From: an uncultured delta proteobacterium
GTDB lineage: Bacteria > Desulfobacterota > Desulfobacteria > Desulfobacterales > JAFDCJ01
Direction: 5' to 3'
Assembly: GCA_963769935.1 (NCBI GenBank)
Contig: CAVYNY010000010.1
Span: forward strand, 704,001 to 768,000
DNA length: 64,000 nt
Numbering within the stretch: the first letter of the stretch is position 1; every line of letters starts with the position of its first letter. Below the pieces are notes generated by a model. It saw only the letters and a program-made list of their open reading frames with translations. It did not search any database and was not told the origin of the DNA. Of this stretch, positions 1-64,000 are shown in pieces. Position numbers and translations under genes: made by a program.

Positions 1-5
1 AGAAT

Positions 6-539
6 GTGAGCGTTGACGGTCTGTGGATGGAATTTGGTGTCTACAAAGGAAAAAGCATACGAAAAATTGCTGAGCAATCCAAGGCTGAAATTTTTGGATT
101 TGATTCCTTCGAGGGTTTGCCCCAAGACTGGATACTTTCTTACAAGAAGGGAGACTTTTCACTGAAAGGCAGTATTCCCGAAGATTTACCATTAAACGTT
201 AAATTGGTGAAAGGATTATTCTCTGAATCGATACCAGCCTTTTTGGAAGAGCATGATGAGCCCGTTGCTTTTTTACATATTGATTGCGATTTGTATATGT
301 CAACAAATACTGTCCTCAGTCATCTTCATAGCAGGGTAAAATCTGGAACCATAATTTTATTTGATGAATTTTTTAATTTTCCACAATGGCAGCAGCATGA
401 ATACAGGGCTTTTATGGAATTCATAGACGAAACGAAATTTTCATACGAATTTATCGGATATGCATCCGCCTATAATTCAGTGGCGGTCCGCATTACCGGT
501 TTATCCTCCGACAATTCAGAACCGGAAATTGGACCATGA
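6..539 (+). CDS. Class I SAM-dependent methyltransferase, TylF/MycF-like; probably 5'-truncated by the window edge
   Basis: Motifs EFGVYKG, FGFDSFEGLP, FLHIDCDLY, GTIILFDE. Confidence 0.8.
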   Translation: MSVDGLWMEFGVYKGKSIRKIAEQSKAEIFGFDSFEGLPQDWILSYKKGDFSLKGSIPEDLPLNVKLVKGLFSESIPAFLEEHDEPVAFLHIDCDLYMSTNTVLSHLHSRVKSGTIILFDEFFNFPQWQQHEYRAFMEFIDETKFSYEFIGYASAYNSVAVRITGLSSDNSEPEIGP

Positions 540-565
540 TAATTGTGACATCAGCCATTTTAGGG

Positions 566-594
566 TTGACACCTTTATCAAAAATAATTATTTT
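566..594 (+). promoter_or_regulatory. Sigma70-type promoter upstream of the riboswitch
   Basis: TTGACA (566-571), 17-nt spacer, TATTTT (589-594). Confidence 0.55.
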
Positions 595-621
595 TCATCA
601 ACTTTAAAAAAATACAATTCA

Positions 622-700
622 TCCCACGATAAAGCCAAACCCATCGCAAGATGGGGACGGAAAGCCACGGATCTCAATGAGATGGCCGGGTTGCCTGGGC
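622..700 (+). ncRNA. c-di-GMP-I (GEMM-I) riboswitch
   Basis: GCCAAACCCATC-GCAA-GATGGGGACGGAAAGCCACGG...GCCGGGTTGCC matches the GEMM-I layout: P2 with GNRA loop, GAC-GGAAAGCC junction, P3. G634 occupies the G20-equivalent position. Confidence 0.9.
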
Positions 701-716
701 GATATTTCAGAAACCG

Positions 717-748
717 GGCCGCCTGTTATGTAGGGCGGCCTTTTTTTT
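717..748 (+). terminator. Intrinsic terminator; riboswitch expression platform
   Basis: GGCCGCC...GGCGGCC stem followed by T8. Confidence 0.8.
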
Positions 749-788
749 GAGGGGTGATAGTTACTGAGACTGAACAGATGGAGGGAGT

Positions 789-1286
789 ATGGTTGGATTT
801 TATCCTGCGGTTAATGGCTTTGCCCCAACGTTCAAAGCAATAATAAGCGGTCGCCCGGTGTTTGGGGATCGAAAAAGAGATCATAATTATGAACAGAAAC
901 TTCGTCCAAAGCAATTCCGCCCGGCCAATCAGAAAGGCTTTACCTTAATTGAACTAATATCTGTTTTAATCGCTATGAGTGTCATAATATCAGTAGGTTT
1001 AAAGAAGTGGGAAATTTTTTCTGATTCAGCCTCAGTGACGGCATTAAAAGTAGGAGTTAGAGAACTCAACACCAGAGAGGTCTTGGAATGGTCCCAGTTT
1101 AAAATATCAGATACCGGTTACACAAACGACCTCGAGGTGTATAATACCGTCGATAAAGACCTGGGACCCGGATATCACTGGCAACCACCCCCCACCATCA
1201 GCGATGGTACATTGCATTACGATTTTAAATCGGTAGATCTAGACAGAACTGCATCCACTACGAAGTCGTTTGGATACTGGAATTAG
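789..1286 (+). CDS. Type IV pilin/pseudopilin-like protein (prepilin N-terminal cleavage/methylation motif)
   Basis: KG|FTLIEL followed by a hydrophobic helix; GAGGGAG RBS just before ATG 789. Confidence 0.85.
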   Translation: MVGFYPAVNGFAPTFKAIISGRPVFGDRKRDHNYEQKLRPKQFRPANQKGFTLIELISVLIAMSVIISVGLKKWEIFSDSASVTALKVGVRELNTREVLEWSQFKISDTGYTNDLEVYNTVDKDLGPGYHWQPPPTISDGTLHYDFKSVDLDRTASTTKSFGYWN

Positions 1287-1301
1287 ATGAACAATTTCAA
1301 C

Positions 1302-1835
1302 TCAATGAACTCTCAGGCGGTCCTTCTCATGCTTCAACAAGCCTTCAAATCGATGGCGCAGACCCGCTTCTTCGCGGTGCCATTGCGCATCCGCTTCCAG
1401 ATTGGGCACAACGGCAGTTCCTGAAACGGCATAGGTCCGTGCAAGGTCTTCTTTGAGTTGCGCCTTTCTCCCGCCGGCCGCCTTCAGATAGGCACTGCGG
1501 CAGTCATCTATAATGGTTCGGATGGCTGCCGGGTTGACACGGCAGCATTCCCCGAGTAGCTCCAGCAGGTGCTGATTGTCCCGGTTGGGATCGAGGCGGC
1601 TGAAAATTTCATTGATCATGGGTACGTCATCCGACAGGTCGGAATCCTTTTTAAGACTTTTGTAATCAGTTTTCAGCTGGTCCTTGGCCAGCAATCCGTC
1701 CTGGAATTTCTGCAGCAGACCTTTGATGCGGCTTTCAGTTTCTTTTTGCTTCTGCGCCTGTTTCTCCTCAACGCTGAATGTCAGGTTTTTGGTTTTTTCC
1801 ATCACAAGATCTAAAGTGCTTTTGATTTCGCCCAT
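1302..1835 (-). CDS. Conserved hypothetical alpha-helical protein
   Basis: 177-aa ORF (MGEIKSTLDLVMEKTK...) with GGAGGG RBS. Confidence 0.75.
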   Translation of the reverse strand: MGEIKSTLDLVMEKTKNLTFSVEEKQAQKQKETESRIKGLLQKFQDGLLAKDQLKTDYKSLKKDSDLSDDVPMINEIFSRLDPNRDNQHLLELLGECCRVNPAAIRTIIDDCRSAYLKAAGGRKAQLKEDLARTYAVSGTAVVPNLEADAQWHREEAGLRHRFEGLLKHEKDRLRVH

Positions 1836-1864
1836 ACTGTTATGTCCCTCCGCTATTTAAACAA

Positions 1865-1961
1865 TAATTAATCCGCCGGACCTTCGATCTAACGACTTCC
1901 TTCAATTTTGCAAGAACTGTTTGCAATCCTGAATATGCTATTTTTCAGGGCGAATTAATTA
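1865..1961 (+). mobile_element. 97-bp MITE, copy 1
   Basis: Terminal inverted repeats TAATTAATCCGCC / GGCGAATTAATTA; homologous to 2623-2719 and 50874-50970. Confidence 0.85.
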
Positions 1962-2386
1962 GGTTCGATCAGCCGATCGAGGATCAGTCCGTGAAAAATA
2001 TGGCCTCCCCTTGAGCTGAAAATCCATCCCAGATGCGTCAAGCACATCGCACAATAGCAAACCCGCCAGCTGCAGCCCGCAAACCAGGTGAATTCGTCTG
2101 TGGCGGCTCCGGCATAACCACACCCTTTAACATTTTTAAAACAACCGATCTCAAAGACTATCCCGTGGGGGTTGGCAAAGGTGTGCCGGTGCGATCCCTG
2201 CATGGTGATGCGGTCGACCGGCCGGGTGAGCGCCTGGCGGCACTGGCGGCAAAGTATGTATTCCTCCTCCTCCGGCAATTGATCTTCAGCCGGTTCTTCA
2301 ACAATGACGGCTTCGCCTTCTGTATCATCCGGCTTATCCGACGGGATGCGCAAACAATATATATCACCGGTGCCGATTTGAAACAT
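1955..2386 (-). CDS. Bacterial cereblon-family (CULT domain) protein
   Basis: Zn ligands CRQC and CAMC, HTFANPHG, aromatic cage residues EFTWF / CSW / HLGWIF. Confidence 0.88.
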   Translation of the reverse strand: MFQIGTGDIYCLRIPSDKPDDTEGEAVIVEEPAEDQLPEEEEYILCRQCRQALTRPVDRITMQGSHRHTFANPHGIVFEIGCFKNVKGCGYAGAATDEFTWFAGCSWRVCYCAMCLTHLGWIFSSRGGHIFHGLILDRLIEPN

Positions 2387-2410
2387 AATTAGAGCCTTTG
2401 CGGGGTTTAT

Positions 2411-2448
2411 CCGGAATTAGTACCAACAACCGGAATTTGTACCAACAA
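2411..2448. repeat. Tandem 19-bp direct repeat (2 copies)
   Basis: CCGGAATTAGTACCAACAA / CCGGAATTTGTACCAACAA. Confidence 0.8.
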
Positions 2449-2622
2449 AATGATAAACATCCCCGCCCGACATACAAGGCAAAAGCGGGCAAGTCTACTT
2501 TTTAAACAGGGATTTTAAGACATTGACCTCTTTGCCTTCTTTGATAAGGATGAGCAATCACTGACGGGTGAATCTGGCCGGAAAATCCTCCACCATCGCA
2601 AAGCGGCCAAGATGCCATGGTT

Positions 2623-2719
2623 TAATTAATCCGCCGGACCTTCGGCCCAACGACTTTCTTCAACTATCAAAGAACCACTCACTAACTTGAACAGGCCATT
2701 TTTCAGGGCGGATTAATTA
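2623..2719 (+). mobile_element. 97-bp MITE, copy 2
   Basis: Perfect 13-bp TIRs TAATTAATCCGCC / GGCGGATTAATTA; interior similar to copy 1. Confidence 0.85.
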
Positions 2720-2983
2720 ACATCCCAGAATATTTGCATTTTTTATATTGCCGGCCGCGGCCCTGTCAAGAGCTAATCCAAGATCTTAATGATTCCGCGA
2801 TGTGCCGGGTCAGCGGCCCCTCCGTGGGCAATCATTCGCAGCATCTGTCGGCGGCCTGGAATTGCGCTCTTGACAAATCATAAAAAATGCGTAAACTTCT
2901 CTCAAAAAATTAAACCCAAACGACTCAAAATTTGGTATCATAATAAATAAAAGAAAATAACTCGGTTTCAGGAGGTAAAAAAT

Positions 2984-3187
2984 ATGCCGGTTTATGAATT
3001 TGAATGCGCGGATGGCCACGTCACAGAGGAACTCGTACCGATAGGAACCAAAACCGCCATATGTTCCAAATGCAATAAAACAGCGAAGAAAATCATCTCT
3101 CAGTGCTCATTCGAATTGAAAGGCGGCGGCTGGTATGCCGACGGATATTCATCCAGCGGATCCAAAAGCAGCAAAAAATCCGATTGA
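2984..3187 (+). CDS. FmdB-family zinc-ribbon protein
   Basis: MPVYEFEC..GH, CSKC, FELKGGGWY; GGAGG RBS. Confidence 0.9.
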   Translation: MPVYEFECADGHVTEELVPIGTKTAICSKCNKTAKKIISQCSFELKGGGWYADGYSSSGSKSSKKSD

Positions 3188-3284
3188 TACGCAAATTTTC
3201 GGTCAAAGACGTTTAGCAGCGCACCCGTAAAGAATTAAATTTTAAATAATTTAAAATACTTAAAAGGTAAATCCTCAAATAAAT

Positions 3285-3319
3285 CCGGCCTGTGACAACT
3301 CACAGGCCGGTTTTTCTTT
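3285..3319 (+). terminator. Intrinsic terminator after the FmdB gene
   Basis: CCGGCCTGTGA-CAAC-TCACAGGCCGG followed by TTTTTCTTT. Confidence 0.85.
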
Positions 3320-3447
3320 GGCCGAACGACCCGCTGCTGTTGCATCCCGGAAATAAATTAAAAAAATGATAACTATCCAATTTCCAATGCCGTCTTTTGT
3401 TTTGGAGATTGAAACATTGATGATATCGTGAAAAATCATTCCAACGG

Positions 3448-3475
3448 CTGGATTCCCGCGTAGGCGGGAATCCAG
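3448..3475. repeat. REP-like palindrome
   Basis: CTGGATTCCCGC-GTAG-GCGGGAATCCAG, a perfect 12-bp hairpin. Confidence 0.7.
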
Positions 3476-3738
3476 AAAATTCAGGGACTCTACTCTTTAC
3501 GATTTTATCGACATTGACTTTCTGAATTCATTTCGAATTTCGTGCCTCGGAATTCGACGTTACCGGACACTCTCAACCGCTGAAAGTTAAACCTTTTTGG
3601 TTCCGGCTTGTCCTGGCTAAGTTCTGGACTGCTAAAAAAGGGAATTTTCCGCCTGATCGGTGCCCCTCTTCCAATATTACAATAGATGGAAAATTTTCCA
3701 TGATAACAGGTGCGTGAGCATCATCTCAGGAGATCAAA

Positions 3739-4125
3739 ATGAAGGCAAAAAAAGTAAACGTGTCTGGTCTTGGTCGTCTCCCTGCCTTTTGCCATGCAGT
3801 GATTGCGGGGGATTTTATTTATGTTTCAGGTACATTGGGAACAAAATCAGACTCAATGGAGCTTGTAGAGGGTGGAACCGGGGCGGAAACCGCTCAGGCC
3901 CTTCAGAATATTGGCCTCATTTTAAAGGAATGCGGAGCCTCCCTGTCAGATCTTGTTAAAGTCAGTGTTTTTCTGGCAGACATAAAGACTTTTCCAGAAA
4001 TGAATCAGGCCTATCTTGAACTGATGGGCGGTGATCCACCCGCACGCATCACGGTTGGTGGAGCCGAATTAGCACGTGGAGCTGCGGTCGAGATTGATGC
4101 GGTTGGGTACAAGCCAAACGCTTAG
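3739..4125 (+). CDS. RidA/YjgF/UK114 family protein
   Basis: IYVSG, LVKVSVFL, PPARITV, AVEIDA motifs; AGGAG RBS. Confidence 0.92.
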   Translation: MKAKKVNVSGLGRLPAFCHAVIAGDFIYVSGTLGTKSDSMELVEGGTGAETAQALQNIGLILKECGASLSDLVKVSVFLADIKTFPEMNQAYLELMGGDPPARITVGGAELARGAAVEIDAVGYKPNA

Positions 4126-4635
4126 ATCTACCGTCAATACGTCTTTTTAATCCTAATGCCAAGCTGCAAACCAGAGGAAACACGGTAACAACCCTATTTC
4201 TTATTGGGGTTAGTCTTGCTGGCTCGGCAGCGGGTAAAACACGGCGTTGAGAGGCAAATAGGGGACGGGTATTGATATATTGATCTACAAAAGTAAAAAA
4301 AGCTGAGAGGAAACTCGGGGACGTTGTTGACTGAGTTGACTAACTACTATCGCCACTTGCCCGAGATAGAATATCCAATCAATTCGTTTTTCTATTTGCC
4401 CTGCCATGCTCCCCAATAAGATAATTTTTTGGACGCAGCCAGCTTGCGCGCTCGTAAAAATCGAAGATTTTCAGCCCAATGTTTACAATCGCCGCTTTCA
4501 GAAGTGTTTCAAAATGGCCCTCACACCCCAAACGATATTTCCATCAAACAGCCAAAAGCCATTTCATCAGCACACTACATACATTGGACTTGTTTCACTT
4601 CCGTTTTGCCTGATTTGGGGGAAAGATCTGAATAC

Positions 4636-4797
4636 TTAGGGCTCACTCAAAAATAACTTCACATTTTATACGCCCATGCATCCCGCCCGGCTGCGTTGCG
4701 AAAGCTCGGAATATCCAGATATTCCTGCGTTTTCGCGCCTTGCCGTCCGGGCGCCTCAACGCCTAATATTGTGAATTAATTTTTTCGTGAAACCTTA
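4636..4797. mobile_element. MITE-like element with imperfect ~27-bp terminal inverted repeats
   Basis: TAGGGCTCACTCAAAAATAACTTCACA versus the reverse complement of TGTGAATTAATTTTTTCGTGAAACCTTA; GC-rich palindromic interior. Confidence 0.65.
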
Positions 4798-4876
4798 CGG
4801 GGGCTCGACTACTGTTTAAATTTTGCAATCTCATCACCGTTCATCTTATCCATCGCAAAGTTATATATAAAAGTCA

Positions 4877-5665
4877 TTATTGAAGTTTTATGTAAAAGTC
4901 ATTATTGGTTAATTTGCGCCATCCTGGTGGTTGATAAATGAATCCGTACCCTATTTTTCTCCCTTCGCTCATATCAAAATAAGGGGACCAACCAGGTGGA
5001 CCGGAGTTCCCGTCAATGGATCGGATCTCATGCCCTTTGCCCGCGCTCCGGACATCTGAGATAAAGCCGATGTGATTATTGGGAATTGGATGGTAATACA
5101 TATCGCCAGGTTTGGGCGCGTATTGATGCAAAAATACGGGATAATCCTGGTAAGCACCTCCATGACTTTTAAGAAATCGAGGGATGGATCCCCCGATACG
5201 TGGAAGGGGAGAAACCTTGGCCTGCCAAAGGCACCAGTGAACGAAATAGCTGCACCAACTGATTGTCAGCGCACTGTGTTTCGTATAGGATTTTCCAGTG
5301 GAGTATTTGAAGTATTCCAGAATACGGCTTTCATACTTCGCCCAGTGAACCGGCTTACTCAATTCAGCGTTGGCAAAAGAAATAACTTTGGCTCTTAGGG
5401 CATTTGCCTGTTGATTAGCCGGCGGCATCGGGGGATTTAAAACCTGAGCAATAAAGTTTAGGAGAACTGCCCATGTATGTGACCCGACAATTCCATCCGG
5501 CACCAGGTTATTGCTGCTTTGAAATTCCTTCACCCTGCCAACTGTTTTAATACCGTAAATACCATCAACATTGAGTCTCGGCAAGGAAGATGTCAGCTGG
5601 TTCAGACCTTGCTGCAATTTCTTTACGTCATCACCTGTTGAACTGTAACGCAATGTTCTGTTCAT
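4877..5665 (-). CDS. Peptidoglycan-binding domain plus CHAP-like amidase/peptidase
   Basis: N-terminal GDDVKKLQ..L..VDGIYG..T..VKEFQ..L.PDGIVG (PG_binding_1); C-terminal WCSYFV (Cys), PKPGD, HIGFI (His), IDGN; AGGGAGG RBS before ATG 5665. Confidence 0.8.
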   Translation of the reverse strand: MNRTLRYSSTGDDVKKLQQGLNQLTSSLPRLNVDGIYGIKTVGRVKEFQSSNNLVPDGIVGSHTWAVLLNFIAQVLNPPMPPANQQANALRAKVISFANAELSKPVHWAKYESRILEYFKYSTGKSYTKHSALTISWCSYFVHWCLWQAKVSPLPRIGGSIPRFLKSHGGAYQDYPVFLHQYAPKPGDMYYHPIPNNHIGFISDVRSAGKGHEIRSIDGNSGPPGWSPYFDMSEGRKIGYGFIYQPPGWRKLTNNDFYIKLQ

Positions 5666-6234
5666 AATTATCCCTCCCTTTGTCGGGTTTTTCGGTCTGC
5701 GAGATAATAGCAACACTGCTCACCGTAATATGATGAGCAATCGGATGCGGAATTTACCCCTTAGTTGCATAAACAACATGGCAAAGATTAGGGTAATGCC
5801 ATTTTCATGCAACTTCAAGGTATCAATCGGTCCATGGCCAAGACTATATATGGCGGCCCGACCGAGTTCATCGCGGTTGGAAACCGCTCCCACAACATCT
5901 TAAAACTTTTCTCAGGTTTCCAAAAAGTTTCATCTTCGATGATGAATGGCCGGCCAGGTCGATCGCCGATATTTTTAAAGCGAATTCAAACGCTAAAATG
6001 GAATTCGTTGTCGAAAACAATCACGTGTTGAAAAAGCTTGTCCGGCAGGATCATGCGACACCCATTAAATCGGCTAAGGGCTCACTCTAAAATGTGAAAA
6101 TTATTGGCTGGGAGGATTGGGTATTGGAATTTTTATTTGACACCTTGGATATTATATGGGTAATTAAGGTTATAATTTATTTTCAATCCCTTAAGTGGCA
6201 CTTCAACGGAGGATTTATGTCCAGATTTTCAAGG

Positions 6235-6269
6235 CCCCGTCTCTCATAGAGAGGTGGGGTTTTGTTTTG
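6235..6269 (+). terminator. Terminator-like hairpin in the leader of the ClC gene
   Basis: CCCCGTCTCTC-ATA-GAGAGGTGGGG followed by TTTTGTTTT. Confidence 0.55.
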
Positions 6270-6431
6270 CGCGGTACCCAAATGAGATTCGGAGGCGATT
6301 TCACCATGAGGCCCTGAGTTGAGGCCACTGAAGAAGCAATCCCGGCCCACGACGTCCGCCCGGACCTCCATGGAATTGAGCTAAACCTCGCACTGCCTTG
6401 CGAAATGTGATAAATCTCTCGAAGGGGATTT

Positions 6432-8201
6432 ATGAGAACAATGCTGTTCACGCGAAGCCAGGCCATCAAGCAGGCCTTGAAACGCTACCATCTGAATAAG
6501 CACATACTGACCTTGCTCATTGCCGCAATTATCGGCTTCTTGAGCGGCTACGGCGCCGTCCTTTTTCGCCTTTTGATCAAAGGCGCCCAGTATGTCTTCT
6601 ACAGAAATACCGGTGATATTCTCTCCTTTTCTCATGCGCTTCCTGTCTATATTATCGTCGGCATTCCCTGCCTCGGCGGGCTCATGGTCGGGCTGATCGT
6701 AACCTTTGCAGCCAGCGAGGCCAAGGGACACGGTGTGCCGGAAGTCATGGAAGCGGTGGCCCTTCGAAACGGGCGGATCCGTAAACGGGTGGCCGCGGCC
6801 AAGATCCTGGCTTCTGCCATTTGTATCGGATCGGGCGGGTCTGTGGGACGGGAAGGTCCCATCGTCCAGATCGGATCCTCTCTCGGCTCCACTGCAGCAC
6901 AGATATTCAACGTTGCACGAGCGGACCAGAAGACAATGGTAGGATGCGGTGCTGCCGCCGGTATCGCCGCCACCTTCAACGCCCCCATCGCAGGCGTCCT
7001 GTTTGCCCTGGAAATCCTTCTGGGCGATTTTGGAATTGCCTCCTTTTCCCCGGTTGTTCTGTCTTCCGTGACGGCCACTACCATTTCCCGGCATTATTTC
7101 GGAGATTTTCCTGCATTCACCATCCCCGCCTATCATCTGAATACCCTGTGGGAGTTTGCCCTCTACCCCTTCCTCGGGCTCTTTGCCGGTCTTGTGGCTC
7201 TTTTGTTCATTGTGACCTTGTACAAGACGGAGGATCTCTTTGATGCCATTTCGCTACCCCAGTGGTTGAAACCGGCCATTGGGGGACTTTTGCTCGGACT
7301 CATCCTGATTAAATTTCCCCATGTATTTGGGGTGGGTTACGGTGCTATCAACGAGGCCCTCTTCAACAAATTGTCCGGGATTTTCTTGATCTCACTGATT
7401 TTTTTGAAAATTGCGGCCACGTCCATTACCCTCGGGTCCGGCGGATCGGGCGGCATTTTCGCCCCTTCCCTCTTCATTGGGGCAATGGCCGGAGGATTCT
7501 TTGGTTGGATCGCGAACATCTTTTTCCCCTCTTTGACTGCATCTCCGGCAGCCTACGCCCTCGTCGGGATGGGTGCGGTAGTCGCGGGGGCAACCCACGC
7601 GCCGATCACCGCTATTATCATCATCTTTGAATTGAGCGGCAACTATAAGATCATTCTCCCCATGATGATCACCTGCATCCTGAGTACGATGCTGGCCTCT
7701 TCCTTGAAGAAAGGATCCATTTACACCATCAAATTGCTGCGCAGGGGTGTGGATGTCTCGGGCGGTATGGAACAAAACCTTCTGCGGTCCATGGAGGTTG
7801 GACAATTCATGCTGAACGGCCCTCCCACGATCCCCGAGGGGATGCCGTTGCAGGACTTGATAAGGACTTTTAAAACAGAAGATGTCTCCTACCTGCACGT
7901 GGTGGACGAAAATAAAGACCTGACGGGAATCATCTCTTTCAGAGATATCAGGCCCCTCTTCCAGGAAGAACATCTGCTTTTGCTGGTCGTGGCAAAAGAT
8001 GTCGCGACCACAAACCTGAAGACCGTGAACCGGCAGGACAGCATTCTGAAAGCGCTCCAGATCATGAGCGACCTCGGTATCTCTCAGCTCCCCGTGCTTG
8101 GCGGGGAAAACGGAAAGAAGGTAATCGGCACGCTCAGGGACAAGGATGTGATAGCGGCCTACGACAAAGCCATCATTCGCCATGAGATCGAGACCGGCTG
8201 A
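6432..8201 (+). CDS. ClC-family chloride channel/antiporter with C-terminal CBS pair
   Basis: GHGVPEV, GSVGREGP, GIFAP motifs; many TM helices; two CBS repeats. Confidence 0.95.
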   Translation: MRTMLFTRSQAIKQALKRYHLNKHILTLLIAAIIGFLSGYGAVLFRLLIKGAQYVFYRNTGDILSFSHALPVYIIVGIPCLGGLMVGLIVTFAASEAKGHGVPEVMEAVALRNGRIRKRVAAAKILASAICIGSGGSVGREGPIVQIGSSLGSTAAQIFNVARADQKTMVGCGAAAGIAATFNAPIAGVLFALEILLGDFGIASFSPVVLSSVTATTISRHYFGDFPAFTIPAYHLNTLWEFALYPFLGLFAGLVALLFIVTLYKTEDLFDAISLPQWLKPAIGGLLLGLILIKFPHVFGVGYGAINEALFNKLSGIFLISLIFLKIAATSITLGSGGSGGIFAPSLFIGAMAGGFFGWIANIFFPSLTASPAAYALVGMGAVVAGATHAPITAIIIIFELSGNYKIILPMMITCILSTMLASSLKKGSIYTIKLLRRGVDVSGGMEQNLLRSMEVGQFMLNGPPTIPEGMPLQDLIRTFKTEDVSYLHVVDENKDLTGIISFRDIRPLFQEEHLLLLVVAKDVATTNLKTVNRQDSILKALQIMSDLGISQLPVLGGENGKKVIGTLRDKDVIAAYDKAIIRHEIETG

Positions 8202-8478
8202 AATTGCAATGATTCAGTCTCATCAACAGTTGGAGTTCTATCACAATTTCAGTGATTACTGTGTTCTCGCCAGTATACACACACAAACCAAAGGTCAAAA
8301 TTTCATTGCTTGACTCATCCCTTCGAATCGTGTAATTATCTTGTAACAAGCTTAAATCACATCAGATCTGACACTGAATTTCAGTATTTGCATCTAATCT
8401 AACCCCATTCTTGAGCTGGCAGTACCTGTCTAAAACGTATCATCTTCTTCAAAACCAGAAAATAGAAGGTGATTATAG

Positions 8479-8640
8479 ATGCGAACTGCATTAGTTGAAA
8501 TCTTCGACAGAAATGGATTCATCCATCTGTTCATCATCGCCTTAGTAGTTACCTGCTGCTTGATCTATGGCCTTTGGTTTGCGTTTCTATATCCTGCCAT
8601 TCTCAAGAAATTGCTGATTAACTGGAAGAACATCACCTAA
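8479..8640 (+). CDS. Putative small single-TM protein (53 aa), absent from the ORF track
   Basis: MRTALVEIFDRNGFIHLFIIALVVTCCLIYGLWFAFLYPAILKKLLINWKNIT; AGAAGGTG upstream. Confidence 0.45.
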   Translation: MRTALVEIFDRNGFIHLFIIALVVTCCLIYGLWFAFLYPAILKKLLINWKNIT

Positions 8641-8884
8641 GAGTTTAGAAATTTTTTTCGCGTCCTTGTCTTTCAATTTCTGATTTATTTAAGTGCAACC
8701 CGCGCGGTTCGGAAATAATAGCCTGCTTAAATAAAAGGATTGAATGTCAGCCCTAAAACAGATAAAAAGCTCTAAATATTGGTGATATCTGTTTTATATC
8801 GGTATTTTCAGTAAGTTGTAAGATCGGCAGGCAATTTTGGATTTTTGGAGACTTGAAAATTAAGATCACAATGGAGAATTGACC

Positions 8885-9451
8885 ATGCAAATAACGACGC
8901 TGCTGGGTAGTGCCAAAAAGAAAGGAAACACCGCAACTGTTTTAAGTTGGGTTGAGAAGGAACTCGAATCGTCAGGCCATAATGTAGACCGTATCTACCT
9001 CAATAAAAAAACTATTAATGGTTGTCTGGGATGTGCCAAATGCAGGGAGACCCCAAATGAGATCGCCTGCGTCCAAAAAGATGATGCAATTGATATAATG
9101 GAACAAATGATATCATCCGATGCGGTCCTGTATGCTTCACCGATCTATTTTTGGGGATTTTCAGCCCAAATTAAGGCGCTTATCGACCGATGCTACTCCC
9201 TCGTCACAAACTACCATAAACCGGGACATTCTTCATTAATGAAAGGAAAACGCATCGGCCTGTTGGTCACCGGAGCAGACGCCTATGAGCATAATGCCGA
9301 AGGCCTGTTTACAACCTTCGATCGGATTGTGGACTATTTGTTGGCCCAAAAAACTGGTGAACTGTACGTAGGTGAATGCAGCGTGCCCTCCGAGTTACCG
9401 CAAGAAGCCAGGGATCAGGCCATAAAGCTGGCTCGATCCCTGGTGGGATGA
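8885..9451 (+). CDS. Flavodoxin-like / iron-sulfur flavoprotein (FMN_red family)
   Basis: GSAKKKGNT, CLGCAKC...C, ASPIYFWG..AQIKALIDR. Confidence 0.9.
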   Translation: MQITTLLGSAKKKGNTATVLSWVEKELESSGHNVDRIYLNKKTINGCLGCAKCRETPNEIACVQKDDAIDIMEQMISSDAVLYASPIYFWGFSAQIKALIDRCYSLVTNYHKPGHSSLMKGKRIGLLVTGADAYEHNAEGLFTTFDRIVDYLLAQKTGELYVGECSVPSELPQEARDQAIKLARSLVG

Positions 9452-9475
9452 TCATTCCATTCGCCTTTGCCAGGG

Positions 9476-9600
9476 TACTCTGCAGCTTGCGGCAGAGAGG
9501 AATGGCGAGGCGACCGCGCCGTAGCTCGTGAGAGCGAAGGCGGGTAAGGCTTCGGCGCAATTCCGCTCAAGAGACTCCGCAGCTTGCTGCGGGGAGTTTC
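9476..9600. repeat. REP-like element built from two CTCCGCAGCTTGCTGCGGGGAG-type palindromes
   Basis: CTCTGCAGCTTGCGGCAGAG and CTCCGCAGCTTGCTGCGGGGAG. Confidence 0.55.
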
Positions 9601-10237
9601 ATTGTAGTTTCCGGAATAACCAAAACATCGCGGCCCTTATCCCAACTTCAATTGATTTATTAATCTACCTGCCTGATGACGCCTCTGCAATCCAATTTTT
9701 TATCTTTTGAGTTCATTTCTGATTAGGTAAACAAAACCACATTGTGGTATTTTTTTCACATAGTTAAAGATATTTTTTCATAGTTTTAGGGGGTTCAAAT
9801 TACGTCGACTGATTTATGTTGCTGAAATTATATGTAATTTTAAAAACATACTCTAAATCATTACAATTGCATGATTTTTGCTTAAGGAAAAAGTAAATGA
9901 GATAAATTGATATCGATAGAAATACAATTGAATCATGCGAGTCTGGAACACTAATAAAGTTTGGCTATTAATCGGCCTGACCTATATCGGCTTTTATCTT
10001 TTTATTGGTTTTAAGGCCGTGGCCCATATGGTCGCTATTTTTCAAATAAAATTTTTCCCGCACAATCGCAGTCAACAAAATAAAGTTAAAAAAATTTTTC
10101 AGCAGTAAATAATATCAGATACCCTGAATCTTTTTTTTATCTTTGCATTAGAAATCATTTATCAATCGTTTCTATTTTATCTCCGATAAAGCGAGGTCAG
10201 GGAAACCAACCCTTATCTTAAAGATTGTTTAGAAGCC

Positions 10238-10450
10238 TTGGACTATGAATTTTTCAACTTATCTGAATGGGTGAAGGAAATGGAGAGGTCTGCAAATAGA
10301 ACAACCGGCATTAAATTTTTGATAAGGAAATTCAAGAATCAATTCAACATTCCAGAGAACCTCAATCACTATTCCGAAATGGACTATCAGAGAGCTGAAA
10401 AGAGATATGTGAAATACTGCCTGCAAAAAGGCAGATGCCTACTGAGGTAG
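10238..10450 (+). CDS. Small hypothetical protein
   Basis: 70-aa ORF; start uncertain. Confidence 0.5.
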   Translation: MDYEFFNLSEWVKEMERSANRTTGIKFLIRKFKNQFNIPENLNHYSEMDYQRAEKRYVKYCLQKGRCLLR

Positions 10451-10993
10451 TATTTTACTCAATAACAGTTTGCCGAGGGACAATTTCCATTTTCCTGGAA
10501 GGCAGGGCCCCTTCCGCATCATCCGTTGTCGCCCGGCATTATGATTAGCGGGGTGCCTATGTCTTTGTTTTTGAGCACTGCATTCAGCGACCTTTTAATT
10601 CCTAAATGGATATGTCTAGCACTCGCTTGGTTTATACTTGTAGCCGGACTTTCGAACCGGAAATATCCATTGTGGTTCGGGGCAACACTTATTATCATGT
10701 TTTCGGCAATCGTTTATGGTATTATTCAGCTCCGATAAGTCAAGCTACCCTGCATTTTTCACACAGAATTTGGACACAGTTGTGAACTGATTTCCATAAT
10801 ATACAGAAAGATGTTTCATAATCTGAACTATACAGGTGAATGCTTTTCACGTTTAATCTACTGTTATATCGCAACATTTTTCTGTTAAGTAAAATTGGCA
10901 CATTTGCTGCAGTTATTATTTACCTAAGATATTGCAAAGGGGAGTTCCAAAATTCAAATGCTTATATAAAAATAGATACTGAGAGGTTCAAAA

Positions 10994-11380
10994 ATGGCAA
11001 ACTCAGGTCAAATAGGAATTGGTGAAAACATCATTAAATCTACAAAATCGGAGATGCAGTTCCTGAAATCTATTCTTGACAAACTCGAGCTGCCATATGT
11101 TCTTGATAACGTCAGCTTTCACAACACACTATTGGATTTACACCGCATGAAAACTATCCACAACACCAATATATGGAAAGTTGAAAGGGATGGTAGTGTG
11201 AGTTTAAAAAACCGATTTGGTCATAATGGCCGGTTTTCCTATCGCTATCTTCGCATGCCGAACCTGATAGAGTTTCAATTCGTTGATCTGGACATTTTAA
11301 CAGAAGAGGAAACAGAGTTCTTAGGCTACCTGATTTATGAAGCTGAAACTATTCCTGCACTATCCATAAAAGCTGGATAA
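10994..11380 (+). CDS. Hypothetical protein
   Basis: 128-aa ORF with GAGAGG RBS in an AT-rich stretch. Confidence 0.6.
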   Translation: MANSGQIGIGENIIKSTKSEMQFLKSILDKLELPYVLDNVSFHNTLLDLHRMKTIHNTNIWKVERDGSVSLKNRFGHNGRFSYRYLRMPNLIEFQFVDLDILTEEETEFLGYLIYEAETIPALSIKAG

Positions 11381-11457
11381 GATTGAATTGTGACTTTTAA
11401 AAATATATAAATGACTTACCCAATGTATACTCAATTGCGTTAGGCAAAGAGGCCAGT

Positions 11458-11694
11458 ATGAAATCCGCGTCTCCTTGGGTTTATTTCAATGATGATGAGG
11501 TTGAGCTAAGACAGATTATTATCCACTGTGGCAGCAAAAGAAACCAGAGAAAGTTTACCGTCAGCGAGGCGGAGAGTCAGGGTTTAATCAAAGTTGAATC
11601 AGAACCTAATACTCTGGGCGGTGATAGATTCTCAAAAGCAATTGTGATTTTAAAAAAGGACGTTAGACTTTGTCTTTCAACGAAAACTCTTTGA
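11458..11694 (+). CDS. Hypothetical protein
   Basis: 78-aa ORF with AGAGG RBS. Confidence 0.5.
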   Translation: MKSASPWVYFNDDEVELRQIIIHCGSKRNQRKFTVSEAESQGLIKVESEPNTLGGDRFSKAIVILKKDVRLCLSTKTL

Positions 11695-11775
11695 TTAATT
11701 GATATTCATCATGAGAGGCGGCTGTGGTTATTCTTTCAATAGTCGCTTTTCTTTTTTTTCCGATGGAGATTTATT

Positions 11776-12115
11776 ATGCGAATTGCTGTTTTTGGAGCAG
11801 GTTCCGTAGGCGGGTACTTCGGAGGGCGGTTGGCGATAGCCGGGGAAGATGTCATTTTTATTGCCCGTGGAGAGCATTTGAATGCGATGCTGACTCATGG
11901 TCTGCAAAATGACTCTCTATGATGGGCTTGTGCCGCAGTCAACCGCCTCATTGCAGCGTGACGTTATGAAGGAGCGCCCTCCAGAGTTGGAAGCACAGAT
12001 TGGTGTGGTGGTGCACTTTGGGCAGGAATCTGATGTGGCAACCCCGCTGCACACATTTATCTACCACAGTTTGCTGCCCATGGAATTACGAGCACGGAGG
12101 TCAACTTCAGTTTGA
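11776..12115 (+). pseudogene. panE: Internally deleted 2-dehydropantoate 2-reductase remnant
   Basis: ATG 11776 reads MRIAVFGAGSVGGYFGGRLAIAGEDVIFIARGEHL (PanE N-terminus), joined out of frame to TASLQRDV..RPPELEAQIG...ATPLH (PanE C-terminus). Confidence 0.8.
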
Positions 12116-12172
12116 TGGGTGAAGTCAATGCCCGGCCCACCGGGACAGGATTCTTGACCTTCCTTTGCCAGG

Positions 12173-12466
12173 TTATCCACCACCGCTGATTTTCCATGCT
12201 TTGTATTTGATGAGATCCTTCTCCAAAAAATACAAAGATAAGCCCAGAATAGCCGCGTCATCGATCTGGCCGAGGCCGAAAATATAATCCGGTATCAGGT
12301 CGATTGGGCTTATTATGTATGCCAGGGCGACTATGAATATGACAATCGATTTGGCTGAAACATCCCTGTAGGTTCCTTGCCAGTAGTCTTTGATCAGGGG
12401 GAACAGCAGTTTGAGATCCTGAAATAGCCGGGCTAAAAGACCGAATCTGACATTGTTTCGCGGCAT
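12173..12466 (-). CDS. YkvA/DUF1232 family membrane protein
   Basis: ALAYIISPIDLIPDYIFGLGQIDD. Confidence 0.9.
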   Translation of the reverse strand: MPRNNVRFGLLARLFQDLKLLFPLIKDYWQGTYRDVSAKSIVIFIVALAYIISPIDLIPDYIFGLGQIDDAAILGLSLYFLEKDLIKYKAWKISGGG

Positions 12467-12695
12467 GTTGAATTCTATTGCTTTAGCCTGTTGATTCCGG
12501 TTCCGCAGGGCGGACCATTTTAAAGATCATCGTACCGAATATGCCCAGAAGGTGCCGATAGCTAGTGGGCTGCGGTTATCGGTATCGTCAAAACCAAACA
12601 ACAATCCGTCCTCAATTTCGAATTTAGCACCGCATTCCGGGCAGCCGATCTCGTTGCGCCCGAATCCAACGCATCGGTTCAGGCAGAACGGGCAT

Positions 12696-13799
12696 TTAAA
12701 TAAAAGCGACCATTTTCTGCCGCCCCTCATCCCACATTTTCAGTCGAATGCAAGAAAGGCTTTTGACGATTGTAAGCGGCGTTTTTCCTTGCAGCGCCGG
12801 AACGGCATCGTAACACTTCTTCAGACGGTAATTGGGGATTCGAGGGCTCAAATGGTGGACATGGTGATAACCGATGTTACTGGAAAACCACCGCAGCAAA
12901 GCAGGCAATTTGTAAAATGAACAGCCTTCCATGGCGGCGCGCAGTGGCTCCCATTCGCCTTTGTGTGCCCAATATCCCCCAGGGAACTGATGCTGCACGA
13001 AAAACAGCCAAATTCCCGCCGCCCCTGCAAAACACAGCACCGGAAACTGGATCAGCAGGTACGTTCGCCATCCAATAAACCGATCGGCAACCAAAACCAT
13101 GACGACGATCAGCAGGTTGGTGAAAAGAACGCTCGTTCGTTCTTTGCGCTTCACCCATCGCGTCGGCAGACGGTTTCTGAGCAGAAACATGAACAGCGCA
13201 CCGAGTCCCAGCATCACCACGGGATTGCGGTAAAGCCTGTACTGCAGACGTTTCTTCTCCGATGCGTTCTCATATTCCGTGCTTGTCATGGTCCAGATAT
13301 CGCCGAATCCCCGCGCATCAAGGTTGGCGTAAGTCACGTGGTGTCGAAGGTGGGCGAAGCGCCAGTCTTCAAAGGGAGTGAACACCATCACCCCGAGAAG
13401 GTAGCCGAAGAATGTGTTGACGCCCTGCCACCTGAAGAACGAACCGTGCACACAGTCGTGAAATAAAATGAATAACCGGACCATGAAAGCGGCGGCAGGC
13501 AAGGCGATAATCAGAGTCAACGCGTAAGAATAGCCGAGCTGAATAGAGCGGATCATCAGATACCATAGGCCGCAGTAAGGGACTATCGTGTTTATCAACT
13601 GCCAGATGGCTTTCCGGTGGTCGGAATTTCGGAAAGTTGCCAGCAGCGGGTACCAATCGGGCCAAATGCGTCCTGGACTTTTACTTTTTGCATTGCTTGG
13701 GTCCATGCCCGATTCATGCGCGACCATTTTCAAACCTCCGCCTAGCTGTTCCTCCCTTCGAGGCTTGGCTTCGCTATGCCGGGGCATTTTCTCGTTCAA
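12696..13799 (-). CDS. Membrane fatty-acid desaturase (B. subtilis Des-like); start uncertain
   Basis: Three His boxes HDCVH, HLRHH, HHVHH; VQHQF; IPNYRL. Confidence 0.92.
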   Translation of the reverse strand: MNEKMPRHSEAKPRREEQLGGGLKMVAHESGMDPSNAKSKSPGRIWPDWYPLLATFRNSDHRKAIWQLINTIVPYCGLWYLMIRSIQLGYSYALTLIIALPAAAFMVRLFILFHDCVHGSFFRWQGVNTFFGYLLGVMVFTPFEDWRFAHLRHHVTYANLDARGFGDIWTMTSTEYENASEKKRLQYRLYRNPVVMLGLGALFMFLLRNRLPTRWVKRKERTSVLFTNLLIVVMVLVADRFIGWRTYLLIQFPVLCFAGAAGIWLFFVQHQFPGGYWAHKGEWEPLRAAMEGCSFYKLPALLRWFSSNIGYHHVHHLSPRIPNYRLKKCYDAVPALQGKTPLTIVKSLSCIRLKMWDEGRQKMVAFI

Positions 13800-13883
13800 A
13801 GGGGTTAACGAAAAGCAGCCGCTCCGTATATTTATTGCTTTTCAATGCAGGCTAAAATCAAAAAATAAACCCTTACGACCCTA

Positions 13884-14273
13884 TCACGCCTTCACATAAA
13901 CACCTTTCCGGATGCTCTTAATTTTTCCCTGTTTGCCAAGTCGGTAAACCATGTTGGCGACCTTTTTGCTGTCATAGCCGGTTTTTTTCATTATCGTTGC
14001 GGTATCAGCGCCTTGTTCGGATTCGCTGATTATTTTGAGCACCGTTTCACCGGCTGTCGGTGCCGCAGCAGCTTTCTTCACCGGTGCCTTGGCGGCTGGT
14101 TTTCCGGCTTTTTTCGATTTAGCTGCGGCGGGTGCAGGCTTTTTGCCTTTCGGCTTCTCCGCAGTTTGTGATTTGGCAATCTCGTCAACCTTGTCGGAGA
14201 CAGCTTCAATACCTTGAGCAATCATTTTCAGGCCGTCGGACACTATTTTAAGCAGACTCTGGATTTCCTTCAT
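13884..14273 (-). CDS. Basic nucleoid-like DNA-binding protein (coiled coil, K/A/P-rich linker, winged HTH)
   Basis: KPAPAAAKSKKAGKPAAKAPVKKAA linker; C-terminal VYRLGKQGKIKSIRKGVY; AAGGAG RBS. Confidence 0.75.
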   Translation of the reverse strand: MKEIQSLLKIVSDGLKMIAQGIEAVSDKVDEIAKSQTAEKPKGKKPAPAAAKSKKAGKPAAKAPVKKAAAAPTAGETVLKIISESEQGADTATIMKKTGYDSKKVANMVYRLGKQGKIKSIRKGVYVKA

Positions 14274-14360
14274 TTTCAAACTCCTTATTCGATGTCAATT
14301 TGATTGTTGCCTGTATAGTAAATCCCAAAAAGAAAAATTTTTGTCAAGGAAATAAAGCAG
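14249..14360. repeat. 112-bp duplicated segment, copy 1 (5' end and upstream region of the nucleoid-like gene)
   Basis: Ungapped alignment to 15991-16102. Confidence 0.85.
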
Positions 14361-14421
14361 TTCTGTGCAGACGAAAATAGCTTTACCTAAGACGGATGAA
14401 GCTCGCCCCTACTCACCAGGT

Positions 14422-14497
14422 TAAGCAACGTATCGTAGGGGCGGATTTGCGTCCGCCCGAATCGGCTGCAAGTACCCGAAAATCGATCAATTCAGGT
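14422..14497 (+). repeat. GTAG-type REP-containing element, copy 1
   Basis: TAAGCAACGTATCGTAGGGGCGG...TCAATTCAGGT; matches 51831-51907. Confidence 0.75.
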
Positions 14498-14650
14498 GTT
14501 AAAAAAGGCGGCTATTACTCTTTCGATGTGCTTCCTTTTGAATTGGTCGACATTTATGTGAATTTCTGAGATGGTCTCTTTTAAATTTGATCAAGGGTCT
14601 TTGAAGCTTTCGGTGCCACATTTTTTCAACCAAAAAACTTGGCGAAAGTC

Positions 14651-14880
14651 ATGAAAAGCTCTTCCCGAAAGACTTTCAAGCAACTGGGGACAGTTTTTTT
14701 CCTATCAGCCGCCCTCTTTTTCATTCTGCTGTTATTCTCTACTCTTTCCAATGCCGGTCAATTCAAATTTGTCCGAGCCACAAATGGCTATATCATCACA
14801 GTTAAAAATAGCGGTAAAACGAGCACACGTACCTGGTTGGAACCGATGCCCTAAAAGCATCCAAAAAGAAAATGAAAATT
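14651..14880 (+). pseudogene. Possible degraded thermonuclease (SNase-like) fragment
   Basis: Signal-like peptide, AGQFKFVRATNG..ITV, then in a shifted frame LVGTDA, resembling the SNase V.DGDT...RL.GIDAPE motif. Confidence 0.35.
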
Positions 14881-14949
14881 CGATCAGAAAGGGAAAGGAC
14901 AGGTGAAAACTGATATTAGAATTCGGAAACCAGAAAGTGGAGGTGTAAA

Positions 14950-15386
14950 ATGAAATCATCGGCAACCGCATTGCATATTTCTGTTATTGCTTTGTTGGCC
15001 AACGGCTGCGCGACAACCGGACCCACATATTCGGAAATGCAAAGCACAATGGCAAGACAAAATTCTGAGATCGGCAGAATCTTCATTTACCGACCAAGCG
15101 CTGCTGGCGCGGCGGTTCAGCCCGCAGTCTATCTTAAGGATGAGGAAGTTGGGAAATCAGTTCCTTACGGCTTTTTTTATATTGACCGCGCACCTGGCAA
15201 TTATGAGATAAAGACATCCACTGAAGTCAAACGAACGTTATCACTTAAATGGATCCAGGAGAAACCTCTTATGTCCGTTTGAACATATCCTTTGGTTTTT
15301 TCGTCGGCCATGTTTTCCCCGAACTTGTGGAGAAAGATGTCGGGAAATCCGAGATAAAGGATTGCCACTATTCAGGCCAACCATAA
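14950..15386 (+). CDS. DUF2846-like lipoprotein with one frameshift near 15250
   Basis: Lipobox ANGC, GRIFIYRP, GFFYIDRAPGNYEI; continues in another frame as YVRLNISFGFFVGHVFPELV...CHYSGQP*. Confidence 0.8.
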
Positions 15387-15703
15387 TTATAACCCAATGC
15401 TGTCTTTTCTATTTCCAAACCCGCGATTGGTGAGGCTATAATTCTGGGGAGAATCTAAATTTTTGTGGTTTCATCTACGTATCTGAATTTTTTTACCAGC
15501 TATCTCAAGCTTTCCAATCAAAAAGATCATGCCATTTGGCGCTTTTGAGCGATAGGGTTAGCCTGCTTTATGGTCTTTTTTTAGATTATCAATTATATTT
15601 TCCAAAATTTAGGATTAATGTGGAGGAATTCAGATTAAAGAGCTTCGAGGAAGATATTATGATCAAACGCAGCCCCCTGTTTCAATCATCAAATTAAAGA
15701 TGT

Positions 15704-15976
15704 TTATGATTTCATAATACCATATTTCAGCAAATTGGATTTTATATAAGGCCAATGCAGGACCATATGCGCTGCTATCACAATCATGAATATCAGGGCA
15801 GTCCATTCATGAAACGCAATGAAAAAGTGTCTGAGAGAAACCAAAATACTGCCCCGGGCTTCATATCCTTTGGGCAGCACAAACCAATTCAGCAGCCCGG
15901 TAACGCATAAAATCAAAAAAAGGATTAAAGATATTACATTGACAATCCATAGCTTTGAAGATCTTCCAGCAGCCAT
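15704..15976 (-). CDS. DUF4405-family small membrane protein
   Basis: VTGLLNWFVLP, HEWTALIF..IAAHMVLHWPYI. Confidence 0.8.
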   Translation of the reverse strand: MAAGRSSKLWIVNVISLILFLILCVTGLLNWFVLPKGYEARGSILVSLRHFFIAFHEWTALIFMIVIAAHMVLHWPYIKSNLLKYGIMKS

Positions 15977-15990
15977 TTGCTATCCTTCAA

Positions 15991-16102
15991 TAAGAAGACT
16001 TTGGATCTCCTTCATTTTCAATCTATTTATTGGATGTCATTTCGATTGCTTCCTGTCTACCAATTCCCAGAAAGAAAAATTTTTGTCAAGGAAATTAGGC
16101 AG
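15991..16102. repeat. 112-bp duplicated segment, copy 2
   Basis: Aligns to 14249-14360; minus strand encodes MKEIQSLLIEG*. Confidence 0.85.
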
Positions 16103-16520
16103 CTGGAAATTTGGTGGAATTTTCCCTTATGCCACAAGGCAATCGTCTAAAAATGTATCCTTTTGAAATACTTGGCATTTTTTGGTATATTTGCCATTGA
16201 AGCTCTGATGCTGAAGGGGGATTGCCCGTGAAGAAGCAAAATGGAAATAAAAGTCAGGCGGCAATGGATGGGATGACCAATGGCAATTGAACACCCGGAC
16301 CATATCAGCCAGGGAATACGGCTCAGGGATATTGGTCTTTTGCCTGTGGTCCTTTTCTCTGTTTTTTTGTCACCTTGAGCGTGCTGAATAAACTGCTCAA
16401 CCGCTCAATCCTCGGGCCGATCGAAAATATTCTCTCCGTCGTGACCCAAATCAAAGATGGGGAACTCAATTGCGGTTTGGTAGCTGCAACTTACTGCCCA
16501 TTGAATCCAACATTACCGAG

Positions 16521-16589
16521 GTAGGGTGGGCATTGCCCACCGTTAACCATCGAGACAGGCGCTATTTGGTGGGCGATGCCCCACCCTAC
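16521..16589. repeat. Inverted pair of GTAG-type REPs
   Basis: GTAGGGTGGGCATTGCCCACC...GGTGGGCGATGCCCCACCCTAC. Confidence 0.85.
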
Positions 16590-16782
16590 GATTTAGAATT
16601 TTCGCAACGTTAAGAAAAATATTAATAATCGGTACCATCTCTCGGCGAACCCTACTAGAAAGAGGAAATGACGCGAGGAGCCTCCTCCTAAGGGATATTG
16701 CGCTTAATTTAAAAGCATTGTAGTCAAAGCGAAAAGTAGACTCTATCTAGTATCCCGGCCTCATTCCAAAAATAATTGCCAA

Positions 16783-17979
16783 CTATTCGAATACCTCAGC
16801 CCCTGTCGGTTCGACATGGGTCGTCTCATTCATATCCTGCCGGAATTTGGATAATTCATAATACATTCTCAGGCGGGCGCGGTTCTGATTGCCGAGCGGT
16901 CGATGTTCCGGCAGGCAGTGCCAGGGGTTCATTTTCAGCCGCTTGGCAAAGGCAAACTGGGCTTCGGAATCAAACTTCTGCTGTGGGATGTGTACGGTAG
17001 CCGCCGGAATAAAGGGTGACAGTTTTTCCGGCCAGCGCACCGCGGCGTTTTCGATCGGCATTAAAAACGGATCCGTCTGGACTTGAATCAGAAGATCAAA
17101 TTCCACATCTTTCCGATTCAGGGTTTTGATCATGTTTTCCCGTAAATAATTGAATGAGACCCGACCGAAGGGCACTCCGGGCACCCTGGTATCGACTTTT
17201 GTTTTCGGCCGGAACGAATACATCATGGCCTGGCCTTCACCGAGCAGATAGGGGGTGCAGCTCCAGTAGCGCTGTCCCAGCGGGTTGTACTGGGTTTCAT
17301 TCCACAGACTCTGCATCAGCGCATCGAGAAGGTGCGTATCCTTGGGGTTTACGAAGTAGTACAGCGCCATCTCCAGCAGGCTCCAGTACTGCAGTTTGGC
17401 ATTTTCCCGCGTGTTGGGCGTGACAAAGGTCGGAGTGCAGATAGTGATGAAATCCTGGGTGAATTTCTCCTCGTCCATGAGTTTTTCACCGGGTACATCC
17501 ATGAGTTTGACGGCCATGCTGGCAAAACCGACATCCCGAATATCGGCCGGAACATCCGGGCCGGGGCCGGAGTATCGCACATAGGCCGGGTAACTTCGCG
17601 GGTTGGCGAATATTCCCCTGCGGCAGCTTTCGGGCAGGTCGTCTCGAATGGTCACGGTCGCCCGCAGGATGCCGTGCGTTTTTGTGTTCCCGCCGCGTTC
17701 ATAGGCGCCGGGTTTGAAATGCCCGCGCATCTGGTCGGCCATGAGGTCGATGATTGCATCCAGGCTTTCCTTTTCATCGGGATCTGCTTTTTCCTCGGCC
17801 AGCTGCAGGCCTTCATCCCTGCGCCGCAGGTTAATGAGGTACTGAATGACCCTGGCGATGGGTTCCCGGAACAGCCGGTTCCACTGCGGGCGAAACAGCG
17901 GTTCGAGCCGGCGCTCGATATGCAGCAATTCCATGAGAATATCATGAATGAATTTCAGCAGTCGCATCTTGATGTTCAT
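16783..17979 (-). CDS. Catalase-related (catalase-fold) heme protein
   Basis: YPAYVRYS, YWSCTPYLLG, MPIENAAVRW, NPWHCLPEHRPLG..NRAR..MY (proximal Tyr). Confidence 0.85.
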   Translation of the reverse strand: MNIKMRLLKFIHDILMELLHIERRLEPLFRPQWNRLFREPIARVIQYLINLRRRDEGLQLAEEKADPDEKESLDAIIDLMADQMRGHFKPGAYERGGNTKTHGILRATVTIRDDLPESCRRGIFANPRSYPAYVRYSGPGPDVPADIRDVGFASMAVKLMDVPGEKLMDEEKFTQDFITICTPTFVTPNTRENAKLQYWSLLEMALYYFVNPKDTHLLDALMQSLWNETQYNPLGQRYWSCTPYLLGEGQAMMYSFRPKTKVDTRVPGVPFGRVSFNYLRENMIKTLNRKDVEFDLLIQVQTDPFLMPIENAAVRWPEKLSPFIPAATVHIPQQKFDSEAQFAFAKRLKMNPWHCLPEHRPLGNQNRARLRMYYELSKFRQDMNETTHVEPTGAEVFE

Positions 17980-19507
17980 GGCGTGTTGCCGCCTTCGTTG
18001 TTGGATGATGCAGCAATGAACTGCAGGGCCCGCAGTCCGGGCATGAAAAAATAACCGCCGCCGCGCACCATTACAAACTGCGGCAGACAGCAGGTTTTGT
18101 GCATGGGACCGCTCGGGTCGGGTCGATTGAAATTATCGGTTGCCTCACCCTGCAGCAACGGCTCGCGAATTCCAAACAACGGATCCCTTTCCTGCTGGAC
18201 ACCGCCGAAAGTACTGCTCATCGACCAGGCGTTCTGGATAAATTCAAACTGCCGCGAGATACTGGCAGCCAGAGCGATAAACTGCAGGCCATGCTCGGCC
18301 AGCCGGCGCATCGGGTTTGACGGCCTCTTCCGGTGCCAGCAGGGGCCCGTAGCTGCGGCCGCGCCGCAGCAGGCGATGGAAGCGGGTGGAGGCGATCAGA
18401 TCTTCATCCGGTCGACTTTGTCCAAAACCGAGCATCTTGATCAACCGGGTGACAAGGCCGGTCGCGCCGGGCGGCAAATCACCGGTGCGCGGGTTGGCCC
18501 TGCGAATATGGGCGCCGAGCGGGCATCGATGGCCGCCGGGGTCGAGTTCGTAGGTAAAATGGTTGACGTCGTCCTCCGGTGGGATGCCGGGAATCGGTTT
18601 GGCAGCCAGGGGTGCCAGCGGCGAACCGCTGCGTTGTCTGCCCACCATGCTCGCGGCAAGCTGTTCGCGTTTTTCGGGGTCGGCGCCGGCTGGCCTGGTC
18701 GACGAACTGCCAGAAGCCGGTAACATCCTGGTGCAGCTGCCGGATGACAAGGTAGGACCCGTTGCGTCCGAGATCTTTTAATGCAGGCGTCTTCCTGCGC
18801 GTTCGGCAGGCGCGAGGCGAGCCGGTCTTCCAGCGGATCGATGAGCGGTCTGGTGGTGATACAGTCCGTATTCGTTGGGGTAGCCGAGCACGAATTCACC
18901 GGGGGCCACCCGGTTGGAAAAGCGGTCGCGTGCGTGCGGATCCGTGCTTTGCCGCTGGGCCCAGTCTATTTGCGGCTGACTGATGCCATCGGCGAATCCA
19001 AACGGCTCGATGCTCCCGATATCCTGGGTCGGCAGGATCTGCAGCAGTTGAAAGGCCTTGGAAAACCATTGGTCGGCCACGGTTTTTTTCCAGGCTTCGA
19101 CACCGTCTTTTCCGGCATAAAGCAACAACAGCACATGCGGCACCCGGCCCGGTTCTCCGCCCCACTCCCAGTGCTGCGGGGCATTGCGGCCCACGTCGCC
19201 CAGACGGCGGGAGCGGCTTTCATCGCCGGACATGCCGGTGATGAACTCATCGGAAAAACCCTCGATAATGGATTCCTTGAGCCCCAGTGCCCGCAGCCCT
19301 TCCACTGAAAAAGCAATCTGCAGGGCTGTGTCGGGCGGTCGGGCTCTTGGCGCCGGCGCTGCTGACCGGAGCCGTGGCCAGCCACTTTCCGGCAGCCGCC
19401 GCATCCGCAATATTGAGCAACATGAAACAGGTGTCGGTTAATTTGCCGTGGCCGAAGCGTAAAAGGGCCTGCAGATCGTCAAATTCAAAGTCGCTGGCAT
19501 CATTCAT
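17976..19507 (-). CDS. DyP-type peroxidase, split by several frameshifts
   Basis: EPFGFADGISQP, MVGR.RSG.PL, CPLGAHIRRANPR, RLLRRGRSYG, GLQFIAL..SISRQFEFIQNAW across frames; ATGA overlap with the next gene. Confidence 0.85.
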
Positions 19508-19521
19508 TGCCACTCTCCTGC

Positions 19522-20834
19522 TCATATCAGGCTAAGCCATTCGCGGATTTCCGCGTCGCTGGACTGGCGGATTTCCACTCCCTGCCGAATGCGGCTGTTG
19601 CGCGATAATTCGAATGCGGTCAGGCCCGGGTAAGCCTTATACCAGACCTGCGTGGGCAATTGATGTCGTCTCAGGGAATACTTGAATTTCTGTTCCCGTT
19701 CCGCCCCGTCCTTAATCAGCCATCTGGTTGTGGGATACCCCATGCCGTTGCTGAACACCAGGTTCAGTCCCCAGGCAACCTTATTGATGAAGTCGTCCAT
19801 GTAACTCTCCAGGCTGCCGTCATAGTTGCTGGCAAAAAGAAGACTGCGGTCGTTGTTCATGAGCACCCAGCGGGCGAAATGAATGGTTCGCACCCGCGTG
19901 AGAAAGCCGCGGTTGTAGATATGTCTGGCGGAATAGTCGAGCAGCACGAGTAGCAACTTGAGTGTACAGCGGCGAAAAGGCCCCGGCTTGACATCGCCCA
20001 GCACAGTGAACTGATTGCTGACGTCATGATCTTCCAGCTCGGAAAGTTCCCGGACATGGCGCCGGTCAGGCCGGATGACGATCTCGGGGTCGGAGCGCTC
20101 CAGCATCCGCAGCCGCCAGGCGAAAAAGGGCGCAGCGGCCAGCAATACCGGTGACAGGACCAGCAGCGACCAGCGGTATCCCGACCTTGTGCAGCAAGTT
20201 TTTGATTTTCCAGTCCCAGGGCGTGGGCTCCGGCGGTGTCAGCGTGAGCCGTCCGGCATGTTTTTCCTTTTCAACATGCGACAGGAGCTTCTGCCGGATC
20301 GCGCGGGTGTTCTCCCGGCCGTGGTTGCGACGATTTCCTGCAAACAGGCGGACAGGCTTTGATGCAGGGCCCGTTCTTCGTGCACCTGTTTGACGGTGCG
20401 GCCAATCCAGTTGATATAATTGGCGCTGGGGTTGATGTTGTGTTTTTTCATCCATTGCAGCAAAGCCGTGCTGATCCTCGGAAAAGCCTTCACAGATGGG
20501 AAAATATTTTCTCCAGACCCGGGACCGGCACATCAACGGTGAGTTGTTCCAGAAATGAGTCCCGATCGCCGTCCAATCGCCAAGAAACGCCAGTGACGGG
20601 CGCCACGCATGGGGCGTCAGACCGTATACCTTTATATCATCGGCGGTCTTTAGCTCCAGAATCACAAATCTGGCCACATGCAGACGATCGAAGCGGCCGA
20701 AAGGAACCAGATCGTTCGCCGGAGTCGGCGTGTCCGCACGGTATTGTTCATCGTGGCCAATAGGGCGCGCAGGCTCATCCATCTGCCCCTCGCGGATAGC
20801 GGCGACTAATCAGGAAAGTGGATTGAGGCGTCAT
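19522..20834 (-). CDS. DyP-associated protein with a central TM segment, frameshifted
   Basis: Starts MTPQSTFLI; repeated motif LHVARFVI and IHFARWVL...LLFASNYDGSLESYMDDF. Confidence 0.7.
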
Positions 20835-20882
20835 GGCTTCTATCCGGAGTTGGTACTCGTCATGTATGAAGATTTGTCGGCT

Positions 20883-21340
20883 CTATGAATGCACATTCCG
20901 GGTCAACGCAAAATCCAGGACACGTTTTTTGCCCCACCAGACCTTGCCGAGATACACTCCGGCTTCGACTTCGCGGATTTCATCCCGAATGGCTTTGGCA
21001 AAAAATGAGGTTTTGGAGTAATCGATGACGATGGTGTCTTTCCCATCCAGCCAGCTTTTACCCCGATAGACCTTGGCGACAATCAAATGTCAGGCTGAAG
21101 AGGCGTTATCTTGTTGACCAGAATGCCCGACTGGCGATCCGATGAAAAAAGATCGAACACTTTGCCCTGCCAGGCAAAGATTCGCGCCAATGCGGCCACG
21201 GATTTTCGAAAAGGTCGAACCTGCCAGGATTGCGGTGCCCTGGGTATCTCCACGGGGATCTCCCCGGGTTCGGCATTGCGGTAGATTTCATCAAGTTCCT
21301 CTCGGGATTTGCTCAACCATGTTTTGACCGTCGGATGCAT
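20883..21340 (-). CDS. Conserved hypothetical protein of peroxidase clusters, frameshifted
   Basis: WQGKVFD, AKVYRGKSWLDGKDTIVIDYSKTS, IRDEIREV..GVYLGK. Confidence 0.7.
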
Positions 21341-21346
21341 GATTCG

Positions 21347-22385
21347 TTACTCCTTGTTGCGCAGTTTGGCTGCATGTTGGCATAGACCAGCCGCCGTACC
21401 GCATTCATCCTTCCCAGTGGTTCGTGGGCAGCCAGGCTTTGCCAGGGATTGAAGCTGCTGCGCTCGCAGGCTGCCAGGGAATCCTCATCATCAAAGTCCT
21501 GATTTTTGATGGTAATGGTTGCAACCGTCTGGAAAGGGTGATTCGTCTTCATCCCAGATAACCGAGGCATCCTCGATCGGCATGGTTTGAGGGTCTGTTC
21601 TGTCTCTGAACGCCAAAATGAAAACAGGCGGTTTCCTGCTGCAGATGAGCCTTGATTGCGGCGCGCAGCTGGTTTTCACCCGCATCGACGGCCCTGGTGG
21701 TTGTATAGCTCGAACAGGGCGTGACGGAGTATTTGACGACCTGACCCCCAGTTTCCCCCAGCCGGAAGGGAACCGTGCTCCAGTAGCGGATATCCAGCGG
21801 ACTGAGGTGTTTTCTGCGCGCCTTGAAGACGATCCACAACGACTTTCAGATGCGGATCGAAGGGATTTAAAAAGAAAAGCATTTCTTGTCCCTCCTGCCG
21901 AGCGCGTATAAACGCTAAAAAATCTTCCGGCGTGGCGACAAAAAGCGCAGGATAGCTGTTGAGCACAAAATCCTGCATGCCGGGTTCACCCCAGATAACC
22001 GTGGCCGCTTGACATTCGATACCTTGATCGACAGGCCGCGGATATCTTTTTTCGAATCATCCATGTTGCTGGCGTTGGCAAAGCGCAGCATGGCCGGATA
22101 GCTGGCCGGCTGCGAGAAGAGTCCGTGCTTCAATTCATGCGGGCATATCCTCATGCACCCGAAATTCTGCCTGCGAGGCAGGCCAACCGTTTTCGGCTGG
22201 TTGAATCTGGGGATGAAACCAGTTTTGGCCTCGGCCAGGGTGATGGCTTCCACCCGCTGGCTCATTTCGGCAACCAGCTGATCAATGGTTGCCCGGCTGT
22301 CATTTGGGCCGCGGCCGTCGGGAAGCATTCCAACAAGGCTGATCTCTGCCGGCGGCCAATGCTGAAGTCGTCTTTTGCTGGCCAT
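21347..22385 (-). CDS. Second catalase-related heme protein, frameshifted
   Basis: YPAMLRFANAS..DDSKKDIRGLSIK, QDFVLNSYP, YWSTVPFRLG, MPIEDASVIW, FNPWQSL..HEPLGRMN.VRRLVY. Confidence 0.8.
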
Positions 22386-22398
22386 GTTCACTTCCGCA

Positions 22399-25328
22399 TT
22401 AGGGTTCTGAGAATGCAGGATCTGATTCCGCGTCGGGTCGCGGTTTCCAGGCCAGGCTGTAATATTCACCCCGATCCCGCGCCCAGGGATCAAACGCATT
22501 TTTGACATGCATGAGTTCGTCCTTGAGTTCCGGGATATTGCGCATCAGCAGGCGTTTGAGCGGCGAGACCGCCACGGTATGGCCGTTGACCTGCTCCGGT
22601 TCCAGACAGGCCTTGCTGCCGTCGGTCTGGGTGGTAACCGGATAGGGGCATTCGGCCAGCAGGCCATTATTCATTACCCAGTCATAGCCGAGGGTGGAAT
22701 AAAACTCCGGACGGAAACTGGAGGTAAAAAAACGATCGCTGAACAGTCGGCGTGAAGCGTTGATGATAAAGATCTGGAACTGGGTCTCGGAAATGGCAAA
22801 CCCATGCGGGCGTGTATATTCAGCCAGCCAGCCGACGACATTGTCGACGTCCTCGATATTGTCCACCACCGCGCCGTCCGGGTGGCCCAGGCAATCGTTG
22901 ATGAAGGTGCCGTCTTCATTGCGCTGGGCCTTGGAGATGATTTTGCCGGCATCGCAGGTGTGGGTGCCGTAAATCTCCCGCATGCGTCGGATGGTTTCTT
23001 CCTGTTGTTGGCGCCAGGGGTCTTTCGGTCCAGGCGATGATCAATAAAATCATCGAAGCTGGTCAGGTTTCTCAGGCCGATTTGACGGCGAAATTCATTA
23101 AACCGGGGAATGCCGCGTTCACGATCACGAATCAGGTCGAGGGCGACAATATCGAGTTTTTTCGTTTCCGAGTTCAGGTGCGGCATCGGCAGGTTCTGAA
23201 GGAACAACGGCAGGTTCCGCAGATGCAGCAGTCCCAGTCGCTGACGTCCCATGCTCAACGCCCAGTTGTCGAGGCCGCGTTCATGCATCTGGGCGGTGGC
23301 GCCTCCCCTTGCGGTATCGAATACGGGAATTTTCAGACTGATCTTGTTGGGGTCCTGCTTTTGCCGGAACTCGATCAGGTCGGGCACCAGGGCATGCAGA
23401 CGATAAACGGATGTGAATTCCTCCGGAAAATTGAAGGGCGAGCCGAAATGGTTGGTGCCGCCATTGACATCATCTTTGAGGTTAGTCAGATCCCAGCCAT
23501 CATGTTCCCACCAGAGCACCCCCTTGGGCTTTTGTGTTGCCGAGACCGAAAATACCGGCACCGGATGCGAGCACCGAGTAGATGGAGTTGGCTTTACCGG
23601 CATCCGACGAACTCGAAAACCAGCCGGCCACTGTTCCGGAGATCCGGCTGAAGAAATTTTCATCCTTGTGCAGTACGCGCCGCAACAGTTTCGAGACCCG
23701 ATCTTCTTTCTGATTGAAGAGACCGAACCAGTTGGCGTTCATGGCCTGATAGAGCGGCTCGTCATATAACAGCTGGGGGGTCCACTCGATGGTATGGATT
23801 TTGGCGATCTCCGCCGCCACAACCAGGCGGGCGGCCTGATACAGGCGTTCATCCGGAACATCCTTGTAGGCAATGATCTTTTGTGGATTGTCCGGGTCGC
23901 GCAGTCCGGAGTCGGCATCAGGGGTCTGTTTCTGTAATTCTCTGAACTTATCGACAAAATAATTATGCTCGCGGGTGAACAGGTTGTGATAGAAACTCAG
24001 GCCGATGTTCCAGTTGTCCGGGAAAGCGGCGGCTTCCTGACCCTGCCACTGGGGCTGCACGGGGCAGTCGGCAGAATAGCTCTCACAGGCCGGCATCACG
24101 GGCAGGTAGTTGTTTTTGAAGAGAAACTTGGCCGGATCTTGCGGGTCGCGCTGTACGCGCTTGGATGACAGATCATCGTAACCGTAGATCTGGGAGGCAT
24201 CCCACCAGGCGGTGACAAGGTTGTCGGTGGTTTTAGGTGAACGTTTCAGGTACGTCTGGCCGCCATATTCAAAGGTTGGCGGGGCAGTTTCCCGGGCATA
24301 AAGTGATGGTTCGAGGCGGTCGCCTTCACGGCACCCCAGTGATTTGGCTTCTTCGGATGTGCAGCCGACCGGTTGCAGCTCAGGTTTGTTGCGGCCTTCA
24401 TCGGTGTGGGAAAACCAGTCATGCGTCATGAATTGAATCCAGAATGCCGCCAGGACATTAAAGAAAGGCGCTTTTAAGATAATCGCACGATGGCATTCGG
24501 CGAGTAGGCCGCATCCCCCATTCCCAGGTTGCACCCGTTGCCTTCGGTTTGCTCGCGGGTGAATAGCTTTCTGCTGATCAACTGCGGATCCGGTTTGAGC
24601 AACCCGATTCGGTCGCCGTGCCGGTTGCGCGTCAGTTCATTCAATTCCAGCCGCGGAAAGGTTGTATCAAACTGCATATTCCGGCCGAACGGCATACCGG
24701 TAGAACCCATCAGGGGGTTGATCAGATCATTGCAGATGCCGGTCAGGGTTCGATAGGCAATCAATGAACCCTTGCACAACTGCGGACCGTCGCCGCCCAC
24801 CTCCTGATAAAATTTGTTGCCGGGCGGCAGGCGCATTTCATCCCACTGTTTCAGTGTCGGACCTGGCCGGCTGTCTTTGCCCTGGATGTATTCTTCGTAG
24901 GTATTCTGATCGAAGAGATTGAATTTGATCAGTTCCATACGCTGGTATTCCAGGTCAAGCAGTGCGCCATCGATTCCCCGGCCATTCGGGAAAAGATGTT
25001 CGCCGATTGCGGTAACGGCGTCTCGGCCTTCGTGTTTGCTGCCGGCATCGCCCGTCGCATAATAATTCTGCCAGTCTACATACGGTGAGCTGCGATAATC
25101 CACAGCCTTTTCACCACCGCGACAGCGCGCCGTATCCTCCCGGACCTTGCCTAGGAACCGTTGCGAAGGGTCATCGGGAATTTTCAGAAAGCCGCGTTTC
25201 GCAGATGATATACAGGCCTCAATTTCACTTTCACCAGCAGCATGTGCGGGATAGGCGGCCAGAAATGGTGCCAGAAGCGAAACCGCCGCAATAATCCGAA
25301 TGCTGATCGACGGTATGTGCTTTTTCAT
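22399..25328 (-). CDS. Exported peroxidase-cyclooxygenase superfamily enzyme, fatty-acid alpha-dioxygenase-like; frameshifted
   Basis: Signal peptide ending PAHA; WIQFMTHDW, IAKIHTIEWT, EEFTSVYRLH, RDRERGIPRFNEFRR, GFAISETQFQIFIINASRRLFSDRFFT. Confidence 0.88.
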
Positions 25329-25722
25329 ATTTCTTTCCCCCTTGATGATTTTCAAATGACGAAGCTAAAGAGAAATAGAGAAGAATGCCTTTTCCTTGTA
25401 TCAACAAGCTTTTTGGCGGACGGTGAGAATAATTTTAAATATTATACTTGCGTGAACCTTTTGCAAGGGGGAGCAAGCGTCCGGTATACGACATAGTCGT
25501 ATATCGATATTCAAAACCATCTGAAATTAAAGAAAATTTTTCATAAAAAAATTAATGAAGATTTTCCGGGTGGAAACATTTGTTGGACATTTGAAGAAGA
25601 CTTCGGTAATAAGGGATCAAAAGACGATGGAATGCCGACCGCAGACAAGCAGGGAATCCCGGCCCGCGGGGAGGACCGGGTGCTCCATGATGGCACTAAC
25701 ATTTTAATTCAGGTATACCAAC

Positions 25723-26781
25723 ATGCCGACTGCCGAACTTTCCGATCTGAAATTTGAGCGTCAAACCATCTTCGCAAAATTCATCGATCCCGCCGGGCAG
25801 ACAGCCGAAAGATCCATTGAAATCCGTACCCACCCCATTACCGGCCGCACCTGCCGCATCACCTTCAGCCGCATCCATGAAAAGGAAGCCGGAGCCAATT
25901 CACTGCCCCAGCCGCCGCCCAATGCCGGCGAAACCTCCCGGTGCCCTTTCTGCCGGCCGCGGGTAAACTCAGGAAACCCCTCGACTGCATCCCGACATAG
26001 TGCCTGATGGCCGCCTGGTAAAAGGAGAGTCGATTCTTTTTCCGAATTTATTTCCCTACGGCAGTTATTCGGCCGTCAGTCTGTTCAACGACGATCACTT
26101 CGTGGAGATTGGAACGGCTTCGAGCTCATCTTATGCCGACAGTTTTATGAACTCCGCCGCATATCTGAAAAAAGTACTTCATCACGACCCGCAGGCAATA
26201 TATATGGCCGTCACCCAGAACCATCTGCCTTCGGCCGGCGGATCTTTGCTGCATCCCCATCTGCAAATCAACGCCGATCGGATTGCCGGAAATCACCATC
26301 GCTTTCTGCTGCAAAAGGCCGCTGGCTTCCACCGGCAAAACGGTCAGTATTTGTTTTCCAGTTACCTGGCGCATGAAAAAGCAGAAGGGTCCCGCTATAT
26401 CGGCAGCAACCGGCAAATGGGAGTGGATGGCAGCCTTTGCCCCGGAAGGTTTCTTTGAGATCTGGGGCATTCTGCCCGAAGTTACTTCTTTTCAGAAAGT
26501 GACGGCCGCCGGCTGGCAGGAATCTGGCCCGGGGCGTTATCTGCACCCAGCACTTTTACCGCAGCCTCTGCCGCAACGGCTACAATCTCGGCTTGCTGTC
26601 GGTTGAGACACCCGCCAGCAGACTTGAACTGCGGGTCGTCATCGTGGTGCGTTCAAACTACGCCCCCTGGGTGCGCAGCGATATTACCGGCTATGAAGTC
26701 ATACTGGGCGACATGGCCACCTTCGTCGCGCCGGAGCAAACCGCCGCCTGGGCCCGACCGTTTTTTCCGGAAAAATTTTAA
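25723..26781 (+). CDS. GalT/HIT-superfamily nucleotidyltransferase, frameshifted
   Basis: EIRTHPITG, CPFC, FPNLFPY, SAGGSLLHPHLQ. Confidence 0.8.
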
Positions 26782-26788
26782 AAAGCCT

Positions 26789-28078
26789 TCAGTTTCTGTC
26801 CCCAATCGGCGCAGCAAAGGCATCCCGTACCAGGATCTCCACGTTGTCGCCGGTAAGCGACTCCAGAAACACGACAATCTGCGCCGTCTCTTCATTGGTC
26901 AGCCCGAGCGGACGGATGAGGGGATCAAGCAGGGGATTGGGGACCCCGCCCCGGTTGTAGAATTCAACCACCTCCCTCAAAGTACCGAAGGTACCGTTAT
27001 GCATATAAGGCGCTGTGAGCGCAACATTTCTTAACGTCGGGGTTTTATAGCGCCAGCGGTCGGCGGGATCCTGCGTGACCTCATACCGGCCGAGATCACT
27101 GGGGGGGCGCTCACCGACGCTGTTTACCACACTTCGCGGCACCGGCACCTTAAGCCCGGGGGCGATCTGGACCTGAACCTCGGGCGGGTCGCCGCCGACC
27201 GATACCTGCCAGCCCAACCCCGTATTGTGGAAGGCATCGTCGGTAAAAAGAGCGTAATCTTTCCCAATCGTATGGCAGGCGGCGCACCCGGCTTTGCCCT
27301 TGAAGAGTCTGAAACCCTGCCGGGCGGATTCACTGAGGGCCTTTTGGTCCTGCCCGAAATACCAGCGATCGAAGGGGGAATCCCCGGAGACAAGTGTCCG
27401 CTCGTAGGAGGCGATTGCCATCCCGATGGTTTCAATCCCCGGTCCCCGCCCGTCGAAGGCGATCTCAAACAGCCCCCTGTAGTCCGGCAGACTGCGGATC
27501 TTCTCGATCACATCCCCGATGCTCGGGTTGGCCATTTCATTGGATGCGAGTATCGGCTGCCAGATCTGATATTCCAGACGAATCTCCCGGCCGTCGTCAA
27601 AGATATGGGAAAAGTAGGCAACGTTGTAGATGGTAGGTGCGTTCCGCCGCACGGTCCTTCCCTCGATTCCGACCGCAGTGGCCAGCTCGTTGTTGGTGAA
27701 GCCCTGCTCGGGAATGTGGCACATGCCGCAAGACATGGTCCCATTCAAGGAAAGCCGGCGATCAAAAAAGAGCTTGCGCCCCAGCTGCACCTTGGCATAT
27801 GTCACCGGATTATCCGGCGGCACGGGTATGAACGGCAGACCCAGAGGAGGTGATTTCAAAACCGCCATGAGGTCCGCCGCTTCGCCCTTGCGCTGCAGCA
27901 AACTGATGGAGCGGCTTTCATAATCGGGGGTTTCGTACCCGGTGCGGTTGTCTCCGGGCCCTTGCGTTACATCCGCACTCCAAGCATGGCCGATTAAAAT
28001 CGCCGGCACCATCGCCAATAATCCGCAATATGCGAAGAGGCGGACAAACGCGGCATTTGGTTTACGAATTGGCGTCAT
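26789..28078 (-). CDS. Diheme cytochrome c peroxidase, MauG/bCcP family
   Basis: LGRKLFFDRRLS, CGMCH, RNAPT, CAACH, YKTPTLRNV, PYMHNG; signal peptide. Confidence 0.92.
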   Translation of the reverse strand: MTPIRKPNAAFVRLFAYCGLLAMVPAILIGHAWSADVTQGPGDNRTGYETPDYESRSISLLQRKGEAADLMAVLKSPPLGLPFIPVPPDNPVTYAKVQLGRKLFFDRRLSLNGTMSCGMCHIPEQGFTNNELATAVGIEGRTVRRNAPTIYNVAYFSHIFDDGREIRLEYQIWQPILASNEMANPSIGDVIEKIRSLPDYRGLFEIAFDGRGPGIETIGMAIASYERTLVSGDSPFDRWYFGQDQKALSESARQGFRLFKGKAGCAACHTIGKDYALFTDDAFHNTGLGWQVSVGGDPPEVQVQIAPGLKVPVPRSVVNSVGERPPSDLGRYEVTQDPADRWRYKTPTLRNVALTAPYMHNGTFGTLREVVEFYNRGGVPNPLLDPLIRPLGLTNEETAQIVVFLESLTGDNVEILVRDAFAAPIGDRN

Positions 28079-29397
28079 GGCTTGTACAGGGCGTAGGCCC
28101 CGAACTTCATTTCATGGGGACGACCCAGCTTCTCACGGGTGAAGTCGATGACAAAGCGCTCTTTGAGCTCCTTGCCGTCCCACGTGAAGCTTTTTATAAA
28201 CTGCTCGTTGTCGTTGCCTTTTTTGTCCCATTTGGACAAAAGCGAACTGGTAAAGTAAAGCCGTTTGCCGTCCCAGCTGGAAGAGACCATATTCACCTGA
28301 GATCCGATCTGCTTTTCATACACCTGTGAAGGATGAAACGGATCGGATATGTCGAAAGCCCGAACCTTGCCCTCCAGGAAAGTAGTCGCCCACAACAACC
28401 GGTCATCGGCGGAAATCGTGAAGGCCGGCGGAAGCGGCACCTGAGCCGGGTCCCCTATGTCGGCAACATCCCTGGCCTGCCAGATACCCTGCTTATCGCG
28501 ATATACGAGCCAGATCTTGGAAGTAAGCGCGGCGACCGTAAAGACATAGTCATGCGCCGGGTTGATTGCGCAGCGTATCTCCAGCGGCGCACCGGGTATG
28601 TCGAAAATCTTGAGCGGTTTGCGATCGCTCAGGCGCCAAACGACAAAGGTATTGCCGAAACGCTTCATGGCCTGTTCATCTTTGAGCATCTTGCCAAAAT
28701 CCATCATGTAGTTGGACCATCCGGTAAAAGATGAGGTGAACATAGCGTCCAGCCGCGGCATGCCGCGCACGTCGTAATTGTAGCCGTCCGCGTATTTGCC
28801 GGTCTTCCGCGCGCCTTGCAGGTTGTCATCGGTCGGCATCCAGTAGGTGGCCGCATATTTTCCGTCGGCGGTGTACTCGACCAGGGCCGAGCGGCCGCCG
28901 TGGTCGCGGTTGTTGGAAAGTCCGGTAATGAGCATGTGATCCTTTACGGGCATGATCGTGTGGGGACCGACCACACCCCCGCTCTGGGCCACGAAGTCGG
29001 TTATGGTCCCGACCAGCCGCGGTCGGGCCGGATCGGAATGGATGTCAAAGATAAATATTTTGCTGGTGTCCAGGGAGGCCCCCCACAGATAGCGCCGGTC
29101 AAATGTCAACCCCATATGATGGACCTCGTTTCGTCCGCCCACGGACGCCGCATGCACAACTTTGCCATACTGCGGCGAATCCGGGTTCACAGCGATGGTA
29201 ACCAGCTTGTCCTGTTCATCTCCGATTCCTTCGGTGCCGAGTGTCCAGACGTATACAAAATCCTCTTGCCCGGTTATTTTTACCATATCGGCCGGCAATC
29301 CGGTTTCGTTGGCCCAGGCTGAAAAGGTTGCCGGGTTAAGGGCGGCCGCGAAAATGATGATCGCGGTTCCCAAGAGACCTTTTCTTAAAGCTTTCAC
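28075..29397 (-). CDS. mtoX: Selenium-binding protein SBP56 family, methanethiol oxidase-like
   Basis: ITGQEDFVYVWTLG, NEVHH, GPHT, TSSFTGWSNY, YFTSSLLSKWD, PHEM; signal peptide; ATGA overlap with the MauG-like gene. Confidence 0.85.
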   Translation of the reverse strand: MKALRKGLLGTAIIIFAAALNPATFSAWANETGLPADMVKITGQEDFVYVWTLGTEGIGDEQDKLVTIAVNPDSPQYGKVVHAASVGGRNEVHHMGLTFDRRYLWGASLDTSKIFIFDIHSDPARPRLVGTITDFVAQSGGVVGPHTIMPVKDHMLITGLSNNRDHGGRSALVEYTADGKYAATYWMPTDDNLQGARKTGKYADGYNYDVRGMPRLDAMFTSSFTGWSNYMMDFGKMLKDEQAMKRFGNTFVVWRLSDRKPLKIFDIPGAPLEIRCAINPAHDYVFTVAALTSKIWLVYRDKQGIWQARDVADIGDPAQVPLPPAFTISADDRLLWATTFLEGKVRAFDISDPFHPSQVYEKQIGSQVNMVSSSWDGKRLYFTSSLLSKWDKKGNDNEQFIKSFTWDGKELKERFVIDFTREKLGRPHEMKFGAYALYKP

Positions 29398-29728
29398 CAG
29401 TTGATTCTCCTTGTATGATATTGAATTTATTTACGTTTTTACTTGGAAACAGCAGACTGCCATTTCAATTTCAAGGGACCCACAATGATGAAAACGCAGC
29501 GGATACAATCGTCGGTGATGTCGGCAGAATGGTCGCGGATCCCTTGATGTTTTTTACTCGAGAGCTTAAAGGATTGCTTTGAATAGGTTCGATAAAGACA
29601 ACCTAATTGGGTACGGCTATGGGTAACCACAAATCGGCGGATTGTCAAGAAGGAGAAAAATTCGAAATAATGCTTATCCACCCTTCAGATTCTTTCTCGG
29701 CCGGCGGTGCTTCTTGCATTTGCTCAAC

Positions 29729-32245
29729 TCAGTATAATAGGTAGCGACTCCGCAATTGCTGCCACTGCTTTTCATCAGCTTTCCAGATTTGCACGACGCG
29801 GGCTGGATCTTCGCCCGCCAATATGTGACTCAGCACCGTTTCAGACCCCAGCAGGCTATCTTCTTCTTCCAGACGGTATTCAGCCGGATACAGGCGGTGC
29901 AGCATTGAGGCAACTTCCAACCCCAGGCGCACAGGTTGGAGTTTCTGCCGATCGGTTAGCAGGATGAAAACGCCCTGGCATCTCTCGCCGGCAAATTTAC
30001 TCGATTGGGGAGTAAATGAAACCGGGTAAAAGCGAACGCCCGCAAGGTTTCTTGCATTAAGCTCCGAAGCCAGTTGGACCCCGACGATCCAGGGCGCACC
30101 GACCTGCTCAAAGGGGGCGTCGGTTCCGCGCCCCACTGATATTCGGGTTCCCTCAATGGCGCCGATTCCTGGATACAAAGTGGCCTGAATCAAGTTGCGT
30201 ATGTTGGGTGACGGATTCACCCAGGGCAAGCCGGTCTCATCAAACCAGTATTGGCGCCGCCAGCCTTTCATTTTTACGACGATTAATTCTGCTCCGATAT
30301 CATTTTCACCGTTAAATAGTTGCGCCAACTCTCCCATAGTCAGGCCGTGCCGGACGGGCATGGGAAAATAGCCCGTAAATCCGATAAATTCTCGATTCAG
30401 AATGGGGCCTTCAATCTGAAGACCGTTGATAGGGTTGGGACGATCCAATACCATGAATCTGATCTTTTGTTTGGCCGCTGCCTCCAGCAGGTAGGCCATC
30501 GTCGTCATGTAAGTATAATAACGCGTACCGATATCCTGCAAATCGACAACGACTGTGTCAATACCGGCCAGCATTTCAGCAGCAGGTCGCAAGCTTCTGC
30601 CGTAAAGCGAATGGATCACCAGACCGGTTTTTTTATCGCGCGATGAGGGCACGCGATCGTCAAGGATTCCCTGCACGCCGTGCTCCGGGCTGAATAGAGC
30701 AAATAGCTGCAGATTAGTCGCCCGATAAAATAAATCGATTGTACTTGCGCCGTCTCGCGCTTGCCCGGTTTGGTTGGTCAGCAGACCGATTCTCCTCCCC
30801 GCCAACCGACCAAAATTCTCTGCTCGCAGCACATCGAGACCGCTGAGAACCTGACCGCGGGGCTGAGCAGTTTCCGACAACAAATTCAGCCGCTGAATAC
30901 TTGCGGCGTTGCGCCCCTCGGTCGGCTCGTCTGGTTTAGCCTGGCCGGCCGCAACACTTGCGGCGATCGTGATGATATTCTCGCGCAGATCGAACACATC
31001 TCCTTCTCCGTCGGGATGAACCCGGTTGGAAAGAAATACCACATATAGTCCGGACTCAGGATCGAGCCAGAGTTTCGTCCCGGTAAACCCGGAGTGGTCG
31101 ATCGGCAGCCGTGAACGCTTTTCGCTGCCGTCAGTATAGGTTGTATCCAGATTCCAGCCGAGAGCGCGAATATAGCCGCCACTCAAAGGTGTTGACGCTG
31201 AAATCATGGTGTTGATTGTTTCAGGTTTTAATATGGGGGTTTGGCCGAATGTGCCGCCTCCCAGCAGCATCCGGCAAAAAATGGCAAGATCATCCGCCGT
31301 GCTGAAGAGCCCGGCGTGCCCCGGCCCGTCGCCCATCCGGCGAGCAGCGGGATCGTGAACCAGTCCGCGAAGGATCGTACCATCCGGGCCTCCGCAGGGT
31401 TGAAAGGTATTCCGGCAGCGCTCGGTCGGCGCAATCCGAGATCGCATGCTTAGCGGCGGATTATACATTGTGTCGCGCATTCCCAGCGGCTTAAAGAGAT
31501 GCGCATGCGCAAACTGATCGAGGGGCATTCCGCTCACACGGCGAACGATTTCACCCAGCAATATAAAATTCAAGTCGCTGTATACGATGCGCTCACCGGG
31601 TGCAGTTACCGGCACATCATCCACGATCTGTTCAATTGCCGCTCGATATCCTTTCCATTGCAGCGCCGGATTGAAACCGGGTCTCAAACCCGACATGTGC
31701 GTCAACAGATGTCGCACCGTAATTTTCGACTTACCGTGACGCTCAAAATTTGGGATATACTTGGCTACCGGGTCTTCAAGCGAAATCCGGCCGGCTTCGA
31801 TAAGCTTCATTATGCTGGGTGTTGCGGCGACAACTTTGGTAAGGGATGCCAGATCGAATACCGTATCGGCTGTCATAGGCTCCAAGGCTGGAACTACGGC
31901 ACGACGGCCGAAAGCCTTGCGATAAAGAACTTGATCTTTTTGACCGATAAGGATCACGGCGCCCGGCAGTTGGTTTTCCCGGATGGCCTCCTCGACTAGA
32001 TCATCGATCCAACAGAGATCTGCGTTACCAGGGGAATCGACCGGATCGGCAATCGGCACTTGATTCTCGGGGATCTGATAAGCCGCACGAGCAGCTTTTA
32101 CAGGGCCGCATGTGATGATTAGCAATAACGCCAGCAGGGCCTTGTAGCTTCGCCTCCCGGTGAAACCGCAATTCTTTTCGGAACAAGCGATGCTTTTATG
32201 GTCATACCCTTTAAGGACTTCTAAAGTTGGCCACATAATAGTCAT
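29729..32245 (-). CDS. Beta-lactamase-fold serine hydrolase fused to a DUF1343/NamZ exo-beta-N-acetylmuramidase; start uncertain
   Basis: FDLASLTK (SxxK), LLTHMSG, YSD, HSGFTG; then LTNQTG, FSPEHG, DLQDIGTRYYTY, LDRPNP, PSPN. Confidence 0.92.
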   Translation of the reverse strand: MTIMWPTLEVLKGYDHKSIACSEKNCGFTGRRSYKALLALLLIITCGPVKAARAAYQIPENQVPIADPVDSPGNADLCWIDDLVEEAIRENQLPGAVILIGQKDQVLYRKAFGRRAVVPALEPMTADTVFDLASLTKVVAATPSIMKLIEAGRISLEDPVAKYIPNFERHGKSKITVRHLLTHMSGLRPGFNPALQWKGYRAAIEQIVDDVPVTAPGERIVYSDLNFILLGEIVRRVSGMPLDQFAHAHLFKPLGMRDTMYNPPLSMRSRIAPTERCRNTFQPCGGPDGTILRGLVHDPAARRMGDGPGHAGLFSTADDLAIFCRMLLGGGTFGQTPILKPETINTMISASTPLSGGYIRALGWNLDTTYTDGSEKRSRLPIDHSGFTGTKLWLDPESGLYVVFLSNRVHPDGEGDVFDLRENIITIAASVAAGQAKPDEPTEGRNAASIQRLNLLSETAQPRGQVLSGLDVLRAENFGRLAGRRIGLLTNQTGQARDGASTIDLFYRATNLQLFALFSPEHGVQGILDDRVPSSRDKKTGLVIHSLYGRSLRPAAEMLAGIDTVVVDLQDIGTRYYTYMTTMAYLLEAAAKQKIRFMVLDRPNPINGLQIEGPILNREFIGFTGYFPMPVRHGLTMGELAQLFNGENDIGAELIVVKMKGWRRQYWFDETGLPWVNPSPNIRNLIQATLYPGIGAIEGTRISVGRGTDAPFEQVGAPWIVGVQLASELNARNLAGVRFYPVSFTPQSSKFAGERCQGVFILLTDRQKLQPVRLGLEVASMLHRLYPAEYRLEEEDSLLGSETVLSHILAGEDPARVVQIWKADEKQWQQLRSRYLLY

Positions 32246-33659
32246 CGATGATCCCTTCTGATTTCAGCTTTTCCCCGTAATCCCGGGCCGACTGCTTGGT
32301 GGCGAAATGCGACACCCGCACCTGGTACCAGCGCTTGTCGCCTCTAACCGCCTCCGACCAATATGCATCCAGTCCCCGGTTTTTTAGCTCCTGAACGAAG
32401 CTTTTGGCATATTCAGGCTTTAAATAGGCTGCCACCTGCAGCGTAAAAGGATCCGTAACAATGCTTATCGGCGGTTCAGGTTTTTTTTCGGCAGGCGGCG
32501 CCTCCGTCACCTTCAGGTGACTGACGGTGTTCACCACCAGCCCCCCGATTCCCAAGGCCAGACCGCCCAGCAGGATGCCGGTTAAAACGCGCCTGATTTG
32601 GCGGGAGTGTCGAATCAGACCGGCTGCTTTCCGGAGCCGCTCGATAATCCCCCGAAGCAGCGACCCCAAGAAATCGATCAGGTTCCGGGCCGTATTGATC
32701 AATAAGACACCCGGCCGGATTCGCCTGCGAATTTCGCGGGTTGTTTTGGGCGGGATCGGCGGATTGAAACCGGCAACCATATTTTTCAGGGTGTTCGCAT
32801 CGATGCCTTCCAGGTATTGACGGGCGGTTTGCAGCCGCTGCCGGTTGTGCTCGGTGACGGGCATCCAGTGCACACAGGCCGCCAGACCTCTCAGATACCC
32901 GGACCGGTCGCCATTTTGGGCCAACGCCTGCAGATAAATTTCCAGGGACCATTCATCCGCGCGTTTCTCTTTGACGAAGAGCTTTGCCAACTCCTGGATG
33001 AACTCAGGGGGCCGCGAATCATCACCTGCGTAAATCCGACGGTAAGTTTGCAGCGCGGGAAAATCCGTTCTTTCCAGCAAAAGATAAAACCGGGCCAGCG
33101 TGCGCTGGATATATCTATTTTTCGGCTGCGCTTCGCCGATGCGCGCGGCCAGTTCCTGGTGTTCTTCTTTAAGACCTCCCCGGCTTTCAACCCGCTGCAG
33201 CCAGTGCTGGGCCACTACACCATCTTTCGGATTGGAATTCAGGTATGCGAACAAAAAATCTTCGGACCTGTGATCCCGCCGGCTGCGGGCCAGATAGAAG
33301 CGCGCGATCCGGGCACCCAGGCTGACGGACCTTGTGCGCCGGACAAAAGGTGAAATCATAAAACTGTCAAAGAGGGCCATGGCCCGCTGAAAAGCATCTT
33401 CAGCTTCAAGATACATTCCGTCACGCTCAAATACACCGGCTTGGGACATCAAAAAATCCGTTTTATGCAGCGCCCAGCGGTTTGACCCCCAGCCGGCTGC
33501 CAGAAAAAAGATCAGCAGGATGACGGCCGTGACCAATACATTGCTCTCCAGCCCAAGGTGTGGCTGCAAAAAAGGCAATACCGCCAGACTCGCCAGCCCG
33601 CCCAGCAGGACAGCCGCCCAGATGCGGAAAGCAGTATGTCTTAAAAAAGATAACATCAT
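32211..33659 (-). CDS. Membrane-anchored SPOR-domain protein with a TPR-like region
   Basis: C-terminal FTLQVAAY...WYQVRVSHF; N-terminal and pre-SPOR TM segments. Confidence 0.85.
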   Translation of the reverse strand: MMLSFLRHTAFRIWAAVLLGGLASLAVLPFLQPHLGLESNVLVTAVILLIFFLAAGWGSNRWALHKTDFLMSQAGVFERDGMYLEAEDAFQRAMALFDSFMISPFVRRTRSVSLGARIARFYLARSRRDHRSEDFLFAYLNSNPKDGVVAQHWLQRVESRGGLKEEHQELAARIGEAQPKNRYIQRTLARFYLLLERTDFPALQTYRRIYAGDDSRPPEFIQELAKLFVKEKRADEWSLEIYLQALAQNGDRSGYLRGLAACVHWMPVTEHNRQRLQTARQYLEGIDANTLKNMVAGFNPPIPPKTTREIRRRIRPGVLLINTARNLIDFLGSLLRGIIERLRKAAGLIRHSRQIRRVLTGILLGGLALGIGGLVVNTVSHLKVTEAPPAEKKPEPPISIVTDPFTLQVAAYLKPEYAKSFVQELKNRGLDAYWSEAVRGDKRWYQVRVSHFATKQSARDYGEKLKSEGIIDDYYVANFRSP

Positions 33660-33660
33660 A

Positions 33661-33992
33661 GTAATTGAATATTGCAGATTGAAAATTGAAAATTTAAGGA
33701 ATTCTGTCTTTTTAGTTTTATGCCCCTATTTAGAGTCTTAATTGTAAATTCTTTGCATTTTATGCAAAAACTTTTTTCATCACGAAAACACAAAATTTTG
33801 AAAGTACGAAATTTATCTTATCTTCTTTTCGTGTTTTCGCCTGCCCCGTTAAACCTTTTTTATCTGTTTAATCGGGGTCCTTTCGTGCTTTCGTGATTAA
33901 TTTATCCTTTTTAGTTCCGGCTTGTCCGGGTTAGGAATTTAAAATCGATAGAATTCCACAAATATTCAATCTTCAATCTTCAATTTTCAATT
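33661..33992. repeat. Nested REP/MITE-like composite
   Basis: Outer AATTGAATATTGCAGATTGAAAATTG / CAATCTTCAATTTTCAATT inverted units; inner TCACGAAA...TTTCGTGA hairpin; TTCCGGCTTGTCCGGGTTAGG (a near-identical motif lies at about 3601). Confidence 0.6.
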
Positions 33993-34008
33993 CGAAGGGC
34001 CGTCATTC

Positions 34009-36147
34009 CTAACGCCTGTCAGGCGACAGATCCTGTTCCACAATGGTGGATCTTGGCGACACTATGGTTGATTTTTCCTGAACTTTAACAGGTTGTGCCG
34101 AAGCTGCGGCAGTCTGATCCGACGCATTGGTGGTGTATTCGAGCTCTTTTGGCGTCGCCTGCCCGCTGCGCAGCGCCACCTGCACCGGCTGCCGGGTCCA
34201 GACTCCGGCCGTCGAACCTGAAATCGGACTCACCTTTTCGAACCGAATATCGGCCGGAACCGGAAACTCCCGGGGCGGCTCGCCGTCGGTGGCCTTGATC
34301 ATAAAATCCGCCCAGATGGGTGCCGCCCCCCGCCCGCCGGTAATGCCGGTGCCTTGTTTATCCCGCATGCCGATTTCCCGGTCAAAGCCGACCCATACCG
34401 CAACACTCAGGTTGGGGGTGAATCCGGTAAACCAGGCATCACGATAATCGTCGGTGGTGCCTGTTTTTCCGGCCGCCGGAAGATTAAACCCCAGTCTCCG
34501 AACCACCGCGCCGGTTCCATCGTCAATGACACCGCGCATCATGTCCACCACCTGAAAAGCAACAGTTGCATCCAGGGTGCGCCGGCCGCCGACGATGTGC
34601 TCTTCAAGGACCCGCCCCAGGGGATCTTCCACCCGGTTGATAAAGAAAGGCTCATGACGGATGCCGCCGGTGGCGAAAGAGGCAAAGGCGGAGGCCATCT
34701 CCAGGGGGCTGACGCCGGAGGTTCCAAGGGCCACGGAATAAACCGGTCTCAGAGGACTTTCAATCCCGCATCGCCGGGCCGTCTCTAAAACGGGCTCAGG
34801 GCCGGTGCGCTCCACCAGCTGGGCCGCCACCGAATTCACGCTTTTCATAAAAGCCTCTTTCAGGATCATCGGACCTTCATACGTCCGGCTGAAATTGCGC
34901 GGCGTCCAATCTGCAGCCCCCTTCACCGCAATGGTGATCTTTTGGTCCGCCACTACGGTGCCCGGCGTATATCCCAGCTTCTCAAACGCGGTGTAATAAA
35001 CAAAGGGTTTAAATCCGGACCCCGGCAGGCGATTATTTTGAATGGCCCGGTTATATTCGGTTTGCGAGTAGTCCCGGCCCCCCACCAGGGCTTTTACGGC
35101 CCCGGAGTTGGCCTGAATCGCCACCAGAGCCCCCTGGGGATGAGCTTCCGTGTCATCGAAGCCGGCTTCAGCCGGGTTGGAAGTGCCGAGGATCTGGTCG
35201 AGTTTGGCCAGTCCGGTTTGCACAGATTTAACTGCCAGCGCCTGCAGCCGGGGGTCCAGCGTGGTCATTACTTTCAGCCCCCCGTGATAGACGACTTCAG
35301 GTCCGTACCGCTCTTCAAGCGTATCGAGGACGACGTCCAGAAAATAACTGCCGGTGTGAGTTTCAGCCGAGCGCGGCTGAAGCCGCAGTTCATCCTGAAA
35401 TGCGCGTTGAGCTTCCTGCACCGTAATAAAGCCCACGGCCGCCATGCGCGACAACACGATCTTCTGGCGGTTTTTGGCGCGCTCGAAATGACGGTAAGGG
35501 TTATAGCGCGTCGGCGATTTGGGCAAACCCGCCAGCAGCGCGGCTTCGGCCAGGTTCAATTCCGAGGCCGGTTTTCCCAGGAAAAACCGGGCGGCCTGCT
35601 CAATTCCGTGGGCGCCGACGCCGAAGGGAATTTGATTCAGGTAGGCTTCCAGGATATCTTCTTTTTTGTAACGGGCCTCGATCTGCAACGCCACCAGCAA
35701 CTCGCGGAATTTGCGCATAAAGGTGCGTTGGAAGCTGAAAAAAAGGTTTTTTGCCAGCTGCTGGGTAATGGTAGATGCGCCTTGGATTCTGCCCGGTTCA
35801 AAAAGGGTCACCCACAGCGCCTTGAGTGTTCGAAGCTTATCCACACCGTGGTGTTCCCAGAACCGGTGATCCTCGGTAGCAATCACCGCCTGGATAAAGA
35901 AGGGCGATATCCGGTTTAAGGGAATGGCTTCCCGTCCGCCCATGAGCATAACCCTTTCTCCGGTGGCTGCAAAAATCTCAGTGGGAGGCGTCTCAATGAT
36001 TCGGTTCAGCGGATCAGGCACGCGCGGCAGGTCACTGACCACCACAAATAAAAAACCGGTAGCTAAAAGAGCTCCGAGACCACCCAGCACTAACACCAGG
36101 TAGAAAAATCCGCTCAGCCGTCTAATGGTGGCGGTGACATTGGTCAT
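34009..36147 (-). CDS. Class A penicillin-binding protein (PBP1A family)
   Basis: EDHRFWEHHG, GASTITQQLAK, RKFRE (glycosyltransferase); SGFK, SVN, KTGT (transpeptidase). Confidence 0.95.
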   Translation of the reverse strand: MTNVTATIRRLSGFFYLVLVLGGLGALLATGFLFVVVSDLPRVPDPLNRIIETPPTEIFAATGERVMLMGGREAIPLNRISPFFIQAVIATEDHRFWEHHGVDKLRTLKALWVTLFEPGRIQGASTITQQLAKNLFFSFQRTFMRKFRELLVALQIEARYKKEDILEAYLNQIPFGVGAHGIEQAARFFLGKPASELNLAEAALLAGLPKSPTRYNPYRHFERAKNRQKIVLSRMAAVGFITVQEAQRAFQDELRLQPRSAETHTGSYFLDVVLDTLEERYGPEVVYHGGLKVMTTLDPRLQALAVKSVQTGLAKLDQILGTSNPAEAGFDDTEAHPQGALVAIQANSGAVKALVGGRDYSQTEYNRAIQNNRLPGSGFKPFVYYTAFEKLGYTPGTVVADQKITIAVKGAADWTPRNFSRTYEGPMILKEAFMKSVNSVAAQLVERTGPEPVLETARRCGIESPLRPVYSVALGTSGVSPLEMASAFASFATGGIRHEPFFINRVEDPLGRVLEEHIVGGRRTLDATVAFQVVDMMRGVIDDGTGAVVRRLGFNLPAAGKTGTTDDYRDAWFTGFTPNLSVAVWVGFDREIGMRDKQGTGITGGRGAAPIWADFMIKATDGEPPREFPVPADIRFEKVSPISGSTAGVWTRQPVQVALRSGQATPKELEYTTNASDQTAAASAQPVKVQEKSTIVSPRSTIVEQDLSPDRR

Positions 36148-37064
36148 CGTGGCGTTCGATCCTCCAGGTACGCTTTGATCGGATGCTTGGCGGCCCCATC
36201 ATTTTCCTCCAGGTATGACCGCAGGCGCCACACGGCCCACTCCTGGCCCTGAACCAGGACAACTTCAGGCCGGCCACCCATTGCGAACTCAAAACCCAGC
36301 TCGATATACCCCGATACGGCTTCATCTGAAATCCCGACCTTGACAATCTGACCGGCGGGTTTCAGCAGCGTTTCAGGATCGAGGATGACGTTGCGGCGAA
36401 CCTCCTCGGGCAGGGAAACCAGGGCCTCAAAAAAACGTTCGGCCGGATATATGCGGTTTTTAAAGTTCGCCAGATTTTCCAGCGCTTCAACCGCCAGGCC
36501 GTCTTCGCGCTCCAGCTGCCGCATTTCATCGGCGGAAACATCAATCCGGCGCAGCACGCGATTGTCGGCGTCCAGCAGATAGACAATCAGATCGCTGCCG
36601 CTTTTTTCGAAATACGTGCGCCGCCAGTTTCCCTGGGCGGAAATTTTAAGAAGCTCAATGGTGGACAATACCTCGCGGGCTGCCTCCCGGGGCAGTTTAA
36701 GGTAGAGGTGCCGGAAATTTTCCGCCGACAGCATTGCGCCCTGACCGTCTGAGAGACCGGCAGCGATTTGGGAAAAGGTTTCGGCGCTGCGCGCTTCGCG
36801 TTGGGAGGCCTGCCGGTCGGTGACGATTTTCTCGAGTGTTTTTTGCGCAGTCAGGGTCTGGCGGCCTTGTTCCCAGATGGCCCCCGATTGCGGCCGTGTC
36901 GAATTGGTGGTCACCAGGTAGGCACCCAGGGTGCGCTCTACCCAGTCAAATCGCATTTCCAGAACAATGACGCTGCCGACCAATAAAGCCACCAGCACAG
37001 GCCGCAGCGCAAGTACCCGGCGCAGCCAGTCATTTAAACTTTGCGGTTCAAACCAGTCTGTCAT
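36144..37064 (-). CDS. Hypothetical membrane-anchored protein, translationally coupled to the PBP gene
   Basis: 306-aa ORF, N-terminal TM, ATGA overlap. Confidence 0.75.
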   Translation of the reverse strand: MTDWFEPQSLNDWLRRVLALRPVLVALLVGSVIVLEMRFDWVERTLGAYLVTTNSTRPQSGAIWEQGRQTLTAQKTLEKIVTDRQASQREARSAETFSQIAAGLSDGQGAMLSAENFRHLYLKLPREAAREVLSTIELLKISAQGNWRRTYFEKSGSDLIVYLLDADNRVLRRIDVSADEMRQLEREDGLAVEALENLANFKNRIYPAERFFEALVSLPEEVRRNVILDPETLLKPAGQIVKVGISDEAVSGYIELGFEFAMGGRPEVVLVQGQEWAVWRLRSYLEENDGAAKHPIKAYLEDRTPR

Positions 37065-37157
37065 GCCAAAATATTACCAATAAAGATCGCTATATGGCAA
37101 GGGAATATCATCTGAGCCGGGTAAACCCGAAAAATGTTTTGTATATTAAAAATGGGA

Positions 37158-37478
37158 TAGGAATGGATTCAGTTTTAATCTTTAAAAATAGACAGGATTT
37201 TCAGGATTTATCGGATATTTTTTGTATAACCGGTTTCCAGATGAAACCGGTTATAGACAATCCGCTTCGCGGAAAAAAGGATCGTCTGTGTCAACCCACT
37301 GCGCCTATTCACTGCCAGCCGATAAACCATAGCATCACCGATTTCACCCATATGTTTACTAAGCTTCCGCCGGCAGTCGAATGTTATTTTCACGGTTTCA
37401 TCCGGAAACCGTGAAAAAATCCAGTTCATCCTGTAGATCCTGTCGGATAAAAAATATTTAAATAGAATCCATTCCCTA
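37158..37478. mobile_element. MITE-like element of about 320 bp
   Basis: TIR TAGGAATGGATTC / GAATCCATTCCCTA; internal inverted GACAGGAT...ATCCTGTC; palindromes AACCGGTTTC..GAAACCGGTT and TTTCACGGTTTC..GAAACCGTGAAA. Confidence 0.7.
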
Positions 37479-37567
37479 ATGGTACAATTGCGCTAAAATG
37501 ACATGATCAAGTTTAGGGTTGCGTATTAATTTGGTAGAGGTAAAATCACGGATGTAATGGAGGAAAA

Positions 37568-38410
37568 ATGAATCTCAGTTTCCGGAAATTGGTGTGGTCG
37601 GTCTGTTTTTCCGGCACGTTCATCTTAACCTGGGCCGGCGTGAGCCGCAGCGAGGTGGTTGTATTTGATCGGGTGACAACCGTTAAAACGGCTGTACGCC
37701 TCATTGTGCTGACCAAGGGTTTTCTGTTTGCCGAAGGCGGTCGGCTGGTGGACATTTATCTGGATGACCAGCATCTGAAAAAGATTTTAACCGGCGGTGA
37801 CGGCTACGGCTACTTGAAATACACGCCCCCGGACCCCGGACTGAAAGAAATAAGAGCCCATTCTGATACAGGCAGTGCAACAGGCCTGCTGCTGGTTATG
37901 GGCAAAAATGAGAAGGCGATCATTATTGATATCGAAAGTGCTTTTCAGGATGCCGTATTGTCAGACGAGATCAGGGAGAAAAGCCGGCAGGCCGTTAATT
38001 CCCTGAGTAAAAATTACAAAATAATTTACCTGAGCCGGTATATTGGCAAGGGCGTCGGCCGGAGCTCGCTGAAAAAAGCAAATTTTCCGGAATCGGTCAT
38101 TCTCCGCTGGCAAGGACCTGATACGTTTACAGCATTGGAAGAAAGAGGCGTGCAGCTGCAGGCTGTCATCGGTTCGGAGGACGAGATGTCGGCGGCGGAG
38201 ACAAAACACATTGAAAATCGGTATACTTTTGAAGAATCCACCAAGGGGCAAACCGTGAAAGACTGGGATGAAATTTTAAAGCGGCTGCAAACAACCCCGC
38301 CGGCCGAAAAGAAAGAAAGGGACGGAGAACGGAAGATAGAAGTTGAGAAGGTGAGAGGCTGGGAAGTTGAGAGGATGAGAAGTTGGGAAGGTGAGAGGGT
38401 GAGAGGGTGA
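37568..38410 (+). CDS. Hypothetical exported protein; C-terminus runs into an 8-mer repeat array
   Basis: Signal-like N-terminus, GGAGG RBS; tail EVEKVRGWEVERMRSWEGERVRG is translated repeat. Confidence 0.75.
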   Translation: MNLSFRKLVWSVCFSGTFILTWAGVSRSEVVVFDRVTTVKTAVRLIVLTKGFLFAEGGRLVDIYLDDQHLKKILTGGDGYGYLKYTPPDPGLKEIRAHSDTGSATGLLLVMGKNEKAIIIDIESAFQDAVLSDEIREKSRQAVNSLSKNYKIIYLSRYIGKGVGRSSLKKANFPESVILRWQGPDTFTALEERGVQLQAVIGSEDEMSAAETKHIENRYTFEESTKGQTVKDWDEILKRLQTTPPAEKKERDGERKIEVEKVRGWEVERMRSWEGERVRG

Positions 38411-38558
38411 GAAGATGGGAAGCCGGGAGGCTGGGAAGCTGAGAAGCTGAGAAGCTGGGAAGCTGGGAAGCTGGGAAGGAGAAGGTGAGAGGGTGAGAGG
38501 GTGAGAGGGTGAGAAGATGAGAAGCTGGGAAGCTGAGAAGGTGAGAAGCTGGGAAGCT
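38340..38558 (+). repeat. Degenerate purine-rich 8-bp tandem repeat array
   Basis: Units GAAGCTGG / GAAGCTGA / GAGGGTGA / GAAGGTGA. Confidence 0.9.
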
Positions 38559-38694
38559 AAAAATGCTTGGCGCCCTGCGCCTTCTGCCTTTTACCTTTAG
38601 CCTTTGACCTTTATCCTTTTTTTACCTTAGACCTATACCCTCTTTTGTTATCCAGCATCCAGTGTCCAGTATCGAGCATCCAGTATCCCGCAGC

Positions 38695-40065
38695 CTATTG
38701 CTTCCCGGCATATTTGCGCAGCGTGCCGTCTTCGGCCACGGCATAAACTGCGCCATCACGGCCGATGGCAATCGACGACAGGCCGTTGCCACGAAAATTG
38801 GTATCGTGACTCCGCGCTTTAAGATCGTGGGTGGCGGTCAACATCTCTAATGAAGATACATACACACGGTTGGACGTAACGGCCGGGGAAGAATAGGTCG
38901 TCCCCAGCAGCGGCAACTTTTCTGAAACTTTGCCGTCGCGCAACACAGTCCCGTCCGCGGCGTTGAGCACCTGGAGGCTGTCTTTGGATACCACGAACAC
39001 CTGCTGTTCGGCCGAAGCCGCCGGCGTGGCCAACACAGGTTGACCGGCGTCATACTCCCACATTTTCACGCCGGTTTTCACGTCATACGCAAGCACTTTG
39101 CCATCCTCACCCCCGAATACCATCAGCCCCGCAGGCAGGATCGCCGCCGAAGAATGCCCGTCAAAATCGTGCTCCTGACGCCAGAGCACGGACAATTGCG
39201 TCCCGTCCCATTCAAATACGCCGATGCTGCACAGGCTGTCCGCGATGGCAATCAGGGTTTTTCCTTCGCCGGCAACAACCGCCGCCGTCGGATCGACATA
39301 ACTGTCAGGCAGCACATAAACGCCTTCTTTGGATTCGGGGGGAAATCTTCCGATCATATTCCAGGTGTCTTTCTCGGTCCGCAAGAGATCTTCCAAACGA
39401 AGCCGGCCGCCTGAGGCATCAAAACGGCACACACCCAGCGATTTACGGGCGAGAAGCTGCGCTCCGTTTCCGTTGTCCCGCAGTACAAAAAGCTCGCCTT
39501 GAATGTCATCGGTCATACCGACCGATACATATACAAAGATGTGGGTGCCGCTTGGCGATGTGATGACCTTGGGGGATCCGGTGGTATACCCATTGTCCGG
39601 AAAAGAATAAGACCATTGGGGATTGCTGAATTGATCCACTTTATGAAGGGTGCTCAAAATTCTTCCGTCATCGGCCTCATGATTGGAGATAACGTAAATA
39701 TCACCTTCATCAGAAACCGAAGCCGAACCAACAATGCAGCTTTTTGAAGGGTCGGGACCCAGTGCTCTCTGCCACTTCTGGGTTCCGTCATCTGACTTTA
39801 GCGCGATCAATTTACCGTTGGTGGTCCCGATATAGATGACCTCCCTTCCCTGGTAGTCCGCACCGATAACCGGTGATGAACTGGTAATCCTGTAGGGATT
39901 TGAAACCCAGCTGACTGACAGTGCAAAACCGCTTGCAACCGGCTGAAAGCCCCGGCTGGCTGAATCACCATGGAAGTTGCCCCATCGCGAAGCCTTGCCG
40001 GCGGCACAGCCCACCAAAGTCACCGCCGAAATTATCACAATAACATTTCGCAGACCGTTGCTCAT
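38695..40065 (-). CDS. PQQ-type beta-propeller lipoprotein (BamB-like repeats)
   Basis: Lipobox LVGC; repeated SSP / G.V.A.D..TG...W blades. Confidence 0.85.
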   Translation of the reverse strand: MSNGLRNVIVIISAVTLVGCAAGKASRWGNFHGDSASRGFQPVASGFALSVSWVSNPYRITSSSPVIGADYQGREVIYIGTTNGKLIALKSDDGTQKWQRALGPDPSKSCIVGSASVSDEGDIYVISNHEADDGRILSTLHKVDQFSNPQWSYSFPDNGYTTGSPKVITSPSGTHIFVYVSVGMTDDIQGELFVLRDNGNGAQLLARKSLGVCRFDASGGRLRLEDLLRTEKDTWNMIGRFPPESKEGVYVLPDSYVDPTAAVVAGEGKTLIAIADSLCSIGVFEWDGTQLSVLWRQEHDFDGHSSAAILPAGLMVFGGEDGKVLAYDVKTGVKMWEYDAGQPVLATPAASAEQQVFVVSKDSLQVLNAADGTVLRDGKVSEKLPLLGTTYSSPAVTSNRVYVSSLEMLTATHDLKARSHDTNFRGNGLSSIAIGRDGAVYAVAEDGTLRKYAGKQ

Positions 40066-40335
40066 ATTGCTGTCCTTAATTCCTTGCGAAATTTTTAACT
40101 CATCCGCCCAGTCAACGTGGCGCATTCCCATCGGTTCCAACCGGACTATTGCATCTTATCCAAACCTGGTATCGCTATTCTTAAGGGCGGTGTGATTAAT
40201 CGATTTGCTGTGCGGCCGGACAAACCGCCAGCTGCCCGCGAACGCGGAGTTTCATTGCCTGGCAAGTATATTCTAATTTTGGAAGATAAATCAACCCTAT
40301 ATATGGTTCCGGGTTAATAATCCCGGCAAAAAAGC

Positions 40336-40530
40336 GAGAAGGTGAGGCGGTGTGAGGGTGAGAAGGTGAGAAAAAGAAGCTGGGAGGCTGGGGAGCTGGG
40401 AAGGTGAGAGGGTAAGATGGTAAGAGGGTAAGAGGGTAAGAGGCTGAGAAGCTTAGAAGATAAGAAGATAGAAGTTAAGAAGGTGAGAAGCCTGGAGGCT
40501 GGGATGTTGGGAGGTTGGGAATTTGGGAAC
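40336..40530 (+). repeat. Second purine-rich 8-bp tandem repeat array
   Basis: Same unit family as 38340-38558. Confidence 0.85.
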
Positions 40531-40628
40531 TTGAGATGGCGCTCCAACCTTCAACCTCAAACCTCCAACCTCAATAGATGCACCGTTCGCCGTGAGCCTT
40601 GCGCCGTGAACCGTGTGCCGGCTATAGT

Positions 40629-41540
40629 CTACCACCAGCGATATTTCCAGTTGCCACAGTGCAGCACGTGCATGACTTCTACTGAAAACAGCAGGGCCAT
40701 GGATGAATAAAAAATCCACATCAGGACCAATATAACCGAGGAAAGCGAACCGTAGAGAAGATTAACCTCACTGATATGCTGTACGTAGAAACCAAAAAAA
40801 TTGCGGGCAAGGATCCACAACAGGCAGAAAATTAGCCCCGCCAGAAATTGATGACGCAGCTTGATGCGAATATTTAAAAAAAGCTTGACCGTCGCCAGGT
40901 AGAACCCAACCATAACCATCACGGATACACCATTGATCTGCAGCGAATTGGCCGAACCTAAAGCCAATTGATAAATATTTTCAAAATATGGCGTTTTGTT
41001 GAAGGCATTTAGAAATTGCGATACCGACGTGGACATAATCGTCCAGGTGAAATTGGATATGAAAAGCAGCAGCACGGCAAAAATACTCATGGTAACATAC
41101 ACGGCCTGACCGAACACCAAATGGCGGACCGGCAGTTGAAAAATCTTGCGGAAGGATGTTTCGAGGGCTTTAAAAATAAGCCCGCTGATGATCGGCAGCA
41201 TCAGAAAATTGATGGCTCGAAATGAACCGTGAGCATTGGAATTGATCACATGCGACTTCATCCACTCTTTGGAAACAAAGGGGATGACCCGGTTCATTTC
41301 ATCAGCCAGCATTTCAGTAACCTGGCCCGTCCAGTTGGCGTGGGCAAAAAACAGGTGCTGAATTAAATCAACAATCAGGATACTTAGGGTGGCAAACGGA
41401 ATAATTGAAAGTAAAAACACAAAAGAGACGGATAGCGATAGGTTGAAACAGTCATCCTGTATGAATTTCTTCAATGCTATTAAAAATAATCTGTGGCCTA
41501 AAAAATTCAGCCGCAAGACCGGAAATCTGTTTGCCAGCAT
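40629..41540 (-). CDS. YihY/virulence factor BrkB family membrane protein
   Basis: FLLSIIPF; LYGSLSSVILVLMWIFYSS..LLFSVE. Confidence 0.9.
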   Translation of the reverse strand: MLANRFPVLRLNFLGHRLFLIALKKFIQDDCFNLSLSVSFVFLLSIIPFATLSILIVDLIQHLFFAHANWTGQVTEMLADEMNRVIPFVSKEWMKSHVINSNAHGSFRAINFLMLPIISGLIFKALETSFRKIFQLPVRHLVFGQAVYVTMSIFAVLLLFISNFTWTIMSTSVSQFLNAFNKTPYFENIYQLALGSANSLQINGVSVMVMVGFYLATVKLFLNIRIKLRHQFLAGLIFCLLWILARNFFGFYVQHISEVNLLYGSLSSVILVLMWIFYSSMALLFSVEVMHVLHCGNWKYRWW

Positions 41541-41592
41541 GGATGTCTGCCTGTATCATTTGGCGGGTCGTAGAAAAGATGTCCGTCTCTTA

Positions 41593-41826
41593 TCAGCTTA
41601 TGTCTGCGAACTCGGCTTGCAGATCTTCCCGCACATCTTCAGATAGAGACTTTATATTCGGAAATAAATCCGTTAAAATTTTCCGGGCTTTTTCAATGCT
41701 GTCGACGGCCTGGGAAATTTTATTGTTTTCGGATTTTGTCAGGTCAATTCGTGCTTTAATTTCGTCAATATCATCACAAATAAAGTCAAATTCGCTGATG
41801 ACTCTGTAAAAATCCTCCGCCTCCAT
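41593..41826 (-). CDS. Small acidic hypothetical protein
   Basis: 77-aa ORF with AAGGAG RBS. Confidence 0.7.
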   Translation of the reverse strand: MEAEDFYRVISEFDFICDDIDEIKARIDLTKSENNKISQAVDSIEKARKILTDLFPNIKSLSEDVREDLQAEFADIS

Positions 41827-42020
41827 TATCTTTCTCCTTTTTGAAATTGTTTAATCCCCCGAAGTGGTAAAAATTAATTTAAATTCAATACACTGCATGA
41901 ATTTACCCCTGTTTTTTTACCATAAAATCTATCGGCACAAAAATTAAAAAGCTTGAGCTTTTTTTCACCGGATTTATTTGCATCTTGCCAAAATCTAATG
42001 CATACTGACTTCAGAATAAC

Positions 42021-42971
42021 ATGATGACTACCAACCGGCCCAAAAAATCAAAGAATTCAGATCGCGCGGCATACGTGTCGCAGCTGATCGCCGTGACGGA
42101 CGGGGAGGTGCGCACCGATCAACCGCTTGGGCCATACACATCTTATAAAATTGGCGGTCCTACGGCAATATGGGTTGCCCCGCAAACCGAAGAAGCGGTC
42201 GGCCGGGCGCTTGAAATCATCCATGCCGCCGAAATTCCGCTGTTTGTCCTTGGTCGGGGTTCGAACGTGCTAATCTCCGATCGCGGATGGGACGGCGTGA
42301 CGCTCTACCTGGGCGAGAATCTGAGCGGATGGAAATTTCAAAACCTTGAAGCCGAGGTTTTAGCCGGGTCCCGCTTGATGGACGTAACCCGTTGTGCGGT
42401 GGGATGCGGACTGGCCGGCTTGGAGCTTCTGGCAGGCATTCCCGGCGGGGTGGGCGGCGCGCTGCGCATGAATGCCGGTGCCTTTGGCCGGGAAATTGAA
42501 AGTGTTGCCGCCGCGGTCAGGGGCTTTCGACGCAATGGCTCCCCTTTCCAGGCCGATCGGGTCAGTATTAATTTCGGCTATCGCCGGGTACCGGATCTGG
42601 CGGAGGTGATTATCACCGGGGCCCGCTTGCGCTTCGAAAAATCCGATGCGGCCGTGCTGAAAGAGCGGATGGAAGACATTCTCGCCATGCGGGCCAAAAA
42701 ACAGCCGCTGAAATTCCCCTCATGCGGCAGCGTATTCAAACGACCGGCCGGATACTATGCGGGTGCTCTGATTGAAGAAGCCGGCTTGAAAGGCAATCGC
42801 ATCGGCGGCGCCATGATCAGCCGCAAACACGCCGGATTCATTCTGAATGCGTCCGATGCCACGGCCGCCGACGTTCATGCCCTCATCCGGCAAATTGAAA
42901 AAAAAGTATTTGAACGTTTCGGTGTCCGGCTCGAGCGTGAAGTTAAACTGATAGGGGAATTCGAGGAATAA
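42021..42971 (+). CDS. murB: UDP-N-acetylenolpyruvoylglucosamine reductase
   Basis: TSYKIGG, LGRGSNVL, GIPGGVGGALRMNAGA, FGYR, PSCGSVFKRP, KHAGFILN, LEREV. Confidence 0.97.
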   Translation: MMTTNRPKKSKNSDRAAYVSQLIAVTDGEVRTDQPLGPYTSYKIGGPTAIWVAPQTEEAVGRALEIIHAAEIPLFVLGRGSNVLISDRGWDGVTLYLGENLSGWKFQNLEAEVLAGSRLMDVTRCAVGCGLAGLELLAGIPGGVGGALRMNAGAFGREIESVAAAVRGFRRNGSPFQADRVSINFGYRRVPDLAEVIITGARLRFEKSDAAVLKERMEDILAMRAKKQPLKFPSCGSVFKRPAGYYAGALIEEAGLKGNRIGGAMISRKHAGFILNASDATAADVHALIRQIEKKVFERFGVRLEREVKLIGEFEE

Positions 42972-43145
42972 GGTTTATTAACCGTTCAAAGGCTCAGAGT
43001 GCAACGTTGAACCCCCACATCCAAAACCTATGAACTCCGGCCCCTGCGGGTGGAGTGGCAGCCTGGAGGAGGCCGCCTCAGACCTATGAACCGCTGGACC
43101 TTGAACTCTGAACCTATGAATCCTGAACCCCTAACCACGAAACCT

Positions 43146-44495
43146 ATGAATCCTGTACCCGGAATCCGGAACCCTGCCGCCCCCACCGGCTGGAAACTTA
43201 CCCGTTTCTTCATTCCTCTGGCAATTCAGGCCGTTTCCCAGTCCCTGAGCTATCCGCTGGTGGCCATGGTTGCCTCCCGAGGTGACGGCGGTCCGCTGAA
43301 CCTGGCCGGACTGGCCCAATCGAACACCGTGATGTTTTTTCTCGGAATGATCGCCATCAGCTCCGTTACAACCGGCATGGTCTATTCCAAAACCCGCGAA
43401 GGATATAAAAAATTCCGATCGGTTACCCTGCTGACCGGCCTTGCGGTCATAACCGTCCAGGCACTGTTGTGCCTGTCCGTGGTGTCTCACCTGCTGTTCG
43501 GCCGCCTTATCGGTTTGCCGCCCAATATCGAGCGGCCGGCTCATATCACGCTGTTGTACTCCATTCCGCTGCAGTTTCTTTTCTTCGTTCGGATTCCCTA
43601 TTTTGTGGTGATGTACGGCGGTCAAGCCACCGGCATTGCCAGTCTGGCAACCATTGTTCGGATCATCCTGACAGCGCTGCTGTCACTGCTCTTTTGCTTC
43701 CTGGGGCTGGTCGGTCCAATCTGGGCCGTGGTGTGTCTCAGCCTGCCGGTAGCCGTCGAAGTGCTGGGTTCGGCCGTGTTCGCCGCTCCGTTTATAAAGT
43801 CGCTAAAGCCTTCCTCCATCCGCCCCCCGAGTTCCTGGGAAATCTTTTTTTTCAATCTGCCGCTGTCGGTCGGCGGCTATTTTCTTTCGGCCTCCGCCAT
43901 CATTTTGGCAGGCATCATCGCCCGGGCACCCGATCCGGACCGCATTCTGCCGATATATTATCTGGCACTGGGACTCGCCAGCCCCATGGCCTATGCGGCG
44001 ACCCGCATCCAGACCATTGTCCTGACCTTTCCGCCGCACTCAATCCAGGATCGACGCATCCTGCACTTCGCCCTGTCGGCGGGTATCATCCTGGGTATTT
44101 TACCTTTAATGTTTATTCTGCCCGGTATGATCGAATTTTATTATGTCAGGCTGCAAAGGCTGAGTCTCCTGGACCTTCATCTCGTAAGGCTGACGGCGCT
44201 TTTCCTGATCTTTTTTCCTGTCAGCGTCGCGATACGCGCTCAGTGCGAAGGCCTTGCGGCCCTGTTCAAAAAACCGACAACAGTGCTCGCCGGACATGCC
44301 GTTTTTATGGCCGCTGTCATCGCCACCGGTTTTTCCCTGCTCAATTTAGGGATACCGGCGGAGCTGATCGGTCCGATCGGTCTGACCATCGGCAGCCTGG
44401 CATCTTCGGCTACTATGCGTTTGGCATTGAACCGGGCAAAAGCAAGGACGATTCCGGTCGGGCAGACGACGACGTCGGTGGGACAAATAAGATAA
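43146..44495 (+). CDS. Multi-pass MATE/MOP-like membrane transporter; start uncertain
   Basis: About 12 hydrophobic segments in two repeats (FFIPLA... / FFFNLPL...); the upstream ORF extension is translated GAACC-rich repeat. Confidence 0.65.
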   Translation: MNPVPGIRNPAAPTGWKLTRFFIPLAIQAVSQSLSYPLVAMVASRGDGGPLNLAGLAQSNTVMFFLGMIAISSVTTGMVYSKTREGYKKFRSVTLLTGLAVITVQALLCLSVVSHLLFGRLIGLPPNIERPAHITLLYSIPLQFLFFVRIPYFVVMYGGQATGIASLATIVRIILTALLSLLFCFLGLVGPIWAVVCLSLPVAVEVLGSAVFAAPFIKSLKPSSIRPPSSWEIFFFNLPLSVGGYFLSASAIILAGIIARAPDPDRILPIYYLALGLASPMAYAATRIQTIVLTFPPHSIQDRRILHFALSAGIILGILPLMFILPGMIEFYYVRLQRLSLLDLHLVRLTALFLIFFPVSVAIRAQCEGLAALFKKPTTVLAGHAVFMAAVIATGFSLLNLGIPAELIGPIGLTIGSLASSATMRLALNRAKARTIPVGQTTTSVGQIR

Positions 44496-44590
44496 AATTG
44501 AGAAATGGGCTAAGGGGAATTAAAATGCCTAAAATTACCGTCTCGCTCGGCTCCATCCATTTTAGGCATTTTTAATTTCAGGCAGTTTTT

Positions 44591-44788
44591 TCACTCTTCT
44601 TCCCAGTGAATACACTCTACGGGACAGTTATCCATCGCTTCTTCGATGCAGTCCTCGGGCCCGCCTTGAGGCAGGATGACTTGAGCCTTTTCTTCGGCTT
44701 CGTTAAAGGCAAAAACCTCCGAACACAGCTCCACGCAACTTTCGCACCCAATACATTCATCGGTATCGATAACAACTGTTTTAGCCAT
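44591..44788 (-). CDS. Monocluster [4Fe-4S] ferredoxin
   Basis: CIGCESC...CPVECI; AAGGAG RBS. Confidence 0.95.
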
Positions 44789-44973
44789 CTTACTCACTCC
44801 TTTTGGTCCGTCTTACATTAAGGGCACACCCTAAGGCCAACTACCTCGAGCTGAAGGAATGCCCGGAGACATTTCAATATTTAGACAGTTACAGTTCTTC
44901 AACAACGATCCGGTGTGACCGGATGATCACACCCCTCAATCTAAGCGCGTTTCTGAAATAATCAAGTGATCCT

Positions 44974-45675
44974 TTAATCCTTTCCAAAGCGCTCTTCCTT
45001 CCACGGGTTCGCCGTATTGCTGTAACCCATGCTTTCATAATAGCCCGGTTCATCACGGTCGACAAATTTGATTTTTTCCAGCCATTTTACACTCTTATAA
45101 AAATAGAGATCCGGCACCAATCCGCGCACGGGCGCACCATGCACCCGGGTAAGTTTTTGATCAAAGAGGGTATGGGCCAGGATCACATTGCCCTTGCGGG
45201 CTTCAGCCAGGGGAATACTGCTGGTGTAATCGCCGGGAGCCTCAAAAACGGCGAAGCCGGCATTTTTTTTGACCTTGGCCAGATCCATGATTGTTTGCAT
45301 CCGAATACCCCGCCAGCGCGAATCCAGCAGGGTCCAGCCGGTGACACAGTGAACATCACAAATCAGGTTCACCTGCTTTAAATCCATCAATTCCCGATAG
45401 GATAATGTCACCGGATTTTCAACTTCACCGGTGATTTGCAGTCGCCAATCGGAAGGATTGTCAGGGGCTTTTGCGCCCCCCATATCGGGCAGCGCTTTTA
45501 CGGCATGCTGCCCTGGAGGAATCCGCGGCCGGCCGTCGGCTCTGAGCTCCGCCGCCAGCGCGATATTTTCTGAATCCATCAATTTGACAAACACACCCGG
45601 CAGACCGATCGATACAAGGGCCCCTCCGGCGGCTGCCAAAAAGTTGCGACGGGTTATCCTGGCGTCCTCTTTCAT
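44974..45675 (-). CDS. Tat-exported sulfite-oxidase-family molybdopterin oxidoreductase
   Basis: TRRNFL Tat motif; DVHCVTGW, HGAPVR..P..YFYKSVKW, PGYYE. Confidence 0.9.
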   Translation of the reverse strand: MKEDARITRRNFLAAAGGALVSIGLPGVFVKLMDSENIALAAELRADGRPRIPPGQHAVKALPDMGGAKAPDNPSDWRLQITGEVENPVTLSYRELMDLKQVNLICDVHCVTGWTLLDSRWRGIRMQTIMDLAKVKKNAGFAVFEAPGDYTSSIPLAEARKGNVILAHTLFDQKLTRVHGAPVRGLVPDLYFYKSVKWLEKIKFVDRDEPGYYESMGYSNTANPWKEERFGKD

Positions 45676-45970
45676 AACATTCTCCGGAAGCTTATAATTT
45701 AATACGCCCGGCCAACAAATCAACCTTGGCAGGGCATATTAAAATAAGATAGAATGACGCGGGACATGGTTGCGATCTTGCACTTGCAATGGTTGCGTTC
45801 TTGTAAATGATCTGCTACCCTGCGACAGAAAAATCCCGGGAAAAAGCGGCACACCCGATTGAAGAAACAGGTTGGATGAAATTTCAATCGCATGCCTGTT
45901 CAACGATCAAAACAAGCAAGTGACGGCAAGCCGGACGAATCCCTCACATACAATAAGGAGACTGCACCTC

Positions 45971-46336
45971 ATGACTGAAGAACAGCAAAATAACATTGAA
46001 TTTAAAATCGATCGATCAAACCTCTATCGCGAGGAGTCGTTCAGCGACCTGAAATCCGGCACTATCAAACGCTTGACACCGGTCAATGCCGACGGATCGG
46101 AGGATAAAAGCCGCAAAACGCGGTTTGTCGGGCACACCAGCATCCTGACCCCCAACGGCCCCCTGCCGATTCAAAACGGCATTCCGGCCAGGGACCTGCA
46201 GCAGGCAATTAAAAAATTCCCCGAGGTGATGGAACAGGCTATGGGCCAGTTAATCGAAGAGGTTAAAAAATACCAGGAACAGGAACGGACCCGCATTCAA
46301 AAGCCGGGGTCGGGAATTATCATCCCCGGCCGGTAA
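45971..46336 (+). CDS. Conserved hypothetical cytoplasmic protein
   Basis: NLYREESFSDLK.GTIKRLTPV..DG; AAGGAG RBS. Confidence 0.8.
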   Translation: MTEEQQNNIEFKIDRSNLYREESFSDLKSGTIKRLTPVNADGSEDKSRKTRFVGHTSILTPNGPLPIQNGIPARDLQQAIKKFPEVMEQAMGQLIEEVKKYQEQERTRIQKPGSGIIIPGR

Positions 46337-46390
46337 TCCAACGTATCGATTTTTTTTAACTAAACGAAGATATTAAGCATAAAAAATAAA

Positions 46391-47638
46391 ATGGGAATAC
46401 TAAGCATTTTCTCAAAAAAAGATCCGGAGGACTTTGAACGCAAGGGAGATGCCTACTATGGGACCGGGGCCTATGGGAAAGCCATCGTAGAATATGAGCA
46501 GGCCCTGGCCAGGCTGGAAAAGACATCACCCTGGGATGAAGGTTACCGGAACAGCCTGCGGGAAAAAATCAGTGACTGCAGAGAAAAACTGGCGCTGACA
46601 CATGAGAAAACGGCCGCCGAGCTGATGGAAGCCGGTCATAATGATGACGCCCGGCAGTATATTGAACTGGCGCAGGAGTTGACCCGGGATCCGCAGCTGA
46701 AATCCAGCCTCGATCAGCACCTGCAAAACCTGGAAACACAGGCCAAAAAAGCAATTCAAACTACCCTGCCGGATTTTAATGCACCGGAGAAAAATGAGCG
46801 GCCGCAGGAGGAACCCGACGACCCGACGCAGGATAACGAATATTTCACGGCCCTGATCGGTACGCTGCCCGAAGAGCTGCAGAAACCCTACCTGAGCTAT
46901 CCGGAGACTTTTAAAGCCGGATACCTGGCATTGAACCGGGGAGATTTCGAATCGGCGGTTAAACATTTATCCCGGGCCATGCAGGAACATGCCGAACCGC
47001 AAAGCTACATTCGGCTCGAGCTGGCCACCGCCTGCCTCAATCTGGGTCAATATGACGAGGCTTGCCGCCTGGCGGAATCTTTTCTGAAGCACCGGCCGGA
47101 TGCGCTGCCGGCCTACCAGCTGTTATGTGAAATTTTCTGGGAAACAAAAGCCTTCGATCGGGCCGAAGCGCTGCTGTCTTCTTTACCCGAAAAATTGGCA
47201 GAATCAGCGGCCGCTTATTTGCTGCGCGGAGAAACCTTGTATCAGGCCGAAAAATATTTTGAGGCCAAGGAGTTTTACCACGATTTTTTAAAAAAATACG
47301 AATGGCACGAAAGCATCGCCCGGGCGCTGGCCAAAACCCATGAGGCCCTGGGTGAAAGAACCAACGCCCGCTACATATACGGCGAGATCGTGAATCAGTG
47401 CCGCAGCTGCAACAGCCGCCTGGATCCCGAGATCAAGCAGAAATTCGCCGACCTCAGTTTTGCCTCCGGTTTGAACACCAGCGAAGTGCTGGAAATGTAT
47501 CTCTCTTTGGCCCGCGAAATTCCACAGAATGCGGCGGATTATTATCACAAGATCAGCCGCATATATGCCGCCCAAGGCAATGAGGAAGAAGCGCGCCGAT
47601 TTCTCCTGATCGCCGAAAAGTATGAAAACAAAGAATGA
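46391..47638 (+). CDS. TPR-repeat protein
   Basis: Repeated G..YY..G.Y.KA...Y..AL helical motifs. Confidence 0.85.
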   Translation: MGILSIFSKKDPEDFERKGDAYYGTGAYGKAIVEYEQALARLEKTSPWDEGYRNSLREKISDCREKLALTHEKTAAELMEAGHNDDARQYIELAQELTRDPQLKSSLDQHLQNLETQAKKAIQTTLPDFNAPEKNERPQEEPDDPTQDNEYFTALIGTLPEELQKPYLSYPETFKAGYLALNRGDFESAVKHLSRAMQEHAEPQSYIRLELATACLNLGQYDEACRLAESFLKHRPDALPAYQLLCEIFWETKAFDRAEALLSSLPEKLAESAAAYLLRGETLYQAEKYFEAKEFYHDFLKKYEWHESIARALAKTHEALGERTNARYIYGEIVNQCRSCNSRLDPEIKQKFADLSFASGLNTSEVLEMYLSLAREIPQNAADYYHKISRIYAAQGNEEEARRFLLIAEKYENKE

Positions 47639-48450
47639 TCTTTAAACCCGATTTTAAATTACCGGCGACGGTATCCCCTCAGGCCTTGTGGTTTGTTTTT
47701 CAAAAGGACAGGCTGCTGCTGAAAACAAGCGACAACGGCTGTCTCATTCCGCGCACACGTGATCTGGCGAAATTCAATTTTTCTCCGATTCGCAAACAGT
47801 ACCTGGGCGCGCTGGATGGCCGGCAGTGTTATGCCGCCGAAATGCCGGATGAAATAGCCCCGGCCGATGGATTGATCCTGCAGGTGATGCGGGATACCTT
47901 CGACCGGCTGGAAGAGGAGTTGATCTGGATTGCCGGCCGTGCCAACCAACTGGTGGACTGGAACCGCAGCCACCAGTTCTGCGGCCGGTGCGGGCATCCA
48001 ACCGCAGACAAGACGGAAGAACGGGCTAAAACCTGTCCCGCCTGCGGCCTGATCAATTACCCGCGCCTTTCACCCGCGGTGATTATGGCGGTCGTCCGGG
48101 GCGACCGGCTGCTGCTTGCCAGCAACAAACGCTTTAAGCCGGGATTTTACAGTGTGCTGGCCGGATTTGTCGAACCGGGAGAAACGCTTGAAGATTGCGT
48201 TGCCAGGGAAATCAGGGAGGAAGTCGGCCTTAGCGTGGCAAATATCCGCTATTTCGGCAGCCAGCCCTGGCCTTTTCCCAACTCCCTGATGGTGGCGTTC
48301 GTTGCGGATTATGCCGGCGGGCAAATCAGCATCGACCCATCCGAAATTACCGACGCCGCATGGTTTACGGCCGAAAACCTGCCTTCGATCCCTCCCCGAA
48401 TCACCATCGCCAGGCACCTGATCGACTGGTTCGTCAACCGGAAACCCTAA
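47635..48450 (+). CDS. nudC: NAD(H) diphosphatase / NAD-capped RNA hydrolase
   Basis: FCGRCG...CPACG zinc finger; Nudix box GFVEPGETLEDCVAREIREEVG; SQPWPFP signature. Confidence 0.95.
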   Translation: MIFKPDFKLPATVSPQALWFVFQKDRLLLKTSDNGCLIPRTRDLAKFNFSPIRKQYLGALDGRQCYAAEMPDEIAPADGLILQVMRDTFDRLEEELIWIAGRANQLVDWNRSHQFCGRCGHPTADKTEERAKTCPACGLINYPRLSPAVIMAVVRGDRLLLASNKRFKPGFYSVLAGFVEPGETLEDCVAREIREEVGLSVANIRYFGSQPWPFPNSLMVAFVADYAGGQISIDPSEITDAAWFTAENLPSIPPRITIARHLIDWFVNRKP

Positions 48451-48467
48451 TGTTGTAATCAGCGAAG

Positions 48468-48776
48468 TCAGACCGGCTGCAACACCTGCACTTTCAGATC
48501 CTGCACGTAGTCCTTCACCGCTTCCCGATAGGCGGCCATGTGGGCGGTCTTCAGATGCGCCTGCAGGGCATCCAGGCTTTGCCAGGCTTCAACGATGGTG
48601 ACGACGTCCGGCCGGATTGGACCCTGCACGGGCAGACCGGAATCCACGTCAATTGCAGGCTGGTAGCCCTGACAGCCGTTTTCGGCCCTTACTTTGGGAA
48701 CGTTTTTACCCAAAATTTTAAGATAGTCTTCCCGGCAGCCGGGTTTCAACCGGATGGTGGCAATTACATGAATCAT
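48468..48776 (-). CDS. ABM-family putative quinol monooxygenase
   Basis: RAENGCQGY, IVEAWQSLDALQAHL..AHM. Confidence 0.9.
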   Translation of the reverse strand: MIHVIATIRLKPGCREDYLKILGKNVPKVRAENGCQGYQPAIDVDSGLPVQGPIRPDVVTIVEAWQSLDALQAHLKTAHMAAYREAVKDYVQDLKVQVLQPV

Positions 48777-48971
48777 TGACAGCACTCCTTTCCAAAGGGT
48801 TTTAAAGTCGCATCATCTTAGTTAATAGACGTTTTTTTTGCAATAGATAAAGAATCCCGACCATCCCAACCACCTGAAAGGGGTTGATATAATCTACTCA
48901 ACTATGTATTGTTGACAGCTGTTAAGTCGATCGGTTTAGTGGATATTTTACAGAAATTCTGGTTGGACAAA

Positions 48972-50876
48972 ATGAATTCGATTCCGCAGTGGCGATTTCG
49001 CAAGATGCAGCCCGGGGAGATTAATGTCGATCCCATTGAAGGTGAGTTTTTCACCACCGAAGCCATCGGCAGCATCACCGATGCGCTGGTCCGCGAATCT
49101 ATTCAGAATTCTCTGGACGCGGCCGAAGGAGACGGGCCCGTAACGGTATGCTTTTCGTTCTATTCCGGTCCCAGCCGGGGATCCGCCCCCCGGGAGGTTA
49201 TCGAGACCTACCTGAACGGTCTCAGCCCCCATCTTCAGGCCAAACACTCCGGTTTGCAGGATCTGCCGTCCATCGCGGAGAACCTCGAGTATATCTTAAT
49301 TGAAGACTACGGCACCCGGGGCCTGCAGGGCGATATTCGCCAGTATGACGACCTGGATGATGACCTCCGCAAAAATGATTTTTACTATTTCTGGCGCAAT
49401 ATCGGCCGCACCCGCAAAGAGTCGGCCGATCTCGGCCGCTGGGGACTGGGCAAAACCGTCTTTCAGGCCGCCTCCCGGATAAACGCCTTCTACGGGATGA
49501 CCGTCCGCCGGGACGACGGCCGCGCGCTGTTGATGGGCCAATCCGTTTTAAAAATCCATAAAGTCGCTGGAACCCGGTATGCTCCCTACGGTTATTTCGG
49601 ATTGTTTGACGGTGAACTCGCTCTACCGGTGGAAGACCAGACCGATCTGGCAAACTTTGCCGACCGGTTTTTAATCGACCGGTTCGGCAAACCGGGCCTG
49701 ACTGTCCTGGTTCCTTACCCGGACAAGGAAATTAATGCACCGGAATGCGCCAGGTCCGTCATCAAACACTATTTTTTCCCAATTCTTGCGGGACGCTTAA
49801 TTGTTGTCGTTAAGCACGCCGGCAAAATATGGCAGCTCAACGCCGTCTCCCTTGATGATCTCCTTAAAAAATCACGCTTCCCCGAAAGCCAGGGCATGCT
49901 CGGCCTGCTGGATCTGGCCCGCTGGGCCATCAGACAGCCGCAAGAGAACTATATCAGCCTCCAAGAACCAATAACCGGCCGGGCTCCCAAACTCAGAGAA
50001 GATTTATTCAGCTCCCATGACCTGACGGAACTTAGAGAAAAATTTGCGAACGGAGAACGTCTGGCCTTTTACGTACCGGTCACCATCCGGCGGCAATTCA
50101 GCAAAGATTTAATGCACTCCGGTTTTACGCTGTACCTGGAGCGGGATGAAGGCCTACCCAAGGCCGAAGATCATTTCATCCGCCAGGGAATCACCATACC
50201 GGAGGTAACCGCTCTCAAGCACAACGGCGTGCGCGCCATTGTTTCCATTGCCGAGCATCAGCTGTCCGCCTTCCTGGGGGATGCCGAAAATCCGGCCCAC
50301 ACCGAATGGGAGCGCAACTCCAAAAAATTCAAAAAACGTTACAAACTGGGCCCCTCAACCCTGGATTTTGTAAAATCCAGCCCGCGGGAAATTGTGAAAA
50401 TCCTCATGCGGCCTCAAAAGGGCCGCGATGAAAATTTATTGAAGCACATTTTTTCCCTGCCGACGGATGCGGCCGCAGCCGGAAAAGCAGCCCCCAAAAG
50501 CGGAGGCGCTGCCGCCGGACGGGCTGCTGAAATCATGAGCAATGGTGAAATCATCGAATCCCGGGACGAAAATTATCTGCAGCTCAGCCCGATCAAAGGC
50601 GGCTTTAGCCTGGCCAAAAAAGCGAAATCGAAGCGGGTTCCCCGGTATATCACGGTCTGGTTGGCCTACGAGGTCCGCACGGGCAACCCGTTTAAAAAAT
50701 ATACTTCTCTGGATTTTGATGTCGGAAAGCCGCCGATATCCATCCGGGTAACCGGCGCCGGCCTATTATTAAACAAGCACAATGTGATCCAGATCGAGGT
50801 CCGGCAAGGAAATTTCAAGTTGACGGTTACCGGTTTTGATACCAATCGCGATCTCCGGGTAAAGACGAACCCCTAA
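48972..50876 (+). CDS. GHKL (Hsp90/MutL/MORC-like) ATPase-domain protein of unknown function
   Basis: LVRESIQNSLDA (ExxxN..DA), IEDYGTRGL (DxGxG-like), LGRWGLGK (G2). Confidence 0.8.
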   Translation: MNSIPQWRFRKMQPGEINVDPIEGEFFTTEAIGSITDALVRESIQNSLDAAEGDGPVTVCFSFYSGPSRGSAPREVIETYLNGLSPHLQAKHSGLQDLPSIAENLEYILIEDYGTRGLQGDIRQYDDLDDDLRKNDFYYFWRNIGRTRKESADLGRWGLGKTVFQAASRINAFYGMTVRRDDGRALLMGQSVLKIHKVAGTRYAPYGYFGLFDGELALPVEDQTDLANFADRFLIDRFGKPGLTVLVPYPDKEINAPECARSVIKHYFFPILAGRLIVVVKHAGKIWQLNAVSLDDLLKKSRFPESQGMLGLLDLARWAIRQPQENYISLQEPITGRAPKLREDLFSSHDLTELREKFANGERLAFYVPVTIRRQFSKDLMHSGFTLYLERDEGLPKAEDHFIRQGITIPEVTALKHNGVRAIVSIAEHQLSAFLGDAENPAHTEWERNSKKFKKRYKLGPSTLDFVKSSPREIVKILMRPQKGRDENLLKHIFSLPTDAAAAGKAAPKSGGAAAGRAAEIMSNGEIIESRDENYLQLSPIKGGFSLAKKAKSKRVPRYITVWLAYEVRTGNPFKKYTSLDFDVGKPPISIRVTGAGLLLNKHNVIQIEVRQGNFKLTVTGFDTNRDLRVKTNP

Positions 50877-50970
50877 TTAATCCGCCCTGAAAAATTGCGT
50901 ATTCAGGGTTTTGAAATATTCAATCTAAATTGTAGAAAGTCGCTGGATTAAAGGTCCGGCGGATTAATTA
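50874..50970 (-). mobile_element. 97-bp MITE, copy 3 (inverted relative to copies 1 and 2)
   Basis: TAATTAATCCGCCCTGAAAAA...AAGGTCCGGCGGATTAATTA is the reverse complement of the copy 1/2 ends. Confidence 0.85.
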
Positions 50971-50972
50971 TT

Positions 50973-51734
50973 ATGATACGCAAGTTCAACTACACCGGAA
51001 GAAAAAAAATCAGACGCTCGGACGTGAGCGTTGATCTGATGCGGGATGATGACGGCCGCCGGTATTTTAACATCGGTCTTCATCTGGCCGATATGGAGCT
51101 GCCGGAAAATGCCCGGATTTACGTCGAAGCCTATCACCGCTCCGGCTACCAGCGATTTGATTACGGAACCGCACAAAAGATGAGAATTCCATCGGATCGC
51201 AGGCTGGACGATATTTCAGAGTCGGTCACTCCGCTTTTCCGGGTCAAAGTCGTCGATAAAACCGCCGCCCACGGCCGGATACTGGCCTCGGTCGACAAAA
51301 TCCGCCCGGCCAGCGTCGACTTTCAGCCGGCGGACAGCCGGGCCCTGCTGTTCGTCGAGTACGACGATCTAGGCCATCGGATCTGGCAGCTCGACCTTGA
51401 CGGAGACTGGCCGGTTCTGAAATTAAATCAGGAAGTTGATGAAATCAGCCAGATCGCGGTCTCGGACAATCGTTTTTCCACCCTGGTGTACCCGGAAGTG
51501 TTGCGTCAGATTTTAACCCGCATTTTAATCGAAGATGAACACACAGATCCCGAATGCGATGACGACTGGCCCAGCCTCTGGCTGAAACTGGCCTGCACCC
51601 TGCCCGGCATGTCGGCACCCCAGTCGACCTCCAAGGCGGACCGGCAGGCCTGGATCGAAAATGCCGTGGAGGCATTTTGTGCCAATTTTGAGGTGCTGGA
51701 TAAATTCCATCAGGCTATGCAGATTGCCGGCTGA
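50973..51734 (+). CDS. Hypothetical protein, second gene of the GHKL operon
   Basis: 253-aa intact ORF; no family recognised. Confidence 0.8.
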   Translation: MIRKFNYTGRKKIRRSDVSVDLMRDDDGRRYFNIGLHLADMELPENARIYVEAYHRSGYQRFDYGTAQKMRIPSDRRLDDISESVTPLFRVKVVDKTAAHGRILASVDKIRPASVDFQPADSRALLFVEYDDLGHRIWQLDLDGDWPVLKLNQEVDEISQIAVSDNRFSTLVYPEVLRQILTRILIEDEHTDPECDDDWPSLWLKLACTLPGMSAPQSTSKADRQAWIENAVEAFCANFEVLDKFHQAMQIAG

Positions 51735-51830
51735 AAAAAAATTAAAATTTTTATTTGATTTAAGCTTTTTCTTAATTGGACACGGATAAACACGGATTGC
51801 ACAGATATATTTTCGGGGATCAGAGGCGGC

Positions 51831-51907
51831 TAAGCAACGTATCGTAAGGGCGGGCTTTACGCCCGTCCGGACTGGGTACATAATCCTGAAAATTGCTCAA
51901 TTCAGGT
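51831..51907 (+). repeat. GTAG-type REP-containing element, copy 2
   Basis: TAAGCAACGTATCGTAAGGGCGG...TCAATTCAGGT; matches 14422-14497. Confidence 0.75.
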
Positions 51908-51933
51908 AGGCGTTAAACCTGGAGATTTAGATA

Positions 51934-52653
51934 TTGAGAAATTTAACCCATAAAGGCGTCGAACAATTTCGCAAATATCTGGCTGAACTCCGGCAGGGTT
52001 CTCAAAATCCACCACCCTACGGCCTGTTGGAGAATCCGGAATTTTCAGCTCCGCTCGAGGGGGATGCCGGAATCGAGCAGCGAACTTTCGGGACCCGGCT
52101 GCAGCTGGCGCAGTATCTGGCCGAAGTGCTGGACGGAGCTGAAAATGACGGCCTGGAAAGCGATATCGGCCTGTGGAGCTGGCTGTCCCTGTTTTATTTC
52201 GACCAGGTGTGCCCGGCGGAGGAAAACGGCCTGCGCAAGCCCGGCCGGGACTATCGCCATATCCTGGAACCGGGCTATCCCAACGGTCATCGCCACCTGC
52301 TGGCCGGCGCCTGGCTGGTCTACTCGGTATACGGCCTGGGGGATGAACTGAGCAGGCTGCTGTTGTGGACCCCGCTGCATCTGGAAAGCAAGTTTCATCA
52401 TGAACTTGCAGTCAGGCAAACCCTGATTACGAATAAGGGTATTCTGGAGGCCGCCGATAAAATGTATTTCCGGGAATCGGAGGGCCATCCCCACAAAGGG
52501 GCGCTGGTGAAAAAACAGGTCCCGGGGACCTTGCAGCGGTTTATCGATGTCGTCCAGCAGCTGGATCTGACCTACGACCTGTACAGCATGCGCGGGGAGG
52601 AAATCCTCGCGCTGCTCCCGCCTGAATTTGATAAATGGAAAATAAGGCCATAA
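51934..52653 (+). CDS. Hypothetical protein, third gene of the GHKL operon
   Basis: 239-aa ORF, TTG start with GGAG RBS; no family recognised. Confidence 0.8.
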   Translation: MRNLTHKGVEQFRKYLAELRQGSQNPPPYGLLENPEFSAPLEGDAGIEQRTFGTRLQLAQYLAEVLDGAENDGLESDIGLWSWLSLFYFDQVCPAEENGLRKPGRDYRHILEPGYPNGHRHLLAGAWLVYSVYGLGDELSRLLLWTPLHLESKFHHELAVRQTLITNKGILEAADKMYFRESEGHPHKGALVKKQVPGTLQRFIDVVQQLDLTYDLYSMRGEEILALLPPEFDKWKIRP

Positions 52654-52942
52654 ATTCACCGACAAGATTCAACGCGACTTCCGAGGCCGTGTTTGGAATA
52701 AGTGGCCGCTGCGTGGCCGTTGTTGGAGCAGGATGGGGCGGCAAAGTAAATTCTAATCCAGCTGCATCAGAAGGTTTTGTGAGACAATAAAATCTCAAAT
52801 TTCAATTCAGCAGGTAATTTTCGCAAAATCAGTCCCGCCATCGCGAGCTCAGGCGAGGTAAACCGGATTCTCGATACCCTGCTGCTAAACGCCTATTCCC
52901 CCCCTCTATTTCACGGTTAACGCATCAATGGGGTTGTTGATG

Positions 52943-53027
52943 TATTATCCGCTCAAGATTTTTTTGAATTGCACCGATATAGCGATTTACAGACCTGAAT
53001 GATCTATCTTTCAGGACGGATTAATTA
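52943..53027 (+). mobile_element. Degenerate copy 4 of the 97-bp MITE
   Basis: Right end CCTGAATGATCTATCTTTCAGGACGGATTAATTA resembles copy 1; left end decayed (TATTATCCGC). Confidence 0.55.
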
Positions 53028-53059
53028 ATGCGCCAAATACATCAATTCCAGGAGCAAAA

Positions 53060-53749
53060 ATGCAAGATTACCGTAGATTAGATTTCCTTTCAAAGGTCAA
53101 ATCAAATTTGAAACTTGTGGCTGCCTTTCTGGCCGTTGGCTTCTCCGTTCTGTCCGGCTGCTCACATACACATACCGTGCAGGTTCTGATTCCACCTCAA
53201 ATGGACCTTGCGCCCTATCGCATCATCGGCGTAGTCGAATTTTCCACGAATGGTGAACCCGAGTTAGGTCAATATTTGACGCAGAACTATCTGCAGGCCG
53301 TTCAGAACGGCCAGCCGGAAGTGCGCTTTCTGGAATTGGGCAGCCGGGACCTGGTGTTGTCGAAAGTCAGTCGCGGGCAGCTCGATTATGAAGCCGTCAA
53401 GTCGATCGGCCGGATCTACAAGGTCGACGCCGTCATGTTCGGGCAATTGAATCTATCCGAACCCAAACCCAATATTCGTGTGTCATCGACGTGGCAGTCA
53501 GTGAACGCGGGTGCTTCTGTTGAGGCAGCCCTCATAACAAAACTATGGGAGAGCGACAGCGGCGTCGTCCGCTGGACGAATTCCAGCCAGGGCCGGGACA
53601 CCATCGCGCGCTTGAGTGCGAGCACCAGCGGCAACTTTCATTTTGGCGCCAAGGACCCCGAAGAGACCTACGGCAGACTTGTTTCGCAGCTTGTCTATGC
53701 CAATACCGGGGACTTCCGGGCCCATTATGAAAACCGCAGAGTGAAGTAG
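53060..53749 (+). CDS. Lipoprotein, possibly CsgG/TolB-N-like fold
   Basis: Lipobox LSGC; IGVVEF, KSIGRIYKVDAVMFG, SGVVRW pattern. Confidence 0.7.
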   Translation: MQDYRRLDFLSKVKSNLKLVAAFLAVGFSVLSGCSHTHTVQVLIPPQMDLAPYRIIGVVEFSTNGEPELGQYLTQNYLQAVQNGQPEVRFLELGSRDLVLSKVSRGQLDYEAVKSIGRIYKVDAVMFGQLNLSEPKPNIRVSSTWQSVNAGASVEAALITKLWESDSGVVRWTNSSQGRDTIARLSASTSGNFHFGAKDPEETYGRLVSQLVYANTGDFRAHYENRRVK

Positions 53750-53774
53750 GCCGTGCAGGAAGGAAAATCAGCTT

Positions 53775-53865
53775 GTGGGAGGGGCTTTCCCTTCGGGCCG
53801 GAAGCAAGCCACGATTTCAGGTGTTGGCCTCACCGAATCAATCGCGGCTGGAAAGCCGCTCCCAC
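53775..53865. repeat. Inverted pair of GTGG-type REPs
   Basis: GTGGGAGGGGCTTTCC...GGAAAGCCGCTCCCAC. Confidence 0.75.
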
Positions 53866-54117
53866 ACTATACAATATAAGCTGAACAGAATTGATTGTTC
53901 CTGGATGCCGGCCGGCAACGGCCTCGTAAAAAAGACGGTCTTGCACCTTCCCCTCTACCCCTCTTATGCACTTATTCAGATTCAGGCAGCGTTGAAGGAA
54001 AGTTCCCCCTTCTTAAGTCTTTGCGGCATTTTTCTACCGCTTGTAATACTTTTTTGTTTACAATGTTGCCAAATTATCAATATCTAATATATCAATCAAT
54101 TTCCCGGAGGTTAACCA

Positions 54118-56571
54118 ATGAAAGCATACGAAAAGCTCGGGGCTTTTTATATCGGCAAATTGTACGACATGGCCTCCCAACAGCTTAAAGACGATCTCGT
54201 GCTCTATGATTCCAAGGATCTCAACACCCACGCCGTCATCATCGGCATGACCGGCAGCGGCAAGACCGGCCTGGCAATTGCATTGCTGGAAGAGGCCTTG
54301 ATTGACCATATTCCCGTAATCGCCATCGATCCCAAAGGCGATCTGCCCAATTTGCTGCTGACCTTTCCCCACTTGCAGGCCGACGATTTTCGCCCCTGGA
54401 TCAACGAGCAGGACGCACTCTACGCCGGTCTCAGCCCGGATCAGTTTGCCGCCCAACAGGCGGCCCTATGGCAAGAAGGACTGGCAAGCTGGGACCAGGA
54501 TGGCGAGCGCATTGCCCGCCTGAAGGCCGGTGCCGATTTTACCGTCTACACACCGGGCAGCAGTTCCGGAACACCGGTCAGCGTCCTGCGAAACTTTGCC
54601 CCCCCGGCCGCCGACATCATGGAGGAAAAAGACCTGCTGCGCGAGCGGATTCAGAGTACGGTCACCGCCCTGCTGGCCTTGCTGGGTATTGAGGCCGATC
54701 CCATCACCAGCCGGGAGCACATCCTGTTGTCCAATATCATTGAGTCTTCATGGGCGGCGGGCAAAGGGCTGGATCTGGCCGGCATGATCCGCGCCGTCCA
54801 GACGCCGCCGTTCGAGCGCATCGGCATTATGGATCTGGAAGCGTTCTACCCTCCCAGGGACCGTTTTGAACTGGCCATGCGCTTGAACAACCTGCTGGCC
54901 GCACCGGGATTCGAGGCCTGGATGGAAGGCGACCCCATCAATATCGGCCGCCTGCTTTACAGCGATCAGGGCCGGCCCCGGGCGTCGATTTTTTCCATCA
55001 GTCACCTGGCGGATTCGGAAAGGATGTTTTTCGTCTCGGTGCTCTTAAACGAAATTCTGGCCTGGATGCGGACCCAACCCGGCACCACCAGCCTGCGGGC
55101 CGTTTTATATATGGATGAAATCTTCGGCTACTTTCCGCCGGTTAAAAATCCACCCTCCAAGGCACCGCTTCTCACACTGCTCAAACAGGCCCGCGCCTTT
55201 GGGCTCGGGATTGTGCTTGCCACGCAAAACCCGGTGGACCTGGATTACAAGGGACTTTCCAATACGGGCTCCTGGTTCATCGGTCGTCTGCAAACCGAAC
55301 GGGACAAAGCCAGGGTGCTGGAAGGGCTTGAAGGTGCCGCTGCCGGCACCGGGTTCAATCGGGCCGGGATGGAGGAGATTCTGGCCGGTCTGGGCCGGCG
55401 CGTGTTTTTGCTTAACAATGTCCATGAAAACCGGCCGGTTACTTTTCAGACGCGCTGGGCACTGTCCTATCTGCGGGGTCCCATGACCCGCGAACAGATT
55501 AAAAAACTGACTGCCGACAGCAATACTTGGGCCGCACAGGCAGCTTCACCGGCGCCGGAAGATACATCCGCCGTGTTGAAAGCCCCCGTTACGGCAGCCC
55601 CGGCTGCCCGACCGGAACCGCTCTTAAACAAGCCGCCGGTCATGCCGCCGGATCTCAAGGCTTTTTATCTGCCGGCCTCCGGCGGCGGCCAGGGACTCGA
55701 GTATCGACCGGCGGCGGTCGGCTGGGTCGAAGTCCACTATTCCAGCGCCGGCTATAACCTGTCCACCTCCGCCAAGCTGGCCCTGGCCGCCATGCTGGAG
55801 GAAGGGCCGGTGCCACTGGATTGGGACCTGGCCCAGCAAATCGCCCTGGATCCGGCTGATCTGGAAACCGAGCCCCTGGCCGGGTCAAGTTTCGCCGAAC
55901 TGCCGGCGACAGCTAAAAATGCGAAAAATTATAACAAGTGGGCCAAGGATTTTATGCGCTGGGTTCGTCAGAATCGCCCGCTGGTCATTTATAACTCCCA
56001 ACGTTTCGGGTTGTCCAGCAGCCCAAGGGAATCCAAGCCCGAATTTTTGGCGCGCCTGTCCCAGGCCGCACGGGAAAAGCGCGATCTGGAAGTCGAGAAA
56101 CTGCGCAGCAAATACAGCCCTAAATTCAACACCCTAAACAATCGCCTGATGCGGGCCGAGCAGGCTGTCAGGCGTGAAAAGGAACAGGCCCAGTCAAGTA
56201 AAATTCAAACGGCAATTTCCTTCGGCACCGCGATTCTCGGTGCGTTCATGGGACGCAAAGCCGTCAGCGCCGGCTCTGCCTCACGCTTCGGCACCGCCAT
56301 GCGATCCGCCAGTCGCATACGCAAGGAGTCCATGGATATCGACCGGGCCCAGGAGACGCTCGACGCCACCCGCCGGCAGCTGGAAGAACTCGACAAGCAG
56401 TTCCAGGAGGATGTTGAAGGCACCGAAGCCGCTTTTGACCCTGAAAGGGAGGCCATCCGGGAAGTTCTCGTCAAACCGAATACCAGCGACCTGGCACTGG
56501 CGTTCTTTGGCCTGGTCTGGCTGCCCTACCGCAGGGATGCGAGCGGCCGGTCGGCCCCGGACTGGTTATAA
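54118..56571 (+). CDS. HerA/FtsK-like P-loop ATPase (DUF87/DUF853-like) with a C-terminal coiled coil
   Basis: Walker A GMTGSGKT, IDPKGD, Walker B LYMDE, QARAFG, LATQNPVDLDYK; GGAGG RBS. Confidence 0.9.
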   Translation: MKAYEKLGAFYIGKLYDMASQQLKDDLVLYDSKDLNTHAVIIGMTGSGKTGLAIALLEEALIDHIPVIAIDPKGDLPNLLLTFPHLQADDFRPWINEQDALYAGLSPDQFAAQQAALWQEGLASWDQDGERIARLKAGADFTVYTPGSSSGTPVSVLRNFAPPAADIMEEKDLLRERIQSTVTALLALLGIEADPITSREHILLSNIIESSWAAGKGLDLAGMIRAVQTPPFERIGIMDLEAFYPPRDRFELAMRLNNLLAAPGFEAWMEGDPINIGRLLYSDQGRPRASIFSISHLADSERMFFVSVLLNEILAWMRTQPGTTSLRAVLYMDEIFGYFPPVKNPPSKAPLLTLLKQARAFGLGIVLATQNPVDLDYKGLSNTGSWFIGRLQTERDKARVLEGLEGAAAGTGFNRAGMEEILAGLGRRVFLLNNVHENRPVTFQTRWALSYLRGPMTREQIKKLTADSNTWAAQAASPAPEDTSAVLKAPVTAAPAARPEPLLNKPPVMPPDLKAFYLPASGGGQGLEYRPAAVGWVEVHYSSAGYNLSTSAKLALAAMLEEGPVPLDWDLAQQIALDPADLETEPLAGSSFAELPATAKNAKNYNKWAKDFMRWVRQNRPLVIYNSQRFGLSSSPRESKPEFLARLSQAAREKRDLEVEKLRSKYSPKFNTLNNRLMRAEQAVRREKEQAQSSKIQTAISFGTAILGAFMGRKAVSAGSASRFGTAMRSASRIRKESMDIDRAQETLDATRRQLEELDKQFQEDVEGTEAAFDPEREAIREVLVKPNTSDLALAFFGLVWLPYRRDASGRSAPDWL

Positions 56572-56801
56572 ATAGCCCACTTCAAGATCCCCGATTTTTT
56601 AATGATCGCCGTAGTCTTCAGGAGGAGTTATCTAATTTATTCGCAACTTTTATTCCGATAATAAGAAATCTCTTCATTCAATGAGCCAAGGGGTCAATTA
56701 AAAGCAACTTGTTATTTTATGCACTCGGCTTTAGGTCAGATTTGTTTGATCCGAGGCTGTCAACATCATTGAAAAACGTTCAGGACGACACAGCAGCCGT
56801 A

Positions 56802-57773
56802 TCAGCCACATGTTTGAACGTTAACCACCAATGCCATATCCGAATTTTCTATGTTGTTTTTGTCAAATTGCCACATCCAGATGGAACTCTTGTACCAAAT
56901 AATTCTCTGCGGCCAGCAATAATCCGTGAGCAGAAAAATTACAGCCAGGACTATTCTCTCCACATTCCACTTAAACCGATGTGTACCAAAATGAGTCGGC
57001 TCCAACACAGAGGTCATGTAATAGTCCATGGTCGTATCCAATCGATGTTCCAATTCGAAGTATTCCTTGGCGTTCTTAACAAGTTGGTCTGTTTCGCCAT
57101 CCGGATAATATCCGCTATGAAAGGTATCCAGCAGGTAAATATAATACATGGTTTTGAGTTTCTTGATGCTCATCTTTTGCCGGAGAATATTTCGTCTTTG
57201 ATGAAGGCAAGATATGAAAACCTTTTGCGATTTGCTATCGGGGCAAATCAGTTTGTACGCCAAAGAAAACATATCTGAATAAATTTCATCTTGAGCAGAG
57301 ATTTTTTCTCTGTATTTCATGGGGACATAATGTTCTACCGTATCCCAGAAGGTAACCGCATCAAATTTCCCATATAGTTTTTTACGCAATAGCTCATCTT
57401 TGTCGATATCTTTCCAATTTATTCATACTACATCCAGGCCTCTTGACCTGCAAACTTCAACCTGCACCCCTGTGATATTTATACCTACGACATTCATGCC
57501 TTTTAGGTGTAAATAATCCAACCAATCACCGCAGCCACAGCCTATATCTATCACCCACATGCCGGGCTCAAGATTCAACTTTTTGATTGCGTATTCGAAC
57601 TTGTCACTTTGTGCCTTTTCTCGCGATTTAAAATAATCGCCATTATAAAAATTAAAACCGTAATCAAGCCCTTGACCGAATAGCGAGTCATTAAAAAATG
57701 CACTAACCACATATCCACGTTGTATTCTTTTCTCCGGATTGAAGACTTCTTGCCATAGTGTATCATGGTTCAT
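56802..57773 (-). pseudogene. Cyclopropane-fatty-acid-synthase-like SAM methyltransferase interrupted by an in-frame TGA at 57423-57425
   Basis: AQSDKFEYAIKKLNLEPGMWVIDIGCGCG, GINITGVQV, then TGA, then in the same frame INWKDI...GKFDAVTFWDTVEHY. Confidence 0.7.
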
Positions 57774-58149
57774 ACCTATTGGTTAGCGAGGCCTACAAAA
57801 GGAATTATTGATTTTTAAAAATTAGGGCGAACCCCAGATGTTGGGGGCGGTCTTTTTCTCTGCAACCATTTGATACATTGAGAATAACCACGGTTCGGGC
57901 AAGGTTGGAATATCATCTACGTATCTGAAATTTGCTGATTTTCCATGTATTCTCAATATATCACCACCACCCGGAATTATCTTTTCGATTGACTAAACCT
58001 CATTAGATTCGTTATAAATCCCCTTCAGCTATTTCTGTTTCTCCTACCCCAGCGGACCTGAAGCGATTTTCTATTTCCAGAATCGAATCCGAATTCTCTT
58101 TAACTTCACATTTGACGTTAAATACATTGAATTTGTTAAGGTTTTTCGG

Positions 58150-61100
58150 ATGACATCCCAAATTGAAATCCCGGTAAAGATTACAAAACCAAGAATGGAT
58201 TTGACCTTGAATAGGGAAAGCCTGTTCGCTCTCCTGGATAAATATCGAGAATATCCAGTGATCTGGGTCGTCGGACCCGCAGGATCGGGAAAAACCTCGC
58301 TGGTATCAAGTTACATCGAACAAAGAAAAATTCCATATTTATGGTACAAGGTCGATGAAACCGACGCTGATGCCGCGAACGTATTTTTTTATCTTCGTCT
58401 TGGCGCGAAAACTGCCTCACTCCGAAAAAAATTTGGTCTTCCGCTGTTCACTCCGGAATATGCTTTGGGCCTTCCTGCATTTACGAGGCGATTTTTCGAA
58501 ATTCTGTTTGAAGAACTCGGAAAGCCTTTGATGCTTGTGTTGGATAATTTTCAGAAATCGGCGAAAGGTGCTCTGCCTGAAATCATCCGTAATGCACTAT
58601 CAGTTGTTCCCCAAGGCATAACGCTCGTTGTTATAAGCCGAACCAAACCGCCCCCGCAGATGGCACGCGCAATAGCTAACCAAAAAATGCAAATTGTGGG
58701 GTGGGAGGATCTTAAACTAAGCTTTGATGAAACCACATTGCTTGTAAAGCGAGTCCATCAAAAAGATCTTTCAAATTCGACGGTCCATAAACTCTATAAA
58801 AAAGTCGATGGTTGGATAGCAGGGCGAAATTTTTGTTGTCTCAAACGGATATAAAGAAGCTGCACCCACAAATTCTGCAATGTGATATCTGCAGATTATT
58901 TTTGATTATTTTGCAAACGAAGTGTTTGAAAATGTCCCTGAAGAAATCCAAAATTTTCTTGTGGCAACATCGATGCTCTCCCGATGTGGGTCGCGGAAAT
59001 GGCCCAGGCCTTAACCGGTCACAGTGAATCTGAAAACATCCTGGAAATGCTTTATTCGGATAATTTTTTTACATTCAAACACAGAGGCAATTCGGATTTT
59101 TATAATTACCATGCACTTTTTCGAGAGTTTCTTATTCCAAGGGCAAATAAACGGTTTTCGGCTGAGGTTCATACTAAATTAAAAAGCAGGGCCGCCACGT
59201 TATTGGAGTCTATCGGAGACATAGAGAATGCAGCAGCGCTTTACCGTCAGATTGGAGATGATACTAAATTCATAAATTTGATTTTGCGGAATACCCCAAA
59301 TCTATTGGAACAAGGTAGACATAAAACTGTTGAAGATTGGATAACAAGCTTGCCCGATAAGGCAGTTGATTCGAATTCGTGGTTACTGTACTGGTTGGGA
59401 AAGTGTAAAGTCGCCCTTCAAACCATCGCAAAGCCGTCCTATTTTCGAAAGAGCCTTAAAACAGTTTGAAGCCCACCAAGATCCTCAGGGAATTTTCCTT
59501 GCCCTGTCAGGCGTTTTCCAGTCGATAATCTATTCTTTCGATAAGTTTGACTTATTCGATCAGTGGATTCCAGAAGTTGAAAAATTCTGCCACAGTTACC
59601 CGGTTTTTCCATCGCAGCAAGTTGAGGCATTAATCACATCAGATATGCTGTACGCTTTTATGCTGAGACAAAGCAATCACCCCGACTTCTCAAGGTGGGA
59701 AAACAGGAGTTTAATGCTTATCGAGAACAATCTTTCATTGCGGCTTAAAATGCAGTTGTTACTTCCCCTTTTATAACATCGAATTTTTTCCGGAAAATTG
59801 GCAGATGCCCGAAACATTATCGAAATACTTGATGGTTTAATTTCATCTCTCAATGAATCTCTCATTGGTTGAAATTACAATGGGTGACGCCAAAGCACTT
59901 TTTAATTGGCTAATTACTCGGGTTCAACGCTTGTAAAAAATTCGTCAACAAGTCGATAGACTTGGCTTTAAACAATGGTATCCACACATTGTCTTTATTT
60001 TTAAATGGTCACAATGTGGCAAGATTGCTAAGTTGTGGGGAAAATTCTAAAGCCGATAAAATCTTAAAGTCGATAAAAGCAGATCTGAGCCAAATGGGAG
60101 CTTGGAATAAAAAATACTACCATTATCTTTGTCTATGGAGAGCCCTCATTGCCAGGGACTTGGATGAAGCGGAAGCTCAATCCAGGCTCGCTTTAGCTCA
60201 TGGTGAAATCGCCGGTATGCCGCAGACGATGGCAATTGCCTGCTGGGGCAGAGCTATTGTCTTGCAACTAGAGGGAAAAGAACAAACTGCAGTAAAAATG
60301 TTAGCGGATGCCTTAGATCTTTGCGAAATATATGACATTCGCCAGGTTAAATTTGGCTGTCTGCTCACAGAAGCCCGATTTGCGTTCGATCGGGACGATC
60401 GGCCAGCTGGTTTGAACGCGCTGCAGCGAGCATTTTCGGTGGCAAGCCAGAATTCCTATTACAACACCTATTTCTGGAGACAGGATGATATCGCGGACTC
60501 TCGAAAAAGCACTTGAGGCCGGTATCTGCGAAAATCACATGAGAAATTCATCTGCAGACGACGTCTTTATCCGCCGGATAATTACATTCATTTGGTAAAT
60601 TGGCCGTGGCCCATCCGGATATTCACGCTTGGACGGTTGGAAATCCAAACGAATGGAACACCGCTGAAATTTAAAAGCAAAGCCCCTAAAAAGCCCCAGC
60701 ACCTGCTCAAGACCGTGGCAGCTCTTGGCGGCCGCGAAGTGTCCAATGATCTTATCCTTGACGCACTATGGCCGGAGCTGGATGGCGATGCAGCGCACAG
60801 CGCGTTTACGAGCTGTTTGCACCGCTTGAGAAAACTGCTGGATAATGAACAAGCCATTCGAGTTCAGGATGGAAAAATCTCTTTTAATAGCAAAATTTGC
60901 TGGCTTGACCTTTGGCCATATGAGAAATTGATCCGCCAGGCGGAGTCCCTCTGGTTGGATACAACCGATAAAAATGGGAGCTCAGAGGCTGTTAAACTTA
61001 CCAGAAAAAATCATGGCTCAATACAATGGAGTTTTCCTGCCCGATGATTCCAGTGCCTCTGGATGATTACCCATGCGTGAAGGCCTCACCAGCAATTTCT

Positions 61101-61424
61101 GGTTGCCTTCGACCCCTAATCCAAAATTACGAAGCTGCCCAAAAGTGGGATAAAGCTGTATTGGCCTTTACTCGGGGCATCGATGTCGATCCTCTGGCCG
61201 AGGATTTTTACCGTGGCCTGATGCGCTGTTTTCAACGACTCAAGCGACCATCGGAAATCATATCAACCTACCGTATCTGTCAAACCAATCTGTCCACTCA
61301 CGCCGGCCTGAAACCATCTCAGGAAACGGTCGATCTTTTCACTTTTCGCTCATTTAGCTGTTGGCTGTATCCACACTGTTATCAACTATTTCCCCAAATA
61401 GTTAGATCTACAGATTTGATATAG
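58150..61424 (+). CDS. MalT-like ATP-dependent regulator (STAND ATPase, TPR, C-terminal winged helix and BTAD), split by many frameshifts or stops
   Basis: GPAGSGKTSLV, LVLDNF, VISRTKP, YNYHALFREFL, IFTLGRLEI, LWPELDGDAA...LHRLRKLL, DPLAEDFYRGLMRC. Confidence 0.82.
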
Positions 61425-61606
61425 TCATTATCCCGCCGACGACCCATTCAACATTTTTTTGCTATCAGTGACCGATCTGTGACCCCCGCGATGCTAAACA
61501 TTTAATCCGATCGAGCTTATTTTTCGAAGCTAAAACGAATTGAGATGGCGGCAAATCTTTACCGGTTGCCGATTCAAGTTCTTACAATCCTTGGTGAGAT
61601 AGGCCA

Positions 61607-62468
61607 ATGGATAGAGAAATATCAATTGACCGATTGCATGCGTCATCGCAAGCAAGGGAAAAAATCAATGCATTTAGTTACTTGGAGCTACCTATCAAAT
61701 GCCCGATAATCATCTCTCTTACCATTTTCCTCTCATTTGTCGCTTCAACCGTTACAGCCCGCCAAAGCATATTTTATCCAAATTTCGAAGTCTGTATTAA
61801 TTATGCGGATAGAGAAGATATTGAACTTGCATTAGGTGCCGTCCAAAAAACATACGATTTTTTTATGTCTATCGGATATTCAAAAAAATACCCTCTGTGG
61901 ATTTTTTTTCAGGAAAAGGTTGAGATTGAAACTGTGACCGGTGAGTTAATTCGTGTATACGGCAAGCTCAACAAGGATAATCAAATTTATTTAACCGATT
62001 GGAATGAACCCTGGCTGACCAAACAAAACCCATATGGTTTGCAAATGAACAAGGATTTTTACGAAAGTTTAATTCCTCAGAAATTGCACATTTTATTGCT
62101 GAAAAAATCGTCGGCCGCAAAATCGAAAACACCCTTTCCGAATATATCGCCTACGTTGTTCAGCTATCACGGAAGTACCGCCCACTATGCGGCAGGAAAT
62201 TTTAGGCCAGCGTCACCTAACGGCCTTTAAAACCGAAGAAATCGATCTTGATATAATGCTGTTTGACCCCGTGATTTTTGGCTTCAAATCGTACCTTCAT
62301 TGCATGCAGAGCAGGGGACAATATCTGAAAGAAAGTGTCTGCAGCATCATCAGGGAACCCGACAGTATCGCTTACTGGCGATTTCGTCCGAGAATTATTT
62401 CGAATCTCAAGCGTGCAGCTAATCATGATTCTTTCAGCAGTTTCGTAAAACCCAATGATCACATATAG
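61607..62468 (+). CDS. Hypothetical exported protein, frameshifted
   Basis: Hydrophobic signal-like segment; overlapping fragments 61607-62230 and 62187-62468. Confidence 0.5.
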
Positions 62469-62780
62469 CTATTTTGCAGAAAAGGGAAAATGGCGGTCTC
62501 TCATCTCAACAAAGGGGGAAAACCAAATGAAAGCGGTCAACCTCAGTTTGCCTTCAATCGGAGAAATTGCGGAATCGATCAGAAATATCAAAAGTCCTTT
62601 TGGCTCTGGTATGAAAAATTGGCCTCATTTTGTGACCGGCACCTTACCGCCGATTGGATGGATAAAGTCCGTCAAGATCCTGATAAATGGCCTTATTATT
62701 AATCGCTTCTGCAGAACCACCATTTTTCTTCCTCGGCATATTTGGCCTCCATTATCTTTATGTTTAGGTTGCCTGGTGGC

Positions 62781-63533
62781 CTACCCCTGAGGTATGGACC
62801 GGCTGAGCCAGTCCTCGAAACGGGTCGGGCCGATGCGCGGGTTATCGCCGGGGGTGAGGCTTTGATCGTTCACCGCCATGCCGTAGTAGCGCGCCTTCGG
62901 ATCGGTGATCACCGTCCGTGCGTCCCCGGTTGCGCTCAGGAATTGCCGCACGAGTTCGTCCTGACGGATCGGTTCGGGACCGGCCATTCGATCGTGCCGT
63001 TCACCGGCTCCCCGAGGGCGACGTCGGCCATGACGGCGGCGACGTCATCCGACACAATAGGCTGCATCAGAGCCGGCGGAAGCCGAACCGTCTGTCCTTC
63101 GGTCGCCGATTGGGCGATGCCGCCCACGAACTCGAAGAACTGCGTTGCGCGGACGATCGTGTAAGGAATCGAGGAAGCCTTGATAAGTTTTTCCTGGGCC
63201 ATCTTTGCGCGGAAGTAACCACTCGCCAGAAGGCGGTCGGTGCCGACGACCGACAGCGCCACATGATGTCCGACGCCCGCGGCGGCTTCCGCGGCGAGGA
63301 GGTTCCGGCCTGATGTCTCGAAAAACTCCAGGACTGCGTTGTCCTCCCACGAGGCGCATTCGCGACATCGACGACCACCTGAGCGCCGGCGAGCGCTTCC
63401 GCCAATCCCTCGCCAGTGACGGTGTTGACACCCGATGAGGTGATGCGGCCACCACCTCATGGCCATGCTGACGAAGCTTGTTCACGAGCTTCTTCCCGAT
63501 AAGCCCGCTGCCCCCGATGACGACGATTTTCAT
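62781..63533 (-). CDS. NmrA-like / atypical SDR NAD(P)-binding protein, frameshifted
   Basis: MKIVVIGGSGLIG, GVGHHVALSVVG, GYFRAK..QE, TIVRATQFFEF. Confidence 0.88.
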
Positions 63534-63672
63534 GGTCGATCCTTTCATTTTTATTCATATTTGACCCTTGTTTTTCCCTTTCACAATTCGGAGAGGAATG
63601 GCCGTGAATTCTCGAACATAGATTGGACTTGCAATTCTCATTCGGTGTTTCTGCCGTAGGCCATTCCGGCCG

Positions 63673-64000
63673 TCACTTCACCGTTACTAGTATCGGAGTC
63701 CCTTTGGTCTTGACCAAGACGACCAGCATTTTGGCCGGCTTGGTCTTGCTTGCGTTCCGGTCCACGACATGAACATCGTTGGGCCCTTCGTAAAACGTCT
63801 GTCCCGGCGTAAGCGTCACTTCTTTTCCTCCTTTCAACTGCATTACAACGGATCCTTCCAGCACGTAGACAAACGCTTGCGCATCGTGCCGATGCACGGG
63901 AGCCTACATCCCCGGCGGATATTCCACGGTAATCATAACGACTTCCTTGTCCGGATTGTCTTTCAGAGCTTTCGACATGAGCGTCGCGACGTTAGGCTGC
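63673..64000 (-). CDS. Cupin-domain protein; 5' end outside the window, one frameshift
   Basis: TVEYPPG, HRHDAQAFVYVLEG, PGQTFYEGPNDVH. Confidence 0.88.

Follow-up and report, generated by a model that had tools for sequence, protein, structure and literature searches.

Introduction

Which reactions could unite, in a single bacterial operon, an alpha-dioxygenase of the plant type with a peroxidase and two proteins of the catalase fold? Alpha-dioxygenases (alpha-DOX) add O2 at C2 of a fatty acid, and this family chemistry is established. The bacterial enzymes studied are few, and those in the available text of PMC8720084 are all cyanobacterial and described without partner enzymes. The locus considered here lies in a stretch of 64,000 nucleotides from an uncultured delta proteobacterium (GCA_963769935.1, CAVYNY010000010.1:704001-768000), referred to below as the window. 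A sequence-only reading had proposed a multi-enzyme route that oxygenates fatty acids and converts the hydroperoxides into signal or defence molecules, and had been aware of no characterised pathway with this gene set. Our literature searches, which covered openly accessible articles, agree in that the matches listed include no description of the operon. The closest described systems are the cyanobacterial alpha-DOX and the pair of 10S-DOX and catalase-related lyase from Nostoc.

Organization and integrity of the operon

As previously read, six tightly packed genes occupy the minus strand from 25328 to 16783, in the order A-B-C-D-E-F. They are separated by 13 nt (A/B), 6 nt (B/C), 48 nt (C/D) and 14 nt (D/E), while E and F overlap by 4 nt.

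22399..25328, minus strand: gene A, alpha-dioxygenase-type haem protein (Pfam An_peroxidase, PDB alpha-DOX matches, residue census)
21347..22385, minus strand: gene B, y4iL-like protein with a small catalase fold (Pfam Catalase, profile matches)
20883..21340, minus strand: gene C, predicted lipocalin-like beta-barrel, 150 aa (AF2 model, Foldseek)
19522..20834, minus strand: gene D, duplicated ferredoxin-like protein (ABM-type alpha+beta barrel; AF2, fold match, HHalign)
17976..19507, minus strand: gene E, class V (C/D) DyP (profile matches, motifs)
16783..17979, minus strand: gene F, second catalase-fold protein, 398 aa (similarity to B, weak cAOS match)
16521..16589, no strand assigned: REP-like inverted repeat, about 190 nt 3' of F (inverted repeat arms)

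Copies resembling the REP-like repeat turned up on several further contigs (19 blastn-short rows, counting the repeat itself). It may end or stabilise the transcript. Promoter and terminator scans of the operon stayed at chance level. The operon is covered by RNA-library contigs from three runs of one study, which as contigs are uninformative on transcription, strand and level.

In this assembly, frameshifts interrupt five of the six genes, F alone being a single open frame; gene A is broken three times, near 24479-24492, 23534 and 23026. The breaks are errors of the assembly, as compensating indels are carried by short-read contigs from the same strain or close ones (DNA runs X1-X3; RNA-library runs X7, X11 and X14). 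Among the matches listed, the indel sites are 24479/24492, 23534, 23026, 22181, 22172, 22138, 22009, 22002, 21844, 21375 and others, with individual runs showing differing subsets. A single X11 contig covers 22454-25413 with four gaps relative to the window, and the four pieces of A align with 92-97% identity to an intact protein of 975 aa (P0001). ORF coverage over the genome, 0.59-0.62 compared with 0.57-0.89 for ten loci, is too blunt a measure for frameshift density.

The sequence-only reading had named frameshifts confirmed by accurate reads as the sign of a dead operon, and the contigs contradict them. Real frameshifts in a dead operon would fit the five broken genes and the failure to find A in 60 relatives or in 300 genomes of the class, an absence which also means that the host lineage provides no synteny. 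This explanation can nevertheless be practically dismissed, given compensating indels in contigs of several runs, one of which equals the window over 925 nt of F (100% identity), indels of like kind in a nearby gene that does not belong to the operon (25971, 26407, 26521), and catalytic motifs that are all intact.

An alpha-dioxygenase with a predicted export signal

By every residue test available, gene A is an alpha-dioxygenase, the type to which it had been assigned before. A profile search of the PDB matched rice and Arabidopsis alpha-DOX with E-values of 5e-55 and 2e-51, the next best match lying at 5e-5. In the alignment to the rice enzyme (4KVJ), His157, Tyr379, His382, Phe375 and Phe552 are all kept, as are His311, Arg559 and Thr316; of the 11 channel or stacking residues that could be aligned, 10 are identical. 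According to the available text of PMC8720084, His311 and Arg559 bind the carboxylate in alpha-DOX and Thr316 positions the alpha-carbon. The motifs KIHT (23805), EEFTSVYRLH (23423) and ASRRL (22791-22744), which had been noticed at the outset, are present in the window. Of 139 full-length relatives, all carry QFMTHDW with the distal His157 and 138 carry EEFxxVYRLH with the catalytic Tyr and proximal His; KxHTxEWT and NASRRL occur in 138 and 137, the misses including truncated ORFs.

With the plant enzymes (rice 4KVJ/4KVK, Arabidopsis 4HHR/4HHS) and the cyanobacterial CalDOX, LepDOX and CsDOX, as far as the last are covered by the available text of PMC8720084, A shares the catalytic Tyr, the two haem His, the stacking Phe, the His and Arg that bind the carboxylate, and the Thr. 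These known enzymes measure about 620-650 aa, whereas A has 975 aa in intact relatives and differs by a signal peptide, about 160 aa of N-terminal extension and several insertions. Both the Sec signal and the long extension had been seen earlier and are borne out: an n-region with basic residues, followed by a hydrophobic h-region and a final AxA, forms a Sec-type signal by which A is predicted to be exported, and the extension returned no PDB match and no other known match. Among 122 relatives with scored N-termini, an h-region is found in all, a lipobox-like motif in 48 and a Tat-like signal in none. A also heads an operon with five partner genes, whereas the available text of PMC8720084 mentions neither signal peptide nor partners for the cyanobacterial enzymes.

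Two catalase-fold proteins without the distal histidine

Genes B and F, 31% identical to each other, had been read as catalase-fold proteins. This stands, and both keep the proximal Tyr; the distal His of catalases and of coral allene oxide synthase (cAOS) is missing, with Gln in its place in B and Asn in F. An intact relative of B matches Pfam Catalase (E 1.5e-7), and the profile matches of B are 3E4W, cAOS (1U5U) and catalases, its Gln aligning to the catalase His (6RJR). For F, a weak match to cAOS is the sole PDB match, and its Asn sits on His67. In B, the distal Gln (RFNQPK, 22208), the distal Asn (DFVLNS, 21972) and the proximal Tyr (R-x-x-x-Y, 21414-21382) are each found in 66 of 66 aligned proteins. 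In F, the Asn at the distal-His position (RGGNTKTHG, 17697) recurs in 47 of 48 aligned proteins, the lone His belonging to a Deinococcus protein; the distal Asn has become Val or Ile in all 48, and the proximal Tyr (RLRMY, 16875) is kept in all 48. The T-H within RGGNTKTHG lies four residues past the distal-His column, and the typical (KatE) catalase pattern R-x-x-H-x-K-G with its distal His is absent from both proteins.

Among 102 wider relatives, 85 have His in the distal-His column and 100 have a replacement in the Asn137 column. His is also retained in 10 of 17 triple fusions of D, DyP and catalase-fold domain, in the catalase-fold gene adjoining A at locus L075, and in one protein that nests inside the B clade of the tree. 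B and F form separate supported clades, and an AU test on 42 selected rows did not reject a single origin of distal-His loss (p 0.208).

Coral cAOS and the hydroperoxide lyase cHPL share the small catalase fold and the proximal Tyr with B and F; the catalytic residue of cAOS is His67, preceded by Thr66, in the available text of PMC5617202. The Thr66-His67 pair corresponds to Asn-Gln in B and Gly-Asn in F, while Asn137 of cAOS is kept in B only; the coral partner enzyme is a lipoxygenase, that of the operon an alpha-DOX. The earlier suggestion that the catalase-fold partners act as allene oxide synthase (AOS) or hydroperoxide lyase (HPL) of the coral or Nostoc type is unsupported, because Gln or Asn replaces the catalytic His67 and the preceding Thr is missing; F lacks the distal Asn as well. 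Catalase was rejected as a function of B, in which the distal His required for this chemistry is missing. Catalase activity was reported absent even from DR_A0146, a His-bearing member of the family (review PMC6300522). Fusions to LodA oxidases, which produce H2O2, exist as well for y4iL-like domains that have the His (available text of PMC4417212).

An oxylipin-signal pathway, resembling either coral/Nostoc AOS/HPL or the oleate-diol autoinducer of P. aeruginosa, would yield a diffusible signal or defence compound. The coral and Nostoc enzymes require an allylic hydroperoxide, a requirement that a saturated 2-hydroperoxy acid does not satisfy. This mismatch with alpha-DOX products, the lack of His67/Thr66 in B and F, and the finding of no receptor or regulator recurring beside the operon in related loci make such a pathway improbable, even though A and B are predicted to be exported and exchanges with FadCcp-like pairs and lipoxygenase (see below) would suit it. 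The gene layout also speaks for it, as in the Nostoc 10S-DOX/HPL system, too, the dioxygenase gene precedes a catalase-related one (available texts of PMC9579011 and PMC13049297). In Nostoc punctiforme, a linoleate 10S-dioxygenase is accompanied by a catalase-related 10S-hydroperoxide lyase (Brash et al. 2014, as cited in PMC9579011, PMC13049297). Taken from the description in these citing papers, the pair resembles the operon in combining a dioxygenase of the peroxidase-cyclooxygenase family with a separate catalase-related haem protein. It differs in that the carboxylate-binding residues of A point to the alpha-DOX and not the 10S-DOX type, and in that the operon has two catalase-fold genes without distal His, accompanied by the barrel protein C, the ABM-type protein D and the DyP E. 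The objections concern coral/Nostoc chemistry, and a signal made by a different chemistry is compatible with them.

Accessory proteins and the dye-decolourising peroxidase

For C, D and F, no family was found in Pfam or NCBIfam, and the Atlas clusters of C and D are unnamed. C gave no Pfam match at E<=1, and its nearest named Atlas cluster, GXWXG/DUF4334 at 0.86, serves as a lead only. The AF2 model of C, of moderate confidence (pLDDT 68.8), is an eight-stranded up-and-down beta-barrel, for which Foldseek returned Tcur_1030 (4MVE, E 9.6e-5) and then FABP/lipocalins. Superposition on 4MVE gave Z 12.2 (rmsd 3.4, 131 aligned) and lipocalins reached Z of at most 7. C has no signal peptide and is fused to a RoxA-like cytochrome in two loci (L053, L126); it is likely a lipid or aldehyde carrier.

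D is modelled at pLDDT 89.5, and its best fold match is WhiE-ORFI (9LMN; Z 13.9, rmsd 4.0, 221 aligned). Its two halves align to each other (HHalign 94%, E 1e-7), each with an HxAR motif, and the two ferredoxin-like units form one barrel. A single, central hydrophobic window at residues 210-240 is probably a membrane anchor. Longer homologs of D are fused to DyP in 49 of 49 cases; a catalase-fold domain is also present in 17, and seven bear a Pfam P450 label.

E is, by profile and motifs, a class V (C/D) dye-decolourising peroxidase without signal peptide. Its best match is the D. radiodurans DyP (8RE3, E 2e-66), followed by fungal and other class V DyPs, and it scores 68 against TIGR01413 (cut-off 100.5). 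The motifs GFADG (18999), GAHIRR with the proximal His (18516) and HRLLRRGR with the distal Arg (18378) are present; among 49 relatives of E, GXXDG, proximal His and distal Arg are kept in 42, 45 and 48. D. radiodurans has the same order of a small D-like gene, the class V DyP DR_A0145 (DrDyP, 8RE2/8RE3) and the y4iL-like DR_A0146. Its D-like gene is a single half without hydrophobic segment, whereas D of the operon has two halves and the segment; DR_A0146 retains the distal His that F lacks, and alpha-DOX is absent from its genome.

Conservation and exchange of modules

The operon is conserved and modular, and recurs as a set in many sediment bacteria. The co-conservation that had been marked for checking is found: the full set of six is present in 41 of 160 related loci, with the same order recurring. 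Downstream patterns were counted in the 83 loci whose downstream sequence extends to 5.7 kb or more, giving B-C-DE(F) in 42, B-C-Rox in nine, P450-C-Rox and P450-C-DE(F) in three each, other patterns in six and no partner in 20. The partners of A are dispensable, since A stands alone in these 20 loci, mainly more distant ones. A P450 can fill the slot of B, and a RoxA/FadCcp-like cytochrome pair that of D-E-F. Among the 160 loci, B (74) and P450 (14) share one, and D-E (51) and Rox (20) share none, counts that are not independent because the loci are related by descent. C is kept in 78 of the 160, and a lipoxygenase adjoins A in three.

The Rox pairs score above the NF040606 cut-off and carry two CXXCH together with the PYLHNGSV motif reported for the oleate-diol synthase PA2077/PA2078 of P. 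aeruginosa (FadCcp; PMC4496055). I-helix inspection of the partner P450s gave no clear assignment. PA2077/PA2078 and fungal DOX-CYP fusions (PMC13049297) resemble the operon in that a dioxygenase is followed by a hydroperoxide-converting haem enzyme. FadCcp-like pairs, alike by NF040606, CXXCH and PYLHNGSV, and P450s are swap partners in related loci and not genes of the window. The P450, lipoxygenase and RoxA/FadCcp-like partners come from families with known activity on fatty acids or fatty-acid hydroperoxides, and point to fatty-acid (hydro)peroxide chemistry.

In this respect the multi-enzyme fatty-acid route first proposed is supported; a single route spanning the six genes is not established, given that the separable module D-E-F also turns up without alpha-DOX. 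D-E-F occurs in this way in D. radiodurans (PF03098 gave no match in 14 control genomes), and D-E lies beside or fused to P450 at sites where the surrounding 8-9 kb contain no annotated dioxygenase, so that the A-B-C and D-E-F halves need not share a metabolite. They could be two independent modules, one for fatty-acid oxygenation and one for an unrelated substrate (aromatic, porphyrin or general organic peroxides), placed together only for co-regulation under O2. Besides the cases just named, this is favoured by A-B-C without D-E-F in L031 and L034 (no F in the whole genomes G063 and G065), by the varying order and strand of D-E-F (L079, L096, L099, L101), and by the best fold matches of D, which are polyketide-tailoring proteins. 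Against it, in a gammaproteobacterial order of 251 genomes, a close F of the Asn type was found in 14, all 14 of which also carry A, and the mutual exclusion of D-E-F and the Rox pair beside A-B-C is as expected for interchangeable downstream steps. On balance, we consider independent modules unlikely, if the most serious of the rival explanations.

Host and genomic neighbourhood

The host is an O2-tolerant sulfate reducer, whose genome (96.7% complete) encodes dsrA, two bd oxidases, haem-copper-family oxidases and KatG; no typical catalase was found in it. Operon GC (0.563) exceeds that of the genome (0.512), a hint of transfer that is weak because the right flank also reaches 0.546. A gene for methanethiol oxidase (MtoX), an enzyme that produces H2O2, lies 2.7 kb upstream.

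These oxidases, this neighbour, the missing typical catalase and the intact DyP would suit a general defence island in which four haem enzymes clear H2O2 and O2 at an oxic-anoxic boundary, with the fatty acid as sacrificial reductant. Such a role appears very improbable: both catalase folds lack the His required for catalase chemistry, KatG is already present, the nearest DyP to have been studied shows no activity at neutral pH (PMC10820274), the lipocalin-like gene is retained as counted above, and MtoX is not conserved beside the operon elsewhere.

A proposed pathway

The reading we favour, with some confidence, is alpha-oxygenation of fatty acids in the envelope followed by hydroperoxide processing, with A and B acting outside and C with D-E-F inside. 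A, predicted to be exported and using haem and a Tyr radical, would add O2 at C2 of a free fatty acid to give the 2-hydroperoxy fatty acid, which by itself would decay to the C(n-1) aldehyde and CO2 or to the 2-hydroxy acid. B would probably steer this decay to one product, by controlled decarboxylation to the aldehyde or by reduction or isomerisation. It would sit beside A, as B is exported or lipid-anchored in most relatives (hydrophobic h-region in 50 of 66); its own N-terminus is unreadable in the window owing to heavy frameshifting. For the Desulfobacterota lineage, this co-export argument is weakened, since many of the 16 leaderless B proteins are from Desulfobacterota. More speculatively, the substrate carboxylate may replace the missing distal His of B, for which the CYP152 peroxygenases provide an analogy.

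Inside the cell, C would bind the hydrophobic product in the cytoplasm. D-E-F, a unit shown by the gene fusions and including F, which has no signal peptide, would be anchored on the inner membrane by D, and could further convert the product or remove lipid peroxides; elsewhere, the membrane-anchored RoxA/FadCcp-like di-haem pair takes its place. In this host the likely purpose lies in shortening or detoxifying fatty acids from the environment in the presence of O2, with signal production as the main alternative. Counting against the favoured reading are the His-bearing family members and LodA fusions described above, the loci in which A has no partner, and the occurrences of D-E-F or D-E apart from alpha-DOX.

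A wider proposal is offered tentatively, as possible though on the doubtful side: a new branch of lipid oxidation, in which an exported alpha-DOX feeds a new class of tyrosinate-haem enzymes, with Gln or Asn in exchange for the catalase His, that would act on 2-hydroperoxy acids in a P450-like manner, by substrate-assisted catalysis, in which the membrane-anchored D-DyP-F would provide the first natural lipid-derived substrate of a class V DyP, and whose slots, in sediment bacteria and sulfur-oxidising symbionts alike, would be filled interchangeably by P450s and RoxA-like cytochromes.

Significance

The operon is widespread, with at least 563 confirmed matches to A in a GTDB scan. It is open to direct testing, as its carriers include cultured bacteria such as Sedimenticola selenatireducens, Desulfopila sp. 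IMCC35006 and, with the cytochrome variant, Alteromonas aestuariivivens. For aldehyde biocatalysis, an alpha-DOX that is secreted, as predicted here, and possibly soluble is of interest. The operon provides a concrete genetic context for the substrates of class V DyPs in the cell and for the role of the y4iL-like catalase-fold proteins, and it would bring to the oxic-anoxic boundaries of sediments a further way, dependent on O2, of shortening or modifying fatty acids.

Operon integrity and host

Six genes on the minus strand, A to F, are as tightly packed as the sequence-only reading had described, with spacers of 13, 6, 48, 14 and -4 nt:

25328-16783, minus strand: A (alpha-dioxygenase type), B (catalase fold), C (predicted lipocalin-like), D (predicted ABM type), E (class V DyP), F (second catalase fold)

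F alone reads through without interruption; the frame is broken at three points in A and at several in B to E, with all catalytic motifs readable in one frame or another. The question raised earlier, whether accurate reads confirm the frameshifts and thereby a dead operon, is answered in the negative: contigs of three DNA and three RNA-library runs show indels at the break points (among those listed, 24479/24492, 23534, 23026, 22181, 22172, 22138, 22009, 22002, 21844, 21375, 20777 and 20736, every run not showing every site), and the four pieces of A match one intact 975-aa protein at 92-97%. The frameshifts are assembly errors, and a dead operon in this organism is hardly credible. Sequencing run X1, possibly from the very sample behind the window, agrees with it letter for letter over 925 nt of F; between 19318 and 20934, however, there are 46 letter differences and 13 gaps, and the mid-operon is therefore poorly polished in this assembly. 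Run X2 and the RNA-library runs come from other studies; one contig of run X11 extends across almost the whole of A and shows four gaps. The contigs of the RNA runs denote presence in the sediment metatranscriptome of one study, and neither transcription nor its level can be read from them.

The host genome (8.0 Mb, 41 contigs) encodes dsrA, KatG, two bd oxidases and four haem-copper-family matches, which mark an O2-tolerant sulfate reducer; a typical catalase was not found in this 96.7% complete genome.

Genomic neighborhood

Further features of the window are as follows:

12696-13799: fatty acid desaturase gene (PF00487)
16521-16589: REP-like inverted repeat with GTAG flanks; several contigs carry related copies
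25723-26606, plus strand: gene broken by frameshifts and oriented divergently to A, with a weak match to DUF4921
26789-28078, minus strand: MauG/MbnH-like di-haem cytochrome c peroxidase, next after MtoX
28075-29397, minus strand: methanethiol oxidase MtoX (NF052453, 662.5 bits, cut-off 650)
29729-32245, minus strand: serine-hydrolase (Pfam Beta-lactamase family) and NamZ exo-beta-N-acetylmuramidase fusion
48909-52650 and 54118-56568, plus strand: three adjacent ORFs (655, 253, 239 aa) and a nearby HerA-like ATPase

The desaturase lies within a segment of 1345 nt (12531-13877), a strain-variable insertion that is present in run X1 and missing from contigs of three RNA runs (related strain), which are joined across it. 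The gene at 25723-26606, with indels in reads at 25971, 26407 and 26521, we take from its motifs to be a galactose-1-phosphate uridylyltransferase-type protein. MtoX, an O2-dependent sulfur enzyme, occurs here in a dsrA-bearing organism; its association with MauG is already in print (PMC5739008), and the pair is not conserved beside the operon in related loci. The NamZ fusion adjoins SPOR-domain and penicillin-binding-protein genes and forms with them a peptidoglycan recycling cluster. The three ORFs, which have no Pfam match, and the ATPase possibly constitute a defence or mobile island.

An alpha-dioxygenase-type protein at the head of the operon

In profile and structure-sequence searches, A matches rice and Arabidopsis alpha-dioxygenase with E-values of 5e-55 and 2e-51 (next match, 5e-5). 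Compared with the residue list of PMC8720084 (offset of +3 for the PDB construct), A retains His157, Tyr379, His382, Phe375, His311, Trp315, Thr316, Ala331, Phe549, Phe552, Ile553, Ala556 and Arg559 in the numbering of the rice enzyme; Met325 is replaced by Leu, and Leu53/Arg57 fell outside the alignable part. The motifs recur in 137-139 of 139 full-length relatives, and the proposed alpha-DOX likeness of A is thus borne out. The family is established to form 2-hydroperoxy acids, whose breakdown yields C(n-1) aldehydes and 2-hydroxy acids (PMC8720084). By a simple hydrophobicity rule rather than a trained predictor, all 122 scored N-termini contain a hydrophobic h-region (lipobox-like motif in 48, Tat-like in 0); no PDB match was found for the N-terminal extension of ~160 aa. 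A lipoxygenase-like gene directly adjoins A in 3/160 related loci (L076:7804-9345, L131 and L160).

Catalase folds with a replaced distal histidine

B and F (31% identical mutually) are indeed small catalase folds and retain the proximal Tyr. Their suggested AOS/HPL-like nature does not hold: when both were aligned with those 102 of 150 wider representatives that cover the domain, the column of the catalytic distal His held His in 85/102 representatives, Gln in 66/66 B proteins and Asn in 47/48 F-type proteins. Since coral cAOS employs Thr66, His67 and Asn137 (PMC5617202), and the distal His is replaced here, membership of B and F in cAOS/cHPL or the catalases was rejected. The distal Asn is kept in B and is Val or Ile in F; the T-H within F's RGGNTKTHG lies four residues downstream of the distal column and corresponds to the family's K-x-H-G. 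The motif count left six of 72 B-type ORFs outside the Gln pattern: four were unmatched and two carry His (y4iL itself and locus L075, where the His-bearing ORF adjoins an A gene). B and F fall into separate clades, with a single origin of His loss not rejected. A hydrophobic leader occurs in 50/66 relatives of B, 1/41 of C, 0/34 of D, 0/47 of E and 3/44 of F.

Elsewhere, His-bearing catalase folds are joined to An_peroxidase domains or RoxA-like cytochromes (P0220, P0210, P0213, P0216, P0219). On the symbiosis plasmid pNGR234a of Sinorhizobium fredii NGR234, a y4iL-type fold is flanked by RoxA-like di-haem cytochromes, together with a second catalase-like fragment and a patatin phospholipase (L085:5194-13048), a candidate lipid-oxygenation cluster.

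Genes C, D and E

For C, a model of moderate confidence shows a lipocalin-like barrel whose nearest match is Tcur_1030, itself uncharacterised. The model of D, a confident one, consists of a pair of ferredoxin-like halves that make up a single ABM-type barrel, with WhiE-ORFI as the nearest match; the packing of the halves against each other makes it more likely that the one hydrophobic stretch of D is a re-entrant anchor than that it spans the membrane. E belongs to the class V DyPs and has GXXDG, His and Arg intact; its nearest match is the DyP of D. radiodurans, which is described as inactive at neutral pH and of unknown natural substrate (PMC10820274).

Conservation and exchange of modules

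Co-conservation elsewhere, a check proposed from the sequence, was found: all six genes occur together in 41/160 related loci (the best 80 GTDB and best 80 metagenome loci of longer match lists). Carriers among the matches listed include Desulfobulbia-type sulfate reducers, Sedimenticola and bivalve symbionts, Granulosicoccus and Alteromonas; the genes flanking the operon show no conservation among related loci. One gammaproteobacterial order was covered with 251 genomes: a close F occurs in 14, all 14 with A, and in three others a close A is present but no intact F.

In 83 loci the sequence continues for 5.7 kb or more downstream of A; among these there are 42 B-C-DE(F) (with or without F), 20 A alone, 9 B-C-Rox, 3 P450-C-Rox, 3 P450-C-DE(F), 2 B-C only, 2 P450-Rox, 1 B-Rox and 1 C-DE(F), counts that are descriptive, the loci being kin. 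Across the 160 loci, B accompanies P450 in one and D-E accompanies Rox in none. The Rox proteins are di-haem cytochromes above the NF040606 cut-off and share motifs described for PA2077/PA2078 (PMC4496055), a resemblance only. All 49 longer D homologs are D-DyP fusions; in 17 of them a catalase fold is also present (one close to F in 7, the Asn being confirmed for 6, and one of the His type in 10), and 7 have a P450 label from Pfam. In both slots, then, a P450 can stand where a catalase fold otherwise would, suggesting that the substrate of these folds is organic.

Triple fusions of P450, D and DyP, 1400-1600 aa long, are found on alphaproteobacterial plasmids (L082:6823-11685, L083:6844-11175, L084:6883-11154; P0303, P0306, P0309, P0313), with no dioxygenase annotated nearby; some adjoin adenylate-cyclase, SARP or TPR regulators.

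Proposed pathway and its relation to known systems

Beyond the gene set, residues, predicted folds, fusions and swaps obtained here, we infer the remainder of a pathway that we consider probable: A would oxygenate its substrate in the cell envelope, where B would direct the fate of the hydroperoxide, C would carry the product, and D-E-F, on the cytoplasmic side of the membrane, would finish or detoxify it. Speculatively, substrate-assisted catalysis might stand in for the missing His of B and F, by analogy with CYP152.

Against a single pathway, D-E-F occurs alone in D. radiodurans, whose DR_A0146 reportedly lacks catalase activity (review PMC6300522), and His-type y4iL domains are also described as fused to LodA oxidases (PMC4417212). 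The same solitary D-E-F favors two independent modules, A-B-C and D-E-F, a reading that we consider unlikely; a signalling pathway is less probable still, and general peroxide defence is very improbable.

Searches of the open-access literature gave no description of this operon among the papers listed. The nearest known systems are cyanobacterial alpha-DOX, the Nostoc 10S-DOX with its catalase-related lyase (as cited in PMC9579011 and PMC13049297), coral cAOS/cHPL and the Deinococcus three-gene module. The single pathway outlined here, in which A would supply the hydroperoxide and B direct it, would be a variation on the known scheme of a dioxygenase plus a hydroperoxide-converting haem partner.

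Follow-up and report, generated by a model that had tools for sequence, protein, structure and literature searches.

Mza, a system of five genes, combines a GHKL ATPase with Z1, DUF4420 and AIPR proteins and a C5 methylase. Cytosine methylation was proposed in 2008 to gate a restriction-like defence in which prokaryotic MORC and paraMORC ATPases take part, an idea that a 2026 preprint still presents as a proposal. The paraMORC2 family of Iyer, Abhiman and Aravind (2008, PMC2292703) is defined there by a GHKL domain together with an ExxxH motif. Two single-gene defences combine a GHKL domain with a nuclease, VcSduA (Shedu type I-D, paraMORC3), whose protection against phages is reported to require its GHKL catalytic Glu (PMC12137116), and Tiamat (bioRxiv 10.64898/2026.09.30.754977). 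Lastly, the PADLOC models PDLC04582-04587 describe PDC-M33, one of the PDC systems of Payne et al. (bioRxiv 10.1101/2024.01.29.577857), which were chosen for their embedding in BREX, DISARM or type I RM. The name PDC-M33 is absent from the main text of that preprint, and a search of the literature, mostly outside subscription papers, returned no publication naming PDC-M33 or DUF6339.

The window, i.e. the whole 64,000-nucleotide stretch of an uncultured delta proteobacterium analysed here, contains three co-oriented genes, A, B and C (Table 1), which sequence comparisons identify as a distant branch of the catalogued anti-phage candidate PDC-M33. The preliminary description of this DNA had presented them as three intact genes that match no named system. 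Their coordinates, strand and ORFs were all verified, and every motif it quoted was found in the sequence. The statement that no named system is matched is not supported: A matches PADLOC PDC-M33A, C is probably homologous, at a remote level, to PDC-M33C/DUF6339, and the gene order is shared. The match to a described system that was to refute the proposal was thus found in part, although PDC-M33 is itself a candidate.

Table 1. Features of the A-B-C locus, in positions of the window
Feature	Position	Strand	Description
Gene A	48972-50876	+	634 aa, ATG start; intact ORF
Gene B	50973-51734	+	253 aa; intact ORF
Gene C	51934-52653	+	239 aa, TTG start; intact ORF
GHKL motif I of A, RESIQNSLDA	49092..49121	+	predicted catalytic E42 and Mg-binding N46
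ExxxH motif of A, E439-N-P-A-H443	50286..50300	+	motif given for paraMORC2 by Iyer et al.
C residues 152-156, SKFHH	52387..52401	+	site reads G-D-x-x-E in most methylase-linked relatives
C R201 -> Q	52534-52536	+	replaced along with the 152-156 site
Dispersed genomic repeat	50874..50970		~95 nt, 13-nt terminal inverted arms; fills the A-B gap
Promoter-like site	48884..48912	+	9/12 match, 60 nt upstream of A; chance level

An in-frame stop precedes the TTG start of C by two codons, and the start lies 9 nt downstream of GGAG; in L035, the closest relative, a TTG occurs at almost this position. The A-B gap of 96 nt and the B-C gap of 199 nt exceed those of most relatives, in which neighbouring trio genes overlap or are no more than ~30 nt apart, and both gaps of the window copy have been invaded by host repeats. 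The repeat in the A-B gap has 78 blastn matches in its own genome, 53 of them near full length; it is a host repeat and no part of the trio system. The contig of one relative skips 72 nt of this repeat. The promoter scan found five sites compared with 4.1 expected in shuffles, and promoter and terminator scans together were at chance level. The GC content of the trio matches that of its flanks. A single study supplied three metatranscriptome runs whose contigs include parts of A, B and C from close relatives; these contigs show neither strand nor co-transcription, are possibly DNA and were not counted as evidence.

The invaded gaps, the TTG start and the frameshifted trio copies of some assemblies could be taken to mean that the trio in the window is decaying, as the relic of a mobile cassette. 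We find this barely credible given the three intact ORFs, the invariant catalytic motifs of A and a dN/dS of 0.17-0.24 against the closest relative. Measured against eight relatives with measurable dS, the dN/dS values of the trio genes range from 0.06 to 0.32, and the genes are under purifying selection.

A is composed of a GHKL-type ATPase domain (~1-290), a predicted S5/transducer domain with the ExxxH motif, a low-complexity linker (~498-534) and a basic C-terminal domain (~535-634, pI 10.4), all boundaries, including that of S5, being drawn from alignment. Motifs are the basis of the predicted GHKL assignment. The superfamily motifs ExxxN, DxGxG and GxxGxG are conserved in the A family. 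An alignment of 22 A proteins shows R41, E42, N46, D49, D112, G117, G155, G158, G160, E439 and H443 to be invariant, along with A442. Among 20 divergent A sequences, R41, E42 and Q45 are invariant, and N46 and D49 occur in at least 90%. We take E42 to be catalytic and N46 to bind Mg, as established by GHKL biochemistry. Within the S5 domain as delimited above, the ExxxH of A falls in the C-terminal part, and this is the paraMORC2 signature; six of 11 distant relatives matched an ExxxH regular expression. The putative membership of A in paraMORC2 rests on this motif. By these sequence features, A is a divergent PDC-M33A/paraMORC2-like protein.

Pfam gave zero matches in the 22 A family members, and HATPase_c_3 was matched by one of the 20 distant relatives (E 1e-4). 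PDB profile searches with A yielded no significant GHKL match; a widened A profile matched 6anz, an uncharacterised protein, with an E of 0.002 over profile positions 195-277 only. The ESM Atlas placed A in unnamed clusters, the top one with HTH_3 on 18% of its members. At the HMM level, A gave no Pfam, NCBIfam or corresponding PADLOC match for a PD-(D/E)xK nuclease. Pfam, NCBIfam and PHROG scans of A, B and C returned nothing, PDB sequence searches of the trio proteins gave no informative match, and neither HMM scans of the three proteins nor fold searches of B and C detected a nuclease or toxin domain.

The preliminary description had made co-occurrence of the trio elsewhere a test of its proposal. 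A, B and C are found in the same order and on the same strand in all 34 loci fetched with B by tblastn; some of these loci are truncated at contig ends or carry frameshifts, and in three only the C-terminal ~110 aa of A remain. This is co-occurrence far beyond chance, in several bacterial phyla and methanogenic archaea. Among the best 80 of 525 metagenome loci fetched with C, a sample in which the methylase-free clade described below is over-represented and many contigs break off inside the trio, C is near-full in 79, of which 77 have B and 56 have A. A fused M33B-DUF6339 protein (P0455) also exists. A, B and C are a real, jointly inherited gene unit, headed by a GHKL-type ATPase. The A family comprises 2,113 matches and the C family 1,970 clusters at 50% identity (E up to 0.001). 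Searches of viral contigs found no relative of C, and a plasmid collection contained one record carrying the window's branch. The spread of the trio is patchy: C occurs in seven of 151 genomes of the host's order and in two of four in its genus, and in a 97%-complete genome of the same genus (G015) the same site is empty.

The proposed tie to restriction-modification genes was borne out in the relatives. A Pfam scan of 114 of the 480 neighbouring ORFs, mostly nearest neighbours, detected a C5 methyltransferase beside 16 of the 34 loci and Vsr beside 12, and dcm is adjacent in all six PDC-M33-type loci (L132-L134 and three plasmids with DUF6339). The window trio has no cognate C5 methylase in its locus or genome, as a type II RM system would: PF00145 has no match in its own genome (96.7% complete, 41 contigs) nor in seven of 10 other genomes with a window-type trio. 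The absence of a methyltransferase from the locus was therefore described correctly, and in our trees it is the mark of a derived clade. To the neighbours must be added a HerA/DUF87 ATPase gene ~1.5 kb downstream of the trio. We considered it as a fourth component and rejected it; since it is also present at the trio-less site of a relative, we count it as host synteny. The window copy and its nine-member subclade have housekeeping surroundings, with partly stable synteny and no defence island.

In the C tree, methylase-free loci form one side of one branch (27 rows, SH-aLRT 97), with one change of methylase state compared with 15.9 in shuffles, a count that leaves out 71 of the 119 C rows (<2.5 kb flank, no dcm/vsr match). 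Rooting the A tree on M33/Z1-type sequences nests 24 of 25 methylase-free rows inside methylase-linked ones (SH-aLRT 97). These are quick IQ-TREE trees with support by SH-aLRT only; the labels come from custom dcm and vsr HMMs, and some dcm matches are fragments (L025, L031, L033). One locus (L018) falls inside the methylase-free clade in the C tree and outside it in the A tree, and the methylase of another (L116) is 2.6 kb away and may be unrelated. As judged from these trees, the window trio belongs to a derived, methylase-free clade. Since the methylase was lost and the genes were kept intact, the window branch likely works without the cytosine methylation mark.

The AlphaFold2 models of B and C are confident. 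B is predicted to comprise a conserved basic N-terminal peptide, MIRKFNYTGR, an Ig/Fn3-like beta-sandwich (9-118) and an acidic helical C-terminal half, which the fold search barely covered; it is the positional counterpart of PDC-M33B. C is modelled as a mostly helical protein, with R120, H121, R161, K187 (His in the window), R202, Q209 and D215 conserved. Foldseek searches of the C model against PDB and BFVD gave no match, and its scores in the ESM Atlas stayed under 0.8; a new fold is not thereby proven. The best VIA Z for C, 4.1 (rmsd 3.1, 66 residues), was to AAA+ lid-like helices (C residues 151-235). We rejected assignment of C to an AAA+ lid family, this helix arrangement being common.

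Asp or Glu is found at position 153 of C in 20 of 21 methylase-linked loci versus two of 27 methylase-free ones, and Asp is aligned there in seven of eight DUF6339-type rows. E156 and R201 are mostly lost in the methylase-free clade, in which new His residues (H109, H119, H155 and H156) are conserved. Methylase loss and the change in C happened once, as a single event in evolution, and the correlation between them therefore does not count as independent evidence. The pattern at position 153 would be expected if the trio were the cognate restriction enzyme of the C5 methylase and had been disarmed in the methylase-free clade (D153/E156 lost), retaining a DNA-binding role, as loss of the methylase is survivable only once unmethylated host DNA is no longer cut. 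This seems quite improbable to us: C has no recognised nuclease fold, purifying selection acts on all three genes, ATPase motifs included, and the conservation of new His residues suggests change, not decay.

We favour the explanation that the trio encodes an ATP-driven, DNA-acting anti-phage/anti-plasmid defence complex in which the methylase is optional, and give it an even chance of being right. The analysis shows the linkage of the genes, their homologies, the structure of the clade, the loss of the methylase, purifying selection and the folds of B and C; complex formation, DNA binding and defence are inferred. VcSduA is a precedent for the favoured reading, whereas the absence of nuclease and toxin domains from the scans and the housekeeping surroundings of the window copy speak against it. 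ATP would cause A to dimerize and close as a clamp on DNA, by analogy with other GHKL-S5 ATPases. B, cast as an adaptor in the preliminary description, would likely use its Ig-like domain and conserved N-terminal peptide to dock on the basic C-terminal domain of A and would likely hold C, which would likely read or attack DNA through its conserved Arg, His and Lys residues. In the ancestral form, self DNA would carry the mark of the adjacent C5 methyltransferase, and T:G mismatches arising from 5mC would be left to Vsr for repair. With the methylase gone and the G-D-x-x-E/R201 site of C remodelled, discrimination in the methylase-free clade would rest on a cue other than host 5mC, e.g. phage DNA structure, phage modification or an infection trigger. 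A bolder version, which we consider doubtful, makes the trio a paraMORC2 clamp with an Ig-like adaptor and an effector of unsolved fold, changing over from methylation-gated restriction to sensing that is independent of methylation. This switch would map to one site of C, where G-D-x-x-E and R201 would have become a His-rich patch.

The ancestral association with Vsr also lends itself to a DNA-maintenance module, with a MutL-like clamp that once helped Vsr in 5mC-deamination repair and is domesticated here for topology, repair or nucleoid structure. MutL is described as cooperating with Vsr in very-short-patch repair (PMC2292703), A and MutL have the GHKL-S5 layout in common, Vsr adjoins about a third of the loci (12/34), no effector domain was found, and the subclade of the window, with dS reaching ~1.2, has housekeeping genes as neighbours. 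Nevertheless, a trio that is so rare in its order, is missing from the same site of a nearly complete congener, is spread over distant phyla and archaea, and is retained without Vsr or Dcm, often beside RM or TA genes, makes such a role rather improbable.

The neighbours of dcm-free loci raise another possibility. These loci often lie beside defence genes (raw observations, without a background rate): type I RM (L011, L145), type III (L012, L103), IIG (L013), McrBC (L057), Mrr (L067), SNF2 helicases (L053, L068) and TA modules; every RM type is found at trio borders. The trio, instead of being a defence in its own right, might be an accessory or guard that assists or monitors the host's RM systems (I, II, III, IIG, IV) in trans, much as PrrC guards EcoprrI. 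Complete EcoRII-type dcm-vsr-REase sets adjoin two loci (L030, L034), an M33-type trio adjoins a complete type II RM on three plasmids, PDC systems were selected for being embedded in defence systems, and an N6-methyltransferase (311-position match, E 1e-103) is encoded elsewhere on the window's contig. Methylases have apparently been swapped, the Dcm proteins of L135 and L136 being 66% identical and their C proteins far apart. However, many loci have dcm and vsr without another REase among the scanned neighbours (L016, L021, L024, L027-L029), a common island would equally explain the adjacency, and no RM guard is known to have the A-B-C architecture. We regard a guard function as unlikely.

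What is new is the methylase-free branch with its remodelled C site; PDC-M33 was already known as a defence candidate. Because its methylase-bearing and methylase-free versions differ at a defined C site, the family is a compact test case that brings its own control. If the switch in sensing is true, such pairs would allow a direct test of the use that MORC-like ATPases of prokaryotes make of DNA methylation. As the family is large and B and C are missed by the PADLOC models, defence inventories likely undercount the trio, in sediment Desulfobacterales and in other uncultured lineages. Whatever its function, C is a structural target, with a confident model that matches nothing among the solved or viral structures searched.

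Among the named systems, Mza resembles the trio in linking a GHKL ATPase to a C5 methylase, and some A-like relatives adjoin genes matching the MzaC and MzaD models. A itself matches no Mza model, the window locus has no Z1, DUF4420, AIPR or methylase gene, and B and C are unrelated by HMM to the Z1, DUF4420 and AIPR families. With VcSduA and Tiamat, for which anti-phage activity is reported, the trio would share the proposed control of a DNA-attacking module by a GHKL clamp that depends on ATP. These proteins carry a fused PD-(D/E)xK nuclease, whereas A ends in a ~100-aa basic domain without such a match and its partners are separate proteins with other folds. The GHKL domain and ExxxH motif of A resemble those given for paraMORC2, and distant A-like relatives lie in contexts of the type reported for this family, with Z1 and Dcm (L138) or with a Z1 helicase, a DUF4420 nuclease and Dcm (L142, L143). 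In contrast, the window locus has no helicase, RE-fold nuclease or methylase, and B and C are not described in the accessible text of PMC2292703.

PDC-M33 is the closest. Differences are that A scores far below the true members (E ~1e-88 to 1e-92) and forms a separate branch in the A tree, that B and C do not match the M33B/C models, so PADLOC is expected to leave the locus uncalled, and that the window clade has no methylase, whereas typical PDC-M33 members adjoin dcm and vsr. The PDC-M33B model matched none of 25 B proteins; profile-profile comparison of B with M33B, collinear over the whole length with the same size and position, was not significant (E 0.03-0.05, probability ~1%). Neither window C nor 88 relatives matched the PDC-M33C/DUF6339 HMMs directly. 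HHalign aligned C with DUF6339 over 147 columns using an eight-row template (80%, E 1.4e-5; cross controls E 0.25), and with a three-row template the E was 0.2. The likeness lies in three genes of similar size in the same order (models of 627, 289 and 247-346 positions), in the match of A to PDC-M33A (HMM E 2.4e-18; HHalign 99.8% against three true members) and in the A-B-C order, which the true members L132-L134 also have.

Using B as the query against species-representative genomes, we collected 34 loci, from Desulfobacterales, Aminicenantes, Nitrospirota, Bacteroidota, Verrucomicrobiota, Lentisphaerota, Gammaproteobacteria and methanogenic archaea. The A-B-C order and strand are constant in 34/34 loci, some of them frameshifted or cut by contig ends. 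Among the closest 80 of 525 metagenome loci, fetched with C, 79 harbour a near-full C, with B in 77/79 and A in 56/79, many contigs ending inside the trio. A, B and C are one unit, and in the window the preliminary description holds: the three ORFs are intact and co-oriented, all its quoted motifs were found, and the window's own subclade is located among housekeeping genes. The GC content of the trio (51-56%) is that of its flanks, and A is single-copy in its genome. Dispersed host repeats occupy the intergenic gaps.

Features of the window
Feature	Position	Strand	Remark
Gene A	48972-50876	+	intact ORF, 634 aa
~95-nt dispersed repeat	50874-50970		13-nt inverted ends; 78 genome hits
Gene B	50973-51734	+	intact ORF, 253 aa
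Shorter host repeat	51735-51933		15 hits
Gene C	51934-52653	+	intact ORF, 239 aa
Shorter host repeat	52654-53059		17 hits
HerA/DUF87-type ATPase	54118-56571	+	817 aa
Low-GC stretch	56500-62500		mostly 0.39-0.42
Presumed fragmented methyltransferase-like gene	within 56500-62500	-	label from sequence
Presumed MalT-like regulator	58150-61424		split over several ORFs; label from sequence

C was found in only 7/151 genomes of the host's order and 2/4 of its genus, and the 97% complete genome of a congener, G015, has an empty site where the trio-flanking ABM gene and putative lipoprotein gene are adjacent. The trio is thus an accessory unit. Set beside both this distribution and the housekeeping surroundings, a MutL-like repair module or a domesticated chromosomal role appears quite unlikely. 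The only plasmid record with the window's branch is a 1.3-Mb Rhizobium leguminosarum plasmid (L116, NZ_CP140867.1), whose A is 27% identical to that of the window and whose trio adjoins vWA/VIT-like and HTH genes (labels from sequence, the record being unannotated).

Congeners conserve the HerA/DUF87-type gene whether or not they have the trio; in the genome G099 it directly precedes A. In G015, a DUF3754 gene absent from the window lies between the lipoprotein and HerA genes. The low-GC stretch, with what we take to be P-loop, TPR-like and BTAD-like parts of the regulator, represents decayed acquired DNA or assembly frameshifts.

In the alignment of A, the ExxxN, DxGxG and GxxGxG motifs are invariant, as is E439-x-x-x-H443; ExxxH is described as the paraMORC2 motif by Iyer et al. 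(PMC2292703). Based on its motifs A is a predicted GHKL ATPase, with thin HMM support. The model of B (pLDDT 88.8) shows an Ig/Fn3-like sandwich (residues 9-118; best structural match Z 8.2, rmsd 2.9, 96 aligned, many tied) and an acidic helical half. One of B's best-conserved stretches, the basic N-terminal peptide, has little order in the monomer model (pLDDT 58), as could be the case for a docking peptide. C is mostly helical (pLDDT 93.8), structure searches returned no match for it, and R120, H121, R161, K187, R202, Q209 and D215 are conserved over 181 rows. In its homologues P0244 and P0310 the C-terminus is extended by a low-complexity tail with a zinc ribbon at its end (by Pfam and by the same motif, respectively), and P0325 carries an N-terminal domain of ~130 aa with no Pfam match. 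In three close Verrucomicrobia loci (L025:4387-4890, L033:9517-10017 and L031:9515-9978), A is reduced to its C-terminal ~110 aa before B and C, downstream of a Schlafen-group-3 helicase gene; L031 and L033 also harbour dcm (C5 methyltransferase gene) fragments. This single event hints that the C-terminal domain of A is tied to B and C, not to the ATPase.

Our preferred reading, to which we give an even chance, is a putative complex directed against phage or plasmid DNA, in which A would be an ATP-gated clamp on DNA, B an adaptor and C the subunit reading or attacking that DNA, methylation being an optional, ancestral gate. This reading has precedents in GHKL-containing defences such as VcSduA, described as requiring its catalytic Glu (PMC12137116), and in a proposal, still current, about MORC and paraMORC loci.

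The C5 methyltransferase (PF00145) adjoins 16/34 loci and Vsr 12/34, and dcm is adjacent in 6/6 M33-type loci examined; neither dcm nor vsr was found in the 80 closest of the 525 metagenome loci, most of them short. A C tree was built from 48 loci that had a dcm/vsr match or enough flanking sequence; its 27 members lacking dcm/vsr make up one side of a single branch (SH-aLRT 97), the methylase label changing once versus 15.9 times in shuffles. As the rooted A tree nests 24/25 methylase-free rows inside methylase-linked rows, methylase loss is derived. PF00145 has no match in the window's own genome or in 7/10 others with the methylase-free type, and so the lost methylase is not replaced in trans in most hosts, within the limits of incomplete assemblies. 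Other RM types, SNF2 helicases or TA modules are frequent neighbours of loci lacking dcm, by counts that have no background rate. An RM accessory or guard is unlikely. With the trio genes under purifying selection (dN/dS 0.06-0.32), a relic is scarcely credible.

Methylase-linked and methylase-free loci differ in C at D/E153 (20/21 versus 2/27), E156 (17 versus 1), R201 (18 versus 3) and H156 (0 versus 22). Since the D153/E156/R201 change accompanied methylase loss in a single event, it is a lead, not a statistical association. The methylase-linked pattern occurs in 121/147 representatives, making the window's type a minority. No nuclease motif was recognised in A, B or C; a disarmed cognate restriction enzyme is quite improbable. 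Tested in this analysis were selection on the genes, the empty site, the rooting of the tree and the D153/E156/R201 change.

The trio had been thought to match no named system. Family scans gave no Pfam, NCBIfam or PHROG match for A, B or C; PADLOC matched A alone, with the first-gene model of its three-gene phage defence candidate PDC-M33 (M33A, E 2.4e-18). Two phyla, each sampled with 301 genomes, were searched with the M33A model, which hit seven genomes per phylum; three of these are true PDC-M33 members, their B and C genes matching M33B and M33C/DUF6339. In profile comparisons, A matched M33A (99.8%) and C matched DUF6339-type proteins (80%, E 1.4e-5; cross controls E 0.25); B was collinear with M33B, without a significant score. 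P0455 (476 aa) is a natural fusion of a PDC-M33B homologue and DUF6339, and in the A tree the window's family is its own branch beside M33 and Z1-linked types. Judged from these sequence relationships, the trio is probably a divergent branch of PDC-M33. Payne et al. list 145 PDC systems as untested, M33 being unnamed in their main text, and a literature search found no paper on PDC-M33 or DUF6339.

L137 has one co-oriented operon, vsr-dcm-GHKL-A-B-C, whose dcm and A genes are separated by the gene for a second GHKL protein (5083-6942; HATPase_c_3; matching type II REase models). Distant A-like genes adjoin dcm and a Z1 helicase gene matching MzaC in L138, L142 and L143, the latter two also with DUF4420 (matching MzaD), and L142 retains a DUF6339-like third gene; these contexts suggest that the trio plugs into Mza-like operons. 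PDC-M33 has three genes as here, but the window's B and C differ in lacking direct matches to its models, M33B being matched by 0/25 B proteins and M33C/DUF6339 by 0/88 C relatives of the window's family.
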